Shown: positions 1-64,000 of the stretch, piece after piece
How the letters are laid out: every line of letters starts with the position of its first letter
How positions within the stretch are numbered: the stretch's first letter is position 1
DNA from: Candidatus Bathyarchaeota archaeon
GTDB lineage: Archaea > Thermoproteota > Bathyarchaeia > TCS64
DNA: 64,000 bases
Reading direction: 5' to 3'
Assembly: GCA_963771885.1 (NCBI GenBank)
Contig: CAVYVF010000002.1
Span: 1 to 64,000 of the forward strand
The notes under the pieces: generated by a model
What the model saw: the letters and a program-made list of their open reading frames with translations, nothing else
Database searches by the model: none
What the model was told of the DNA's origin: nothing
Program-made: the position numbers and the translations under genes

Positions 1-545
1 ATCGAATCCAAGAGCCTCACTTACGTAGAGGCTGGCCTGGTGACTAGCGTTGGTACTGTGTCTGGGTTTATTGGCTGTATTGCCATGGGGGTGTTTAGCG
101 ACAAGATAAAAAAGCGCAAACTGCCGATCATCGTGTCTCTTACCTTTACACGGTCTTTTTGGGATGCTTTATTTTCCTGCCTTCTGGATTGCCGGTTGCT
201 TTCTACGCGTTGAACTGGTTTCTCTTGACCTTTTTCCTTAGTTTCTGGGTGCTCTTTCCCAGTATGGTTGGTGAGGTCGTGTCGCGGGCTAAGGCTACGA
301 TTGGTTTCGGGGTTATGAATGGGTTGATGATGATCATCACGAGTTTAGCTACTCCCCTTTATGGTGCCTTGGTTGACTTGACGGGTAGTTTTTTCATTCC
401 GACGTTGATCAGTCTAGGTCTAAGTGTTTTTGCCTTGATTATTCTTAATAGGTCTCTATCGGAGACTTACGGGCTTGCTCCCGGCGATCATTTTTTTTAC
501 GATCCGTTCTTTGAGGAAGCGCGCGCGAGCAGTTCTTTAATCTAA
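1..545 (+). CDS. MFS transporter, C-terminal part (5' end outside window; frameshift near 145)
   Basis: Frame 1 reads ...GCIAMGVFSDKIKKRKLPII (MFS motif A-like) and continues in ORF 159..545 with hydrophobic helices and PLYGALVDLTGSF. Confidence 0.75.
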
Positions 546-637
546 ATGTATCCGTTTTTTAGAAGTTTTGTATACTGCATCCTCAACCAGGTGTGAACTT
601 TTATATTATTTAGAAACACTCCTATTGGGAGAATAAT

Positions 638-2182
638 ATGATAAAAGAGACGAAGCCAACAAAAGCAAATAAGAGACCAATACTTGCACTCATCATAATC
701 GTAGCCCTCGCAGGCGCCTCATACTACGCATACCAGACACTAAACCCCCCAATCAAACCAACAAACTGGCCAACCCAAACCTGGACCACCGCCACAGCGG
801 AGGCAAGCGGCTTCGACTCACAGAAACTAGTCGAAGCCATCACCTCAATGAAAGTTACCCTCAACATACACAGCCTCACCATCACAGGCATCGACGGCGG
901 ACTCTTCCTAGACGCCTACTTCTACCCATATGACGGCTCCACCTACCACGACTATGCCTCCGTGACAAAAAGCGTGACGACGACCCTCATCGGAATAGCC
1001 GCCGACCAGGGAAAACTCGACCTGGATAAACCGATCCTATCCTACTTCCCCGACACAACGGTGGCAAACCGCGACGCCCGCAAGGAGAAGGTCACCGTGC
1101 GCCAGCTAGCAGGAATGACCTCCGGATTCACATGCGTCGACTACCCCACTGAGGCGACGCTCGAAGAGATGATGCTGACCCCAGACTGGGTACAGTTCGC
1201 ACTAGATCGCCCAATGGCAGCCGAACCGGGCACACGCTTCACCTACGACAGCCTGGGAATGCACCTGCTCTCAGCCATCCTCGAAGTAGCCACCGGAGTG
1301 ACGGAGCTAGAGTACGCCAAACAGGTCCTATTCACCCCGCTGGGTATAACCGAGGTCTGCTGGCCATCCGACCCGCAGGGCCACACTAAGGGCTGGGGGG
1401 ACCTCTGCCTCCACCCACGCGACGCCGCCAAAGTTGGCCTACTCTTTAGCCATGGAGGCGAATGGGATGGCAAACAAGTAGTGTCGCAGTCGTGGGTATC
1501 CGAGGCGACTAAGAAGCACGTCTCGACGAATCGCGGCCAAGATTACGGCTATGGTTGGTGGGTATCGCCATCCAGTGAAGCCATTCCCTATTATAGCGCC
1601 GAGGGCAGGGGCGGTCAATACGTCAGGGTCTACCCGACGCTGAGCATCGTCATTTCGGCGACTGGGGGCGGAGTCAGCATGGGCGACATAGGTCCTAAGC
1701 TAGCGGAGGCGATTACAGAGGGTGGAAAGGCTCTGCCAGCCAACCTGATTGGGGCTGAGAGGCTAAGAAGTGCGGTGGTTGAGGTCGGTGTTAAACCTCA
1801 ACCGGTAGCTGTAGCTGAGTTACCGGGTTTGGCGGGCGTCGTGTCAGGTAAAACCTACGTCTTCGACTCGAATATTCTGGGTTTGAAATCTATGGTACTT
1901 GAGTTTGACGCTGGCTCTGAGGCGTTCTTTAAACTGGAAAAAGTGGGGGAGCTAGAGCCACGCTTCGGGGTCGTTGGCCTCGACGGAGTCTACAGGATGA
2001 GCAGTAGCGGTCAGCCTGCGGCTGCAAAGGGAAGCTGGTCGAGCCACAACATCTTTACCTTGGACTATAATGAGGGGCCTGGCCTAAACTATCTTCAAAT
2101 AGAGTTCATCTTTGAGGATGACGTGGTTCGGTTCAATGTTCAGGGATTCGGTGAAATCATCGGAAGACTCTCGGATACATAA
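638..2182 (+). CDS. Serine hydrolase, beta-lactamase class C/AmpC-like, N-terminal membrane anchor
   Basis: SVTK (SxxK) motif, PGTRFTYDS, YGYGWW, AEGRGGQ. Confidence 0.9.
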   Translation: MIKETKPTKANKRPILALIIIVALAGASYYAYQTLNPPIKPTNWPTQTWTTATAEASGFDSQKLVEAITSMKVTLNIHSLTITGIDGGLFLDAYFYPYDGSTYHDYASVTKSVTTTLIGIAADQGKLDLDKPILSYFPDTTVANRDARKEKVTVRQLAGMTSGFTCVDYPTEATLEEMMLTPDWVQFALDRPMAAEPGTRFTYDSLGMHLLSAILEVATGVTELEYAKQVLFTPLGITEVCWPSDPQGHTKGWGDLCLHPRDAAKVGLLFSHGGEWDGKQVVSQSWVSEATKKHVSTNRGQDYGYGWWVSPSSEAIPYYSAEGRGGQYVRVYPTLSIVISATGGGVSMGDIGPKLAEAITEGGKALPANLIGAERLRSAVVEVGVKPQPVAVAELPGLAGVVSGKTYVFDSNILGLKSMVLEFDAGSEAFFKLEKVGELEPRFGVVGLDGVYRMSSSGQPAAAKGSWSSHNIFTLDYNEGPGLNYLQIEFIFEDDVVRFNVQGFGEIIGRLSDT

Positions 2183-2192
2183 TACACATTTG

Positions 2193-2828
2193 TTACACAG
2201 GCGAGCGTTTGCGCGCGCCGCCTTTAATCAGGTACCATATGAAAATAGCCTGCCAAACATAGTACCCATAAGTTGAGACGCGTTCACTTAATCCAACGTA
2301 AGGCGTAGGCTCCCCCATCACCAAACCGGGGATGGTCAGAAACACTGTTGCGCCCGGCACAAGAAGCACAAGCAGAGCAGCGAACGAATAGATGCGAAGC
2401 CAGCCACGAGACGAAAACGCAACAATGCAAACCGCCAACAAGACGAAGACGACCCCAACACCCGCCAGGATGATGTGCATGGTGTCGGTGAATGTCGCCT
2501 CAACGCCCCGCATGTGCATCGGGTAGATGTTCCAGAGCACCAGGCCGTTCACCGCGTTTCCGACGAACATCAAGGCGGTCAAACGAATAGCCCTGCGCCC
2601 CTCAGCGGAGAACCAAACTCCCACAGAGAACGCGAGCACAAGAAAACTACTGAAGGTGTAGACCGGGACCACGAAGCCGCTTGTCGGCGCACCGATTGCA
2701 AACAATTCACTGATAGCCTGAGCTGTGAAACTGTAGCCGGGGTACAGCAAACCCGCCGCTACATCCGTGGCCGCAAATACCAGGGAAGCGACGATGCCGC
2801 AGACGAGTAGAAAGATTCCCCTTTTCAC
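2193..2828 (-). CDS. DUF998-family membrane protein
   Basis: YPGYSFTAQAISELFAIGAP, DTMHIIL and GLSERV patterns; multiple TM helices. Confidence 0.8.
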   Translation of the reverse strand: MKRGIFLLVCGIVASLVFAATDVAAGLLYPGYSFTAQAISELFAIGAPTSGFVVPVYTFSSFLVLAFSVGVWFSAEGRRAIRLTALMFVGNAVNGLVLWNIYPMHMRGVEATFTDTMHIILAGVGVVFVLLAVCIVAFSSRGWLRIYSFAALLVLLVPGATVFLTIPGLVMGEPTPYVGLSERVSTYGYYVWQAIFIWYLIKGGARKRSPV

Positions 2829-2837
2829 TGATTTCCA

Positions 2838-3284
2838 TCATAATTCTTCCAATGGTCCGTCTTCGATTAGTTCCGCTTTTTGACTCGACCACTTAAGCGA
2901 AAACCAGACAATGAGAACCGACGCCATTAAAGCGGCTGTCTGCAATAATAAGAGATACGCGGAAGCTATTGTTATTTGTGACAATCCATACGCAACCCCT
3001 GAGAGATTAAACACCGTGAAGACTAATCCTAACAAAATATTAACCCGACGGCTCGATGAATCACTCAGCGTAAGGGATAGAAAAGCCATTACGAAGGGAA
3101 TTAACATAACCATCGCACCACCCAGCAGCATGTAAGGGACTAATTGTGAGGGAAAGGTAGAAATCATCTGACCGAGCCCTCCCCCAACATCCAAACTATT
3201 CAGCGTCAAGAGAAGCAGGAGGGCGAAATCCATGAACATCCACAGAATGGAAACCTTAACCTTCAAAGAGAAAGCCTCCATCAC
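2838..3284 (-). CDS. Four-TM membrane protein (DUF6326-like)
   Basis: KVKVSILWMF ... IPFVMAFLSLTL ... RRVNILLG pattern. Confidence 0.6.
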   Translation of the reverse strand: MMEAFSLKVKVSILWMFMDFALLLLLTLNSLDVGGGLGQMISTFPSQLVPYMLLGGAMVMLIPFVMAFLSLTLSDSSSRRVNILLGLVFTVFNLSGVAYGLSQITIASAYLLLLQTAALMASVLIVWFSLKWSSQKAELIEDGPLEEL

Positions 3285-3571
3285 GAAATCCCTCCGAGAA
3301 GATTTCCCGCGCTTTCACCTAACTTTGCATTCATCATCGCCTGTTTCAATACCATACTCAAATTTGATCCACTTCGCCAATTTTCCATGAAAGCCCCCAG
3401 GAATATAACATCCACGAATAAGCCATTGATAAATTTCACAGCCGAGTATTAATCAAAATAATTGAAACACAAGACTAGCACTTGAAACAGAGTTGAACCG
3501 AATCAAAGACTATGAAAAATAACAATCGAGTGTTCGAGCCCCTTTAATTCAATTTACCCCTAATCGACTCC

Positions 3572-3860
3572 ATGAGCAAGTTGAAACCAAAGAGAACCGA
3601 CGATGATCACACCTTCTCCATCGAGATGGCCTCTAAAGCCCACCTCGGCAAACTCGAAGTATCCGATGGCCAAGGGCCAGGTACTCATCGAAGGTGAGCT
3701 CGGTCGAGGCATCTCGGTGGAACTCGTCGAGGGCATAATGCTCCAGATAACAGGCGAGAATGGCGTTTTCCGAAGAGATCTCTCGGAGGGAGACCTGAAT
3801 GGTGTCCTAAGGTCCTCGAATACCTTACACATTAAAAGTCAGGTGGATGAACATCTTTGA
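3572..3860 (+). CDS. Small hypothetical protein (frameshift near 3675)
   Basis: ATG 3572 MSKLKPKRTDDDHTFSIEMASKAHLGKLEVS joins VLIEGELG...MLQITGENGVFRRDL of ORF 3603..3860. Confidence 0.55.
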
Positions 3861-4328
3861 CGGGTTCCGTGGCTTCGAAGGGGAGAGGCGATACGGTCCC
3901 GGAGTCACATGTCGACCTTCTAAGAAGCACAGTGGATGTCGTGCTAACAACGATAACCCCCGAAGGTTACCCACAGAGCACACTTGTCTGGTGCAGCCTC
4001 GATGCTCTCGGTCCTCATGAACACTGGCAAGGGTTATCAAAAGGAGAGAAACATGAGAAGAAACCCAAACGTCTCCGTTTTCGCCTTCGACCTAAATAAC
4101 CACCTCCACTGTGTCGAAATACAGGGCGACGCAGAACTCATAGAAGAGGGAGCCAACGAGCACCTAAACAGCCTCTCCCAAGCCTACACGGGTAAAGCCG
4201 ACTTCTACAGAGACGTCATGCCGGAGTTAGCGGGTAAAGAAACCAGAGTCATCATCAGGTTGAAGCCGAAAAGGGTCAGAGTTAGGGATGGACCCATGGC
4301 TCGGACACCAGTAAACAAGCAATTATGA
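3857..4328 (+). CDS. PPOX-class F420-dependent oxidoreductase (frameshift near 4005)
   Basis: LTTITPEGYPQSTLVW in ORF 3857 continues as MNTGKGYQKERNMRRNPNVSV...VEIQG in ORF 3984. Confidence 0.85.
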
Positions 4329-4340
4329 TGAGTAGATAAT

Positions 4341-5170
4341 TCAGCGTTTACTATCCTTATCTCTAGGTCGCCCCATAGTCCAGAACCAGGATAGCTCTTT
4401 CGCCTGCTCCCAATAATATTCGAATAGATCCCTACACCAGCCATGGAAAACAGGATCCCTTGATCGATATCCCAGCACGTCGACCTCGCTATCTCTCTTA
4501 GGGAGGGCGAGGACAGCCACCTCCTTCTCGGTCATGTACATCCTCACCTTGACCTCGTCAAGGTATCTAATTTGCAGGTATCCCTTCCTCCACTGCTCCT
4601 CGAAGAAGTCGAGGTGCTCCCTCGGCGTCTCCCTCATCACTTCCTCGGGAGGAGTATAGTACATGGGCTCGATAGCCCTCAACTTCACCCCCCTCTTCAA
4701 TTGATTGATCGAGTCGTTTGCATCTCTGGGGCTAGACATTCTGCCCGGCGAGATAAACCACTCATACTCCTCAGAAGCTCTCCTCGCCCTCGCGATGTTC
4801 GCGACAACGTCGAGCAGTTCTGTCGTCCTCTCATTGTCTTTGAGCTCCCCGAGCCTGGAGACGAATTGTGGTGGCAGCCAGTGTGTGGAGTGGCTGAGGA
4901 TGTAGTCCCTCTGTTGTGTGAGGAATTCGAATGGGGCTAAAAGTTTGAGTGCGTTTACTCCAAGGGAGGTTAGGACGTAGTCGCCGGTGGGTCTCTTTCG
5001 ACGAGTGAAATCTGGACTAGCCTCGCTATGTTTCGTGAAGTTCCTTGTGCGGTGAATTCGAGTTTGTTGGCTATCTGTGTGAGGTTCATCGGGCCTTGCT
5101 CGATTGCCATCAAGATCCCGAGTCGATCATTGTTTGATAACTCGAATAGGAGATTGCACAGGGGCTCCAA
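4341..5170 (-). CDS. ArsR-like wHTH / DUF1724-type transcriptional regulator (two frameshifts)
   Basis: N-term LLFELSNNDRLGIL...LTQIANKL...SRNIARL HTH; C-term GYRSRDPVFHGWCRDLFEYYWEQA. Confidence 0.75.
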
Positions 5171-5344
5171 GTATTGTTCTATGTTATTGTACTGGTTAAG
5201 AGATAAGATAGTTTGGGGCCAACCCTAAGCCAGATGAGCGTTTGCTGATTGGGTTCTTAATCGTCGACGTTGATTTTTCACACTTCAAAGTTCGGCTCTG
5301 TTAATAGCAGTTTAGCATCCGCTTTTCTCGGAGCTGTGATTAGA

Positions 5345-5779
5345 TTGGAAGAAGGTTTGGAGAAAAGCAGGGTGTTGGTAGCATTCTATTCAAAAGGTGG
5401 AAATACTCGCTCAGTGGCTGAAAGAGTCGCGAAAACCTCAACGCAGACATCGATGAAATCAAGATGGCGAGACGATAAGGTGAATCTTTAGGGAGGATCC
5501 GAGTGCGTACGAATTGGTGATAGTTGGCACACCTGTCAATGGGTTTTCTCCCTCGAAGCCTGTGGCAGACTATCTAAAGAGGAATAGCGGAAAATTCAGG
5601 AAACTATCCACTTACTTAACTTATAGCCTATGGCCTGCGGGAACCCTGAAGAGAATGAGTGAGCTAGCCTCTGCGGTGCCCGTGGCTTCGGCGGTATTCA
5701 AGTCAAGGGATATCAAGCTAGGTCAATCGACGATGGGCTCAATGCTTACATTGCCTCGATGAAAAATATGCTTGGTTGA
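5345..5779 (+). CDS. Flavodoxin-like protein (several frameshifts)
   Basis: VAFYSKGGNTRSVAE FMN loop, then VIVGTPV in the next frame. Confidence 0.65.
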
Positions 5780-5789
5780 GTGATCTGAA

Positions 5790-6345
5790 ATGAATCTGAT
5801 TCAGATTGTCGGGATCGTCTTCGGGGTAATTGTGGGAGTGGTTGTTCTATCATTCCTGGTGATCAACTTGGACTTCGGCCAGCTACCTTGCATCTGGCAG
5901 TGAAGCTCTTACACCGACTGGAACACCCGTTGGACGCGCTCTTGTTGTCTATAGCCCGGGGTTATCAGGAGCTGCCAAAGAGTCGGCACAAAAGATTGCC
6001 TCAAGCCTCGTGGGAAGGGGCTACAGAGTCGACCTAGTGGGTGTTCGGAGCTCAGCCGCCAGCTCCAGCACAGACTACGATGTGGTCATTGTAGGCGGCC
6101 CAGTATACTTTGGAAAACTCAGCGCATCAACCGCTGACTACCTCGGGAAGTTCGCCCGGAAAACCGACGCGAAACTCGGAGTATTCGGCACGACTGGAAC
6201 AGACAAATTCATGGAAGTCGACTTCAACACAGTCACAGAGCAGGTATCCATCCTAAGAGGTGGAGAAACGGTTCAGATCAAGTTAATCCTGACGAATAAC
6301 GTTGACGCTGACTGCGCCGCTCTGGTAAACTCTACACTAGGATAA
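5790..6345 (+). CDS. Membrane-anchored flavodoxin-domain protein (frameshift near 5875)
   Basis: N-terminal TM MNLIQIVGIVFGVIVG, then ALVVYSPGLSG and YDVVIVGGPVYFG. Confidence 0.7.
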
Positions 6346-6367
6346 CGTCGACTGGGAGGAGCCACCG

Positions 6368-6961
6368 ATGATTGAGGGTAAAAGTCAACTCGAAGTGCTC
6401 CCTACGGGGCAACGCGCGGGACTAGCGCTTATCATCCCCAATCTTCTTACATCCATTCGAGCCATATCCACCAGCATCCTGTTTATCACCCTAGTTGAAG
6501 GTGGCTGGGGTTTCCCCATCTACGCTCTGGCCTGCCTTACTGACGTGTTGGATGGTTTTTTTGCGCGTCGTCTGCGGATAGAGAGTGAGTTCGGGGGAAT
6601 GCTAGATGCGTCGGTTGACTTTGTACTGATCTTCTCGACTTCACTATATCTGGTTCTGGATGGGTTGGTCTCTGCGTGGTTCTTGTTTTTAATTTTATTT
6701 GCGTTCACAAAGTTCCTGCTCTTTCGGGGGAAACCGGTTTATGATCCCTTTGGGAAACACATAGGCACCGTGCTTTTTGTAAGCCTCGGAACAGTTTTGT
6801 TCTTCAGGGCTCCATTAGTAGCCAACTGGGCCATATCCATTGCATCATGCTATGTTCTAATCGCTACTACAATAAGCATCGGCGCGCGCTGGAGACGCTT
6901 GGTATCGGACTATCACGAATGTTGGCCCGGAATTTGGCTTAAGCAGTCACCAGAAATATGA
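6368..6961 (+). CDS. CDP-alcohol phosphatidyltransferase family
   Basis: IPNLLTSIR and TDVLDGFFARR...SEFGGMLDASVD signature. Confidence 0.9.
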   Translation: MIEGKSQLEVLPTGQRAGLALIIPNLLTSIRAISTSILFITLVEGGWGFPIYALACLTDVLDGFFARRLRIESEFGGMLDASVDFVLIFSTSLYLVLDGLVSAWFLFLILFAFTKFLLFRGKPVYDPFGKHIGTVLFVSLGTVLFFRAPLVANWAISIASCYVLIATTISIGARWRRLVSDYHECWPGIWLKQSPEI

Positions 6962-7177
6962 TGGACACTGTGTGAGATGTATTAAAAACAAGTAATCCTA
7001 TCACACTCGTTTAAAATCCTTAAAATAATTTACATATTGTAGTCGAGAAGACCTCGGAGAAACTAGGTGAATATGGAATTGGCCAAAGTCCCTATCCGCG
7101 CGCGTAGATGTGAGCGGTAAAAGTGTGCTGCAAATAATCTTATCTCCACTTCGCGCTAAAATGATATGCACGCCTAG

Positions 7178-7588
7178 AGGTGCCTAGAGACGTTAAGTGA
7201 CTATCTCGCACCCGACTATTTTAGTAATCGAGTACTATTCTTCACCATCCTCGCCGCAGTCCTAATCATAGGCATATTATGGAAGAAGCTCAAGCCAAGC
7301 AGTTGGAGGATCGAAGAATTCTCCTTCAATCGCTCATTATCCACCGATATTCCTCCTAAAAAGAGCGCCATCAGATGCAGGATATGCAGAGCCTCATGGA
7401 TTCACCCAGAGAATAGGTTAAGTGGGGGCATAAATTGGCTCGGTGAAGATAGTATAAAGTGGAAGTGCCCGGGATGCGGTCACGTTGTTGTCTGGGAGAG
7501 GCCGCTTCAGTTTCCGCATAGTAATTATGGGCCGAATGAAGACATCGGGAGTCTATCTAGGGTACTCCCTGAGGAGTATGAAGGCTAG
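7178..7588 (+). CDS. TM + zinc-ribbon protein lacking a canonical start codon (not in ORF track)
   Basis: Stop-free frame DYFSNRVLFFTILAAVLIIGILWKK...CRIC...WKCPGCGH...EYEG*; GAGGTG SD-like at 7177. Confidence 0.55.
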   Translation, partial: RCLETLSDYLAPDYFSNRVLFFTILAAVLIIGILWKKLKPSSWRIEEFSFNRSLSTDIPPKKSAIRCRICRASWIHPENRLSGGINWLGEDSIKWKCPGCGHVVVWERPLQFPHSNYGPNEDIGSLSRVLPEEYEG

Positions 7589-7649
7589 GCGTGCGCGCTT
7601 CAGATAGGGGGGCATCACTGTATTTCTGGAGCTATTGTGCGCGCGACCG

Positions 7650-8030
7650 CTATCCTTCTACCTTTGCCTCAAACCCGCCATATGCCATACGTTTCACATC
7701 GAATGGCATCGGAACATCCTTGTACACATTTGCTTGCTTACTCATTTCCTCCATTACTCTTGCGTTGACCTCATCGCGGTGTTTCTTAGACTTGAAAACG
7801 ATAAACGAAAACCAAACAGTTTCACCGGGCTTCGCTTTTATCAACTCGGTAAATCCAAGTGGCTTAGACCCCCCCATTTCCTTTGGATGAAGGTCGTCAC
7901 CAATACACTCAATGTATTGAAGTGCGCCAAATTTCATCCAGGTTTCCTTTCCCATCTCTGCCATCTTCTGGTATTCTTCGACCTTGTCTTTCTGAACGAC
8001 AAGTACGAAACCGTCTACGTATTTCGTCAA
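7650..8030 (-). CDS. DUF1428 (YbaA-like) protein
   Basis: YVDGFVLVV, GALQYIEC, ETVWFSFI, MPFDVKRMAYGGF. Confidence 0.92.
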   Translation of the reverse strand: MTKYVDGFVLVVQKDKVEEYQKMAEMGKETWMKFGALQYIECIGDDLHPKEMGGSKPLGFTELIKAKPGETVWFSFIVFKSKKHRDEVNARVMEEMSKQANVYKDVPMPFDVKRMAYGGFEAKVEG

Positions 8031-8242
8031 AATACTTCGCCTCATGGACCTGATTTGAACGAATTCTTATAAACTCGACTTCGCAATCGCCGTTATTTCC
8101 CAACGATATCGAGTCTCGCTGTGCTTCTCATTTCTGATGGCGAGACGGTGCGCGCGAATATGTGCATATCCTATTCAATAACCTCCCTCCTCACACGAAC
8201 TCGGTCTCATTTATCAACCCAACTCATCTGAAAGACTATGCC

Positions 8243-8512
8243 ATGATGCGGAAGCTGGACGTTATCGAATTCGTTGAAGACCTTCGAGATTCTACAGGCG
8301 CTCGGCTGAATCTAAACCTCAACGTATTCGCAACGCCCCCACCCCCATATCCCGACATCGAGAGCGACGGATATAAGCTTAGGATTGATCCGACCGTGCT
8401 CAGCTCTGAGGACGAGGAGAGGATAAGGGACTTCGCTGAGAGAAGGGGTTTGACGACCGAAGACTACTGGAACGATTGGGGAAGATACCTGACAATTTGG
8501 AAGAAGAAGTAA
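8243..8512 (+). CDS. Hypothetical protein
   Basis: Protein-like 89-aa ORF MMRKLDVIEF...YLTIWKKK. Confidence 0.55.
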   Translation: MMRKLDVIEFVEDLRDSTGARLNLNLNVFATPPPPYPDIESDGYKLRIDPTVLSSEDEERIRDFAERRGLTTEDYWNDWGRYLTIWKKK

Positions 8513-8633
8513 CCAAGATATCAGGGTGACTTGAGCTTTTCCAGCGCATGGAAAGGTGCGCACAGTTTTACCGTTAGCTGAAAGCAATAATCTTATCATA
8601 GATTCACGGTAACTAAACTCCGGTGATCAAGGT

Positions 8634-9050
8634 ATGGAGTCAAAAAACGTTGAAGCGGTAAAACGGTTCTATGGCTACGTTGACTCGGGGAAACCAGAGG
8701 CACTAGGAACCTTATTTGCCCCGGAGGCCAAAGTATTCTACGAGTCCGGAGACCCTGTTCAGCTCGACGATATGATTCCAGTTATCAAGACTTTCTACGC
8801 CTCCTTTCCCGATTTTAAACACGTAATCGAGGACATCTTCGAGGTTGAGGACAAGGTTGTAGCCAGGTTGTCATTTACTGGCACCTTCAGGAATGTCTTC
8901 ATGGGTTTTGAACCAGACGGCTCCGTTTTCAGGTATGCTGGTGTCCATATCTTCCAGTTTAGTGAGGGTAGAATATCCACTGTCTGGGCCGTTGAGGATG
9001 AGTTAGGGTTGATGTCGCAGCTGGGTTTAGAACTCAAGCCTAAGAATTAA
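8634..9050 (+). CDS. SnoaL-like ester cyclase / NTF2-fold protein
   Basis: FYASFPDFKHVIEDIF...DKVVARL.FTGT...D.LGLMSQLG. Confidence 0.9.
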   Translation: MESKNVEAVKRFYGYVDSGKPEALGTLFAPEAKVFYESGDPVQLDDMIPVIKTFYASFPDFKHVIEDIFEVEDKVVARLSFTGTFRNVFMGFEPDGSVFRYAGVHIFQFSEGRISTVWAVEDELGLMSQLGLELKPKN

Positions 9051-9225
9051 TGAATCGGATGCGCGCGGGGTGGGGTCAACCCTTTGAATGGCGCGCGCTA
9101 TATAACAACATGCAAACCTATTCAATCTTCTACAACCGTACGAGGGTCAGGTGAAGATAGATCTAAGTGGGCTCGACCTTAGTTTCCAGAAAAGCAGGTG
9201 ACAAGAAGAGCACTCTCGATGGCGG

Positions 9226-9684
9226 CTATTTTTCCAATTCAAACACCTCGAGGCAGAAATCCGAGGCGTCACTCCGATATTTTTCAATCTTAAAATTCTT
9301 CACCGCAGGATTATTCTTCTTAGCGGCGTCGGGGAACTTCCTCCACCAAGCATAACACATGTTCCTCGCCTGATCGTGGGTGAGCCCGCTCTCACGCATC
9401 CCAGCGTAACAGGGACACGTATGGTTGATGAGTGTAACCTTGCCGCCCTCAACCTTCACGTCGGCTTCCCAGCCACCTGACCGCTGGCTTGCGAGAAGCT
9501 GCTTTGAGTAGGCTTCTGCGCCCAGCTTGGTCCACTCCGCGTAGGCTGCTGCGCTTTCCTCCCCCATGTCGGCTACTGCGTCGTACAGGCTTTTTTCACC
9601 GATTTTACCCATGAGTATTCTGGCGAGTTGGCCGTACATCGCGAAGCCGTTCTTGGCTGCGTTTGCGAGTTCTTTTTGATCCAT
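9226..9684 (-). CDS. Hypothetical protein, V4R/ATC-hydrolase-like Cys-containing fold
   Basis: HTCP, MC and DFC Cys pattern; family uncertain. Confidence 0.55.
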   Translation of the reverse strand: MDQKELANAAKNGFAMYGQLARILMGKIGEKSLYDAVADMGEESAAAYAEWTKLGAEAYSKQLLASQRSGGWEADVKVEGGKVTLINHTCPCYAGMRESGLTHDQARNMCYAWWRKFPDAAKKNNPAVKNFKIEKYRSDASDFCLEVFELEK

Positions 9685-9790
9685 GCACTACCCCATTTAC
9701 ATTTGTCGCAGATTTATTATTAAAAACCAGTCAGTGTATCTCCATAGCCTTATCCTCAGTTCAGCCTGATACTAAGCAAGTGAATCATAA

Positions 9791-9856
9791 TTGAATGAAC
9801 ATCGAACATTCGTACTAATACCGGGTATGTGGCACGAAGGCTGGAGCTGCTCGCGC
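9791..9856 (+). pseudogene. N-terminal stub of an alpha/beta hydrolase
   Basis: TTG 9791 MNEHRTFVLIPGMWHEGWSC resembles TFVLVHGAWHGGWCW; similarity stops at cgcgc 9852-9856. Confidence 0.65.
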
Positions 9857-9952
9857 ATCCGGTTAAGTGAAAGTTGATAAGAATGCTTGAATTAGTTTAA
9901 AATTGAGGAACATTCCCTGGATAACACAAAAAAGTTACCAGATTTAATACTC

Positions 9953-10408
9953 ATGCTTAATGATGCCACTGCTAGAGAGATACAAGTCTCAATGCAGTAC
10001 ATGCTGCAGCACGCACTCTATAGTGGAGCAGGGCCGCTCGTCGAGCGCAGCCAAATCGATTCAAAGGCGGGCAAGTTTATCGCGAGCCACTCGCCCTTCT
10101 TCTTTCCAGGTGACAGCCTCAAGAAGATCGCGATTGCGGAGATGAGGCACGCGGAGGCAATTGCTGAACGAGTCTCGTTCCTAGGTGGTGCGCCTTTGAC
10201 AACGGCAAATTCTTTCAAGATAGGTCAGACGGTGAATGAGATTCTTGAGCTTGATAAGAGGGAGGAGGAAGGCGCGATTAAGCTCTACGAACAGATTGTT
10301 GATGTGGCTAAAAGCGTGGGAGATGAGGCGACTGAGAGGCTTTTTGAGAAAATACTTCTCGAAGAGAGGGGGCATCATCTCATCTTTACAGGTTTGATTA
10401 ATCGATAG
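9953..10408 (+). CDS. Ferritin-like / bacterioferritin-family protein
   Basis: EIQVSMQY, EMRHAEAIAER, EEGAIKLY, EERGHH di-iron motifs. Confidence 0.9.
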   Translation: MLNDATAREIQVSMQYMLQHALYSGAGPLVERSQIDSKAGKFIASHSPFFFPGDSLKKIAIAEMRHAEAIAERVSFLGGAPLTTANSFKIGQTVNEILELDKREEEGAIKLYEQIVDVAKSVGDEATERLFEKILLEERGHHLIFTGLINR

Positions 10409-10451
10409 ATGCACCTATCTGGTGATTACGCGCGTTGGTCAATGTAACTAG

Positions 10452-10620
10452 CACACCCCGCTCGGTACTATTGGATACTGGAATCCCTTCTCCATGACCC
10501 CTACGTTCAGTGGACTGGAGATGTGGTATCAGGTGCACCAAGATCATCAAGGTAAAAGGATAGCAACGCAGGCGGCCTCCCTGTTGATTAATCATTAATT
10601 TTATGCAATTAGGCCACCGC
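10452..10620 (+). pseudogene. Internal fragment of a RimJ/RimL-type GNAT acetyltransferase
   Basis: HTPLGTIGYW...LEMWYQVHQDHQGKRIATQAASLLINH*F; in-frame stops; bounded by CG runs. Confidence 0.7.
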
Positions 10621-10780
10621 TCGCGCATGCACAACATAAGAATCAACATGAAGCGCGCGCAGAGTATATTGACCCTTGATACTGGAATGTATGAACACAT
10701 CGTTAAATCTTACCTCTGAACCATAAACCCAATCTATTTACGGGTTGATTCCATAAGGGAAAATAGCAGCGGGTCCAGGT

Positions 10781-11218
10781 TTGCCAACTGAAGAAGACGA
10801 GAAGATAGCCAGCAAACTCAAAGGAAACACCCTGAGAGTCTACTGGGAGATACAAAAATCAGATACCGAAACCTTGGGCGTACGTGAAATACAGAGGCGA
10901 CTAAAATTCTCAAGCCCCGCATTAGCTTCATATCACATAACAAAACTGGAGGAGATGGGGCTCGTGAAGAAGAAGGATGGTGACTACACATTAGCCAAGG
11001 AGATCAACGTGGGCATCTTCACGGAATTCGTGAAACTGGGAACCTTCAGATTCCCCAGATTTCTAATGTACTCCACATTCTTCACCCTAATGCTAATACT
11101 ATTCATAGCCCAGCTAGACGAGTTCAACAAAAACAGCCTCTACGCGTTAACCGCGTTAGTCACAGCCGCTACCATACTATGGTACGAGACCGTAAAGGTC
11201 TGGCGACAGAAGCCGTGA
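10781..11218 (+). CDS. Membrane-anchored wHTH transcriptional regulator
   Basis: LKGNTLRVYW...GVREIQRRLKFSSPALASYHITKLEEMGLV plus two C-terminal TM helices. Confidence 0.85.
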   Translation: MPTEEDEKIASKLKGNTLRVYWEIQKSDTETLGVREIQRRLKFSSPALASYHITKLEEMGLVKKKDGDYTLAKEINVGIFTEFVKLGTFRFPRFLMYSTFFTLMLILFIAQLDEFNKNSLYALTALVTAATILWYETVKVWRQKP

Positions 11219-11221
11219 GCA

Positions 11222-11256
11222 AGTGTACAACTTCTTGAACAGAGTGTACAATTACA
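11222..11256 (+). promoter_or_regulatory. Putative tandem operator upstream of the DUF4382 gene
   Basis: AGTGTACAA at 11222 and 11243 (21-bp period) with TGAACA between. Confidence 0.45.
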
Positions 11257-11314
11257 TTTGATTAAGTTCACCCACACGGGATACTATCTCGTGAAACTTG
11301 GAGAGCGATAATGA

Positions 11315-11881
11315 ATGGCGTTTGAACCCCGCAAAATAATAGTATACGCTTTCATCGGATGCCTAGCCGCCTTGTTGGTGGCTTCATCAATCGGTTTACT
11401 CCCCGGCTTCTTCAGACCGGCCACCGCGACGGGTACGCTGTCGGTTCTAGTTACAGATGCCCCTGTGCCTGACCTGTTAAACCTCAACTTGACGATAAGC
11501 AGCTTCATGGTACAGAACGGCACCGGAAGCTGGGTCTCAGTCCCAATTAATGGAGGCGTTCAGTACTTCGACCTGCTGAAGCTTCAAAATGTTACGAAGG
11601 CTCTGGCGCTCGGAAGCCTACCCGTCGGCAACTTTTCAAAGATTAGGCTACAGATTGATTCGGCGAACGCTACGCTAAGTGATGGGACCAAGATCGACCT
11701 AAGAGTTCCATCCGGCCACATCGACCTCCAGGTTATGTTCGAGATAATGTCGGGAAAGACGACCCGCCTCGTAATTGATATTGTGGTGGACAAAATTCAG
11801 ATAGCTGAATCGGGGTACTCTGGGAAACCGGCTAACCTGAACCCGCAATTCAGGTTCGTCGTTGTTCCACCGACGCAATGA
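11315..11881 (+). CDS. DUF4382-family exported protein
   Basis: N-terminal TM, GTLSVLVTDAP, FDLLKLQN, LRVPSG. Confidence 0.85.
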   Translation: MAFEPRKIIVYAFIGCLAALLVASSIGLLPGFFRPATATGTLSVLVTDAPVPDLLNLNLTISSFMVQNGTGSWVSVPINGGVQYFDLLKLQNVTKALALGSLPVGNFSKIRLQIDSANATLSDGTKIDLRVPSGHIDLQVMFEIMSGKTTRLVIDIVVDKIQIAESGYSGKPANLNPQFRFVVVPPTQ

Positions 11882-11925
11882 TTTCGACGTGTAGATAATT
11901 TATGTACTTGATATGGGTGAGAGGT

Positions 11926-12066
11926 TTGAGTTCTGAGGGGATTGAGGGACTAGTTAACGAGTTGAAGGCTAAGGAGGCGCGGATAAGGAGGGTTCGCCAG
12001 CGATTAGAGGAGAATCTTAGGAAAAAGATTTGGCTGGATTGGCAGAAGATGTCCAAGTCCTCCTAG
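11926..12066 (+). CDS. Small basic coiled-coil protein (46 aa, not in ORF track)
   Basis: TTG start after GGTGAGAGG; MSSEGIEGLVNELKAKEARIRRVRQRLEENLRKKIWLDWQKMSKSS. Confidence 0.4.
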   Translation: MSSEGIEGLVNELKAKEARIRRVRQRLEENLRKKIWLDWQKMSKSS

Positions 12067-12276
12067 AGTCCTTACCCAAACTAGCGCGTGCCTTATCTAC
12101 GAGTGTGTTCACTGCGGCTTCCGCCTCGACTCCCTTGGCCAGAAACCGCTCTTCTTCAGGCAGGTCTCCTGGTCGCATACCGGCCAGCCGCGCGCGCGGG
12201 GGTGTGCTCGCTCTGGTGAGATAATTTTATCGCGCGCGCAAGTTATTAAAACTGAGGCATGGCAGTATTCCTAGGA

Positions 12277-13959
12277 ATGCCTATGGCTCTACCGACGAAG
12301 ATAGAGATCGCCCAGAGCGCCAAGCTCAAGCCGATCACGGAGATCGCCGCGGGTCTCGGCCTCAGCGCCGACGACATCGAGATGTACGGCAAGTACAAGG
12401 CGAAGATACGCCCCGAGGTCTACATCCGCAATAAGGACAAGCCCGACGGCAAGCTCATCATAGTCACCGCCATCACCCCCACCAAGTTCGGGGAGGGTAA
12501 GACCACGATGAGCATCGGCCTCGCCGAAGCCCTCGGCAAACTGGGCAAGAGGAACATAGTCGTCCTCCGCCAGCCCAGCCTCGGCCCCGTCTTCGGCGTC
12601 AAGGGCGGCGCCTGCGGAGCCGGCTACGCCCAGGTCCTCCCCATGGAGGACATAAACGTCCACTTCACAGGCGATCTGCACGCCATCACCTGCGCCCACG
12701 ACCTGCTCACCAGCATAATGGAGAACCACATCAACAGGGGCAACGAGCTGGGCATAAACCTCCACGACATCATGTGGAAACGCGTCATAGACATTGAGAG
12801 CAGGACGCTCCGCAAGATCGTCGTCGGCATAGGCGGCAAGAACAACGGCATACCCTACGAGAGCGGCTTCGAGATCACAACCGCCTCCGAGATCGCCGCC
12901 ATCCACGCCATCAGCAGCGACTTCATGGACCTCAAGCGCCGCATGGCCGCAATCACAGTCGCATACGACAAGGAGGGCAAGCCAGTCACGGCGGGCCAGC
13001 TCCAGGTCGTCGGCGCTATGGCGATCCTCATGAAGGACGCGGTGAAGCCCAACCTCATCCAGACCATCGAGGGCACGCCCGGCATCATCCACGGCGGCCC
13101 ATTCGCCAACATCGCCCACGGCTGCCCCAGCCTCATCGCCATAAAGACGGCGCAGAAGCTCACCGACTACGTCGTCCTCGAGCCCGGCTTCGGCGCAGAC
13201 CTCGGCATGGAGAAGTTCTGCAACATCGCCAGCCGCGCCGGCGGACTCAAGCCAAGCGTCGCCGTCATCGTCGCCACAATCAAGGCCCTCAAGCGCCACG
13301 GCGGAACCAAGTACAAGGACATCGACAAGCCCAGCGCCGAGAACGTCAAGAAGGGCCTCCCCATCCTCGCCAAAGAGGTCGAGAACGCCAAAAAGTTCGG
13401 CCTCCACCCAGTCGTCTGCATGAACCACTTCCTCAACGACGCGCAGGAGGAGATCGACATAGTCATGAAGTGGGCGGAGGACAACGGCGTCCCCGCCGCC
13501 TTCACCGACACCGTCCTCAAGGGCGGCGCAGGAGGCACAGAGCTCGCCAACCTCGTCCTCAAGGAGCTCGAGAAGCCCAACAACTTCCACTATCTCTACC
13601 CACTCGAGATGCCCGTCGAGGAGAAGATCAGGACCATCGCCAAGGAGATCTACGGAGTCGCCGACATACGCCTCACCGACGACGCGAGGAAGGCGCTGAA
13701 GCAGATAGAGAAGCTCGGATTCGACAAGCTCCCAATCTGCATGGCGAAGACGCCCCTAAGCCTCACCGACAACGAGGACCTCCAGGGACTCCCACCTGCC
13801 GGCTACATACTCCCCATCGTCAACCTCAAGCCCAGCACCGGCGTAGGCTTCATCGTCGCCTACTGCGGCGACATCAGCACCATGCCCGGCGAGCCCACGC
13901 ACCCCGCCAGCGAAGAGATGGACATCGACGAGAACGGCATCATAAAGGGGCTTGCTTAG
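12277..13959 (+). CDS. fhs: Formate--tetrahydrofolate ligase
   Basis: TAITPTKFGEGKTT, HFTGDLHAI, HGGPFANIAHG, GFGADLG. Confidence 0.97.
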   Translation: MPMALPTKIEIAQSAKLKPITEIAAGLGLSADDIEMYGKYKAKIRPEVYIRNKDKPDGKLIIVTAITPTKFGEGKTTMSIGLAEALGKLGKRNIVVLRQPSLGPVFGVKGGACGAGYAQVLPMEDINVHFTGDLHAITCAHDLLTSIMENHINRGNELGINLHDIMWKRVIDIESRTLRKIVVGIGGKNNGIPYESGFEITTASEIAAIHAISSDFMDLKRRMAAITVAYDKEGKPVTAGQLQVVGAMAILMKDAVKPNLIQTIEGTPGIIHGGPFANIAHGCPSLIAIKTAQKLTDYVVLEPGFGADLGMEKFCNIASRAGGLKPSVAVIVATIKALKRHGGTKYKDIDKPSAENVKKGLPILAKEVENAKKFGLHPVVCMNHFLNDAQEEIDIVMKWAEDNGVPAAFTDTVLKGGAGGTELANLVLKELEKPNNFHYLYPLEMPVEEKIRTIAKEIYGVADIRLTDDARKALKQIEKLGFDKLPICMAKTPLSLTDNEDLQGLPPAGYILPIVNLKPSTGVGFIVAYCGDISTMPGEPTHPASEEMDIDENGIIKGLA

Positions 13960-13961
13960 AA

Positions 13962-14793
13962 TTGGCGATAATCCTCGACGGCAAGGAGACCTCCGCCAAG
14001 ATCGTGGAGGAGATCAAGGCTGAGGTCGCCGCCCTCAAGGCGAAGGGCGTCACGCCGACCCTCGCACTCATCCTCATCGGGGCCGATCCCGGATTCCACC
14101 CGCTACGTCAACCTCAAGGTCAAGCGCGCCGACGAGGCCGGCATCGCCACACAACTCCACAGCTTCGAGACCGCGACAACAGAGCAGATCGTACAGCTCA
14201 TCGAAAAACTCAACGCCGACCCCAAGGTCCACGGCATAATGGTCCAGCTCCCCGCCCCCGGCGTCAACGAGGGAAAGATAGTAGAAGCCATCTCACCCGA
14301 GAAGGACGTGGACGCCCTCAGCCCAGTGACCTTCGGCAAAATCGTCCTCGGGGAAAAGTCCTTCCTCCCCGCCGGCATCGAGGCCGTCATGGAGCTCCTC
14401 AGACGCTACAACGTCGAAACAGAGGGCAAGCACTGGGTCGTCGCAGGGCTCCCAAGCTGGCTCGGCAAGCCACTGGTGGCTATGCTCCTCAACAAGAAGG
14501 TACAGGTGACGGCGTTCGCCGCCGACGACCCCCACCTCCCCGAGCTCGTCAAGCTAGCCGACGTCCTCTGCATCGAGATCCACAAGAAGTGGACGGTCAC
14601 CGCCGACATGGTGAAGAAGGGTATCGTCGTCATCGACAACGGCAACAGCTACGAGGGCAAGAAAGTCTTCGGCGACGTCGACTACGACGGCGTGTCACCC
14701 CTCGCGTCGGCGATCACACCCGTCCCCGGCGGAGTAGGCCCACTACTCATCACGATGCTCCTCAAGAACACAGTGAAGGCAGCCACCTCCTAG
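13962..14793 (+). CDS. folD: Methylene-THF dehydrogenase/cyclohydrolase (frameshift near 14095)
   Basis: MAIILDGK, RYVNLK, VHGIMVQLP, EKDVD, GDVD, ITPVPGGVGP. Confidence 0.93.
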
Positions 14794-14841
14794 AAACGAC
14801 GAGCATCTTTTTTTCACGGAAAACCAATCGGAGACTCGGCA

Positions 14842-16845
14842 CTAAGCCTTCCTGATCCTGCAGGGTATGCCTCGAAGCTGCGGGGCTCCCATGGCGGGAC
14901 ACAACTTCCCATCCAAACTCGTGATGTTATTCAAGTTCGAGTCGCCTCCCCAGCCGGGGGCCGCGTAGACCAGCCGGGGATCTATGCTATTGTTCAAATT
15001 TATGCGCTGGGTGACGGAGCCGGTGGAGGTCTCGATGACCGCCATATCCCCCGCTTTCAACCCGTACTCGCTGGCTGCCTCCGCGTGAAGCTCTATAAAC
15101 GGCTCAGGCGAGAGCCTGCGTAGGCTGGGAAGAAGCCTCCAACTTGAGTGGTAGCTGTAAGGATCTTTCCCCGACGTGAGAAGCAGGGGATAATCGGGGG
15201 AAGGCTCCTTCAGGGGCTCCACGTCTGGGATGGGTGAGACCCCCATCGAAAGCAGGCTCTCGCTGTATAACTCGACCTTACCAGTCGCCGTTCGGAACCC
15301 TGAGGACCTGTACTTGTAATAACTCTGAGGCGCCCAGAATGTGCCTATCGCCTTCAGCTCATTGTAGGTTAACCCAGCGGGTTCGAGCACGTGGTCCCAG
15401 ATCTCGGACTCATTTGCCCAAAACAATTCGCCAACACCGAGTTCTCCTGCTAGCAGGTTGATCCACTGGATGTCGCTCTCGCAGTCGCCGGGGGCATCGA
15501 CCAGCTTGGGGCGAGCGTTGATGTGCCCGCTACGCGGGCTTAGGTCGTCGTACTCGTGATTCGCCGCGGCCGGCAGAATAACGTCCGCGAACCGTGTGGT
15601 CTCCGTCTCGAAGAAGTCGACTACTACGAGCAGATCGAGGCTCAGGAGTGCCTTCTGCATCATCGCTGAATCCGCGTAGGTGACCATTGGGTTGCTGCCG
15701 AAGACGACTGAGGCGCGGACTGGGTAGGGTTCCCCGGTCAGAGCAGCCTTTAGCGTCTCTTGGCTCGCCGTTATGTTGTGAGCTGATGCCACCCGGTACT
15801 CCGAGGCTATCATCGGCTTCTTGCTAGTATCCGGGACGTCGGTGATTCTGTTGAGGGGTACTGGGCTGCTTAGAACTTCTCCTCCAGGCGTGTCGAGGTT
15901 GGCCGTGATAGCGCGTAGTATCGATATTAGGCGGCAGGCTTGGAACGCGCCCGGTATCTGGTCAAGCGGGTTGCCCGCCTGGATCACAGCAGGCTTTGAA
16001 GAAGCGTATGTCCGCGCTAGTCTCTGGATATCAGCGATCGGTATCCAGGTTTCCTCGCTCAACTCCTCGTAACTGTATCTGCCGACGAGTTCACGCAGCT
16101 GAGGAAATCCGACGGTCCACTTCTCGACGAACTCCTGATCGTAGAGCCCCTCATCGATTATCGTCTTTATGACTGCCAAGGCGAGGTAGGCGTCGCTTGC
16201 GGGTCTCGGCTTGAGCCACAGCTCCGCCCGCTCCGCGATGCTCGTCTTTTTTGGGTCCACTACGAGTATCTTCGTGCCATGGCGCTGCGCGTCCTTGAAG
16301 ATGTTTATCACGCTCTCCGAACCCGTCTGTAGGCTGTTGCGCCCCCAGACGAGGAGGCACTCAGGCGGCTGCGAAGTATCGGGTGTGCTCTTCTGGCCGT
16401 AGGTGTAAGAGTCTGCGAAGATTCGGGCGACGCTGCAGACGTTGTCCACGTTGGCGATGTTTGGCGTCCCTATGGACCTGGCCAGCCGGACGAGCATCTC
16501 GGTAACGAGGTCGTTCCTGTGGGCGCCTCTGTGGAACACAATCGACTCCGGGCCATGCCTGTCACGGACCTCCTTCAGCTTCGCGCCGATGTAGGCGAGG
16601 GCTTCACCCCGTGTTACTTTTCTCCACTCCCCTGAGCCGCGTGGACCGACCCGGATCATGGGATAGATAACTCGGTCAGGGTGATAGATCAGCTCGGGTA
16701 AGGCTCTCCCTTTGGCGCATACGTATCCTCGAGTCGGGGGATAGTCGGGGTCTCCATCGACCCTGATGATCCTGCCATCCTCGACGGTTACGATGACTCC
16801 GCAGGAAGCGCCGCACATCTTCCCGCAGAAAGTCCGCACCCTCAT
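14842..16845 (-). CDS. Molybdopterin (bis-MGD) oxidoreductase, DMSO reductase family
   Basis: CGKMCGASC...C 4Fe-4S motif, RVIYPM, ETTRFADVILPAA, FRTATGKVEL. Confidence 0.93.
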   Translation of the reverse strand: MRVRTFCGKMCGASCGVIVTVEDGRIIRVDGDPDYPPTRGYVCAKGRALPELIYHPDRVIYPMIRVGPRGSGEWRKVTRGEALAYIGAKLKEVRDRHGPESIVFHRGAHRNDLVTEMLVRLARSIGTPNIANVDNVCSVARIFADSYTYGQKSTPDTSQPPECLLVWGRNSLQTGSESVINIFKDAQRHGTKILVVDPKKTSIAERAELWLKPRPASDAYLALAVIKTIIDEGLYDQEFVEKWTVGFPQLRELVGRYSYEELSEETWIPIADIQRLARTYASSKPAVIQAGNPLDQIPGAFQACRLISILRAITANLDTPGGEVLSSPVPLNRITDVPDTSKKPMIASEYRVASAHNITASQETLKAALTGEPYPVRASVVFGSNPMVTYADSAMMQKALLSLDLLVVVDFFETETTRFADVILPAAANHEYDDLSPRSGHINARPKLVDAPGDCESDIQWINLLAGELGVGELFWANESEIWDHVLEPAGLTYNELKAIGTFWAPQSYYKYRSSGFRTATGKVELYSESLLSMGVSPIPDVEPLKEPSPDYPLLLTSGKDPYSYHSSWRLLPSLRRLSPEPFIELHAEAASEYGLKAGDMAVIETSTGSVTQRINLNNSIDPRLVYAAPGWGGDSNLNNITSLDGKLCPAMGAPQLRGIPCRIRKA

Positions 16846-17039
16846 GTACCATGGGTTGCCTCCCGAGGAATTAATACCTCTCAAAGACCTCCGAGAAAGT
16901 TGACCAACACGTGGTGGGCTATATGCAAGTGTAGCTCGCGCGACATCGAGACTCGCACACATTTTCAACCATCTCCCCCCTTACCCGCCATCAAGGATTT
17001 TAAACAGGAGCGCCACCCCCATGTTACGAGGCGCGCCCT

Positions 17040-17426
17040 TTGGCCAAGTTTGATTCACGCAACGCCCGCCGCATGATGCAGCGCATGGGAATGCAGATGC
17101 AGGAGTACGGTAACGTCACCCGGGTCATCCTACAGAGCCCCGGTAAGGAGATAATCATAGACCAGCCCGCAGTGACGAGCATAAACGTCCAGGGGCAGAA
17201 GATATTCCAGATAACAGGCGGCAAGGTCACCGAGAGGGCGGCACAGGCGGGAGTCGCAGCCCCGGGCACGGCTCCAGTTGTGGAGAAGCCAGCGATACAG
17301 GTCCCCGAGGAGGACGTGCTCCTAGTCGCCCAGCAGGCCAAGGTCTCGATGGAGAAGGCGAGGGAGACCCTCATCAAGTGTGAGGGCGACCTCGCTAGGG
17401 CCATCCTCATGCTCCAGACAAGTTAG
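17040..17426 (+). CDS. nac: Nascent polypeptide-associated complex protein
   Basis: RRMMQRMGM...EEDVLLVAQQAKVSMEKAR..L...GDLARAI. Confidence 0.95.
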   Translation: MAKFDSRNARRMMQRMGMQMQEYGNVTRVILQSPGKEIIIDQPAVTSINVQGQKIFQITGGKVTERAAQAGVAAPGTAPVVEKPAIQVPEEDVLLVAQQAKVSMEKARETLIKCEGDLARAILMLQTS

Positions 17427-17436
17427 AGGTTATACC

Positions 17437-18645
17437 GTGGCACTCAGGGTCAGGCAGCAGCGCGGCGTCGTCGTCGAGTACAAGGGGCAGGGGGTGGTGC
17501 TCGACCCCACGGGGAACGGGCACGGCTACCCCGTCTTCGTCAGCCACGCCCACGCCGACCACGCAGCCGCCTTCAAGTACCCCGAGAAGCAGAAGTACGC
17601 CACCGAGGAGACCCACCAGATCCTCCACGGCCTCGGCTGGAAACACACCGACAACTGCCAACACATCAAGCTGGGCGACAAGATCAAGATAGACGACATC
17701 GAGGTGCACGTCCACAACGCGGGACACGTACTGGGCAGCGTCGAGTTCGAGGTCAACACCCCCGAGGGCACCGTCCTCTACACCGGCGACATAGGCCTCG
17801 AGGAGTCCTACACGATGCACCCCGCCGAGCCCCGCGAGTGCGACATACTCGTCGTCGAGACCACCTTCGGCGCCCCCATGTTCAACTTCCCCAAGCGCCG
17901 CGACGTGGCCCTCGACATAGTCCGCTGGGCCACGATGGAGGCTATCCCGCAGGGGCGGATACCCACCTTCAAGACGGACTCCATCGGCAACGCCCAGGAG
18001 GTAATACGCATCTTCAACAGCCTGACGAAGCTCCCCGTCGTTACGGCGAAGAGCGCGACGAAGGTCAGCGACGTCTACAAGGGCTTCGGGCATGACCTCG
18101 AGTATTACGATTACAAGTCGGCGGATGGTGAGGAGCTCCTCGCCGGGGGAAAGTGCGCCATAATATCGCCGAAGGGATCGAAACTGCCCTACGATAACCT
18201 CGACTCCGCGTTGGCTTCCGGCTGGGCCGTCCTATTCGGGGGCAGGCAGCGCGCCTTCGCCCTCAGCGACCACGCCGACTTCAGGGGCCTCCTCGGATTC
18301 ATCAGGAAGTGTAAGCCGAAGAGGGTGCTCACCTTCCACGGCGGCACAATGACCCGCGAGTTCCCCGAATACGTGACTAAGAAGATGGGCGTAGACGCGC
18401 GCCCGCTCTCCTCGAAGGAGGAGACCCTCACCGGCACGATCCAGCGGGGGGAGACGCGCATAAAGGCGTGTACCAACCAGCTGCTACGCACACTCAGGAT
18501 ACCCGGCTTCGACTACGGGACGCCGTGGCTTGAGAGGGAGATGGCGAAGCAGGGATACAGCAGCGCCGAAACCGAGGAGACCCTCAGCTTCCTCGTGTCA
18601 AGGGGCATACTCGTGAGAACGGATAACGGCGTTAAGATGAGCTAG
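17437..18645 (+). CDS. MBL-fold beta-CASP-type hydrolase/nuclease
   Basis: SHAHADH, AGHVLGS, LYTGD, ETTFG, SDHADF. Confidence 0.9.
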   Translation: MALRVRQQRGVVVEYKGQGVVLDPTGNGHGYPVFVSHAHADHAAAFKYPEKQKYATEETHQILHGLGWKHTDNCQHIKLGDKIKIDDIEVHVHNAGHVLGSVEFEVNTPEGTVLYTGDIGLEESYTMHPAEPRECDILVVETTFGAPMFNFPKRRDVALDIVRWATMEAIPQGRIPTFKTDSIGNAQEVIRIFNSLTKLPVVTAKSATKVSDVYKGFGHDLEYYDYKSADGEELLAGGKCAIISPKGSKLPYDNLDSALASGWAVLFGGRQRAFALSDHADFRGLLGFIRKCKPKRVLTFHGGTMTREFPEYVTKKMGVDARPLSSKEETLTGTIQRGETRIKACTNQLLRTLRIPGFDYGTPWLEREMAKQGYSSAETEETLSFLVSRGILVRTDNGVKMS

Positions 18646-18941
18646 AGCCTAACTATCTGGGCGTGCGGCACGTCGCCGAAGTAGATGACGGCCCGGCTGT
18701 GGATCAGCCTCTTCTCGATGGCGGCCTCGACGACCCTCTTGCCAACCATGTTGCAGATCGTCGCGCGGCGCATCGCCTCGACGGCCTCATCGACGCCGGC
18801 GGGGATGCCCTTGTAGAACTCCTCACTCACCTTGAACGGCACCCTGCCGCCCAATATTGTCTGCCCTAAAAGCTCAGCGTCGCAGACCGCGACGAGGGTG
18901 TCCCTCCCATGCTTGCTGGTGCGGAGGAAAACCTCGCTCAT
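18642..18941 (-). CDS. DUF424 family protein
   Basis: LVAVCDAELLG...FYKG...ICNMVG...VPHAQ. Confidence 0.92.
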   Translation of the reverse strand: MSEVFLRTSKHGRDTLVAVCDAELLGQTILGGRVPFKVSEEFYKGIPAGVDEAVEAMRRATICNMVGKRVVEAAIEKRLIHSRAVIYFGDVPHAQIVRL

Positions 18942-18946
18942 GTCGC

Positions 18947-19372
18947 TCAACCCGTGCCGATGCTGCTGCGAGCGCCACATGCCTCACACTGGAGGAACCA
19001 GAGACGCTTCTCCTTGACGAGCGTGGTGTCGGGGCGGCCGCAGACTGAGCAGACGACGTACTTCTTCGCGTAGGTGTCGATGAGTCCCCTCATGGACTCG
19101 GCGTTGTGCTTTCCCTGGAAGAGTGCGCGGTTGCCGTCGAAGTTGGCCAGCGTCGCCATCTCGCCCGTCAGGAACTTGAGCAGGTGTTCGGGGTCGCGGC
19201 GGAGCTGCTCAGCGATCTCGCGGAAGTTGATTATAACCGTCTTCCTGCCCTGCAGCGCGATGTTCGCCCTAGGTACCGCGAACCTGTCGACGAAACTCGT
19301 CTGCTCGGGTAGGTCCTTGTATGCCCTGTCGAGCATCGCCTTATAGTCCTTCTCCAACCTGCTCACATCCAT
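18947..19372 (-). CDS. eif2b: Translation initiation factor aIF-2 beta subunit
   Basis: MLDRAY, RFAVP, KTVIINF, CSVCGRPDT...CEACGA. Confidence 0.95.
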   Translation of the reverse strand: MDVSRLEKDYKAMLDRAYKDLPEQTSFVDRFAVPRANIALQGRKTVIINFREIAEQLRRDPEHLLKFLTGEMATLANFDGNRALFQGKHNAESMRGLIDTYAKKYVVCSVCGRPDTTLVKEKRLWFLQCEACGARSSIGTG

Positions 19373-19442
19373 ATGCGCCGAGGCGATTAGCCGGGGCGCG
19401 TTCATGAAGTTGGTGCGCCGGGTCTTAAAAGGGTTCCCGGGG

Positions 19443-20258
19443 CTACGGGCGCCTGAAGGCGCCGAAGTAGAGGACGGCGACGCCGATCAGGGCCACTATC
19501 ACGCCGCCTACGAACATGCCCCCGCCCATCCAGCCTAGGAAGCCGACGCGCGCACCCACCTGGGCGTCCACGTCAACCACCGCTGAGCCGTCCGCGTTCA
19601 TGACGACGACCCAGTACTCACCCGTGGTCGGAGTCCACGTCACGGTCTGCGTGCCTGATCCAGCTGCCTGCGCTACCCAGAAGGCCTGGGTCGCTGGGAG
19701 GGCCGAGGGTGCGCCTCCTGGGATCGTCTGGTAGGTGGGCGTGCCCATGCCGCCGGGGGAGTTGGGAACCCACTCATATGATACAAGCTTGTCGATGTTG
19801 ACGCCGTTGAGGTAGCCCTGCGCGTACTGCTGCGTGGCGATGCCGATGAAGACTGGCTTGCCGGTGTTGGATGTTGCCGATATCTTGATTGACACGATGT
19901 CCCTCGCGGCGGGGTTCATCATCCAGCCGCCTCCCATGTGAATGTCTATATCGCTCTGGACTATAGCGTAGCTCGCAACGTTCAAGCGGGTCGTCCCCGT
20001 CGTCATGTAGCCGGCGTCGTCGGCTATGGCTGTCTGCGTCCACAGTATCGCGCCGCCCCCCATCAGGAGGCCGAACGCGACGAGCAGCATGAATCCACCG
20101 AATACGATCGCTAAGATGCGGCCAGCACTAGAGCCGGGGTCCCGGCGGTAGACGACTCCGCCGCCCGTGGCCTTAGCCGCGGCGATGGGCGTCCCACACT
20201 TGGGGCAGAAGACGGCGTCTTCAGAATGCTCCGCACCACACTTTGCACAGAATGGCAT
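19443..20258 (-). CDS. Zinc-ribbon membrane protein
   Basis: FCAKCG...FCPKCG, two TM helices, YWVVVMNADGS. Confidence 0.85.
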   Translation of the reverse strand: MPFCAKCGAEHSEDAVFCPKCGTPIAAAKATGGGVVYRRDPGSSAGRILAIVFGGFMLLVAFGLLMGGGAILWTQTAIADDAGYMTTGTTRLNVASYAIVQSDIDIHMGGGWMMNPAARDIVSIKISATSNTGKPVFIGIATQQYAQGYLNGVNIDKLVSYEWVPNSPGGMGTPTYQTIPGGAPSALPATQAFWVAQAAGSGTQTVTWTPTTGEYWVVVMNADGSAVVDVDAQVGARVGFLGWMGGGMFVGGVIVALIGVAVLYFGAFRRP

Positions 20259-20410
20259 ACAGGTTCTCCGATCCGGTAAAACGATGCCTTGCTCTTAAAC
20301 GAATCTAGTAGAGCCATCGACCCGGGATCCGACTGCAGGGAGCGTGTCCAGTCCGTCGGCTATAGAGTCACCCTAACCGTTTTATCCCGTCGAGCCCAAT
20401 TCAACTAAAC

Positions 20411-21025
20411 GTGCCCGCCGAAAAAGTGTTCTGCGAATACCTGACGTGGGAAAGGTTCCTCAAGATATCCGAGAAGACCGCCGACAAGATCAACGCGTCT
20501 GGGTTCCACCCTGACTTCATAGTGAGCCTCGCCCGCGGCGGCTGGGTCTTCGGCAGGGTCCTCTGCGACTACCTCAACGTGACGGAGCTGCTCAGCCTAA
20601 AGGTCGTCCACTGGGGCATGACGGCGACCCCCGACGGCGAAGCCAAGATAAGATACCCCTTCGACGTCGACCTCACCGGGAAGAAGGTGCTCGTCGTAGA
20701 CGACATCTCAGACACGGGCAAGAGCCTGAAGGTGGCCACCGAGTTCCTCACTAAGATGAACCCCGCCGAGGTCAAAACCACGACCCTCTTCTACCTCACG
20801 GGAAGCAGCTTCAAGCCCGACTTCTACGGCGAGGAGATGACGTGGCGCTGGGTCGTATTCCCATGGAACTGGGTGGAGGACATGTGCAACCTCGTCGCCA
20901 AAGTGCTCGAGGAGGAGGACACACCCTCATCGGTACAGGCGAAGATGAGGGAGACCTTCAAACTCAACGTCTCCCGCGAAGGAGTCATCAAGATTCTGAA
21001 AGAGATGAGGCGTAGAAAGAGCTAG
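20411..21025 (+). CDS. Purine phosphoribosyltransferase family
   Basis: LARGG, VLVVDDISDTGKSL, WVVFPW. Confidence 0.92.
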   Translation: MPAEKVFCEYLTWERFLKISEKTADKINASGFHPDFIVSLARGGWVFGRVLCDYLNVTELLSLKVVHWGMTATPDGEAKIRYPFDVDLTGKKVLVVDDISDTGKSLKVATEFLTKMNPAEVKTTTLFYLTGSSFKPDFYGEEMTWRWVVFPWNWVEDMCNLVAKVLEEEDTPSSVQAKMRETFKLNVSREGVIKILKEMRRRKS

Positions 21026-21026
21026 G

Positions 21027-21329
21027 CTACTCGTCGTCCTCTTCGTCTTCCTCGTCGACGTCGACCACTTCACCCTCCTCCGCCGCCTTCGCCTTTGCCG
21101 CTGCTGCGGCGGCCTTCTCCTCCTCTGTGGTCGGACGGTAAATTCGCGAACCATCTGCTCCGCGATGCGACGTTATAGCTCCCCCCTCGAATAAGCTGCG
21201 TAGGAGCCGGAAGACCTTCTTCTCCTTCAGCTCCATGGCCGCGGCCAGGGCGGCAAGGCTCATGGGCTTGACTTCTAGCTGCTTCAGGGCATCCTTCTTG
21301 AGTTTAGCGGTCGACATCTCTACACCCAT
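21027..21329 (-). CDS. Small wHTH-like protein with Ala-rich linker and acidic tail
   Basis: PMSLAALAAAMELKEKKVFRLLRSL; tail AAAAAAKAKAAEE...DEEDEEDDE. Confidence 0.65.
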   Translation of the reverse strand: MGVEMSTAKLKKDALKQLEVKPMSLAALAAAMELKEKKVFRLLRSLFEGGAITSHRGADGSRIYRPTTEEEKAAAAAAKAKAAEEGEVVDVDEEDEEDDE

Positions 21330-21419
21330 ATGAGTGGTCTACGTTAAAGAATCTGACGCCGACGGGGGATGGGTTAAATATGGACTCGATTTCATGTTTG
21401 GTATCATCGGTGAACCCCC

Positions 21420-22604
21420 TTGAAGAGGAGTGACATCAGCACAGTCGCCGTGACCACGAGCCACGGCGTCATGCACGCCTACCTCGTTATCCTCCCCGCC
21501 CTCATGCCGCTAATGGCGACTGAGCTCGGCGGCCTCGCCCTGCTTGCCTACATCGCGAGCATCGGCAACGCCCTCTACGGCTGGGGCAGCTTCCCAGTCG
21601 GCTTCCTCGCCGACGTCCTCTCACGCAAGCGGCTCATCATGCTCAGCATGATCGTCTGCGGGCTATCCTCAATACTCGTAGGCTTCTCAGGCAACGTCTA
21701 CGTAACTGCCGCTGGGATAATCCTCATCAGCATAGGCGCGAGCCTCTACCACCCGCCGGGCTACGCCCACATGTCCCTCCTCAGCGTCGAGATGAGGGGG
21801 CGATTCATGGGAATCCAGGGCCTCGGCGGCGACATGGGAATGGCCGTCGCCTACATCACCTCCGCCGCCCTAGGCGTCTCCATAGGGTGGAGGTACACAT
21901 TCGTCCTCTGGGGAATAATCGGCATACTCATGGCGGCAGGCGACCTCCTCCTCGTCGACGACATACCCGCCGAGCCCGAGGACAAGTCCCGCCCACGCAG
22001 CGGCTACTTCGCCACCGTCAAGAAGATGTTCACAACCGACCAGCGCACCAACCTCATACTCGTGCTGCTCGTCGTCATGCTGAGCGGCGGCCTCTGGACA
22101 GGAGTCAGCCAGTGGATCCTCACATACATCAACACGACGAAGGGCGTCAGCCTCATCATCGCGGGCGGCCTGAGCACGATCCAGTACACGGTAGGCGCCT
22201 TCGCTCAGATCGTCGGCGGCGAACTCAGCGACAGAATCGGCAGGAAGAAGATACTCATAGCGGGCTTCGGGGCATTCGCCGTAGCACTCGTCGCGATGGT
22301 CATGGCTCCAGGCGAGCTAATCGTGCTCCTCATCCTCGTCGCCGCCCTCGGCTTCACCTTCTACGTAACCCAGGCACCCATCACGGCGCTCCTCGCCGAC
22401 ATCACGCCGAAGAACACAGTCGGCGTCACCTACGGAATCAACTTCACAGTCAAGTACGGCATAGGCGCCGTGCTGCCCTTCGCCGCGGCATGGCTGTCGA
22501 GCAACTACGGCCTAGACTCCGTCTTCTACTTCTTCGCCGCACTCAGCGCAGCCGCGCTCCTCATAATCCTCCCCCTCAAGGAGAGGGAGAGGAAGAAGAA
22601 GTAA
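21420..22604 (+). CDS. MFS transporter
   Basis: GFLADVLSRK, YHPPG, GELSDRIGRKK; about 12 TM helices. Confidence 0.93.
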   Translation: MKRSDISTVAVTTSHGVMHAYLVILPALMPLMATELGGLALLAYIASIGNALYGWGSFPVGFLADVLSRKRLIMLSMIVCGLSSILVGFSGNVYVTAAGIILISIGASLYHPPGYAHMSLLSVEMRGRFMGIQGLGGDMGMAVAYITSAALGVSIGWRYTFVLWGIIGILMAAGDLLLVDDIPAEPEDKSRPRSGYFATVKKMFTTDQRTNLILVLLVVMLSGGLWTGVSQWILTYINTTKGVSLIIAGGLSTIQYTVGAFAQIVGGELSDRIGRKKILIAGFGAFAVALVAMVMAPGELIVLLILVAALGFTFYVTQAPITALLADITPKNTVGVTYGINFTVKYGIGAVLPFAAAWLSSNYGLDSVFYFFAALSAAALLIILPLKERERKKK

Positions 22605-23327
22605 CTATAATCTCTCAGCGATTTCTCTAACCTGGGCGTAGAACCCGGTCTTCCTCAACACATCGGGATCGCCAATAGCGGCCTCAACCGAGGCATCTAT
22701 GTCAACGACGCCCACATATTTTGAGCCGACCTTTCCCGTCTCCGCCTCGATGTAACCCCTCTGCGGCATAGCCATGTTCTCCACGACGCCGATGGTAGGC
22801 ACGCTCTGCTCCTTGAGCAGGACGAGGAGCTTCCGAACGGACTCGTAAGCTAATCGGCTGGGTGTAGTGACGACGAGGAACTCAATCCGGGGGATTAGCC
22901 GTATCATATCCAGCGTTGCGTCCCCGATGCCCGGGGGCATATCGATGACGAGGTAGTCGAGTGTCTCCCACCGCGTGATGGCGAGCAGCTCAACTATCGC
23001 GTTACTCGCGTCGGCACCGCGGAGCGGTACAGGCTCGTCTGTACTGTAGTGGACTATGCTCATGTAGTGGAGTCCATGAGCCAGCGGGGGCGTGATGCCC
23101 TTCTCCTCCTCCGGATAGAGCCCCTCGACGCCGAGTATCACATGCGTACTCGGGCTGGTGAAGTCGAGGTCGAGAAGCCCCACCTGCTTCCCCGCCTCGC
23201 GGAGGGCGAGTGCGAGGGCTACAGCAAGCATGCTCTTCCCTACGCCGCCTTTGCCGCTGCTCACGGCAATTATCCGCTTAACACCGTCAAACCTGCCCGG
23301 TATGATGGCGAGGCGGGGGTCACTCAC
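22605..23327 (-). CDS. Mrp/NBP35-family ATPase (possible Mrp-type HypB)
   Basis: SGKGGVGKS, LDLD, DMPPGIGD, VENM; coupled to hypA. Confidence 0.9.
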   Translation of the reverse strand: MSDPRLAIIPGRFDGVKRIIAVSSGKGGVGKSMLAVALALALREAGKQVGLLDLDFTSPSTHVILGVEGLYPEEEKGITPPLAHGLHYMSIVHYSTDEPVPLRGADASNAIVELLAITRWETLDYLVIDMPPGIGDATLDMIRLIPRIEFLVVTTPSRLAYESVRKLLVLLKEQSVPTIGVVENMAMPQRGYIEAETGKVGSKYVGVVDIDASVEAAIGDPDVLRKTGFYAQVREIAERL

Positions 23328-23728
23328 TCCTTCTTCCTCCCCTTAATACTGGCGAGCCACACACCTCGCCCCTCAGCGACCTCGAAGTCGGGGCTACCGC
23401 AGCCAGGGCACTTGAGATAGACGTGCGCCATCTCGGGGACGAAGTGGATCGCCTCCCCCGTCTCCTTGTCAAGCTTCTCCTTCTCCAGACCCCACTCTCG
23501 GCTGCAGACGCGGCACCTAAACTTGGCGGGGATCGCCTCAATGACAAACTTGGCGCCCTTGAGCCGAATGGTCCGAAGCTGGTCGAGGGCAAACTCAATT
23601 ATCTCGTGCTCTATCGACTGAAGCTCACCGACCATTACCTTGACCTCGGTGACATCGTCGATGCCATGGTCCTCCGCGAATTTATCCGCGGTCTTCACTA
23701 TTCCCTCGGCTAAGGCCCACTCGTGCAT
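23324..23728 (-). CDS. hypA: Hydrogenase maturation nickel metallochaperone
   Basis: MHE N-terminus, CRVC and CPGC. Confidence 0.95.
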   Translation of the reverse strand: MHEWALAEGIVKTADKFAEDHGIDDVTEVKVMVGELQSIEHEIIEFALDQLRTIRLKGAKFVIEAIPAKFRCRVCSREWGLEKEKLDKETGEAIHFVPEMAHVYLKCPGCGSPDFEVAEGRGVWLASIKGRKKE

Positions 23729-23900
23729 AACTGATGGGAAAACCGGGGCGCCTAATAAGATTCACCCCCGGGCATTACATATTACTATTAAATTTCCTCG
23801 TAATACTCTATTATCCTGTTCTGCCAAGCATCCTTAACGGGTGGATAGATTTAAGAACGGTTTCCGTCCAGTCTTTAGGATTCATCCCCGGTGTCTTGTC

Positions 23901-24572
23901 ATGAAGTACGAGGTCGAGAAGCTCGCAGAAAAGATACAGGATAAGGCACTTAGGGAGAAGGTCGTCGATCTGCTGAGGGATCCGAGGCTCGACCTCGACT
24001 CTCCGCGGCTCCCCGTCGAGGAGTGCCCGGCTGGCGCCTACCAGCACCACAGCTACTGCGGCGGGCTCCTCCAGCACACGATCGGGGTAACAAAGCTGAG
24101 TCTGACACTCTGCGACCTCGTCGAAGGCGTCTACGGTGGCAAGGTCGACAGGGACGCCGTCATAGCCGGCTCCCTCATACACGACGTGATGAAGGTCTAC
24201 ACCTACGAGCCCCGGGGCGATGGCAGCTACATGACCTCCCCCCTCGGTGAAAAGATCGACCACCTCACGCTGCTCGTGGCGGAGCTCTACAAGCGGGGCT
24301 TTCCCGTCGACGTAGTTCACATCGCGGCAAGTCACCACGGTGACGTGAGCCCCGTCAAACCCAAGACCATGGAGGCACTAATAGTCAGCATCGCCGACCT
24401 CGCCGACTCGGAGCTCAGCAGGAAGACTCTACGCGCCGCCGAGTACCTCCTCCGCCAGATGGGGGAGAGCCAGCCAAAGCTAGGCTCCAGTAAGGAGGCG
24501 CTCGACCTCATCCAAGCGAAGAACCGCGAAGGCTGGGAAGGCGTCAGGAAACTGAACGGCGGGAAGAGCTGA
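23901..24572 (+). CDS. HD-domain hydrolase (YhaM-like)
   Basis: HHSYCGGLLQHT, LIHDVMK, ASHHG, ADLAD. Confidence 0.88.
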   Translation: MKYEVEKLAEKIQDKALREKVVDLLRDPRLDLDSPRLPVEECPAGAYQHHSYCGGLLQHTIGVTKLSLTLCDLVEGVYGGKVDRDAVIAGSLIHDVMKVYTYEPRGDGSYMTSPLGEKIDHLTLLVAELYKRGFPVDVVHIAASHHGDVSPVKPKTMEALIVSIADLADSELSRKTLRAAEYLLRQMGESQPKLGSSKEALDLIQAKNREGWEGVRKLNGGKS

Positions 24573-24658
24573 CCATTTTTCGGGTATCGCATATACTCGA
24601 TGCACCGCCTCTGCGAACCTCTAAATATCGACGCCGCCGAGACATCGGCAGAGGACGC

Positions 24659-25684
24659 ATGATAAGAGTCGCCGTCATCGGCTTCGGGACCGTCGGCAGC
24701 AGCTTCGCCAAGGTCCTGCACGAGAAGAGAAAGATGCTCAAGGATCGCTACGGGCTCGACTGCGAGTTAGTCGCGGTCAGCGACATAAACAGGGGCTCCG
24801 TCTACGACCCGAAGGGTCTAGACATCGGAGAGCTCCTCCGCCTAGTCAAGGAATCGAACAAGATCGACGGATACAAGGGCGGGACGAAGGGCATGGACAG
24901 CCTCCGCACAATCAGGGAGACGAACGCAGACGTCGTCGTCGAGGCGGCGTGGACAAACCTCGAGACAGGGGAGCCCGGCCTCACCCACATCAAAGAGGCG
25001 TTAAAGGCGAAGAAGCACGTCATCACGAGCAACAAGGGGCCAATCGCCCTCGCCTACCCCGAGCTGAAAAAGCTCGCCGACGACAACGGCGTCCAGATAC
25101 GCTTCGAGTGCACCGTGATGAGCGGAACGCCAACCATCATGCTCGGCATCGACGGCCTCGCGGGGCACGTCGTCAACGGCTTCCGCGGCATCCTAAACGG
25201 GACGACGAACTACATCCTCACAAACATGGAGAAGGGCGGCGCCTACGCCGACATCCTCAAAGAGGCGCAGAAACTGGGCTACGCCGAGGTCGAGCCCTCC
25301 GGCGACGTAGAGGGCTGGGACGCCGTCGGGAAGACGGTGATACTCGCCAACAGCGTCATGGGCGCCAAACTCAAGGTCGCCGACGTCGAGCGCGAGGGCA
25401 TAACCAAGATCGCCCCAAAGGACATCGAGGCAGCGAAGAAGCAGGGAAAGCGCATCAAGCTCATCGCCCACGCGTGGCGCGAAGGCTCAAAGGTCAAAGC
25501 GAAGGTCTCCCCGGAACTCGTAGACCTCACCGACCCACTCGCAAGCGTCTCGGGCACAACGAACGCCCTAACCTTCGAGACAGACGGCCTCGGCCCCGTC
25601 ACAATCATAGGGAAAGGCGCAGGAGGCGTTGAGACGGGCCACGGAGTCCTCAGCGACCTCCTAGCCATACACAGGTCGCTCTAG
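24659..25684 (+). CDS. hom: Homoserine dehydrogenase
   Basis: GFGTVG, HVITSNKGP, GILNGTTNYIL, AQKLGYAE..P.GDVEGWD. Confidence 0.96.
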   Translation: MIRVAVIGFGTVGSSFAKVLHEKRKMLKDRYGLDCELVAVSDINRGSVYDPKGLDIGELLRLVKESNKIDGYKGGTKGMDSLRTIRETNADVVVEAAWTNLETGEPGLTHIKEALKAKKHVITSNKGPIALAYPELKKLADDNGVQIRFECTVMSGTPTIMLGIDGLAGHVVNGFRGILNGTTNYILTNMEKGGAYADILKEAQKLGYAEVEPSGDVEGWDAVGKTVILANSVMGAKLKVADVEREGITKIAPKDIEAAKKQGKRIKLIAHAWREGSKVKAKVSPELVDLTDPLASVSGTTNALTFETDGLGPVTIIGKGAGGVETGHGVLSDLLAIHRSL

Positions 25685-25694
25685 GTGACACGCG

Positions 25695-26567
25695 TTGGGC
25701 GCCGGGCAGAGGATAACCTTCGACTCCTCCGGCCTCGACGCCGCATCAACCTACATCAAGGATAGGACCCCCGCGAATCTGCGCGCCATCGCCGAGAGCC
25801 CCGGGGGTGACTTCGCCTACAGGCACTACCGCTGGTCGAACATGGACACGCGGACCTCCGCCGAGGAGTTCTGGGCCGCCAGGCTCGCCAAGGCGGACGA
25901 GTCCACGATACGAAACGCCGCCGAGGTAAGGGACTACCTCCTCGCGCAGGACAGGGGGCGCTGGCTTCCCGGCGTCCTCGACTACCTCCCCGAGGAGCAC
26001 AGGTTCGACGCCACCGTCTACCTCAATCTCGGCTACGACAACGTCGCCCTCGGCGGGAACGTGGCGATGAACCTCGGCCACGCGCCGTTCCACGCGGACC
26101 GCCGCGAGGCTGTCTACTACCTCATGCACGAGCTCGCCCACGCCGGCTACTTCGCATACCACGACATGCCAGACCTGAAGGCGCCGGCGACGTGGGGTGA
26201 ACTAGCGGCGAACGTGAGATTCCTCACCCACCTCGAGGGAATGGGCGTCATCACGCCTCTCCAGCTCAGGGCAGAGGAGGGCGGGCTCGGCGACCCCGAC
26301 TACATCGCCCTCGCCGACCCCGCCGAGAGGCAGCGCAGAGTACGCACCTACTTCACGAAGCTTGAACGCCTCGAAAGCTCCCCCGATAGGAAAGTTGCCG
26401 ATGGCGACCTCGGCATCTACGGTGAGTTCAGCGAGAAGCCGACGCGCCTCTGGTACATTGCCGGGTGCCACATGGCGCAGTCGATAGAAGCGGAGCGGGG
26501 GAGGAACTCGCTACGCGAGCTCGTACGCATGGGATGCGACGAGTTCTTCCACGCCTACCCCCAGTGA
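25695..26567 (+). CDS. Putative Zn-dependent protease (DUF5700-like)
   Basis: HELAH (HExxH) followed by LEGMG. Confidence 0.7.
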   Translation: MGAGQRITFDSSGLDAASTYIKDRTPANLRAIAESPGGDFAYRHYRWSNMDTRTSAEEFWAARLAKADESTIRNAAEVRDYLLAQDRGRWLPGVLDYLPEEHRFDATVYLNLGYDNVALGGNVAMNLGHAPFHADRREAVYYLMHELAHAGYFAYHDMPDLKAPATWGELAANVRFLTHLEGMGVITPLQLRAEEGGLGDPDYIALADPAERQRRVRTYFTKLERLESSPDRKVADGDLGIYGEFSEKPTRLWYIAGCHMAQSIEAERGRNSLRELVRMGCDEFFHAYPQ

Positions 26568-26624
26568 CCCCATCAGCACCTCACGGGGAAAGCTAATATT
26601 GTGCCTCCCATGGTTCATCTCTGG

Positions 26625-26709
26625 GCAGAGGTGCCAGAGCGGTTATTGGGCTAGTCTCGAAAACTAGTGGCCTTGAGCCTCAAGGGTTCGAATCCCTTCC
26701 TCTGCGCCA
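26625..26709 (+). tRNA. tRNA-Ser (anticodon CGA), no intron, encoded CCA
   Basis: Acceptor GCAGAGG/CCTCTGC, anticodon arm CTAGT-CTCGAAA-ACTAG, long variable arm, GGTTCGAATCC T-loop. Confidence 0.96.
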
Positions 26710-26716
26710 CATCTGA

Positions 26717-26851
26717 ACCCTATGCATCTTAGGGTTTGAGGAATATCTGAAGGGCAGAAGGCTCAAAGAATCAACGATAGAATCCAAAGTTAAACTTGTC
26801 AAACATCTAAACGCCAAGTTCAACCTCTGGGATTCTGACGCGCGCACGTAA
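26717..26851 (+). pseudogene. Probable N-terminal stub of a tyrosine integrase
   Basis: FEEYLKGRRLKESTIESKVKLVKHL..KFNLWD directly after the tRNA resembles the integrase core-binding N-terminus; ends at CG run 26839-26845. Confidence 0.55.
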
Positions 26852-26924
26852 AATCGAATTAGATTTCTTATGTTAGATGAAGCTAACCGGAAAGAGTCTT
26901 TAGCATTAGATGTTTATGAATTGA

Positions 26925-27110
26925 TTAATCGTTGCCGAGCCCTGATTTACTCCTCAATATCATAAAGATGAATCCACTTAGCAAGACGAGAAACGAAATC
27001 AACGTAAGCATCGACTGGTTTGTAGCCATACCTATGTATAACAAAATCACTCCGAAAATGGTCAACACAACTATCGTCAACTGTGTTGGTACCCGCGAAA
27101 GGTCAACCAT
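26925..27110 (-). CDS. Small two-TM membrane protein
   Basis: 61 aa, two hydrophobic helices, promoter-like repeat upstream. Confidence 0.55.
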   Translation of the reverse strand: MVDLSRVPTQLTIVVLTIFGVILLYIGMATNQSMLTLISFLVLLSGFIFMILRSKSGLGND

Positions 27111-27115
27111 GGTGA

Positions 27116-27147
27116 AGTATCAGGTGGAAGTGAGGATAAGGCTATTG
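27116..27147. repeat. 32-bp repeat copy 1 (promoter-like on the minus strand)
   Basis: 31/32 identical to 27923-27954; 28/32 to the reverse complement of 9742-9773. Confidence 0.9.
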
Positions 27148-27907
27148 AGACTTACAGAATCGGGTAACGACATCACAGAACAGCTCTGGGGCACTCAGAG
27201 GAAAGCCATGATCAGACCCAGGAGCAACAAACAGCTCAGCGCCTCGAATAGATCTGAAAAATCTTAACCGCCTCCTCAACCGGAGCCAAATCATCACGGT
27301 CACCAGCCATCACGAGCGTCGGGACAACGACGCTCCAAAATCAGACAACTTGTAGCTCAGCGGGGAGAACCACATGTAACTGAGCTGATGGAACAGAGTC
27401 TTCCAATAATCCGAACCCGGAGCATGCACACTCTTCAACCACTCAACGTAGCCTGTGGAGTTGTTCGCGACGGTGACGTCAGTGTCTACCTCACCCGGCC
27501 CCTTGAACCCCAGGCGGCCCACTGCTTCCAAGTAGGATTTCGTATCGGTTGAAGACGCCGCCGATAACCAGCGTTTGAATTTGCCGGGGGTAGTTCATAG
27601 CCAGCTCCAGCGCGGCTTGGCCTCCGTCGCTATATCCGCATAGATGCGGCTTATCGTATCCTTTGACCGTGATGAAGGAGGATATGTCCTCCGCCATTGC
27701 TTTGTAGCTGAATTGTTTGTAAGGGTTGTCTGTTTTTCCGTGTCCTCGTAGGTCGGGTGTGACGACTTTGAAGTGTTTCTGGAGTAGGGGTATGTGTTGG
27801 CTCCACATTATCTGTGAGACGGTTCCGCCGTGTAGCAGTATGAGGGGTTTTCCTTGCCCGTGTTCCTCGTAGTAGATGTTGAGTCCGTTAGCCTTCACAT
27901 GTGGCAA
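27142..27907 (-). CDS. Alpha/beta hydrolase (several frameshifts)
   Basis: LILLHGG, DLRGHG, GYSDGG nucleophile, PTLVMAGDRDD and APGSDH in downstream frames. Confidence 0.85.
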
Positions 27908-27922
27908 GATGGTTCACGATTC

Positions 27923-27954
27923 AGTATCAGGTGGAAGTGAGGATAAGACTATTG
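27923..27954. repeat. 32-bp repeat copy 2
   Basis: AGTATCAGGTGGAAGTGAGGATAAGACTATTG. Confidence 0.9.
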
Positions 27955-27970
27955 TACGATTGATTGAGAA

Positions 27971-28240
27971 TTAAAACTCGTGACTTCTCCGATAAACCCC
28001 CTCAGACACCCAATCCCCACGAATAATCGACAACTGGTGCGTATCCTGATACACCCCGTGAAGAAACACCTTCCTCCTCTCAACACCCTCATGAATCAAA
28101 GCCGCACTCTCAAGCACCTTCACCGAAGCAACATTCTCAACAACCACCGTAGCCCACAAACGCTCAACCGGAGTAGCGTCAAACAAGTGATTCACAAGAA
28201 GCCTAGCAGCCTGAGTCGCCACCCTCTTACCCGCGCGCGC
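27971..28240 (-). pseudogene. 5'-truncated RimJ/RimL-type GNAT acetyltransferase
   Basis: GKRVATQAARLL...NVASVKVLE...HEGVER; N-terminal half absent; similarity starts at CG run 28232-28240. Confidence 0.8.
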
Positions 28241-28312
28241 AAAGGTGATTCTCAACAGACGAGAAACACCTAATCTCTAACCCTTACTCACCCAAAGCTG
28301 ATCCTAATGCCA

Positions 28313-29260
28313 TCAATGTACGCCTGGTTTGCCCAATCTACCCGCCTTGAAATCCACCGTGAACCAGCCATTAACCAGGTAATCCGTATAAAATGAGTAA
28401 CTATACGTACCGGCCTCAAACGCTGTAAACTCCCTCGACACCGAAGTCACGTTTTCAAACGAGTAAATTACAGACCCGAGCACCCTATTGTTCTCGGACG
28501 GCTTCCCCCCGACCGACGCATACACCTTCAGGCTGAAGGGCTGAGTTGACTCAGCTGAAAACCTGATAGAGTCGCCTCCGCCGAGAGCCACCCTGTAATA
28601 AGATGTCGAGTTCAGGTACTCCGATGAGGTCACGGAGAAATGATTCGTATCGAAATTGGTGCTGGTTCCATAACCTCCTAGACTCGTAAGCCTTCCTCCG
28701 TTGATTTTCCACCACTCCACGAAGAATGGCAGATACATGCGATTTTGGATGACGATCTGATCCGCCTCTACACACTGAAAGGTACCATTCAGCCTACCCA
28801 CGGTGAATGCGTTCCCAGTTACCGTGACCCTGAGCTGGCTAGTATAGGCGCCGTAAACATCCCAGTTTGAGAGTTCCCCGAGGTCGAGCTCGAAGCTGGG
28901 CGGCGACAAGCCATAGTTCTCCCAGATAGTCCCGTTATACTTTTGGCTGAAAAGGTAGAACGGTGTGGCGGTCTCGTTGCCCGCCACCGCCATGTACTCA
29001 CCCAACGAGAATAGTGACTTTCCGTTGGCTGCTTCTTCTGAGACGTATTGTCTTGCTGGGAAAGGCCTCTGGGTGAGGTAGCCTGTTATGTTTACGGGGC
29101 CGTTTACGTAGGTTTGTTGGAAGGGGGTTGCTGGACGGTCTGGGCTTGTTAATGCAAGAAATAGTAGTACGAAGTATATGGTGAACGTCGCTGCATATGC
29201 CAGATGCGTGGATTTTATCTTCAAGGTGGATACGTTTTCACGGGAGGCATCGGCTCCCAT
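28313..29260 (-). CDS. Membrane-anchored extracellular hypothetical protein
   Basis: N-terminal TM, S/T/G/Y-rich beta-type body, several NxS/T sequons. Confidence 0.7.
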   Translation of the reverse strand: MGADASRENVSTLKIKSTHLAYAATFTIYFVLLFLALTSPDRPATPFQQTYVNGPVNITGYLTQRPFPARQYVSEEAANGKSLFSLGEYMAVAGNETATPFYLFSQKYNGTIWENYGLSPPSFELDLGELSNWDVYGAYTSQLRVTVTGNAFTVGRLNGTFQCVEADQIVIQNRMYLPFFVEWWKINGGRLTSLGGYGTSTNFDTNHFSVTSSEYLNSTSYYRVALGGGDSIRFSAESTQPFSLKVYASVGGKPSENNRVLGSVIYSFENVTSVSREFTAFEAGTYSYSFYTDYLVNGWFTVDFKAGRLGKPGVH

Positions 29261-29956
29261 AACTCCAGTTCATGCGACTATTTTTATCACTTTTTGAAAA
29301 GGAATCTTTACAAGGCTTCAGAGGTTTAAAAAATATGCGTGACTCCTTCAATTATTTCTCTTTTAGCCCGATTCCGGGTATGCTGTAGCCGACTCCTCCA
29401 GGGCTGAGCCTTAAAAGGTCGTATGCTCTCTCGCTGGGTGTACGCCCTCGACGTCCATGACGTGGTCCCACCCCTTCGCGATGTTATGGTATGGCGCGAT
29501 TGAGTGCACGACTCGGCTCGCGTAAAAGTCGAGCGCGAGCGCATGAAAAACTAGAAAAAACTTACTATGAACGAGTAATATCCATTCTAAGATAACTAAA
29601 TCCCAACTTATGCAGATGAACCCCAAAATTAACGCAAATGAGTAAAATGAACGAGATATGTTTCTAAACCTCTGCGCTAATACACGAGTTTTAGGAAAAC
29701 TTTTATTTCTTTTTATGTAAAAAAATAAAAAGTAGAAATTTTAAGGCCCATCTGTGGTTCGATAACGATTTGTATCATCCATTTTTTCTTTGACCACCAC
29801 GCACGCTCAACTAATTAGTTATTATTTGGATAGTCTGCCGTCACTCACCTAGAACTGCGCCTAAATATCGGCGCAAATCTTCGATATGGCTAAAATCTAA
29901 AAAACTATTCCTTCAAAAACCCAGAATAAAATGCCCTTTTTTTCTATAGGACACAC

Positions 29957-30109
29957 TCAAATTTTCTTTACCTTCAAAACAGGCTTGTCACGGTCTATTT
30001 CCAATTGTCCAACGCCACACTCGGCGCATAGATCAGGATAAATCTCGGTGTAAAATATGGTTTCTCTTCCACATTTTTTACACTTGTACCTTACTTTGTC
30101 TGATGCCGT
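29957..30109 (-). CDS. Zinc-finger microprotein (50 aa), apparent ACG start
   Basis: ASDKVRYKCKKCGRETIFYTEIYPDLCAECGVGQLEIDRDKPVLKVKKI*; TTAAATA about 31 nt upstream. Confidence 0.55.
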   Translation of the reverse strand, partial: TASDKVRYKCKKCGRETIFYTEIYPDLCAECGVGQLEIDRDKPVLKVKKI

Positions 30110-30282
30110 ACAGCTCGCCGCAGATTGAGGCTCACTTAGCTATTTAAGGGTTAAGGAAAAATAAATCCCGTGCGCGCGCGCCTCATAAATAATAGTATAA
30201 AGTCCACTCTCTAAACAAATATAAAATTAACAAAAAATGGGCAAATTGAATGGGGTAAGCATTCTATTCCTCTGCGCCAAAA

Positions 30283-30828
30283 TCATCCCCATTCTCGCCT
30301 CAGAAGAGACAACATGATCAAGTCAACGGGCTCACCGTACTCTATCTCGTATTCACGGAGCAGCCCGTCCCGCTTGAAGCCGCGCTTCTCTAGCACCCTT
30401 ACCGACTGTGGGTTCCTCGGGTCCACGAGAGCCTCGACTCTGTTCAGACCCATCACGGTGAAGCCGTGTTGAAGGACCTCGACGAGGGCTTCGGACATGT
30501 AGCCCTTGTTCCAGTGGCGCCTATCCAGCTTGTAGCCTATCTCGGCGCGTCTGTGTTTCTGTTCCCACTTCAGGTAACCTATATCGCCGATGTATGTATC
30601 CGAGTCCCGCTCGGTTATGATCCACCTGATGCCCTGCTTCTCACGGTATATGGATCGGTACCACTCGATCTCGAAGGCTGATTGTTCACGCTTCGTGTAT
30701 GGGGGCATACCATAATATCTCATGACCTCCTCGTCGCTCCCGACGGCAAACTGTACGATGATGTCTTCATCACGAGGTGCGCGCAGCCTCAGCCTAGCCG
30801 TTTCGTAGATGGGAAAATCAGCAGACAT
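30283..30828 (-). CDS. RimJ/RimL-type GNAT acetyltransferase
   Basis: ETARLRLR, AEIGYKL...WNKGYMSEA, N..SVRVLEKRGF. Confidence 0.92.
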   Translation of the reverse strand: MSADFPIYETARLRLRAPRDEDIIVQFAVGSDEEVMRYYGMPPYTKREQSAFEIEWYRSIYREKQGIRWIITERDSDTYIGDIGYLKWEQKHRRAEIGYKLDRRHWNKGYMSEALVEVLQHGFTVMGLNRVEALVDPRNPQSVRVLEKRGFKRDGLLREYEIEYGEPVDLIMLSLLRREWG

Positions 30829-31199
30829 GAAGACAGCTTATACAAATAGATAGAAAAGGGTTATTTCACGTTTTTCCGAATAATCGAAGCAATCCTGAGA
30901 GAGCCCCTATCAAAATCGAATCCCTAAGAGTTATGATGAAAAATGAAATTGGAAGGTTCGAATCTATTCTTCTACGCCAACAATCACCAGCAAGCGGGGT
31001 TTTTTCTCCGCACGCGAGATTTAGTATTAAAGAACAACTATGAATAAAGACGACAACAACGGCTTATAATTAATAGTTGAATTAACTACAATATTGATAC
31101 CCGTCACTGAAAAACCGATATATCAAGCACGTAACGACAAAGAACTTTCTCATTACGTGATAACAACCTCTGATATCCGTATAACCTCCTCCATTAACT

Positions 31200-32117
31200 A
31201 TGGCTTCAAGGCGACTCAATAAAACCGAGGAATGGCTCAGCCAGATCGAGTCCATACTTGAAAAACAAACAATTTCAAATAGAAAATGTTTGAGCATAAA
31301 CAGGCTCCTCAAATCCATCGATAAATACAACGCGATTCACAGCAGCGAACAGCTGACCAAAAAAAGAGCAAGAAACCTAATCCTTGAAGCCTCAAAGAGA
31401 ATAATAGAGAGAAGCCGCAAAACCCAAGAAAAGTCATTACAATGCAGTGAAGGCTCAAGAAGGAGACTCAGAGGCATCTCAAAAATCGTCCACCAACTCA
31501 GTGAGTTACTAGCAGGTGTAATCCTACACATCGAGGAAACCGACTACGCAAAAAACATTCTAACCGAATACATGCCCTACATCGAAGAAGCCGCCCGCTA
31601 TGCAACTCTTCTCAACCCCGAGACCGCAGCACTCATGCTCAGGATACTCGACACCGCCGAGACCATCGACTTCGAATACAATCATGGTCTAAGAGAAGTC
31701 TTCGAAGAGGTCATCCAACTCCAAATAGTCCAGAAAAACCCCGTCGCCTCAAAAATCCTGCTCAACCTAGCAGAAATCAGATTCAACGAAGGCGAGTACC
31801 TGACATCGTATCTGCTCTCAAGGGAGGCAGTGCGAACCATGCTCGAGGATCTCACAGGAGCATACCCCGAGGACCTATCCCCAGAGAACAAACCAGCCCC
31901 CGAATGGCGACTCGAAGACTACATAGGGCATCTCATGGAGATCGGTCTAATCCCCGAGGAACAAGGCAACATATTGGTGGAGCTATTCGTAGGCGAACCC
32001 GAACACCTTAACAGCAAATGGAAGAAGAGAAAGGATGCCGAGAAGGCAATAGGCGAGGTAAAAGTCTACTTCGAGTTAATGGGAACCGGTGGCGACGAAC
32101 ACAAAGAGTGGCTATAA
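31200..32117 (+). CDS. Hypothetical helical protein
   Basis: 305-aa ORF; no recognised motif. Confidence 0.65.
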   Translation: MASRRLNKTEEWLSQIESILEKQTISNRKCLSINRLLKSIDKYNAIHSSEQLTKKRARNLILEASKRIIERSRKTQEKSLQCSEGSRRRLRGISKIVHQLSELLAGVILHIEETDYAKNILTEYMPYIEEAARYATLLNPETAALMLRILDTAETIDFEYNHGLREVFEEVIQLQIVQKNPVASKILLNLAEIRFNEGEYLTSYLLSREAVRTMLEDLTGAYPEDLSPENKPAPEWRLEDYIGHLMEIGLIPEEQGNILVELFVGEPEHLNSKWKKRKDAEKAIGEVKVYFELMGTGGDEHKEWL

Positions 32118-32271
32118 CCTAACCCGCATTTGCAGGGGCGACAATCAAGTCGCGTGAAATCTTTGTTCACATGTTCTCGATGTGAGTCAAGGATTCTCAT
32201 GTTTACCCTATGGCAATTTTTGGTGTGGAAACTATTTTCTAGTCGGTTGCAGACTTGAACGACGACACAAC

Positions 32272-33168
32272 ATGGTGGAAAAAAAGGCGGGCAAGGACGT
32301 CGGCTACATCTTCATGAATCCCATGGTGGAGCGGAAGAAGAAGACCGTGAAGCCGGGCCAGACACACATCGACAACCACAGGTCTGGAACCATCGTCGCG
32401 GAAAACAAAGAGAGCCCCTGGTACAAGGCGACGTACTACTCGCACGGGAGCATCCTGCAGGACTCAGCGGGCAAGCTCATCAGGCAGGCGGCGTTCGTCG
32501 AGACGATAGACGCCGACGGCGACGTAACGTGGAGTATCCTCTGGGAGCCAAGCGACGGGAAGCCCACCTACCACTTCGTAGTCGGCACGGGGAAGTGGAA
32601 GGGCATAGCCGGCGAGGCGGTCATCACGGGCACACAGCGCCGCGCCGACGAGGGCACGATGGCGAACTACGAGATAAGCTGGGAGATCGACGAGAAGAAC
32701 GACCAGACCATACCCGCCTTCAACCCCAAGGGTCCATACACGAACAAGGCGTCTAGCCTCAGCTTCCACGGCCCCCACGTCACCGAGTCGATAAGGGAGC
32801 TATCCAACGGACTCAAACTCATTATCAACACACAGATAGGTGTCCTGCTGCCCGAGGACCCAGCTGTTCAGAGCCCACGCGGCTACGCGGCAAGCAACGA
32901 CAACGGGGTGACCGTGTGGAAAGATGGGGAGAGGCTCGCCGACGTGATGCTGCTCGAGGACTGCGACGCGGAGGGGGACATGTCGTGGCTCTGCCACGTC
33001 TGGTGGTACGCGAGGGGTCGCGGGTTGTACAAGTTCGTAGGAGGCACTGGGAAGTGGGAGGGCATCAGGGGTGAAGGAACCACGCTCCCCGCGATTCTCA
33101 AGCCTCGAACCGACGACTACCACTTCCTCAGGTCGGGGATACAGTGGAGGATAGACAACCCCAGCTGA
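32272..33168 (+). CDS. Hypothetical protein with an internal tandem duplication
   Basis: Two copies of DAxGDxxW...YxFVxGTGKWxGIxGE. Confidence 0.75.
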   Translation: MVEKKAGKDVGYIFMNPMVERKKKTVKPGQTHIDNHRSGTIVAENKESPWYKATYYSHGSILQDSAGKLIRQAAFVETIDADGDVTWSILWEPSDGKPTYHFVVGTGKWKGIAGEAVITGTQRRADEGTMANYEISWEIDEKNDQTIPAFNPKGPYTNKASSLSFHGPHVTESIRELSNGLKLIINTQIGVLLPEDPAVQSPRGYAASNDNGVTVWKDGERLADVMLLEDCDAEGDMSWLCHVWWYARGRGLYKFVGGTGKWEGIRGEGTTLPAILKPRTDDYHFLRSGIQWRIDNPS

Positions 33169-33305
33169 GAACGGGGATCGAATAAAGTACTAACACGGTT
33201 TCCGCCTTCAGCAGGAACGAGTTAACTGATATTAGAAGATTTGACTTTTCCAGTATCAACCCTGATGTGAACCGCGCGCGCCTATTCTAAGCCCTTGAAG
33301 CGCGC

Positions 33306-33434
33306 TCACATATCCCGTGATGGGTAATGCTTCTTCGTCCCGCGAACAGTCTTCAAAGCATCTTGTAGTTTATTGTCCCGCTTCTCGAATTCGGTAAATA
33401 ATCTGTAACCCTTCTTCTCCTCTTTGGTTTTCAA
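33306..33434 (-). CDS. Small basic protein (42 aa, not in ORF track)
   Basis: MKTKEEKKGYRLFTEFEKRDNKLQDALKTVRGTKKHYPSRDM*; GGAG upstream; stop abuts gcgcgc. Confidence 0.35.
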   Translation of the reverse strand: MKTKEEKKGYRLFTEFEKRDNKLQDALKTVRGTKKHYPSRDM

Positions 33435-33529
33435 CGGCTTATCTACTCCATGAATTATTTAGGAGGCGTAGTTAAAGAACCTACAAATTCGTATGGGAGG
33501 CCTTCGGATTCTTTTCTCAGGAGTATCCG

Positions 33530-33949
33530 CTAAAAGATCGTTACTTCACCCGTGGTGCCATTTACCTCGACTATGTCTCCAGTCTTTATCGCCTTAATCG
33601 GGTCCTCAGAAAGACGGTCCACCATGGGCATATCCTTGTCGTAGAATTTCTTCGCCATCAGGCCCCCGGCCGCAGTTATCGTCTCTATCTTCACGTTTAT
33701 GATGGCCGCCGGGGCGCAGCCGGTGCGAACAAGCTCGAGAACCACAGCCGCGCCCACGGTGGAGCCCCTGCCCTCAGGGTACACCAGCACCTTCCCCTTG
33801 ATGTTCTTCCCGTAGAGCTCATGCCACTTATCGATCACCAGACCAGTGGACGGATCCACGCCCCCAAAAAAGCCGAAAGGCTGAGTCGATACGAGAGCCT
33901 CACCCTTCGCGATCCCCTCGATTACGCCTCTCCCCATAATTTTCCTCAT
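33530..33949 (-). CDS. Aconitase X swivel (DUF126) subunit
   Basis: GEALVS...FFGGVDP.TG...H...G...GRGSTVG. Confidence 0.92.
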   Translation of the reverse strand: MRKIMGRGVIEGIAKGEALVSTQPFGFFGGVDPSTGLVIDKWHELYGKNIKGKVLVYPEGRGSTVGAAVVLELVRTGCAPAAIINVKIETITAAGGLMAKKFYDKDMPMVDRLSEDPIKAIKTGDIVEVNGTTGEVTIF

Positions 33950-33963
33950 AATCACCCATCTCC

Positions 33964-35199
33964 CTACTTCGACAGCCTGCCTGAAACCGCGGCCTCCACA
34001 CACTCATCCACACCGGCGAATATGATCTCCGTGCGACACTCCGCTGGACCATAATAACTGCATTTCCCGGAGTCCGTCATCATCGTTCTGAAGTTCCAGT
34101 TCGCTATAGGCGATATGACCATGCACGTCTCCGCGCGGATCACGACGCCGGCCTCCTCAAGCGACTTGCGCAGACCCATCTTCTCCGCAAGGTCGATGGC
34201 GTAGCTGTTTGCGTAGATCCAGAAGTTAGTGCCCGGGTTCACCCTACGCCCGTTGAGTAACCTATGGACGTTAACAATCTCATTTATCGTATACTGCGGG
34301 CACCCCAGAGCGACGAAGTCAATCTCGTCTCCCTTGTAGGTGCACATAGAATTGCGCGTCTTCAACAAGTCCTCGGCCGTGACGACGAATTCATCGACCG
34401 GCTTCTTAGGTCCGAAGGCTTCCTCCAGCGTCCTGGCTTCGGGCGTCACCCCGACGATGTGGAGCAGGGTCACGGAGCCCGAGGCCGCCGCGGCGGCGCA
34501 GAGAGACTTTAGACTCTCATGCTTCGGGGCACCCTTCATCCCATCGACGACGCCGATGCGGCTGCCGAGCCTCTTACCAAGGAGATAGCCGAGGGCAGGG
34601 TACTCCCACGACTTCAACTCCCTATCCACGTTGAGATGTATGAGAACCTCACCGTAACGGTTTTCCTGGAGGTGAAGACCCGTCTCAGGCACCTTCCCCA
34701 GGATGCCGCAGCATATGTCGACGATCGCCGTCTGCCTGTTTGTCCTCGCGCCTATTACCGTGTTTGCGTAGGCGACCGCGGATGACTCCGACCATGCGAG
34801 GTGGTCTCCGAACCGGGGCGCGTTGAACCCATAGTAGGGGGTGCACGTCCAGACGGGTATCACACCCATCTTCATCACGGCTTCCTCGAGCCTTATCTGC
34901 TGCTTCGCATAGCTTTCAGGGGTTTTCGCGCCCCTCCAGTCCTCCGCATCCATCCCATAGGGGTCGATGGTCGTGGGCACGATGAACTTGCCACCCATCT
35001 CCGCTATCTTGACGGCAGCGTCTACACCCGCGTCGAAGGCACTCTTATACGCGTGAAGAACGAGGTGGACACTCTGAATTGGAATTAATCGCTCGGCTTC
35101 GTTGATCTCGCCGACTTTCTTCATAATCTCCATGGCCAGCTTCGGAGCCTCGCCCTCAGCTCCCTCTAAAATCGCTTTTTCCTGCTCGGTTAGATGCAT
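33964..35199 (-). CDS. Aconitase X catalytic (DUF521) subunit
   Basis: TCTPY, AWSESSAV.YAN.V.GARTN, LGCP, TCMV, TDSGK. Confidence 0.93.
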   Translation of the reverse strand: MHLTEQEKAILEGAEGEAPKLAMEIMKKVGEINEAERLIPIQSVHLVLHAYKSAFDAGVDAAVKIAEMGGKFIVPTTIDPYGMDAEDWRGAKTPESYAKQQIRLEEAVMKMGVIPVWTCTPYYGFNAPRFGDHLAWSESSAVAYANTVIGARTNRQTAIVDICCGILGKVPETGLHLQENRYGEVLIHLNVDRELKSWEYPALGYLLGKRLGSRIGVVDGMKGAPKHESLKSLCAAAAASGSVTLLHIVGVTPEARTLEEAFGPKKPVDEFVVTAEDLLKTRNSMCTYKGDEIDFVALGCPQYTINEIVNVHRLLNGRRVNPGTNFWIYANSYAIDLAEKMGLRKSLEEAGVVIRAETCMVISPIANWNFRTMMTDSGKCSYYGPAECRTEIIFAGVDECVEAAVSGRLSK

Positions 35200-35455
35200 C
35201 CTGACGCCCCTTCCTAGTTATCCCCGGAATATTCTATTAAAAGCTCCTGATATGCGAATTGTCCCAGGGATTTCAGTCCCTTCTATCCCGGGGACTGTAA
35301 GGTTTTTTACCCGAACTCACCGCGTGCTGGCCTGTCATTCTCCCGCGGATGCCTCCACACTCCACAACACCTTATACATGAAAAGAAGGCAACCCTAGCA
35401 AGGGTTATTTTTCATACCTCAACCCCTTTAAACGCGGCCACCCCGATGCAGCCCC

Positions 35456-35977
35456 ATGGGAAACGATGGCACGTGGGGAAGCCTATACAGCAACTACGTT
35501 AAACTCGCAATCGAGAAAGGCGCATCCGATGCGAAGGCCATCCTCGCCACATCTATAAAGACGGCTAGCTGGACCCGGCTCAGGTGCCAGTACGGCTGCC
35601 CCCGTTACAACACGAACCTCTGCTGCCCTCCATACACACCAACAGCGGAGGAGACCCAGAAAGCGATAGATGACTACGATTACGCCCTACTCATCAAGTT
35701 CACATCGATGGCCGATGTGAAGAAAGCTATGCCGGAGATTGAGCGCGCCATATTCCTAGACGGCAAATACAAGGCATTCAGCTTCAAGGCGGGTAGCTGC
35801 GCCTTCTGCGAGAAGTGCAACTTAAAGAACTGCGTACACCCAGCCCAGGCACGGCCAACGATGGAAGCATCTGGCATCGACGTCTATGAGACGGTTAGGA
35901 GGAACGGCTTCACTGTCGAGGTCCTCAAGGACAAGGATTGCCAGGGCAGCTTCTTCGGGCTTGTGCTGATTGAATAA
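35456..35977 (+). CDS. DUF2284 Cys-rich metal-binding protein
   Basis: RCQYGCPRY..NLCCPP, GSCAFCEKC, ARPTMEASGIDV. Confidence 0.92.
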   Translation: MGNDGTWGSLYSNYVKLAIEKGASDAKAILATSIKTASWTRLRCQYGCPRYNTNLCCPPYTPTAEETQKAIDDYDYALLIKFTSMADVKKAMPEIERAIFLDGKYKAFSFKAGSCAFCEKCNLKNCVHPAQARPTMEASGIDVYETVRRNGFTVEVLKDKDCQGSFFGLVLIE

Positions 35978-36074
35978 TCTCATCACTTACTCTGGAGCGT
36001 CGGCGAGGCAAGAGCCTGAGTAGTAATCGATCCCAGATTTAAGAACCCCCGTTCACACCCAACGATCGACCCTA

Positions 36075-36471
36075 ATGGACCCAACAATCATACATTTTGA
36101 GATACCCGCCGAGAACCTACGAGAAGCTCAAGGGCTTCTACGAGAAGGTCTTTGGCTGGAAGATCGTGAAGCACCCTCCCGTGCCAGGCGTCGATATGGA
36201 ATACTGGAGCATCCAGACTGTACCAATAGACGAGAAGGGGATGCTCCTCCGCCCCGGCGTCAACGGAGGCATGTACAAGAAGGAAATGGCGGGAGCCATC
36301 CCTGTCAGCTACGTCGCTGTCGAAGACATAGACCGCGCCCTCAAGGAAGCAAAGAGGCTCGGTGCTAAAATCGTCAGCGACAAAGCCGAGATACCAACTA
36401 TCGGCAAGTTCGCAATCGTCCTCGACCCAGAGGGAAACCCCATCGGAATAATGCAGCCAGCCATGATATAG
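36075..36471 (+). CDS. VOC/glyoxalase family protein (frameshift near 36115)
   Basis: IIHFEIPA + KGFYEKVFGW...NGG...DPEGNPIGI. Confidence 0.9.
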
Positions 36472-36528
36472 GATGCAGAATCTTCACGTGCAACATTCTA
36501 AATAGTAGTTTTATCGAAAGAAACAACT

Positions 36529-37470
36529 ATGAAGCTAGGATTTTATACGAACTACGACGAGAAGACCGTCGAATTCGCGCACAAAGTCGGGTTCCGGAGC
36601 ATGGAGCTCTCGGCGTGGCCCGACTCGAGCCTGAACGCCGACAATGTGACTGACAGGCGCATAAAGGAGGTCAAGAAGGACCTCGCGGCGCACGATATCG
36701 AGATATCGGCGCTGGGCTACTACCCTAACTACCTCGACCCGAACCCGAAGCACGCCAAGGAGGCGATCAGGTACTTCGGCAAGGTCATGGAACTCGCCAC
36801 GCGGATGGATGTGGATGTAGTGTGCACATTCGCTGGGAGGAATATGCCTATGTCGATCAAGGAGAACATCCCGCTCTTCGAGAAGGTCTTCACACCCTTC
36901 TGCGCCGAAGCTGAGAAGCGGAGCATAAAGATCGCCATCGAGAACTGCCCAATGATGGACAGATTCTACCTCCGAGGCGAGAACATCGCAATCAGCCCCG
37001 AAGTCTGGGACGAGATGTACAAAGTCGTCAAGAGCAAGGCGCTCGGCATCGAACTCGACCCCAGCCACATGATCTGGCAAGGCATCGATTACGTGCAAGC
37101 CATATACGACTACGGCGACCGCATCTTCCACATACACGCCAAGGACATGGAGATCAACCAGAAGGTGTTGAAACGCGTCGGCATCATCGGCCAGTGCTTC
37201 GGCGAGACAGTGGGCCTCGGCCACGGCTGGTGGCGGGCACGCCTCCCCGGCTGGGGCCTCATGGACTGGCCCAAATTCCTCACCGCCCTCATCGAGGTCG
37301 GCTACAAGGGCAACATCGACATCGAGCACGAAGACGACGTCTTCGCCGCCGCCTACGCTAAGGAACACATAGAGACCGAGTCCGGCATCGTTGAGAAGTA
37401 CGGCCGCGAGGAAAAGGGACTCATCCTAGGCTACAACTACCTCTCCAAGATCATGCCCGTCGAGGAATAA
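36529..37470 (+). CDS. Sugar phosphate isomerase/epimerase (xylose isomerase-like TIM barrel)
   Basis: IAIENCP, DPSH, HIHAKD, IEHED. Confidence 0.92.
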   Translation: MKLGFYTNYDEKTVEFAHKVGFRSMELSAWPDSSLNADNVTDRRIKEVKKDLAAHDIEISALGYYPNYLDPNPKHAKEAIRYFGKVMELATRMDVDVVCTFAGRNMPMSIKENIPLFEKVFTPFCAEAEKRSIKIAIENCPMMDRFYLRGENIAISPEVWDEMYKVVKSKALGIELDPSHMIWQGIDYVQAIYDYGDRIFHIHAKDMEINQKVLKRVGIIGQCFGETVGLGHGWWRARLPGWGLMDWPKFLTALIEVGYKGNIDIEHEDDVFAAAYAKEHIETESGIVEKYGREEKGLILGYNYLSKIMPVEE

Positions 37471-37554
37471 CCCCCTTCTTAGAAGGTATACACGCCACTC
37501 GGTAAACACCTAAATCCTGGGAAACAATAGACTACCTACCCGAGGGATCTACGC

Positions 37555-38025
37555 GTGATAGGGCCGATACAGGTTGACATTCTCGAGCGCCTACACATGG
37601 CGCCAAACGGTCTACCCGTCATCGAGCTCCTGCGGAACTACCGCTACAAGCAGGGAGGCGAGAGGAGCCTCGCGAGCCTCCAGCGCGCAGGCTACATAAG
37701 AGTCACCAATGGCCTCGCCCACTTCGAGAGGTACCCCGAAGAGATGCAGCCACGCGTAACCATCAAGACCTACTCCCCCGAGCAGCTCAACGAACTCGAC
37801 GACATGAGCCGCATGAACCTCCTCTACCTATACCAGGACGAGTTGGCAAAGTACAAGGACGGCGTCGTCCCAGCCAGCGCACTACCAACGGGAGTTAAAA
37901 AGAGCCTCCAACACCTAGGCGTGATAAAATGGAAGATACTTGAGCTGACTGACCTAGGGCGCAGACTCCTCGGAGAGATACTCTCTCGGTCGACAGCGCC
38001 GATGCCCGCATTAGTCGGCTACTAA
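37555..38025 (+). CDS. Hypothetical protein (possible wHTH)
   Basis: 156-aa ORF with host-like codon usage; LELTDLGR wing-like end. Confidence 0.6.
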   Translation: MIGPIQVDILERLHMAPNGLPVIELLRNYRYKQGGERSLASLQRAGYIRVTNGLAHFERYPEEMQPRVTIKTYSPEQLNELDDMSRMNLLYLYQDELAKYKDGVVPASALPTGVKKSLQHLGVIKWKILELTDLGRRLLGEILSRSTAPMPALVGY

Positions 38026-38127
38026 AACAACGGTGAACCAGAGAGATTCCTCTCCCCGTTTTCATCGAAATAAAATCAATAAGCGATTCTTAGCGGTTTT
38101 ACCCGCTCGAAAGGCTCACGTTGTGGC

Positions 38128-38298
38128 TTAGTACCTTCTCGGTGGTCTGTGCTTGGCGAAGCACTCTTGACAGTAGACCGGACGGCCCTCTGTCGGCTTG
38201 AAGGGGACTTCTGTCTCCTTTCCACAGTCAGAGCACGTTACCTTGTGCATCTCGCGTGGTCCACTACGGTCAAAGCTACGCCTTTCTCTATAACCCAT
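38128..38298 (-). CDS. CxxC-x17-CxxC small zinc-finger protein (56 aa, not in ORF track)
   Basis: MGYRERRSFDRSGPREMHKVTCSDCGKETEVPFKPTEGRPVYCQECFAKHRPPRRY; GGAGTGA SD. Confidence 0.92.
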   Translation of the reverse strand: MGYRERRSFDRSGPREMHKVTCSDCGKETEVPFKPTEGRPVYCQECFAKHRPPRRY

Positions 38299-38385
38299 TT
38301 CATTCACTCCTTGTTCAGTATAACGGTCACCGTTTAGGTAGCCACTATACGCGTTATCGGATACTTTCGCTGGTTTTAAAGGTAT

Positions 38386-39609
38386 TTATTTGTTAAAGCG
38401 AGGTTTCCTGCTTCTCATCCTACTCACCCTGTCTACTATCCTCTTTAACCCCTCATAGTCAGCATGGAGGAAGTCGGCGTCGCTGAGGCCCTTGAGGTCC
38501 TCTGGGACGACTCCCTTTGCCTTCGCCTTCTTCAGCCTGTTCCTGAGCTGAGCCGCCTGCGAGATGACCTTCCTACGTTCGACGTTGGCGGGTGGGTCCT
38601 GGACGAGCTCGCTCATCAGGTAGGCTTCCTCGCGTGTGCCGATGGGTGTGACGTATGAGGCGTCGTCGGGGATACCTGCGAAGGACGGGTCGTGAGGCTC
38701 CTGCTGGTACCAGTAAGCGAGGCTTGAGTAGTCCTGCTGGAGCATATTGCAGTTGCCGTGCTCGATCTGGACACTGATGCTCTCCGTAAAGGGAATGGGG
38801 TCGGGGATGTGTAAGCGGTAAGCACAGTATTTGCTGTGCATCTTATCGCCAACAGTTAGGCCGTGGAACGGCGCGCTGAAGGGGCCGTTCTCCCAGTACC
38901 AGCCACCCTGGAAGTAGTCCTCGGTGCCTGTGCCCCTGATACTTGGCTCCTTCTCGCCATCGACCCAGATCATCTCGTCACCCTCCAGCATCTGGCGGCT
39001 CCCCTTGTCGTACTCCTGCATGCTGAGGACGACACCGCAGTAGTGGCCGCGGCCTTTTGCTTCGAGGATGGTGTAGTTCTTGTCCTGTGTAGTGGGGTTT
39101 TCTCGTCTCCACTTGGCGTGGAAGCGAGGGGTGTCCTTAGAGACGTCGGTCTCGTGAATCTGTATACCATAGTAGAGGTGAGATACATCGACGTCCCCGA
39201 TGTTGCGCGCCTCGAAGCGGGCGCCCTTTGTGAAGGGCATGGGCCAGTAGCTGTAGAAGCCGCCGCTCGTCACGCCCTGTATGAGGCTCATGTTCTGGGC
39301 GTACTCGCTGAAGCCTACGCCGAAGAAGTCGCCGAAAGGCGTCTCGACGCTAGGGTTCTCCTCCCCATCCCAGTAGAAGCGGAGGATGAGCTTACGATAG
39401 ACGTCCTTATCGGGGCACATGACAGTAAACCACAACCTACTCACCCAGCCGGGACCGTCTATCTTCCCCAACTGCACCGTCTCCCCCGCGGGGATGGGTA
39501 CAAAGTCGAGGTTGCCTCCCGACGAGTCACTGCTGGATAGCTGCCGCGTCTTCCACTTCTTGAGACCAGGGAGGTCGCCCGCCCCGAAGCCGCCTATACC
39601 TGAGAACAT
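38386..39609 (-). CDS. DUF2961 / glycoside hydrolase family 172
   Basis: YWDGEENPSVETPFGDFF, EGDE, GTGTEDYF, IEHG. Confidence 0.93.
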   Translation of the reverse strand: MFSGIGGFGAGDLPGLKKWKTRQLSSSDSSGGNLDFVPIPAGETVQLGKIDGPGWVSRLWFTVMCPDKDVYRKLILRFYWDGEENPSVETPFGDFFGVGFSEYAQNMSLIQGVTSGGFYSYWPMPFTKGARFEARNIGDVDVSHLYYGIQIHETDVSKDTPRFHAKWRRENPTTQDKNYTILEAKGRGHYCGVVLSMQEYDKGSRQMLEGDEMIWVDGEKEPSIRGTGTEDYFQGGWYWENGPFSAPFHGLTVGDKMHSKYCAYRLHIPDPIPFTESISVQIEHGNCNMLQQDYSSLAYWYQQEPHDPSFAGIPDDASYVTPIGTREEAYLMSELVQDPPANVERRKVISQAAQLRNRLKKAKAKGVVPEDLKGLSDADFLHADYEGLKRIVDRVSRMRSRKPRFNK

Positions 39610-39841
39610 GGTGGAGGATCAAGCCCTCCACTTTTGAAGTTTTACACTCCTTCTATTCACGTGACCACCGTTCAAGCACTCTAGGAATATGCAAATAGGG
39701 CGCTTATTCCGATCTGCAATCCTTTTTATGCTTAAGCGACCATATTTAATCATACACCCGGGTCTGCCGGGTTATTCGACTTGTATCTCGTAGTACGTCT
39801 TAGCGGAGCATAGACTGACTGCAGGGGAGGTGAAAGAAGGA

Positions 39842-39970
39842 TTGGATAAAACAGTAGTCGTGTGTACAAAATGCGCGAACAAGTTCGAGACAAACTCGCC
39901 GTTCCCCAAGACGACGTGCCCGGTCTGCCACTTCAAGACTGACGTAAAGAAGGCGGTAGTGACCGCCTAG
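39842..39970 (+). CDS. Zinc-finger microprotein (42 aa, not in ORF track)
   Basis: MDKTVVVCTKCANKFETNSPFPKTTCPVCHFKTDVKKAVVTA; GGAGGTGA SD. Confidence 0.8.
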   Translation: MDKTVVVCTKCANKFETNSPFPKTTCPVCHFKTDVKKAVVTA

Positions 39971-39988
39971 ACTGCGTGAGTGGCTGGC

Positions 39989-41161
39989 TTACTCGAAGCC
40001 GTGCCACATCCTCTCGAAGACGCGCACGGCCTCCTCCCTATTCATGCTCCTCGGATTTATGCTGAGGAGCCTTCCAATTCTCATAGTCTCGTCGGCCATC
40101 TTGGGTATCTCGTCGTGTTTAGCTCCTAACTCCTCAAGGCTCAGGGGGATGCCGAGGTCGTGGTTGAGGCGAGCGACGGCGTTAACCGCCTCGTACGCCG
40201 CCTCGCGCGGGTGCATGCCGCTGGTGTCCTCTCCGAGTGCCTCGGCGACGTCAGCGAGCCTCTCAGGTATGGCGAGCATGTTGTACTCCATGATGAAGGG
40301 AAGCGCCATAGCGCAGGTGAAGCCGTGTGGCAGCGACTTCATGACGGCGAAGCCATAGGCGAGGGCGTGCCCACCACAGGTGCTCGAGTTAGCTATTGAT
40401 AGTCCGCCGAGCATGCTGCCCATCGCCATGTGTGCGCGTGCCTCGATGTTGCCGCCCTGCGCGTAGGCGAGGCGTATGTTGTCGGAGATGAGCCTCATCG
40501 ACTGTAAGGCGACGGCGTCCGCGAACGTGTTATTCTTCTGGCTCATGTATGCCTCGATGGCGTGGCTCAGGGCGTCCATGCCTGTGTTGGCCGTGACGCG
40601 CTGGGGAAGACTAACTGTGAGGGCGGGGTCGACTAGGGCGGTGTCGGGCATGATGAAGGGATGGGTTATCCCCGTCTTCATCTCCTTGTGGGTGACAACC
40701 AGCGTGGCTGTGGCCTCGCTGCCCGTGCCGCTAGTAGTAGGTATGGCAAGGAGCGGGATGCCCCTCTTCCCGGGTGCGGTGCCCTCGACGTAGCCCCTGA
40801 AGTCGCCAGGGTTCACCTTCATCAGCGCGGCGACCTTTGCCATGTCGAGGCTGCTGCCTCCGCCGAGCCCGATGACGGAGTCGTAGTCCTTCTCCCTCAC
40901 GAACTTCGTCAACGCCTCGGCGACGGGCATCGTCGGCTCCGGCTCCACCTTGTCCCATACGTCGACATCGAATCCCTCAGAGCTGAGGGGGCCGAGCACC
41001 CTGTCCGCTATCTTGAGCTTGACCACGGTCTCATCCGTGACCAGAAGCACCTTCTTACCACCTAGCATCTTCGCCTCATCCGCCACCTTGTCGACGGCAC
41101 CTGCGCCGAAGAGCGTTTTGCGGGGGGCGAGAAGCGTCCTTAGAACTCCCATGTCAGCCAT
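39989..41161 (-). CDS. Iron-containing alcohol dehydrogenase
   Basis: GLGGGSSLDMAK, IPTTSGTGSEAT, DALSHAIE, GHAL, PHG. Confidence 0.95.
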   Translation of the reverse strand: MADMGVLRTLLAPRKTLFGAGAVDKVADEAKMLGGKKVLLVTDETVVKLKIADRVLGPLSSEGFDVDVWDKVEPEPTMPVAEALTKFVREKDYDSVIGLGGGSSLDMAKVAALMKVNPGDFRGYVEGTAPGKRGIPLLAIPTTSGTGSEATATLVVTHKEMKTGITHPFIMPDTALVDPALTVSLPQRVTANTGMDALSHAIEAYMSQKNNTFADAVALQSMRLISDNIRLAYAQGGNIEARAHMAMGSMLGGLSIANSSTCGGHALAYGFAVMKSLPHGFTCAMALPFIMEYNMLAIPERLADVAEALGEDTSGMHPREAAYEAVNAVARLNHDLGIPLSLEELGAKHDEIPKMADETMRIGRLLSINPRSMNREEAVRVFERMWHGFE

Positions 41162-41205
41162 GGCTCTCTCAGGTTCTAGCAGGGGCAGCGGTTATTTCTC
41201 GTTTG

Positions 41206-42152
41206 CTAGAGCCCAAGGAGGCGCGCCGCGTTACCGTAGAAAATCTTGTCGACAATGTCCTCCCCGACGCCGATGCCGCGCACCTCACGCAGCTGCTCTC
41301 GGAGGTAGTCGACGGCGAACCCGCGGGGGAAGTAGCTGGAGTCGGTACCGAAGACTATCCTGTCCGGACCGACTGTCTCAAGGCACTTGAGGAAAAGGTC
41401 GCGGAGCGTCAGCCTGTACGGCATCCACGCCATCCACTGGTTACTCCCCGAGGTGTCGATAGGACATTAGGGCAAGCCCAGCATAGCTGGAGTAGCTCGC
41501 GGAAGTAGCAGGCGCCGAAGTGAGGTATGACGAAGTTGAGAGTTGGGAAGCTGGCTGCGACCTCCCAGAGGCTCAAAGGGTCGAGGTTGTGCAGGTTCCG
41601 GGCCGGGCCGCCTCCGCCACCGAGGACGCCGAAATGGATGAGGACAGGGACTTCGAGCTTCTCAGCCATCTCCCAGACAGGATACGCTGCCTTATCGTCC
41701 ACGGGGCGCGTGAGCCCGGAGGCGATGAGCTTGAAGCCGCGCAGCCCGAGCTTCCTCACGCCGCGCTCCAGCTCCGAAGCTGCACCCTCGGAGAAGATAT
41801 CGTGATGGGCAAAGCCCGTGAACCTATCGGGATGCATCTTCACGATCTCGGAGAGGTTATCGTTTCCTCCACCCATGACGAAGTTGACCCTGCTCAGACC
41901 CTTGGCGTCCATGTCGGCGATCCAACGCTCGACCTGCTCCTCGTCGCTGTGCACCCCGTTCTCAGGAGGGTCGAATCCCCATTTTCTCCTCCACTCGTCG
42001 CGGTAGTGAGCCGAGTTCGCCATGATTATCCGGGCCTTCTCCTCACCGTATCTACTGATGAGTGACTGTGTGTAGCTCGCCCTCGAGTCCCCGCCGCGCT
42101 GAATGGGGAAGTGGGCGTGGAAGTCTAGCACCCTGAGGCCGTGGAGGTCCAA
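41206..42152 (-). CDS. Amidohydrolase family 2 protein (frameshift near 41460)
   Basis: DFHAH, PVLIHFG, PHFG, RIVFGTDS. Confidence 0.9.
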
Positions 42153-42250
42153 CTTGATCGTTGGAATAAGACGTAGAGAGTCGATATAGGGCTGACGCCT
42201 CAAAAGTGGTAATAACCCGCGGATACCCCTCAATCCACGGGTGTGATGTT

Positions 42251-42733
42251 TTGAGCGAGAGGATCGAGGCACTAAAGTCATTCGCCAACGCGGCGTTCGG
42301 CAGGTTCGATGTCTCAATGAAGGACATCAAGGAGGCCGAGTTGGAGTGGAGGCCTGACGTGGAAGCCAACAACATAAGGTGGATACTCACGCACCTGTCA
42401 AACCAGTGGAACGTCGGCTTCCAGAGGACCTTCAGGGGTGACAACAACTACAAGCCGGCTGGGTGGCCCGACGACTACGTCGGCAGCAAAACGATAACCT
42501 ACTCGAAGCTGATGGACGACCTCACCCGGGGCAGGGCGAGTGTGCTGGAGGGGCTCAATAAGCTAAAGCCAGCCGACCTCGCCATCGAGGTGCAGTCGCC
42601 AAGCGGCCCAGTGAAGCGCTACGACAGGCTCATCAGGCAGATGTCGGAGATCATACACCACGAGGGGCAGATCGCCTACATCCGCGGAGTCATCGCGAGG
42701 AAGGCGAAGAAGGACTCCCGTTTCCTATCCTAG
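42251..42733 (+). CDS. DinB family protein
   Basis: ANNIRWILTHL ... HHEGQIAYIR. Confidence 0.85.
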   Translation: MSERIEALKSFANAAFGRFDVSMKDIKEAELEWRPDVEANNIRWILTHLSNQWNVGFQRTFRGDNNYKPAGWPDDYVGSKTITYSKLMDDLTRGRASVLEGLNKLKPADLAIEVQSPSGPVKRYDRLIRQMSEIIHHEGQIAYIRGVIARKAKKDSRFLS

Positions 42734-43233
42734 AACTTTACTTCTGACGACTTTTTCCCCGTCATCTCCCCAACGGCTATCCAGCCGATCGTCGTCCGGC
42801 CTATCTCAGTATCCTTACCTATGCGTGTGAAATGTGGATCAATCTCACCCGTAGGGGAGGGCTTCTCCTGGTTGGCGAAGAGGTACTCCATTATACGCCT
42901 CTTCTCCTCGATTCCCTCTGCTAGGTGGACGGTACCCTCGAACATAGCCGTGACATAGAGGTGGTTGCACTTACCCTCGACATAGCCATGGTCGATTATA
43001 GCCTGCCCCCAGACGCGTGGGTTTGCCTTCCAGTAATCCATCTTTTTCCCCTCGCTGGCACAGTGGAAATAGATGCGCTTCCCGTTGGGATCATATGCAT
43101 GGCTAAGACTTACGAGGTAGGGGACATCGTCCTTGCACATGGCGACAGTGATGTAGTGGGTCTCCTTGAGGACCCTCTCCAGCTTAGCCGGGTCGGTTAT
43201 CGCCCTGTCCATACGTCTCATGTGGTACTTCAT
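42730..43233 (-). CDS. Pyridoxamine 5'-phosphate oxidase-family (NimA-like) flavoprotein
   Basis: MRRMDR, PYLVSL, IYFHCASEGKK, MTGK. Confidence 0.9.
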   Translation of the reverse strand: MKYHMRRMDRAITDPAKLERVLKETHYITVAMCKDDVPYLVSLSHAYDPNGKRIYFHCASEGKKMDYWKANPRVWGQAIIDHGYVEGKCNHLYVTAMFEGTVHLAEGIEEKRRIMEYLFANQEKPSPTGEIDPHFTRIGKDTEIGRTTIGWIAVGEMTGKKSSEVKF

Positions 43234-43378
43234 GGTGTATCGGTTTCCATTATCAGCTATCGGCGTTAAAAGGGGGCGGGTGTGCGTGGAGACTCTCGGA
43301 AGGGTAGCGCGTTACACCTATAGCCGGCTCATCCTTAATTACAGGGCGGCGGGAATCAGGCACATCTGAGGTTATCCA

Positions 43379-43723
43379 GTGTCGGGAGTCGATGGAAAGT
43401 TCAAGGCGGGGATCGTACACCTGATCCTCACGCACGACGCCGAGAAGGCGCTCGCCTCCCTCGCCGAGAAGTACAACGTCGATGTCCCTAGGCTCAGAGT
43501 GGGCATCCCCAAGGGCCATGTCACCGTCTCGGGGTGCTACATATTAGAAAAAGAGACGATTTACGTGGCGACCAGTGACGGGTTGACTGACCCGTTCCTG
43601 ATACTGCACGAGTTCTACCACCACCTCAGGTCGGTCAGCGGAAGGCACCTTGGGACAGAGAGGTACGCGAACAAGTTCGCCCGCGAGTACATCAACGAGT
43701 ACCGCAGCGGATCTAATCCTTAA
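43379..43723 (+). CDS. Small putative metallopeptidase-like protein
   Basis: ILHEFYHH, E..ANKFA. Confidence 0.7.
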   Translation: MSGVDGKFKAGIVHLILTHDAEKALASLAEKYNVDVPRLRVGIPKGHVTVSGCYILEKETIYVATSDGLTDPFLILHEFYHHLRSVSGRHLGTERYANKFAREYINEYRSGSNP

Positions 43724-45261
43724 GGCTCATAAAGGGCAGTTCGACTATGAAGGTTGTGCCCTCCCCCTGCTTCGACTCGAAGCTGATGCTCCCCCCGAGA
43801 GCCTCAACAGCCCTCTTCGAATAAGTGAGGCCTAGACCCATTCCCCCCGGCTTGGTCGAATATAGGGGCGTGAATATCTTCTCCTTCGCATCGTCAGAGA
43901 TACCGATCCCCGTATCCGAGACAATTACGGCGAGTCTTCCATTCTCCATGTCAGCACTAACCATAAGCTCGCCACCAGACGGCATTGCCTCGACGCCGTT
44001 CTCAATGAGGTTGTTCAAGACCTTCCTGAGCATCTCGGGGTCAGTCCTGATAGGCTTCATTTTGTCGCCGAACTTTGTAGTCAGCTTCACGCCCTCGGGC
44101 AGCTTAAGTGTCTCAGCAATCTTACCGATGAGCGTAACGGGGTCTATTTCGACGGGCTGTGGAATGACATCCCTCGTGTTCGATCGCCAGTCAGCTATCA
44201 TGGTGAGCGACTTAACGGCATTCAACTCGATGATCCTCATCATGTTGCCCTGCACGCTTGGGTCGCGCTTCGACACGTTGACGGCTTGGACTATGGCGCC
44301 CAGCGGCCCCCTCAGGTCGTGAGCAACCACCTGGCTCATCCTCGTCAGGGCAACGAACTTCTCCTCCTTCGAGATTCCTCCGTTTATCTGTCTCATTTTG
44401 GGTCACGTCTCTCCGAATTAAGCCGAGGTTCTTTCCCATCCTGAAGGCCCAGGTCGAGGCCCAGCCACCCATACCCCACTCGAAGATCACGCGGTGACAA
44501 TCCTCATAGAACTGCTCACCCGTGTCTAGGACCCTAAGGAAGCCCTTGTACCTCTCCGTCGACTCGATACCAGGTGCGAGATCAGACATCTTCCTCCCGA
44601 TGAGAGCCCTCTTCTGCGTCCCCAGCGGGTAGGCTGCAAGAGCCGCGTTGTTCAGGTCCAAAAGCCTGAGGCCCGCATCATAGATGAATATCGCGTCGGG
44701 AGCCGAGTCCATGAAGGACTCCAGACGCTCTTTCGTTTCCTTGATCTCGATAGTCCTCTCGGCTACTCTCTCCTCTAACATATTCACATAGGCCTGAAGT
44801 TGCTCCTTAGAGTGCTTGAGGTCATCGTTAGTCCTCTCGAGAGCCTCACGCATCCTATTCCTCTCTATGGCATCTTTGATCCTGTTATCGAGTATGATGT
44901 AATGGGCGAGCTCGGACTCCTTCTTTATGTAGGCGTCGACACCGGCAGTGAACGCCTCAGCGGCGACTTCCTCGCTGCCGCGCGCTGTGTAGAGGATGAA
45001 CGGCACGCTACTCGTTTTCCTTATCTCCCTGCAGAGCTGTATCCCGCTCATCATTGGGAAGGAGTAATCTGAGACTATGCAATCGTAGCCCCCCTTCTTC
45101 AGGAGCTTCAGCGCCTCCGTAGGTTTTGCCACAAATGAAATGTCCAAGTTGGCGTTGAGCCGCCCAAGGTTCAGGGCGACTAGCTCTACCTGTGTCTCCT
45201 CATCGTCCACAAACAGAACCCGTATTCTGTTTGGAGGCGAATTACTGGTTAAGCTAACCAA
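43713..45261 (-). CDS. Receiver-PAS-histidine kinase (frameshift near 44395)
   Basis: VLFVDDE, CIVSDY; VAHDLRGPL, NLIENG, DTGIG, GMGLGL. Confidence 0.9.
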
Positions 45262-45320
45262 CCCGGTTCGAATCCTCACTCTAGTTTCACGGTTATTTAT
45301 CCTTTTTAGGAGATGATACA

Positions 45321-45470
45321 CGCGCGGCAGGGTCCCATTTTCACTACCTTCGACGACATCGAGTATGTGAGCAGCATCGTGAAGATGGGCACACCATGTC
45401 ACATCATTGGAATCAGGAAGGAGATACGCGCCAGAATAGGCAAGTGGCTCGGCGACACTGCGCTCGCGAA
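45321..45470 (+). pseudogene. 5'-truncated DUF1905-like fragment
   Basis: TFDDIEYVSSIVKMGTPCHIIGIRKEIRARIGK..GDT; begins at cgcgcg 45321-45326. Confidence 0.65.
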
Positions 45471-45553
45471 GGGCGGAGAGTGGCCGCATAATTTTAAGAG
45501 ACCGGAATAGCCCTCATTATCAATCCTGCGCCGGGTTTAGAGGTGTTGCAGAA

Positions 45554-46375
45554 ATGAAACTAGGGCTCTTCACTATGCCGTATATGCGCCTGTCACTGGA
45601 GAGGGCGTTTAGCGATGCAAAGCGCTTCGGGTACGAAGGCGTCGAGGTGTGGGGTGGACGCCCACACGCCTACGCGCCGGACCTTGTGGGCGGCCGCGCA
45701 AGTGAGATAGGCGAGCTGGCGAGTAGGTACGGCCTACCCGTCATTGGGTACACGCCGGAGATGAACGCTTACCCCTACAACATGATGGCGGGTACAGAGG
45801 CTATGCGCCGTGATTGCGTCAACTACGTTAAGCTCTCACTGGATGCGGCAGTAAGGATGGGTGCAGGTTTCGTGCTTATCTCCGCAGGGCACGCAGGCTA
45901 CGAGGAGCCGCGAACCCAATACTGGCCACGCCTCATCAAAAACCTCGGGGAGATATCATCGTATGCCGAGGACGTCGGTATGGACGTGCTCCTTGAGCCA
46001 CTCACCCACTACGAGAGCAACGTGGTTGTGACCCTTAACGACCTCGTAGCAGCCCTCGACGAGGTTGGATCTCCACGCCTCCTAGGGATGTGCGACGTGG
46101 TGCCCCCCTTCTGCAACCGGGAACATATAATGGGCTACTTCGAGAAGCTGGGGGCGAGGATGCGCCACGTTCACCTCGTCGACAGCGACGGGCAGTCGGA
46201 CACTCACATAATGCCCGGCGACGGAAGGATACCGCTGCGCCAACTCCTCCGAGAGATGGAGGCGTCGGGCTACTCCGGCTACTGCACGATAGAGCTTATA
46301 TCCGCGATCATGAACGAGCCTTCCCTAGGCTCGGCGCTCGCCATAGAGCGCGTGAGAGAGCTGCTCAAGGGGTAA
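45554..46375 (+). CDS. frlC: Fructoselysine 3-epimerase-like protein
   Basis: EVWGGRPHAYAPD, GYTPEMNAYPYNMM, EPLTHYESN, DSDGQSDTH, NEPSL. Confidence 0.85.
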   Translation: MKLGLFTMPYMRLSLERAFSDAKRFGYEGVEVWGGRPHAYAPDLVGGRASEIGELASRYGLPVIGYTPEMNAYPYNMMAGTEAMRRDCVNYVKLSLDAAVRMGAGFVLISAGHAGYEEPRTQYWPRLIKNLGEISSYAEDVGMDVLLEPLTHYESNVVVTLNDLVAALDEVGSPRLLGMCDVVPPFCNREHIMGYFEKLGARMRHVHLVDSDGQSDTHIMPGDGRIPLRQLLREMEASGYSGYCTIELISAIMNEPSLGSALAIERVRELLKG

Positions 46376-46380
46376 CCTGA

Positions 46381-47457
46381 TTGGAGATGCTGAAGAAGTT
46401 CGACCCGATTAATGCATTGCTGGTCTTCATCCCGCTCACCGTGGCATTTGAGATGCTGGGCTTCGACCCGCTCTGGGTCTTCCTCGGGAGCGCAGCCGCC
46501 ATCATCCCACTCGCGAAGTGGATGGGAGTCGCGACCGAGGAGCTGAGCTACAAAATGGGTGAGGGCCTCGGCGGCCTCCTGAACGCGACGTTTGGCAACG
46601 CAACGGAGCTGATTATCGCCATCTTCGCGTTGCAGAGGGGGCTCATCGAGGTTGTGGAGGCGTCGATCACGGGCTCGATCGTGAGCAACTTCCTCTTCGT
46701 ACTGGGGCTCAGCATGCTGGTCGGTGGTTGGGGAAAGGTAAAACAGGAGTTTAACCGGACGGCGGCGTCGGTGAACTCGTCGCTCCTAACCATCGCCATC
46801 ATGGGGCTCGTCCTCCCCGCCATGTTCGCTCTAGTCTCAAAGAACACGGGTTTCATCGTGCTGGAGGAGGTGAGCCTCGCGGTGGCGGCGCTTTTAATGC
46901 TCTGTTATATCCTCTCCCTCTGGTTCAGTCTGAAGACTCACAAGCACCTCTACATCGGCGGGAAGCATGCGGGCGAGCCCGAGGAGAATGGTAAGGGGTG
47001 GGACACTAAAAAATCCATCATAGTGCTGCTTATCGCCACGATAGGGGTTGCCCTCATGTCCGAGATGCTCGTCGGCGTCATAGAACACGTCGCCGAGGCT
47101 GCCCACATGAGCCAGTTCTTCATAGGCGTCATACTCATCCCGCTCATCGGTAACGCGGCGGAGCACCTGACGGCGGTGACAGTGGCGGCGAAGGACAAGA
47201 TGGACCTCGCGCTAAACATCGCGCTCGGGTCAAGCGCACAGATTGCGCTCTTCGTAGCGCCACTCCTAGTCTTCCTCAGCCTGCTGCTTGGGAACCCGAT
47301 GCAACTGGTCTTCAACGAGCTAGAAGTCGTCTCTATCGCCGTCGCTGTGTTCATACTCAACAGCATCGTCCACGACGGAGAATCCCACTGGATGGAAGGC
47401 GTCCTCCTAGTGGTGAGTTACCTCATCATAGCCATCGTCTTCTTCTTCATGATGTAG
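46381..47457 (+). CDS. cax: Calcium/proton exchanger
   Basis: LLNATFGNATEL, GNAAEH, GSSAQIAL, DGESHWMEG. Confidence 0.95.
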   Translation: MEMLKKFDPINALLVFIPLTVAFEMLGFDPLWVFLGSAAAIIPLAKWMGVATEELSYKMGEGLGGLLNATFGNATELIIAIFALQRGLIEVVEASITGSIVSNFLFVLGLSMLVGGWGKVKQEFNRTAASVNSSLLTIAIMGLVLPAMFALVSKNTGFIVLEEVSLAVAALLMLCYILSLWFSLKTHKHLYIGGKHAGEPEENGKGWDTKKSIIVLLIATIGVALMSEMLVGVIEHVAEAAHMSQFFIGVILIPLIGNAAEHLTAVTVAAKDKMDLALNIALGSSAQIALFVAPLLVFLSLLLGNPMQLVFNELEVVSIAVAVFILNSIVHDGESHWMEGVLLVVSYLIIAIVFFFMM

Positions 47458-47567
47458 GTTTCTCCGCCAATATCTGCGCGATTAGTTTTCTACCAAAGTC
47501 GTGCTCAAGTCCAAAATCCAAGTGTTGATTATCATAGTTTTGTTACGCGCGGGCAGTTGGTATTCGC

Positions 47568-48152
47568 TCACTTTGCCTGTTTATCGATGAGCTTCGCCCA
47601 GTCGTACTTGAGGAGGGCGACGATTATGACTGCGAGGATAATAATGGTCGTGACTAGTCCCAAGTCACCACCACCGGCGAAGAGGTCTCTGAAGTAGGTG
47701 AGGCTGTAGGCGCCGGCATAGGCGAGGAAGAGGCACATTCCCGTCTTACCTATCAGCATCGCGGCCAACAGCTTCTTGGCCGGGTACTTCATCATGCCGA
47801 GGGGGATGAGCAGAAGGTCGTCGGGAATAGGCAGCAGCGACACCAGGATTATCACCATCACACCGTATCTCTCGATGAGCTTTCTAACAGCGTCGAGCCT
47901 ATCCCCATACCTGTCCTCAATTACCCTCCTTCCTCCCCTGCCAATGAAGTAGGCGGACATCTCACCTATAGTCGAGCCGACCCCGGCCACGACACCTAGT
48001 ATGAAGGGGTTTAGGGTTGAGCCGAAGGCGTAGACGACGAGGGCGAAGGGGATGGGGAGAATTATAGAGATGTTACCCACGATGCATATTATGAATGCGC
48101 CGAAATAGCCGTAAGCGGTCACAAACTCAGTCATCCAGACCCAGATGTCCAT
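47568..48152 (-). CDS. VTT/DedA family membrane protein
   Basis: GSTIGEMSAYFIGR, LPIPDD. Confidence 0.88.
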   Translation of the reverse strand: MDIWVWMTEFVTAYGYFGAFIICIVGNISIILPIPFALVVYAFGSTLNPFILGVVAGVGSTIGEMSAYFIGRGGRRVIEDRYGDRLDAVRKLIERYGVMVIILVSLLPIPDDLLLIPLGMMKYPAKKLLAAMLIGKTGMCLFLAYAGAYSLTYFRDLFAGGGDLGLVTTIIILAVIIVALLKYDWAKLIDKQAK

Positions 48153-48259
48153 TGCTACGCAGATTATGGACGAGGGTGTATTAGAATGAGTCTAAACTGA
48201 GACCACTTGAGGCGACGTCTGCGCGGTTTTATACACGTCACGGCAGAAGATTATCCGCC

Positions 48260-49699
48260 ATGATCAAAGATACCGCATTGGGTTGGATCGAGGAGCACAG
48301 GAAAGAACTGATTGATGTAAGCGACTCGATCTGGGGCTTCGCGGAGTACGGCCTCTGCGAGGAGAGGTCAAGCAAGCTGTTGGCGGAGACCCTTGAGAAG
48401 TACGGCTGGAGGGTAACGCGAGGCGTGGCGACCATGCCTACAGCCATCATAGCCGAGAAGGGGGAGGGCAAACCTATTGTCGCCACTATGGGGGAGTTCG
48501 ACGCCCTCCCGAACCTGAGCAATAAGCCGATACCGAGGAAGGAGCCACTCATGCCCGGCGGCATGGGACACGGCTGCGGGCACAACGTCCACGGCGTGAC
48601 GGCGCTCGGCGCCGCCATCGCTGCAGGTGAGGCGTTAGAGAAGCACGGGTTAAAGGGTACAATCCGCTTCTACGGGACTCCGGCAGAGGAGAACTTCAGC
48701 GGCAAGATGATAATGGTCAACCACGGCCTCTTCGACGACGTCGACGCGGCGCTAAGCCACCATCCGGGTAACCTAAACGTAGCGACGCTGGCGAGCAGCA
48801 ACGTGATCAGCGGGTGCCGCTTCGCCTTCCACGGCAGGTCAAGCCACGCGGCGGGCAACCCAGAGGCTGGACGCAGCGCCCTAGACGCGGTCGAGCTGAT
48901 GAACGTGGGCGTCAACTTCCTCAGAGAGCATGTAATCCCCGAAGCGAGGATACACTACGTGATAGAGGCCGGGGGCGGCCAGCCTAACGTCGTCCCTGAC
49001 TACGCCCGGAGCCACTACTATATCAGGGCCCCCGAGCAGGACCTACTCGAACCGATAAAGAAGAGGGTGCTGAAGATAGCGGAGGGGGCAGCGCTGATGA
49101 CAGAGACACGGCTCGAGGCTGAGATGGGATGGGGCGGCTACCACAAGATACCGAACAAAGTCCTCAGCGAGGTCGTCACTACGAACATGAGGCTGGTTGG
49201 CCCCCCGAAGTACACGAAGGAGGAGTACGAGTTCGCCACCGAGATAGCTAAGAGCTTCCCCCGCGAGGACAGGGAAACCAGCCTCAGGAAAGGTAAAGTT
49301 CCTGACTGGGAGAGGTACGTTGATCAGGACATCGTCTCCGATATATTTGACGCGTGGGACGACGGGACGACGAGCCCGGGGAGCACCGACGTAGCGGACG
49401 TGAGCTGGATCACACCGACAATGGAGTTCAGGACAGCCACAAACGTCAACGGCGCGCCGGGGCACAGCTGGCAGATGACAGCGTGTGCCGGGACGGGGAT
49501 AGGCCACGTGAGCTTGATATTCGCAGCCAAGACGATGGCAGGCTCCGTCCTCGACCTTCTCACCTCCCCCGAGCTGCTAACGAAGGCTAATGAGGAGCAG
49601 GCAAAGAGGCTCCGCGGCAGAGCCTACAAGAAGGACCCCTCAATAGTAGCACCCCTCGAAAAGGCGAAGGAGCTGGCAAGAACCTACACCGGGAAGTAG
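48260..49699 (+). CDS. M20 amidohydrolase, AbgB-like
   Basis: GEFDALP, GHGCGHN, PAEE, GRSALDAVELMN, GSTDV, HSWQ. Confidence 0.93.
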   Translation: MIKDTALGWIEEHRKELIDVSDSIWGFAEYGLCEERSSKLLAETLEKYGWRVTRGVATMPTAIIAEKGEGKPIVATMGEFDALPNLSNKPIPRKEPLMPGGMGHGCGHNVHGVTALGAAIAAGEALEKHGLKGTIRFYGTPAEENFSGKMIMVNHGLFDDVDAALSHHPGNLNVATLASSNVISGCRFAFHGRSSHAAGNPEAGRSALDAVELMNVGVNFLREHVIPEARIHYVIEAGGGQPNVVPDYARSHYYIRAPEQDLLEPIKKRVLKIAEGAALMTETRLEAEMGWGGYHKIPNKVLSEVVTTNMRLVGPPKYTKEEYEFATEIAKSFPREDRETSLRKGKVPDWERYVDQDIVSDIFDAWDDGTTSPGSTDVADVSWITPTMEFRTATNVNGAPGHSWQMTACAGTGIGHVSLIFAAKTMAGSVLDLLTSPELLTKANEEQAKRLRGRAYKKDPSIVAPLEKAKELARTYTGK

Positions 49700-49759
49700 C
49701 GCGCGCATCTTCTGATTTATGAGGCACAGTAACAATCGATTAGGCGAAGGGCACCCGAC

Positions 49760-50716
49760 TTGGTTCTTTCCGTTTTACACTACGTGCCATCTGCCGTGGC
49801 GGGTGTCCTCACAATCTACATCGCGTTTGGGGGCGGTAAGCCCCATAAGCTCATCTCCTACGCCGCCACTGCCCTTGCTGCTCTGGGACTCTACGGGTTC
49901 CTGACCACCGAGACCGAGACAATGTTCCAGCTAGGCCTCCACTCGATCCACGGCTGGATTGGGGTGGTAGCCCTCATCCTACTCCTCTTAAATCTTGCCC
50001 TCAGGGGTAAGACGAGGCGCCACTGCGGCGTGGGGAGGGCCGCGGGAGTACTCTCCGCCATCTCACTAGGCATGGGTATCATCATTCTCCTCGGCCTGGC
50101 ACCCGGTCCCGTACCAGCTGGCATAGGACAGGTCCCAGTGTCGAGCGTCCTCCCAGAGGTCGAAGCGCCTACCTTCATGGGGGCGACACTCACACCCATC
50201 GTAAACCAGTTGAACAACGCCATCGAGGGGACGCAGCACATTAACAGAAACACGTACCGGCTCAGGGTCACCGGCCTAGTCGACAGAGAACTTTCTCTCA
50301 ACTACGCTGACCTCCTAGACTTGCCGGCGTACGCTGAGGTCGTCTACCTTCCCTGCGTCGAAGGGTGGGGCTTCAACGCGAAGTGGACGGGGTTCAGGGT
50401 CACAGACCTCCTTGACGCAGCAGGTGTCCAGCCGAGCGGGAACTACGCCGTCTTTTGGTCCAGCGATGGCTACTCTACAGCGCTTCCACTGTCCTACCTT
50501 GAGGGTAACCAGACGCTACTTGCCTACGGGCTGAACGATGTAACGCTTCCCTCGGACCGCGGCTTCCCGCTCCAACTCGTGGCTGGTGGAAAGTACGGTT
50601 ACAAGTGGGCGAAGTGGGTGGTAGAGATCGAAGTGGTTTCAGCGCCGGTGCGGGGTTACTGGGAATCTCGAGGATACAGCGACTCGGCGGACGTCGGCAC
50701 ATACCCTTATGAGTAG
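49760..50716 (+). CDS. Sulfite oxidase-family molybdopterin protein with N-terminal TM domain
   Basis: LPCVEGW, WTG, GFPLQLV, YGYKWAKW, GYWESRGY. Confidence 0.9.
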   Translation: MVLSVLHYVPSAVAGVLTIYIAFGGGKPHKLISYAATALAALGLYGFLTTETETMFQLGLHSIHGWIGVVALILLLLNLALRGKTRRHCGVGRAAGVLSAISLGMGIIILLGLAPGPVPAGIGQVPVSSVLPEVEAPTFMGATLTPIVNQLNNAIEGTQHINRNTYRLRVTGLVDRELSLNYADLLDLPAYAEVVYLPCVEGWGFNAKWTGFRVTDLLDAAGVQPSGNYAVFWSSDGYSTALPLSYLEGNQTLLAYGLNDVTLPSDRGFPLQLVAGGKYGYKWAKWVVEIEVVSAPVRGYWESRGYSDSADVGTYPYE

Positions 50717-52149
50717 TGCTTGGGACCCAGTTTCTCAGCGGACTGCTTCGCAAGCTCAAGCGGGGGTTTACGGTGTATGTCAGCGACGTAGACGTTCTTA
50801 CCCATTCTCCGCATATGCTCCTCCTTCGCCTTGACGATTAAATCGGAGTCGGTAATGAGGTCAATCGCCGCTCCCGCCATGGTCTTTGCAGCGAAGATGA
50901 GGCTTTTGTGGCCTATGCTGCTGCCTGAAGCGGCGACAAACTGCCAGCTGTGGCCCGGGGCGCCGAGGACGTTGCAAGTGGTTCCAAACTCCATCGTCGG
51001 TGTGATCCAGCTGACATGGCTGACGTCGGTGGAACCAGGACTTGTCTCGCCGTCGTCCCAGGGGTCGAAGATGTCGGTTGGGAGGTCGGTGTCGGTGTAA
51101 CGCTCCCAACTGGGCATCTTACTCTTCTTGAGAGTGTCGAGTTTGTTCTGCTTGGGAAAGGTCCGAGCGATCTCGGAGGCGAAAGCGAGTTCCTCAGGGG
51201 TATAGGTGGGCGCGCCGACCATGCGCATGTTCGCTGTAACCACCTCGCTCAGGGTCTTCGAAGGTATCTTGTTGTAGCTCCCCCTGTCCATCTCGACGCT
51301 GAGCGTGGTCTCGGTCATGAGGGCGGCACCCTCAGCGATCTTGACGACGCGATTGTAGATGTGTTCAAGCTGGTCCATCTCGGGGGCACGTACATAGTAC
51401 CAACTGCGTGCATAGTCCGGGACGACGTTAGGCTGGCCGCCCCCGGCCTCTATCACGTAGTGTATGCGTGCCTGCTGGATGATGTGTTCGCGTAGGTAGT
51501 TCACGCCTACGTTCATGAGCTCCACCGCATCTAGGGCGCTCCTGCCCTGCTCAGGGTTCGCGGCGGCATGCGCAGTCTTGCCGTGGTAGCTGAACTTGGC
51601 GTGTATGGTGGCTGTGCTGCTTGCGAGACTAGCGACATTCAGGCTACCGGGGTGGTGGCTAAGGCAGGCGTCGACTCCGTCGAACAGACCGGCGGCGACC
51701 ATGAATATCTTGCCCTGGAAGTTCTCCTCAGCTGGGGTGCCGTAGAAGCGTATGGTGGCTTGGTCTTCTTTGAGTGCGTATCTCAGGGCAATGGCTGCGC
51801 TCATCGCTGTTGTGCCGTGAATATTATGGCCGCAGCCGTGACCAAAGGCGCCGGGGACGAGCGGCTCCTGGCGGGGAACGACCTTGTTGCTTATGCCAGG
51901 GAGAGCATCGTACTCGCCCATGAGGCCGATGATGGGCTTACCCACACCCCATTCTGCGACCATAGCAGTGGGCATCCCCGCGGCACCGAGCTTCACCTTG
52001 AATCCTTGCCTCTCGAGTGTGGAGGCGATGAGCCTGCTGCTCTTCTCCTCCAGAAGGCCGTACTCGGCGAAGCCCCAGACCTCGTCGCTCACCTTAGTAA
52101 GCTCGTCCTTGTGATCCTCGATCCACTTCCACGCAGTTCCCTTCGACAT
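50707..52149 (-). CDS. M20 amidohydrolase, AbgB-like (paralog of 48260..49699)
   Basis: GEYDALP, GHGCGHN, GRSALDAVELMN, GSTDV, HSWQ. Confidence 0.93.
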   Translation of the reverse strand: MSKGTAWKWIEDHKDELTKVSDEVWGFAEYGLLEEKSSRLIASTLERQGFKVKLGAAGMPTAMVAEWGVGKPIIGLMGEYDALPGISNKVVPRQEPLVPGAFGHGCGHNIHGTTAMSAAIALRYALKEDQATIRFYGTPAEENFQGKIFMVAAGLFDGVDACLSHHPGSLNVASLASSTATIHAKFSYHGKTAHAAANPEQGRSALDAVELMNVGVNYLREHIIQQARIHYVIEAGGGQPNVVPDYARSWYYVRAPEMDQLEHIYNRVVKIAEGAALMTETTLSVEMDRGSYNKIPSKTLSEVVTANMRMVGAPTYTPEELAFASEIARTFPKQNKLDTLKKSKMPSWERYTDTDLPTDIFDPWDDGETSPGSTDVSHVSWITPTMEFGTTCNVLGAPGHSWQFVAASGSSIGHKSLIFAAKTMAGAAIDLITDSDLIVKAKEEHMRRMGKNVYVADIHRKPPLELAKQSAEKLGPKHYS

Positions 52150-52305
52150 AAGGATCCAGATTCGATTTAGCCGCTAAAAAGTTATTGACAATATAATAAT
52201 TTTAACATCTTTTTTAAATAGACTTGGGAAATTTTCCTATGCGCGCTCACTTCATAACAATCTTGCTAAGATAACGACTTTAAAAATGCATTAACTAACT
52301 CCACT

Positions 52306-53829
52306 TCAAGAGCCTTTGAAAGCGAATTTCTCCTCCACCGATGACCTATGGAAGATGTTGTAGCTGCAGAAGGGTATGAGGCGGAGGTCGGGCGTCGCGT
52401 AGTGGATGCAACACCTTTCAACCCTATCAAGGTCAAAGTTGTAAGGATCCATGAAATGCATGCACCCCACGAAAAGCCCCTTTTTCTTTAGCGACGTGGG
52501 TACGATACGTAGTCCGTTGTGCAATGACTCTTTCAAAAGCTCGTTGTAGTTGAAGTATTCAGGTGCCTGACTCCTATCGATGGTCTTGGATATCTTGTAG
52601 ACGAGCGACGCTTTCAGCCGTAGGTCCCCCATGATTTGCCTCTCCGACACAAGCTCGTCCAGAATTATCTCCCGCGCGGAGTCTAAATCTATGAACCTGT
52701 TCATGGGTACATATTCACCGTTCCTCTCGAACAGGTAGAGGCCGGCGCCACAGTGCATATGGGTGGACGCTTTCGACCTCCTCTCCTTAGATATCTTCTC
52801 CATCATCATCTCCAATGGGGCGAACGCCGGTATCGGCATCCAGTCACTCCTCAGTATCTTCCCTCCCGTCTGGTCCTCCACCATCCTCATGACATCCGAA
52901 ACCGTAATCCTCATCTTCTCCAACTCCTCGGCGTCGATTCGCCCCGTGAAGGAGACGGGCTGGAAATTCACTGCCTTGACCGTATCGAGGTTCTGGAAAC
53001 CGAAGTCGATAATGGCGCCGAGCTGGTTATCGTTTACACCTTTCACTACTGTCGGCACAAGCGTCGTCGGTATATCGGCCTCACGCAGATTCCTAACGGC
53101 TTGTAGCTTAATGGGGAGCGCGTCGAAACCCCTCGCCTGCACATAGGGCTCTGACGTGAGGCCATCGAACTGTAGGTAGGCGACAGTCAACCCGCTTTTC
53201 TTCAGCCGCCTCGCGAAGTCGATATCCTCGGCTATCTTTACACCGTTCGTCGCCACAATTACATACGCCACGCCGAGCTGCTTCGCCATCTTAATCGCCT
53301 CGAAAATATGCGGGTACACTGTCGGCTCCCCACCAGAGAACTGGACAGCCCAAACGGGATTCGGTCTCTGGTCCCTCAACATCTGAAGCATCTCCCTGAC
53401 CTGTTCCAGCGTGGGTTCGTAGACATATCCGGCGGAGTCGGCGTTTGCGAAACATATCGGGCAATGAAGGTTGCACCTGTTAGTCAGGTCGATATTTGCC
53501 AACATCGTGTGGGTCTTATGACCCTCGCACAGTCCACAATCCCTCGGACAGTCGCCACTACTTCTTGTATTCGGGTTGTCTATGGGATCGCCCTCGACCC
53601 CGTATCTCAGCTGCCGCTTGAACAGCAAAGAGTCGGACCAGTAGACATCCTTGAAGTGCCCATGTTCTTTACACTCCTTTTCAATGTAGATCTTCCCGAC
53701 CTCCTCGAATACGCGGGCATTGATCGTTGAGTGACAGACCGGACAGAGCGAGCGAGTCTCCTTCGAATAGTGTTCATCGAAGTCGATCTCTTTTCTGTTA
53801 TTATCGATCGATGATTTCATTTTTCCCAC
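52306..53829 (-). CDS. tes: Radical SAM tetraether lipid synthase (MJ0619 family)
   Basis: SLCPVC..KECKEHG, CPRDCGLCEGH, TNRCNLHCPICF, MHFMDPYNFD..RVERCCIHY..PFC. Confidence 0.9.
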   Translation of the reverse strand: MGKMKSSIDNNRKEIDFDEHYSKETRSLCPVCHSTINARVFEEVGKIYIEKECKEHGHFKDVYWSDSLLFKRQLRYGVEGDPIDNPNTRSSGDCPRDCGLCEGHKTHTMLANIDLTNRCNLHCPICFANADSAGYVYEPTLEQVREMLQMLRDQRPNPVWAVQFSGGEPTVYPHIFEAIKMAKQLGVAYVIVATNGVKIAEDIDFARRLKKSGLTVAYLQFDGLTSEPYVQARGFDALPIKLQAVRNLREADIPTTLVPTVVKGVNDNQLGAIIDFGFQNLDTVKAVNFQPVSFTGRIDAEELEKMRITVSDVMRMVEDQTGGKILRSDWMPIPAFAPLEMMMEKISKERRSKASTHMHCGAGLYLFERNGEYVPMNRFIDLDSAREIILDELVSERQIMGDLRLKASLVYKISKTIDRSQAPEYFNYNELLKESLHNGLRIVPTSLKKKGLFVGCMHFMDPYNFDLDRVERCCIHYATPDLRLIPFCSYNIFHRSSVEEKFAFKGS

Positions 53830-54177
53830 ACCTAGTCTTTTTCAGCACATATCTTGGAAGTACTAAGCCATGGAACTATAGTTATTTATTAATTCATTAA
53901 GATTAAAAAACTATCCCAATTTTTAATATGTTTCATGAGAAAAACCCTTTTTTTAAAAAAAACAACTTATGCCTATCATAAATGCAGAGAATATTATGCC
54001 GCTCCTAAATATTATTAATAAACCCTATCTGGAAAATACTAGATATGTCTGCAGACGCGACTTAATATTTCCGTGAATATGAATCTTCATAAAAATATGT
54101 ACTCGATTACACCCAATAGTAGAATCGTTGGCGAGCAGAACTAACCCCCTCTAACTAAAATAATCTAACTTCCCCAG

Positions 54178-55569
54178 ATGGCTAGCCTTTTAACAGCTCA
54201 CAGCCTTAACATTACCCGATCAGTCTTGTCGAAGCCGGACACAACTGTGGAAAAAGTAGTCGAATATACCTACGGGACATGGCGGTTCCAAAAAGGCTGG
54301 AAACCGACCCACATTATTGACGCTGAGGGCGTCTACATGACAGACGCCAACGGAAAAAAGTACCTAGACTTCTCTAGCCAACTCATGTGCTCAAACCTCG
54401 GACACAAGAACCCCGCTCTCATCAAAGCTATTGTCGATCAGGCGCAGAAAATGCCCTACATAAACCCCGGCTACTCGACCGACCTGCGCGCCAAGGCGAG
54501 TGAGGCACTCGTCAAGGTCCTTCCCGAGGGCCTCGAGAAGATCTTCTACTCGACCTCCGGCACAGAGGCAAACGAAGCGGCGCTCAAAATCGCCCGCATG
54601 TACCTAAAGCAAAAAGGCGCCTACAAAGTCATCAGCCGCTACACCAGTTACCACGGCGCCACCGCCGCATCAGTCGCATGCACCGGCGACCCCCGCCGCT
54701 GGTTCACCGAACCAACCATGAAGGTAGATGGCACAGTATTCGCCCCCGACTGCTACTGCTACAGATGTCCTTTCAATCAGAAGTACCCCGAGTGCGGTGT
54801 CACTTGCGCCGAGTACCTCGACTATATGCTCAAAAACGAGGGCAACGTCGCCGCGATGATAGTCGAGCCCGTCGTCGGCACTAATGGAATACTCGTCCCC
54901 GTCAAGGAGTACCTCCCACGCATCCGCGAGATCACTGAAGAGCACGGCGTCCTACTCATCGCCGACGAGGTCATGTCCGGCTGGGGCAGAACCGGCACAT
55001 GGTTCGCCGTCGACAACTGGGGCGTAAAACCCGACATACTAAGCACCGCGAAGGGCTGCACGGGTGCTTACACGCCTCTGGGCATCACCGCCACTACGAA
55101 GAAGATATCCGACTACTTCCAGGACAACTACTTCGCCCACGGCCACACCTACGAGGCACACCCCATCAGCATGGCTCCCCTAGTCCCCGCTATCGAGGAG
55201 TACAAGCGCCACAACCTCTTCGAGAACACGAAAAAGATGGGAGCACACCTGGACAAGAGGCTCAATGAACTCAAGGAGAAGCATCCATCTATCGGCGACG
55301 TCCGAGGAATCGGCCTCTTCTGGGCGGTGGAGATCGTAAAGAACAGGAAGACGAAGAAGCCCTTCAACACTCGCATAGACAAAGTCAGCGGCACCCCACT
55401 CATGGTCGACAAGGTCGGCGCCGAAATGGGCAAGCAGGGCGTCATCTGCAACACGTGGATAAGCCACTTCGTCATCGCCCCACCCCTCATCATAAACAAG
55501 GCGCAGCTAGACCAGGGCATCGACGCCCTCGACGAGGGGCTCAAGGTCGCTGACAAAGAAGTCGAATAG
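54178..55569 (+). CDS. Class III PLP aminotransferase
   Basis: [37 protein letters not shown]. Confidence 0.95.
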
Positions 55570-55664
55570 AATCTTTTTCCCCAGCCTTCACAAGGCCAGC
55601 CGCAGTTTTCCACATTTCAGCCACGAATAGAACTAAAATACCTCGAAATACTCCCATAGACACC

Positions 55665-56795
55665 ATGTCAACGGTCGAAACCGCCAAGACCATGATCAAG
55701 TACGACACCTCCGGCCCCCCTGCCAAGGAACTCCCACTCGCCAAGTGGATAAAGGACTACCTCGAAGACATCGGCGCAGAGACCGAGCTACAGATAGTCG
55801 AGAAAGACCGCGCCAACGTCATAGGCAAGTTCGGCAAGGGTAAAGGCCCCGGCCTCCTACTCAGCGGCCACATAGATGTCGTCCCCGCCGGAGACCCAAC
55901 CCTCTGGAAGGTCACGCCACCCTACGAACCCACCATCCAGAACGGCCGCCTCTACGGACGCGGCGCCTGCGACATGAAGGGCCCAGACGCCTGCCTCCTC
56001 GAGGCGGCAAAATCCCTCTCAAAGGAGCGCCTCAAGCGCCAGCTCACTCTATCCTTCACCGCCGGCGAGGATACCGGAGGCTGGTACGTCACCAAAGTCA
56101 TAGAGGAGGGAAAGGTAACTAAGGCGGAGGCCCGTATGGGAATTATCCCCGAGCCCAGCATGATGGATGTCATCAGCACCCACAAAGCCAGCGGCCACGC
56201 CAACATCACCGTCCACGGCAGAGCCGCCCACAGCAGCCGTCCCGAGCTCGGCGTGAACGCCATAGACAAGGCCGCCGACATCCTCGTCGAAATTAGGGCT
56301 CTCCAAGCACGCCTTAACGCGGAGCCACACCCTCTCCTCGGCCCAAGCACCATAGAATGCACACTCATATCCGGCGGCTTCAAGGCAAACGTAATCCCAG
56401 ACAAGTGCACATTCCACTTGAGCACACGCCTCATCCCCGGACACGAGAAAACCACCACCACCAAGGCATGGCTCAGAGCTATACTAACACACCTCCACGA
56501 CAAAGACCCCAAGTTCAAAGCAGAAATAACCGAGGTATCCACTGGCAAGCCCCTTGATGTCCCGGAGAATAGTGAAGTTGTTCTTCTACTAACCAAGATG
56601 TTGAAAAAACAACCTACAGGAGCACCCTACTACACAGAAGCTGTAAACTACACTGCTGCAGGCATTCCCACCGTGATCTGCGGACCCGGCAACATAGATC
56701 AGGCGCATACACCTGACGAGTACATCACCTTAAAACAGCTTGAACTTGGGGTTAAAACCTTTAAAGAGTCGATAAGACAAGTCTGCTTAATATAG
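55665..56795 (+). CDS. M20 ArgE/DapE-family deacylase
   Basis: [34 protein letters not shown]. Confidence 0.93.
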
Positions 56796-56921
56796 GCATC
56801 GTAAATAATTACTCTCATGTCGTCATGAGTCTATCCTTAATTTTGAATAGATATTTGATAAGATTTGATATACAATAAATTTAATAACTCAAATGAATTA
56901 TTTCCATGTAGGCGAAAATAA

Positions 56922-57173
56922 ATGAGTGACATCCCATTCAAGTTAGTAGATGTAGAGAAGAAGCCCTCTAGGAAGTATCGAAAGGGTAGCAAGTATGACC
57001 CAATCATCGACAAGTTCCTTAATGGTAAATCCGGTCTAGTCAAGGTTGAGGTGACAGGTAAGGATGCAAACTACCTGAGAACTCAGTTGAAGAAGAGAAT
57101 CGATGCCCGAGATCTGAACTCAAAGATAGAGGTTTCGGTTGTAAATAACGTTGCATACCTCGAGAAGAAGTAG
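56922..57173 (+). CDS. Small basic hypothetical protein (possible nucleic-acid binding)
   Basis: 83 aa, Lys/Arg-rich, SRKYRKGSKYDPIID; T-rich terminator-like tract follows. Confidence 0.8.
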   Translation: MSDIPFKLVDVEKKPSRKYRKGSKYDPIIDKFLNGKSGLVKVEVTGKDANYLRTQLKKRIDARDLNSKIEVSVVNNVAYLEKK

Positions 57174-57379
57174 AAATATCCTCTTTTTCTACGGTTTATT
57201 TCGTTATTATTAATGAAGACTAATGCGGATACCGTCTAATGTAGAATTTTTAGTTCTAATAAACGACCTAATATCCTAATGTTCACACGCATTTCTCTCA
57301 GAAAACACGGAAACTATCTATACTTGTTATGAAGGACGATGCGAGCTACCCCAAAGCGAGGCGCTTACCTAATAAACGG

Positions 57380-57622
57380 TCACTTTAGGAGAGTAACAAT
57401 CTGCTCGTCGGTGGCGCCTTTCTCGATAGCTATCTTCTCATCGAGCGGCACGAGGTGGTTGACGTTTACCCTCCTCCGGCGCACCCCGGTGACCTGCTTC
57501 GGCCCCGTGACGAGAGCGAAGTTCTTGTCAATCAGGTCGACGACGACGCAGCGCCTGCCAGCGTCCCTGCCCTGAGTCTTCATACACAGCCTACCGATAT
57601 CAAATGCGGGCACAGTATTCAC
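57380..57622 (-). CDS. rpl14e: 50S ribosomal protein L14e
   Basis: GRLCMKTQGRDAGRRCVVVD..DKNFALVTGPK..GVRRRRVN. Confidence 0.96.
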   Translation of the reverse strand: MNTVPAFDIGRLCMKTQGRDAGRRCVVVDLIDKNFALVTGPKQVTGVRRRRVNVNHLVPLDEKIAIEKGATDEQIVTLLK

Positions 57623-58168
57623 CTATCTGACATGTATGCTTCGACTACATTCTTAAGCATATCAGCCACGCAGTCCGCGTCGAAGTGCTCAGTGTTTAAC
57701 ACGAGGTCATAGATGGACAGATCAGAGACATCATACCCGTAGCACTTCTTGAACCGCATCAAGCTCATTGCTCTCCCTGAGCCGCGTCTCCCTCTTGACC
57801 TCCCTAACCCCCCTGTTCTCCCTCCCCGCTATCCGCTTCACCCTCACGTCCAGCGGCGCGGTAAGGTATAGCCTGAGATCGGGCTTCACCGCAACCCAAC
57901 CTGAGAGCGTCGCATCGAGCACCACGCCCCCCTTTCTCGTCTCCTTTTTCGCCCTATCGTCGAGGAACCTATCAAACGAGTCGTCCCCAGCAGCGATACG
58001 CGTCATCTCCTCAAGCGAGACACCGAGCTGCTGCGCCCTCTCCCTGAAGAGCGTGCCCGTAGAAACGTATCGAAGCCCGAAAGCCTCGGCGAGCTTCAAA
58101 GCCTGTGTTGATCTACCTGAGCCATGAGGCCCAGCTACAGTCAAAACGAGTCCACGACTATTCTTCAT
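57619..58168 (-). CDS. cmk: Cytidylate kinase (frameshift near 57760)
   Basis: GPHGSGRST, STGTLFRE, APLDVRVKRI; C-term RFKKCYGYDVSDLSIYDLVLNT in another frame. Confidence 0.92.
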
Positions 58169-58676
58169 CTTTCGCCCTCTCCTCGGGGTCGATCTCAAAC
58201 GTGAGTCCGAGGAGGCGACTAATCAAGACACTCGATGCGAAGCTGCAGAGAAGGTACCAGTTCGCCACGCTCAACTCCGTAGGAATGAAGGGGAACTGAA
58301 AAGGGAAGTAGGCGATGATGATATTCCCGAAGAAGCTGCCCAGAAGCTGCCAGATCAGTAGGAAGGGAATCATGAAGAAGAGACTGATCTTCATCCTATC
58401 CATGCTCATCTTGCTCTGCTGTCCCATAACCTCCTGCTGCTTCTTTTGCGCCTTATCGATCGCTCTCTGGTTACCGCTCTTCGCCGCCTCCATCATCTGA
58501 TGCTGAGCACGTGCACTATCTAGCATCATCCTCCTGTAGGCTTTCAGATCGGTCATCCTAGCGTTCACGAAGCTCGTGAGCAGGCCTAGCCCCGCCGCGA
58601 TGGCGAGAATGGCATATGTGGCAAACGGTGGGGTCTTGAGGAAGTCGAGCTCCAGGGCGACGAGGGCGGACAGCAT
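58158..58676 (-). CDS. DUF106 / EMC3-TMCO1 family membrane insertase
   Basis: TM + coiled coil + WYLLCSF; position upstream of cmk. Confidence 0.88.
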   Translation of the reverse strand: MLSALVALELDFLKTPPFATYAILAIAAGLGLLTSFVNARMTDLKAYRRMMLDSARAQHQMMEAAKSGNQRAIDKAQKKQQEVMGQQSKMSMDRMKISLFFMIPFLLIWQLLGSFFGNIIIAYFPFQFPFIPTELSVANWYLLCSFASSVLISRLLGLTFEIDPEERAKDEE

Positions 58677-58721
58677 CCCTGATCTATCCGCCTATCCGCG
58701 CCCTAGGGATAAAAACTGTTC

Positions 58722-60261
58722 CTATTCCGCTACGAGCTGGCAGAGCTTCTTCCAGCTCAGGCAGATGGTCTTCGGGTGAGCCGCCTTAGCCTCATCCAGC
58801 TTGCCCACAACCGTGTTCACCGGCGCCTTAAGCGCCTCCGCAGGGTTCGAGTAGGCTAACTCACAGGTCCTCTTCACAACCTCAATGAAGTCGTCGAGCG
58901 CCTCCACGGGCTCCGTCTCAGTTGGCTCAACCATGAGGGCTTCGTGGACTATCAGTGGGAAGTAGATGGTCGAGGCGTGCATCCCGCTGTCGAGCAGGTT
59001 TTTCGCCACGTTCAGCGCGCGAACTCCAGTGTCGACGCTCAGCTTCTCCGCGCTCAGCACCGCTTCGTGCATACGGGGCTTCTCCGGCGCGAAGGGTAGG
59101 CTCAGTCCCTTGGTGTTCATTAGCTTCTTGGAGATGTAGTTGGCGTTTAGGACGGCGAGCTCCGATGCCTCCCTGAGGCCGTCGGGGCCCATCGTCAGCA
59201 TGTAGGTGTATGCCTTGAGCATGACGTTGACGTTGCCGTAGTAGCCGTGGACTTTTCCGATGCTTTTCGGCTTTTCGTAGTCTAGTGAGTATTTGCCATC
59301 CTTATAGATGATGTCGGGAACCGGTAGGTATTCGGCGAGGATTGCCTTGCATCCGACGGGACCGCTACCGGGGCCGCCGCCGCCGTGAGGGGTGCTGAAG
59401 GTCTTGTGAAGGTTGACGTGTACCACGTCGAAGCCCATGTCTCCAGGACGGCACTTGCCCATGATCGCGTTGAGATTCGCCCCGTCGTAATACATGAGTC
59501 CGCCAGCTTTGTGAACTATCTCGGCGATCTCCGCGATCTGGTGGTCAAAGAGGCCAAGCGTGTTGGGGTTAGTGAGCATAAGCCCGGCAGTCTGGGGGCC
59601 GACTACTGCCCTAAGGGCTTCAAGGTTAACAGTGCCCTCGGGAGTCGAGGGGACCTCAACAATCTTGTAGCCTGCCATTGCGGCGGAAGCAGGGTTCGTC
59701 CCGTGAGCGCTATCGGGGACTATGATCTCGGTACGCTGAGCTCCCTCACCATGGTCTATATGGTAGGCGCGTATCAGCATGATGCCCGTCCACTCGCCGT
59801 GTGCGCCCGCCGCGGGCTGCAGCGTCGCTTCATCCATCCCAGTAACTGAGAGATAGCCTTGCTTCAACTTGTAGAGGAACTCGAGGACGCCCTGCACCGT
59901 GGCGGGGTCCTGATTCTGGGTGCGCCTCAGTGAGACTCGGGTGGCCGGCGAGGACCTCATTAATTATCGGGTTGTACTTCATGGTGCAGCTGCCGAGGGG
60001 GTATATGAGACCGGAGTTTACCCCATAGTTCATCTGGCTCAAGTGGATGTAGTGGCGGAGGACCTCCATCTCACTGACCTCGGGCAAGCCACTCGAGGTC
60101 TCCCTAGCGATGCCCTGCGGGACGAGCCTGTCGACGTTAACCTCATCGCGTAACTCCCTCTCCGCCTCGGGAGGGTGGAAGCCATACCTGCCCTCATGGC
60201 TTAACTCGAAAATGAGGGGTTCATCCCAGTCTGCCTGCCTGAATTTGCGCACGGTCATCAC
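58722..60261 (-). CDS. gcvPB: Glycine dehydrogenase subunit 2 (frameshift near 59925)
   Basis: YPLGSCTMKYNP, QPAAGAHGE, SAHGTNPAS, NLHKTFSTPHGGGGPG. Confidence 0.95.
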
Positions 60262-61637
60262 TGAGCCGCCTCCCTCAATGCAGCCACTAAGCCATCTATA
60301 TCCTTCTTAGTGTGCATCTCTGTGACGCAGAAGAGCGCGGACTCGCCGAGCTCGGGGAACTCCGCCTTGAGGGGCTTGCCGCCCTGATAGCCTTGTGCAA
60401 GGAGCACTTTGTTGACCTCGACCGCTGTCTTCTTCGAGTACTTGACGACGAATTCCTTGAAGTGGTAAGAGTTAAAGGCGGGAGCCTTGACGCCGGTGAG
60501 GTCATTAATCCTCCTTATCGCGTAGTGTGTCCTGCTCGTGCACGTCTCTGCGAGGTCCTTGAGACCACTTGGGCCGAGGAGGCTCAGGTAGACCGCGCCT
60601 GCGACACTGCACAGTGCCTCGTTGCTGCAGATGTTGCTCGTTGCCTTCTCACGGCGGATATGCTGCTCTCTGGTCTGAAGGGTCATGACGAAAGCGCGGC
60701 GCTTGTCAGCGACTGTTTCTGTCACGCCGATGATGCGGCCGGGCATCTGGCGGATGATGGCGTTGTCGTGATTGCAGGCGAATATACCGAGGAGTGGTCC
60801 GCCGTAGCTCATGTGGTTGCCCAGCGGCTGCCCCTCGCCGACTACGACGTCTGCGCCGTAGCTTCCCGGCGCCTTGAGCAAGCCGAGGCTGATGGGATCG
60901 ACTCCGGTGATGTAGATGGCCTTCTTGGCATGTGCTATCTCGCCTATCGCCTGGACATTCTCCTCAGCGAAGCCGAGGTAACTGGGAGTCTCGACGTATA
61001 CTGCAGCAGTGGACTCGTCGACCCTTGACTTCAGGTCCTCGAGGTCCATCAAACCAGTATCTTTGTTGTAGCCGACCTTCTCGATTTTCATACCGGCTGG
61101 GCCTGTGTAGGTTTTAAGGACTGCGAGACGTGCGGGGCTTATGAAGCTAGGTACGAGGACCGTGTCGCTGTGGTTGAGCCTGTTGGCGAGGAGCGCCGCT
61201 TCGCCCAGTGCACTGCTCCAGTCGTACATGGACGCGTTTGCGACCGCCATCTCGACGAGTTCGCAGATCAGGCTCTGGTACTCGAAGATGCTCTGTAGTA
61301 TGCCCTGGCTTATCTCGGGCTGGTAGGGGGTGTAGCTTGTGAGGAACTCGGCACGGCTGACGACCTCGTCCACGACGCTGGGGACGTAGTGAGGCCAGAC
61401 GCCTCCGCCGAGGAAGGGGGCGCATTTGAGGCGCATGTTTTTCTCGAGAGTGTCTGAGACGAGCTTCTTGACCTCCAGCTCCGTGTAGGGACCGGGGACG
61501 TCTAGCTCGCCCTTGAATCTTAGCTTCTCGGGGATGTTGACATACAGGTCATCGATCTTCTTGATGCCTATGTCCTCCATCATCTTCTCCTTGATCTCTG
61601 GTACGCTGTTCGGTAGGTACGGGTGGGCTCTGCTCAT
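60258..61637 (-). CDS. gcvPA: Glycine dehydrogenase subunit 1
   Basis: YTPYQPEISQG, NASMYD, QTREQHIRREKATSNICSN. Confidence 0.96.
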   Translation of the reverse strand: MSRAHPYLPNSVPEIKEKMMEDIGIKKIDDLYVNIPEKLRFKGELDVPGPYTELEVKKLVSDTLEKNMRLKCAPFLGGGVWPHYVPSVVDEVVSRAEFLTSYTPYQPEISQGILQSIFEYQSLICELVEMAVANASMYDWSSALGEAALLANRLNHSDTVLVPSFISPARLAVLKTYTGPAGMKIEKVGYNKDTGLMDLEDLKSRVDESTAAVYVETPSYLGFAEENVQAIGEIAHAKKAIYITGVDPISLGLLKAPGSYGADVVVGEGQPLGNHMSYGGPLLGIFACNHDNAIIRQMPGRIIGVTETVADKRRAFVMTLQTREQHIRREKATSNICSNEALCSVAGAVYLSLLGPSGLKDLAETCTSRTHYAIRRINDLTGVKAPAFNSYHFKEFVVKYSKKTAVEVNKVLLAQGYQGGKPLKAEFPELGESALFCVTEMHTKKDIDGLVAALREAAQ

Positions 61638-61770
61638 CTTGTTGCCTCCGTTGACGGGTGTCTTGTGGCTGTTCGGGGATTTAACCGCTTACACGGGGCA
61701 AATAGGGGCTTCACTGTCGTATACTATTTTTATATCCCCGAGACGACTTCTCCGAGGGAAGGCGACCGCA

Positions 61771-61974
61771 TTGCATAAAGTGACGATCAACTACGACAAG
61801 TGCGTCTACTGTAAGACCTGCGTGAGCATCTGCCCTTGGGGAGTATACGAGGACACCGGGGACCGGGTTGAGGTGACGCATATGAAGGAATGCGTCTGCT
61901 GCATGAGCTGCGTCGCACCTTGCCCGACGGACGCGATAAAGGTCGAGGAAGACCCCGCCTACCTAAACAAGTAG
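61771..61974 (+). CDS. 2x[4Fe-4S] ferredoxin
   Basis: CVYCKTCVSICP and CVCCMSCVAPCP; TTG start at 61771. Confidence 0.92.
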   Translation: MHKVTINYDKCVYCKTCVSICPWGVYEDTGDRVEVTHMKECVCCMSCVAPCPTDAIKVEEDPAYLNK

Positions 61975-62013
61975 CTCGAACTTCTTTTAACCGGGTCCCG
62001 CGCCAATCCCCTT

Positions 62014-63219
62014 GTGGCTAGTTTGACCGTTTCGGCTTCGGATTGGGTTCGAGATCACAGGGACGACGCCATAAGGGTTCTCCAGGAGTTCATCCGGGTG
62101 CCGAGCCCGAGTGGGCAGGAGAAGGCCTGCGGAGAGAAGGTAGCTGAGGCAATGCGCGTCGCCGGATTCGACACCGCAAGCGTTGACGCCTTAGGGGACG
62201 CGATGGGTGTGCTGAAAGGCTCAGGTGGAGGCCGTAGCCTCCTTATGAACGGGCACATAGATCATGTGCCCGTCGGCGACATGGCCGATCCCTACTCTGC
62301 GAAGCTGATGGACGGCGCCACCTTCGGCACAAAGGGCGAGGTTATCTACGGCCGCGCCGCATGCGACATGAAGGCGGGCGTAGCCGCTATGGTCATGGCG
62401 GGCGCTTACCTCAAAGACGCCGGAGTCAAGCTCAAGGGAGACTACAAGGTCGCCGCTGTCGGGCAGGAGGAGATTGGCGGAGCGGGCACGGTCTCCACTA
62501 TCGACAAGGACCAATTCCTAGCGGACGTTGTCCTCATCGGCGAGGCGACGAACATGGACCTCGCCCTAGGCCACAGGGGCTCAATGAAGATGAACGTAGT
62601 CGTCAAGGGGAGGAGCTGCCACGCGAGTGCCCCCGAGAGAGGGATAAACGCCCTCTACAAGGCGACCGACCTGATGACTAGAATTAGGAACGAGCTAGTC
62701 CCGCAGCTCCCAAACGACCCCCTCTTCGGTAAAGTCAGCCTCACAATTACGATGATCGAGGTGAAGCCCGGCGCATTCAACGTCGTCCCCGAGGAGTGTC
62801 GTTTCGCCATCGACTGTCGCAACACGCCGAACTATACCGCTGAGAACCTCTACCACGACTTGCAGGCGATCATCGCTGATCAGGGCTTGAAGGACCCCGA
62901 GTTCAAGGCGAGTGTGCTACCCACGCCTCTAATCAGGGGTGAAAGGATATTCAATGGCTTCTACACCGATCCCAAGGTCTTCCCCGTCGTGGAGGAGGCG
63001 GAAGCCGCCATCAAGGACGCCCTCAACAAGGCTCCCCGGAGGAAGGTCTGGACATTTGCCACCGACGGCAAGTTCTACAGCTGGCTCGGCATCCCTGTTA
63101 TAGGCTTCGGCCCCGGCGAGGAGCAGTTCGCACACACCGCGATGGACCACGTCAGGATCGAGGACTATCTAAAGACGATAGAGGTCTACGCCGCGATAGC
63201 CCAGAAGGTCTGTGCGTAG
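62014..63219 (+). CDS. M20 metallopeptidase (YgeY/DapE-like)
   Basis: NGHIDHV, GRAACDMK, QEE, GRSCHAS, FATDG, GFGPG. Confidence 0.92.
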   Translation: MASLTVSASDWVRDHRDDAIRVLQEFIRVPSPSGQEKACGEKVAEAMRVAGFDTASVDALGDAMGVLKGSGGGRSLLMNGHIDHVPVGDMADPYSAKLMDGATFGTKGEVIYGRAACDMKAGVAAMVMAGAYLKDAGVKLKGDYKVAAVGQEEIGGAGTVSTIDKDQFLADVVLIGEATNMDLALGHRGSMKMNVVVKGRSCHASAPERGINALYKATDLMTRIRNELVPQLPNDPLFGKVSLTITMIEVKPGAFNVVPEECRFAIDCRNTPNYTAENLYHDLQAIIADQGLKDPEFKASVLPTPLIRGERIFNGFYTDPKVFPVVEEAEAAIKDALNKAPRRKVWTFATDGKFYSWLGIPVIGFGPGEEQFAHTAMDHVRIEDYLKTIEVYAAIAQKVCA

Positions 63220-63265
63220 CCCCATTAGCCCCAAGCTTAAACCCTCCACCAACCCTTTTTACCCC

Positions 63266-64000
63266 ATGATCAGCCCCCTGGACGAACTCGACCAGATGCG
63301 CCGAATCGACCCGCGTGGGATGCTCGACGTTATCACTGCCCTCCCGGAGAGTGCCGAGGACGCTATCGAGAAGGCGGAGAAGGTCATATTCAAGTTTGTG
63401 CGCTTCAGAAGCCTCGTCGTCGCGGGGATGGGCGGCTCAGCCGTCGGTGGCCTCTTACTCCGTGACTGGCTTCAGCCGATAAGCCCCGTCCCTATAGTGG
63501 TTTCCCGCGACTACTCCATCCCCGGATATGTTGACAGAGACACACTGTTCTTCGCTGTCAGCTATTCTGGGGGTACTGAGGAGACACTGAGCGCCTACGA
63601 GGAGGCGTCAAAGAGGCGTGCGAAGATAATCGCTTTCACGTCTGGCGGTGAACTCTCTAAGCGGTCGTTCGCAGCACGCGTCACAACTTACATGCTGCCA
63701 ACAGGTTTCCAGCCACGCGCCGCAATCGCCCACCAGTTCTTCACTCTCGCCGTCGCCGCACGCAAGGCAGGGATAGCCGGCGACTCATGGTGGGAGGTAA
63801 AGGAGGCGATTGACGTCCTCAAGGCGATTAGAGAAGAGATGCGCCCCGAGGTGCCGCTCTGGTCGAATCCAGCTAAGAGACTCGCCGAGGAGATCAAGGG
63901 CTACATTCCTATTGTCTACGGCAGCAGTATACATGAGGCTGTCGCCTATAGGTGGAATACGCAGTTGAACGAGAACGGGAAGAGCCCCGCCGGGTCAAGC
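63266..64000 (+). CDS. Bifunctional phosphoglucose/phosphomannose isomerase (runs off window)
   Basis: AGMGGSAVGG, VSYSGGTEETL, QPRAA, RWNTQLNENGK. Confidence 0.92.
   Translation, partial: MISPLDELDQMRRIDPRGMLDVITALPESAEDAIEKAEKVIFKFVRFRSLVVAGMGGSAVGGLLLRDWLQPISPVPIVVSRDYSIPGYVDRDTLFFAVSYSGGTEETLSAYEEASKRRAKIIAFTSGGELSKRSFAARVTTYMLPTGFQPRAAIAHQFFTLAVAARKAGIAGDSWWEVKEAIDVLKAIREEMRPEVPLWSNPAKRLAEEIKGYIPIVYGSSIHEAVAYRWNTQLNENGKSPAGSS

Follow-up and report, generated by a model that had tools for sequence, protein, structure and literature searches.

Results

CG runs divide the start of the window into single-gene units

The window analysed here is a 64-kb stretch (positions 1 to 64,000) of contig CAVYVF010000002.1 from a Candidatus Bathyarchaeota archaeon. 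It begins with an accessory patchwork (1-12239) of units in mixed orientation separated by alternating C/G runs. A maximal-run scan found 12 such runs of at least 8 nt, 8 of them within the first 12.3 kb, at the positions listed by eye in the initial annotation (Table 1). GCGCGCGC matches the window 12 times, a number reached by none of 100 dinucleotide-preserving shuffles (mean 2.15, largest 6), and the annotation's rough estimate of about two runs per 64 kb by chance agrees with this mean. Among the seven shorter runs it listed, those at 7593 (6 nt), 7639 (7), 8150 (7), 9061 (7), and 10429 (6) are real, but neither 9852 nor 10622 is an alternating run of at least 6 nt. Housekeeping gene bodies in the window are free of runs of at least 8 nt, as had been claimed; the GC-rich part holds four 7-mers (18396, 19547, 44979, and 59015). 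An exception inside an ORF is the run at 6882, which falls in the accessory part, within the ORF of a CDP-alcohol phosphatidyltransferase (6368-6961). Pfam bears out the proposed hydrolase, DUF1428, SnoaL, ferritin-like, and regulator plus DUF4382 units, but the proposed Zn-ribbon gene is an open frame with two CxxC pairs that lacks an ATG, GTG, or TTG start.

Table 1. CG runs and associated genes in the window
Feature	Position	Strand	Remarks
(GC)4G run, 9 nt	519-527		Left edge of hydrolase unit; C6 paralog homologous to window directly after run
Beta-lactamase-family serine hydrolase	638-2182	+	PF00144, 2.3e-36; homologous block 522-2186
(GC)4 run, 8 nt	2211-2218		25 nt past right end of hydrolase block
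(GC)4 run, 8 nt	6882-6889		In CDP-alcohol phosphatidyltransferase ORF; conserved in C3
(CG)4 run, 8 nt	7097-7104		28 nt upstream of Zn-ribbon block
Zn-ribbon open frame	7178-7588	+	Two CxxC pairs, no canonical start; homologous block 7132-7589
Short run pair, 6 and 7 nt	7593-7645		40 nt apart; right end of Zn-ribbon block
DUF1428	7650-8045	-	Pfam
7-nt run	8150-8156		Upstream of DUF1428
SnoaL	8634-9050		Pfam
Run pair, 7 and 8 nt	9061-9098		Second run 9091-9098; after SnoaL; 23 unique nt between
Ferritin-like	9953-10408		Pfam
(GC)4 run, 8 nt	10653-10660		Separates ferritin-like unit from regulator + DUF4382 unit
HTH regulator	10781-11218		Pfam
DUF4382	11315-11881		Pfam
Run pair, 10 and 9 nt	12189-12239		Runs 12189-12198 and 12231-12239; 32 unique nt between; accessory/core border
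(CG)4C run, 9 nt	28232-28240		In island after tRNA 26625-26706
(GC)5 run, 10 nt	30172-30181		In island after tRNA 26625-26706
(CG)4C run, 9 nt	33273-33281		At end of homology to G002 (33271) and G013 (33248)
AcnX small and large subunits, most of DUF2284	33580-35848		2269 nt; (CG)5 instead in G003
(GC)4 run, 8 nt	49699-49706		First G is last base of stop codon, ORF 48260-49699

Segments of different history meet at the runs

The first run sits about 40-60 nt beyond the point where an MFS transporter, present as a frameshifted remnant, would naturally end, as judged by comparison with relative G016. The hydrolase unit that follows has a 93% copy in a different context (C6:12359-14024), and the allelic contig C5 lacks the unit, its empty site being GCACGCGC. 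The run on the unit's right occupies the last codons of a DUF998 ORF (2193-2828, minus strand); in an 89% copy of the region, C3, a 38-nt deletion adjoins this run and the run upstream of the Zn-ribbon block has decayed to CGCACGCG. No breakpoint was seen at run 6882-6889. The Zn-ribbon unit has a 96% copy (C2:496236-496691) whose edges carry no runs. For the second copies of both units, homology is lost at the runs or within 28 nt of them. Units 548-2186, 7130-7515, and 9275-9778 recur in contigs of other metagenomes, next to different flanking DNA; in X3, homology to the hydrolase unit begins at 548, and 7130-7515 of the Zn-ribbon unit is also covered. In metagenome run X4, a contig joins window position 8084 to 10301 with GGCGCGCGC in between. 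The match of relative G001 to SnoaL stops at 9048, and in G009 the segments 9866-10398 and 10784-11267 match different contigs (C9 and C103).

The initial annotation placed the return to core sequence just after the last run of the patchwork, and this proved correct. That run abuts the conserved fhs promoter (AAGTTATTAAAA), and homology to eight same-genus loci begins at the run's last base; contigs from X2 and X4 likewise begin matching at 12240. The promoter is common to all eight loci, and in each of them the 200 nt shown upstream are free of runs. Elsewhere in the window, C5 paralog homology begins 24 nt past run 28232-28240, the run at 33273 is present in relative G003 in decayed form (CGCGCTCGC), and the run at 49699 lies within DNA common to G003 at 95% identity. 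Near a molybdopterin oxidoreductase gene that nine relatives lack (14842-16968, 2.2 kb), there are just 6-mers.

CG runs are enriched genome-wide and concentrated between genes

The genome assembly (92% complete, with 6.7% contamination, two strain variants in the bin as contig pairs at 89-97% identity, and no N) contains 208 runs of at least 8 nt, compared with 78-132 under Markov models of order 1, 3, and 5, confirming at genome scale the excess that the initial annotation suspected. By our crude ORF calls, 147 of the 208 lie outside ORFs although non-ORF DNA makes up 17.3% of the genome, an eleven-fold enrichment (3.5 versus 0.30 per 10 kb). GCGCGCGC and CGCGCGCG rank first and second among all 65,536 8-mers in intergenic DNA. 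Runs of 8, 9, 10, and more nt number 122, 60, 25, and 1; by our arithmetic, this spectrum fits an 8-nt unit with chance flanking extension (about 56, 28, 10, and 5%). Convergent gene gaps hold 43 of 139 runs versus 19% of intergenic length, and no fixed distance from run to gene start was found across the genome. The flanks prefer T-run-A and show no attC-like conservation or hairpin in this genome. Single-transition variants of the run are enriched 3.2-3.7 fold and transversion variants are not (0.9 fold); a transition-only enrichment could also arise if alternation of purines and pyrimidines is under selection.

The step in GC content is larger at runs than at randomly chosen intergenic positions (median contrast 0.053 versus 0.036, P 6e-8), and 10 of 115 intergenic homology endpoints fall within 5 nt of a run, with 1.2 expected. 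The alignment to relative G013 covers 60.5% of the span and, within it, 31% of the intergenic sequence, yet only one of 23 runs, and none of the 20 intergenic ones, lies in alignable DNA. Between 89% copies, 7 of 9 runs are intact, above a naive decay prediction, and shared runs show point changes. A Cas1 gene fragment terminates exactly at GCGCGCGCG. The GC contrast, together with the ends of homology at the runs in the window and the different flanks of its units elsewhere, supports the runs as junctions between DNA segments of different history, and to this extent the proposal that they act as junction sites stands.

All 17 of the 17 genus members contain runs, and runs were also seen in two single-contig genomes. 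In G101 they form a tight extended palindrome, (T)A-GCGCGCGC-T(A), with A at -1 in 45, T at -2 in 31, and T at +1 in 43 of 57 runs; A before and T after the run differs from the T-run-A flanks of our genome. This palindrome looks more sequence-specific than slippage, which speaks against reading the runs as scars.

Perfect runs lie exactly at 8 of 23 indel joints

Comparison of our genome (G000) with G003 (93-95% identity, 61 contigs, 550 kb) yielded 23 indel junctions. A perfect run of at least 7 nt lies exactly at the joint in 8 of them, with the short allele in G003 five times and in G000 three times, so some gain/loss breakpoints do coincide with runs, as the initial annotation anticipated. 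Random 40-nt windows contain a run in 0.65% of cases genome-wide (P 1.4e-12) and 1.9% when centred on intergenic DNA (P about 6e-9). Among the other 15 junctions, one carries a single-T variant, which brings the joints with a run to nine; two contain only partial CG stretches, and the remaining 12 have no CG-like sequence. For seven of the nine joints with a run, neither edge of the longer, ancestral allele has one. The breakpoints frequently interrupt real genes (AcnX, DUF2284, and others), and a run can join two truncated genes. In G003, (CG)5 stands in place of 2269 nt carrying intact AcnX and DUF2284 genes; elsewhere, a 112-nt stretch of an ORF has given way to (CG)7, a net loss of 98 nt that shifts the frame, and 146 nt are swapped for CGCGCGC-ACCCTTTTAG-GCGCGC. 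At C22:196615, the run is common to the long and short alleles. In seven of the eight perfect-run joints, one side of the replaced DNA opens with CG, GCG, or CGCG (2-4 nt shared; CG dinucleotide frequency 0.079), and the opposite side of these joints shares 0-2 nt. Runs have arisen in both lineages since their split and then decay by point mutation.

The co-binned strain variants gave 11 junctions. Each of the five non-repeat-mediated indels of at least 500 nt carries a run in its short allele (10, 8, 7, and 6 nt, plus one GCACGCGC), including (GC)5 in place of 2078 nt that cuts ORF C20:11862-12209; four small indels and two repeat-mediated ones lack a run. Strain-variant contigs and relatives are non-independent samples.

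Discussion

What are the CG runs? We consider it probable that (CG)4-5 runs are scars written into joints when broken DNA is rejoined with loss, gain, or reshuffling. Since most long alleles lack a run at the edge and breakpoints cut genes, the runs appear mostly to be made at the joint as de novo filler rather than to pre-exist as recombination sites. They are best read as the product of end joining in which a self-complementary (CG)4-5 block is inserted, yielding one-gene patchworks such as window 1-12239. A broken 3' end stopping at a CG dinucleotide could be extended by reiterative CG addition, template-free or self-templated; alternatively, a self-annealing (CG)n block might be ligated into the joint. 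The self-complementarity of (CG)n would let about 8-10 bp of pure G:C bridge any two ends before sealing. Captured foreign or displaced fragments would gain a run on each side, and existing runs may later serve as 8-bp microhomologies for more gain and loss.

Other explanations make the run a site that exists beforehand. The initial annotation favoured an integron-like or pdif-like system in which a recombinase or nuclease excises and inserts one-gene modules at core runs. Several loci look like this: the C6 hydrolase module is flanked by GCGCGCGC and GCACGCG opposite the single-run empty site of C5 (both co-binned contigs), a 595-nt module elsewhere in C5 sits between GCGCGC and CGCGCTCGC, modules occur singly in other contexts, and the long allele at C22:196615 has the run. 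We nevertheless find such a system quite unlikely, since 7 of 9 long alleles have no edge run, genes are cut, and recombinase families were not found in this 92%-complete genome; integron attC sites differ, too, as the runs have no conserved flanks or hairpin and the units lie in either orientation. CG repeats are capable of inducing breakage and deletion, and existing Z-DNA-prone runs might therefore break and be repaired by microhomology. The 2-4 nt of CG microhomology at most perfect-run joints and the runs common to both alleles in some events fit this idea, and such repair, which the annotation also raised, may account for a minority of events (the C5/C6 empty sites and C22:196615). As a general account it is highly improbable: a break in an existing run would leave a run at the edge of the long allele, which 7 of 9 lack, most breakpoints have no ancestral run nearby, and joint runs of 8-14 nt exceed the seeds. 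Two inverted ends of a Tc1/mariner or IS630 element leave a palindromic footprint, and a cut-and-paste element with GCGC termini inserting at TA could explain both the G101 palindrome and the T-run-A flanks here. This, too, is very unlikely: the replaced segments are ordinary genes running across breakpoints, neither a DDE_Tnp_1 or Y1 transposase nor a repeated element ending in this way was seen, excision would not remove 79-2275 nt of flank, and some joints unite flanks that adjoin in no ancestor.

Alternatively, the runs could be a selected intergenic palindrome (a protein-binding site, Z-DNA-prone insulator, or HIP1-like motif) that meets breakpoints merely through its location. The intergenic enrichment and top-ranked 8-mers, the excess in convergent gaps, the G101 palindrome, the alternation-preserving variants, and the retention of runs between 89% copies all favour selection. 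We hold it unlikely, however, given that no intergenic run lies in intergenic DNA conserved with G013, that newly formed deletion joints contain runs, even where the deletion shifts the frame of an ORF, that runs decay and keep no fixed distance to gene starts, and that a search for a C5 methyltransferase family gave nothing. An artefact of assembly, scaffolding, or binning has next to no probability in our view. A short spacer replacing kilobases does resemble a scaffold gap, the bin mixes strain variants, and public sequencing runs each hold at most 8% of the window's sampled words, but run lengths vary (8, 9, 10, and 14), runs mutate between copies, the genome has no N, and runs recur in many genomes, single-contig ones included. 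The X4 join, on an unscaffolded Logan contig from another study with GGCGCGCGC at the joint, is weak further evidence (short side 30 nt, depth 2.8).

The scar reading remains the one we prefer, with several observations weighing against it: the G000/G003 and strain-variant junctions that have no run, the molybdopterin oxidoreductase gene with just 6-mers nearby, the G101 palindrome, the transition-only enrichment, the retention of runs between 89% copies, and the distribution of Ku. A literature search found no published description of CG-run scars at DNA joints. A stereotyped scar in this sediment-type archaeon and its relatives points to an undescribed DNA rejoining route, and CG scars would mark sites of gene arrival and departure.

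Which enzymes could be responsible? Tyrosine and serine recombinase and DDE and Y1 transposase families (PF00589, PF00239, PF01609, and PF01797, 0 hits each) were not found in this 92%-complete genome, nor was a reverse transcriptase family; the searches for recombinases and C5 methyltransferases, of the kind suggested by the initial annotation, came back empty. The genome does carry a PolX-like gene as well as an operon for Ku, LigD polymerase, and a ligase/phosphoesterase, but the run distribution is accounted for by neither, and no enzyme is tied to the runs. G001, G010, and G018 have Ku and LigD polymerase, yet just 1, 1, and 15 copies of the run. Across the class, Ku is present in 73 of 301 genomes and does not follow run-rich lineages: by raw run counts, unadjusted for GC content, it occurs in 0 of 5 genomes of run-rich genus g17, 1 of 10 in family f23, and 1 of 15 in f17, and is common in run-poor f26 (26 of 44).

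Results

Alternating CG runs accumulate outside genes

We counted as a run any maximal alternating stretch of C and G of 8 nt or more, unless stated otherwise. The window comprises positions 1-64000 of contig C2. A maximal-run scan of it confirmed the 12 runs at the positions claimed in the initial annotation, and eight of these precede 12240. Of the seven shorter runs that it listed, five are present; at 9852 and 10622 no alternating stretch reaches 6 nt. The motif GCGCGCGC occurs 12 times in the window against 2.15 expected from dinucleotide shuffles, and none of 100 shuffles reached 12. The genome under study, a metagenome-assembled genome of 2.46 Mb in 23 contigs (92% complete, 6.7% contaminated), holds 208 runs, and Markov models of order 1, 3 and 5 predict 124, 78 and 132. 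The excess is confined to non-ORF DNA. With ORFs called by a crude, self-trained caller, 147 of the 208 runs are not wholly within ORFs, in DNA that makes up 17.3% of the genome; run density per 10 kb is 3.5 there versus 0.30 in ORFs, which is about background. In a ranking of intergenic 8-mers by abundance, the two run sequences take the top two places, and (TA)4, (CA)4 and (GA)4 are not enriched. Low-GC stretches have a higher run density.

Run lengths are narrowly distributed: 122 runs of 8 nt, 60 of 9 nt, 25 of 10 nt, none of 11-14 nt and one of 15 nt (59, 29, 12 and 0.5% for 8, 9, 10 and longer). Hand arithmetic on these counts predicts about 56, 28, 10 and 5% for an 8-nt unit extended by chance where the flanking base matches. 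The spectrum is close to that of such a unit, with long runs rarer than predicted. A microsatellite growing by slippage was rejected, since there is no geometric length tail and other dinucleotide repeats are not expanded.

The flanks of the 147 non-ORF runs carry T before and A after the run at 45-52%, in both registers; composition is flat past position 1, and an extended motif was rejected. Convergent gene gaps hold 43 of 139 runs versus 19% of intergenic length, and divergent gaps are under-represented. A promoter element, suggested by runs beside a TATA-like box at 9091 and 12231, was rejected because distances to gene starts range from 1 to over 3000 nt and because of the under-representation in divergent gaps. 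Runs paired at 60 nt or less number 16, with spacers that are unique in the genome. This count lies between 4.6 (genome-wide Poisson) and 26 (all runs confined to intergenic DNA); it is not significant, and we rejected the reading of paired runs as edges of captured fragments.

Runs are borders between DNA segments

We searched 30 relatives with window positions 1-18000 as the query. Homology to at least eight genomes of the genus starts at 12239, the final base of the run at 12231-12239, just ahead of the core gene fhs. The fhs promoter AAGTTATTAAAA is common to all eight relatives' loci that we fetched, and none of the eight has a run in the 200 nt shown upstream of it; the genes upstream are other ones. 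The hydrolase unit, a gene-sized block between runs, has homology that begins right after a CG run both in the window and in contig C6, and the DNA to its left is unrelated; second copies of this and other blocks are listed in the table.

Across the bin, no more than 5 nt separate 10 of 115 intergenic homology endpoints from a run of at least 7 nt (1.2 expected), and 19 lie within 30 nt of one (4.1 expected). GC contrast across runs has a median of 0.053 versus 0.036 at random intergenic points (Mann-Whitney P 6e-8). In the part of contig C2 that is syntenic with a contig of the relative G013 (252 kb), 60.5% aligns and only one of 23 runs lies in aligned DNA; for intergenic runs the figure is 0 of 20, although 31% of intergenic DNA aligns. 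In the same comparison (400 kb of G013 at about 77% identity, with junctions too diverged to read), runs were no closer than expected to block edges (1 of 20 within 30 nt versus 1.8 expected).

We also compared window positions 1-14000 with unscaffolded Logan contigs of four unrelated public metagenomes, a comparison in which uncovered window stretches carry no information. Units 548-2186, 7130-7515 and 9275-9778 occur in these contigs with unlike flanks, and matches start at 12240 in two of the public sequencing runs. One contig joins window 8084 to 10301 through GGCGCGCGC; with a short side of 30 nt at depth 2.8, it gives weak support. No public sequencing run matches more than 8% of the window's sampled words. 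Altogether, the runs are joints between DNA segments.

Runs are written at deletion joints

The clearest joints come from G003, a relative 93-95% identical to the genome under study. Its contig C157 reads ...CTATGTCT-(CG)5-GCCAAC..., and the window has 2269 nt between the same flanks, comprising intact genes for the small and large AcnX subunits and codons 1-131 of a DUF2284 gene. No CG run marks either window breakpoint of this stretch. Because only truncated gene ends remain in G003, its allele is the derived one, a deletion sealed by a 10-nt filler.

We then took a census of collinear indels (at least 50 nt in one genome against at most 40 nt in the other) in 61 G003 contigs totalling 550 kb. 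Of 23 junctions, 8 bear a perfect run of at least 7 nt at the joint, with the short allele in G003 for five and in the genome under study for three; among the 15 junctions without a perfect run, one has GCGCGTGCG. By comparison, runs are found in 0.65% of random 40-nt windows genome-wide and in 1.9% of those centred on intergenic DNA, giving P values of 1.4e-12 and 6e-9 that overstate independence, given relatedness. At the perfect-run joints, 79 to 2275 nt of DNA was replaced, in some cases within ORFs (table).

One reading offered in the initial annotation was a cassette system with the runs as core sites, and these alleles speak against pre-existing sites. Breakpoints fall within genes, and seven of the nine long alleles (those that retain the stretch lost) have no run at either edge; of the remaining two, one has CGCG at the edge and a run inside, and the other has the run in common with the short allele. 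Among strain-variant contigs within the bin, a run marks the short allele of all five non-repeat-mediated indels of 500 nt or more (lengths 10, 8, 7 and 6 nt, plus one GCACGCGC), and no run is found in four indels of 116-137 nt or in two overlap-type indels. In contig C10, for example, the sequences on either side of a (GC)5 are separated by 2078 nt in C20. The joint interrupts ORF C20:11862-12209, and neither edge in C20 bears a run. A Cas1 fragment at C23:254634-254867 (listed also to 254876) stops exactly at the GCGCGCGCG run. This fragment covers profile positions 186-265 of 283 and is the sole Cas1 match in the genome.

Comparison of the filler with the long-allele sequence next to each flank at the eight perfect-run joints offers a hint of how runs arise. 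In seven of eight, the replaced DNA starts on one side with CG, GCG or CGCG (2-4 nt in common with the filler), and the opposite side has 0-2 nt in common; the CG dinucleotide frequency is 0.079. The run therefore seems to grow out of a CG already present on one side, with an almost blunt junction on the other. Beyond the observation that the run is written at the joint, the mechanism is something that we infer.

Features of the genome under study, with location on the window or on contigs (C-numbers)
Feature	Location	Strand	Remark
ATP ligase fused to LigD_N (LigD 3'-phosphoesterase domain)	C23:379234-380625	minus	
Ku	C23:380622-381593	minus	
LigD_Prim-Pol	C23:381922-382791	minus	
(CG)7 in place of 112 nt	inside ORF C22:219619-220119		net -98, frameshift
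GCGCGCGCG in place of about 224 nt	inside ORF C23:594384-594923		
CGCGCGC-ACCCTTTTAG-GCGCGC in place of 146 nt			
CGCGCGCGC in place of 75 nt			AT-rich spacer replaced
Second copy of window 1-9162	C3:21297-30524		89% identity
Second copy of hydrolase unit 522-2186	C6:12359-14024		93% identity
Second copy of Zn-ribbon unit 7132-7589	C2:496236-496691		96% identity

Runs decay and some are reused

Once made, runs change. The run at 7097 has decayed to CGCACGCG in the C3 copy, and that at 33273 to CGCGCTCGC in G003. Intergenic single-transition variants of the run 8-mers are 3.2-3.7 fold over expectation, and transversion variants are at 0.9 fold. Decay driven by 5-methylcytosine was rejected, since no C5 methyltransferase family was found in this genome.

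Some events look like recombination between existing runs. A hydrolase insert of 2199 nt in C6 has GCGCGCGC and GCACGCG at its edges, and C5 carries a single GCACGCGC at the empty site; at another C5 site, a 595-nt unit lies between GCGCGC and CGCGCTCGC. The best reading of the window's first 12.2 kb is a mosaic in which gene-sized pieces, captured or shuffled, alternate with remnants of genes, with one or two runs per joint. The remnants include the 3' part of an MFS transporter gene at 1-545, cut by the contig start and frameshifted (frame 1 to 3 around 150-210) relative to an intact homologue in G016:C20, and a Zn-ribbon frame that has no start codon. CG scars would explain why accessory islands in these genomes resemble strings of single-gene modules and truncated genes.

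Runs recur in scattered lineages of the class

The motif GCGCGCGC is present in all 17 genomes of the genus, mostly in 40 to 512 copies; the two members with one copy each have low GC (35-37%, measured on 51 kb and 7 kb of sampled sequence). In the sister genus (61% GC) it occurs 15 times, and the other eight genomes of the order have none or one. Runs in sampled relatives are again 8-10 nt long and lie outside long ORFs in 10 of 12 cases in G014, 5 of 7 in G012 and 6 of 12 in G016. By raw counts over 301 class genomes, run 10-mers are frequent in scattered lineages: 15 of the 17 members of the genus, all five members of another genus (g17), and parts of families f23, f17, f27 and f30.

A genome of family f23, G101, consists of a single 1.98-Mb contig of 39% GC and has 57 runs in the 220 kb sampled versus 1.3 expected (about 2.6 per 10 kb), 47 of them outside long ORFs. 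Its runs sit in the palindrome (T)A-GCGCGCGC-T(A), where 45 of 57 have A at -1 and 43 of 57 have T at +1. They form a fixed palindrome TAGCGCGCGCTA, nearly always with the run starting on G (45 of 57). Unlike the T-run-A context of the genome under study, this tight palindrome argues for a sequence-defined product over loose slippage. In the slippage test in G101, 7-mers (7) were fewer than 8-mers (27).

Candidate enzymes

We searched for enzymes that might act at these joints. A full archaeal NHEJ gene set lies in a row at C23:379234-382791 (table), and Ku is limited to the family among 31 relatives. As the determinant of runs, Ku/LigD looked family-specific among these 31 genomes but fails at class level. 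Ku occurs in 73 of 301 class genomes; it is rare in run-rich lineages (0 of 5 in g17, 1 of 10 in f23, 1 of 15 in f17; also 0 of 6 in f27 and 0 of 7 in f30) and common in the run-poor family f26 (26 of 44). The run-rich G101 has no Ku, and three relatives (G001, G010 and G018) encode Ku and the polymerase, yet have almost no runs. The reverse-transcriptase family RVT_1 has no match in 31 genomes and Prim-Pol none in 18 genomes of the family, and 28 of 31 relatives encode a PolX-like protein, with or without runs.

The initial annotation proposed to look for a recombinase or methyltransferase partner, and searches with recombinase, transposase and C5 methyltransferase families returned none. The tyrosine recombinase family PF00589 has no match in this 92%-complete genome, and the control search succeeded in 14 of 14 known genomes. 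Serine recombinases, PF01609 (DDE_Tnp_1), PF01797 (Y1 transposase) and PF00145 (C5 methyltransferase) likewise have no match in the genome.

Discussion

To our knowledge, little is known about template-free rejoining of broken chromosomes in archaea, and most archaea lack Ku. Our work suggests a tentative answer for some Bathyarchaeia, one that we consider possible but would not yet call probable: breaks may be sealed by a self-complementary (CG)4-5 linker placed between or onto the ends, in a new pathway independent of Ku, recombinases and reverse transcriptases that would be the main route of gene deletion and capture and would leave one countable, datable scar per event. If true, the scars of a genome would give a direct record of its past gene flux. 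If real, such a pathway would also imply an enzyme able to place alternating CG on DNA ends, of interest for its biochemistry and as a tool. It would moreover provide a natural barcode of illegitimate recombination that separates these events from homologous exchange, so that gene loss, gene capture and island assembly could be counted and dated in uncultured archaea. Break rejoining in archaea is addressed in PMC4797286 and 10.1101/2023.09.30.560322, and archaeal NHEJ is described in the former.

The nearest known counterpart is the addition of filler or N-nucleotides at end-joining joints by TdT, Pol mu, Pol lambda, or the bacterial and archaeal LigD polymerase with Ku, which likewise leaves a short untemplated insert at lossy joints. 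However, known end-joining fillers are short and either random or copied from nearby DNA, whereas the filler here is stereotyped, self-complementary and alternating CG, 8-10 nt and up to 14 nt long. Two enzymes share part of such an activity. Human Pol mu performs dinucleotide expansion, a reiterative synthesis from a DNA end in vitro, and the CG seed on one side of seven of eight joints fits synthesis started from a dinucleotide; it is a eukaryotic PolX acting in vitro, however, does not make CG and is not known to leave chromosomal scars (PMC3592450). DRT3b, a reverse-transcriptase-family protein of phage defence, carries out protein-templated poly-(dC-dA) synthesis and so makes strictly alternating dinucleotide DNA without a nucleic-acid template, but its product is CA rather than CG and is not known to enter the chromosome (PMC13174585), and RVT_1 has no match in our 31 genomes. 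De novo telomere addition in ciliates, nematodes and yeast also places a stereotyped repeat on a broken end whatever the flank and thereby caps a new chromosome end. The joints share the indifference to flank, but here two ends are rejoined via the repeat, and the search found no reverse transcriptase.

Several systems based on repeated sites resemble the runs in part. HIP1 is abundant inside genes as well as between them. This highly iterated cyanobacterial palindrome, GCGATCGC (PMC4390886), is conserved, quasi-periodic and linked to orphan methyltransferases (PMC5861425, PMC13756078). Like HIP1, the runs are a lineage-specific, hyper-abundant 8-bp palindrome, and in G101 a fixed palindrome of 10-12 bp. 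Unlike HIP1, they are intergenic, lie in non-conserved DNA and arise at deletion joints, which sets them apart from that class; PMC4390886 makes no mention of GCGCGC or CGCGCG. Integron attC and Xer/pdif systems share with the runs gene-sized units with short repeated sites, their occurrence in several contexts and some empty sites with one copy. Nevertheless, an integron or attC array fails on recombinase, site structure, orientation and pre-existing sites: no recombinase or attC-type imperfect hairpin is found here, the site is only an 8-10-nt run made at the joint, and the units in 1-12239 lie on both strands rather than in one orientation. REP elements share the bias to convergent gene gaps, but REP/BIME with RAYT was rejected, since no extended palindrome surrounds the runs of this genome and PF01797 has no match. 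A cut-and-paste transposon was rejected on the absence of PF01609 and PF01797 and on a self-BLAST that returned only strain-variant or paralogous blocks of unrelated content. As far as we could find, a stereotyped, sequence-defined filler at deletion or insertion joints has been described for no organism, and the literature within our coverage (most subscription journals lie outside it) held no account of a CG filler and none of an iterated palindrome GCGCGCGC in archaea.

Other observations in and around the window

Many contigs of the bin are small, low in GC and match each other or large contigs, with pairs at 89-97% identity over 2-7 kb (C3, C5/C6, C10/C20, C14/C15, C17/C18, C7/C8/C9, C12/C13 and C7/C21). 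The bin, with its 6.7% contamination, seems to hold the accessory regions of two co-binned strain variants.

A 2.2-kb molybdopterin oxidoreductase gene (formate-dehydrogenase-like) at 14842-16968 on the minus strand lies between a folD-like gene and the next core gene. It is absent from nine relatives, whose matches break off at 14783 and resume at about 16987. At least the upstream part is present in G003, on a contig (C55) that ends within the gene. There is no run of 8 nt or more at its edges, only 6-mers nearby.

A conserved element of about 35 nt, CAATAGyCTTATCCTCACTTCCACCTGATAC, occurs in the window at 9744-9767 (plus strand), 27116-27150 (minus) and 27912-27954 (minus), and also in a 118-nt insertion of C3 at window 7046. 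Small plus-strand ORFs of about 170-200 aa follow 10-40 nt downstream of it, and it has many copies in at least eight genomes of the genus; 12 copies in one orientation occupy G002:C34:56000-75500 in a relative, in an array that follows a tRNA and has no CG runs. The element could serve a gene family as a common leader or promoter, or it could be a site of the attachment type.

An Rfam search of the window returned tRNAs only. One tRNA gene lies at 26625-26706 (56 bits), and homology to four relatives (G003, G017, G014 and G002) ends at 26693-26709. A low-GC stretch follows from about 26.7 to 32.2 kb (42-50% GC), with CG runs at 26839, 28232 and 30172; it is a classic tRNA-side island.
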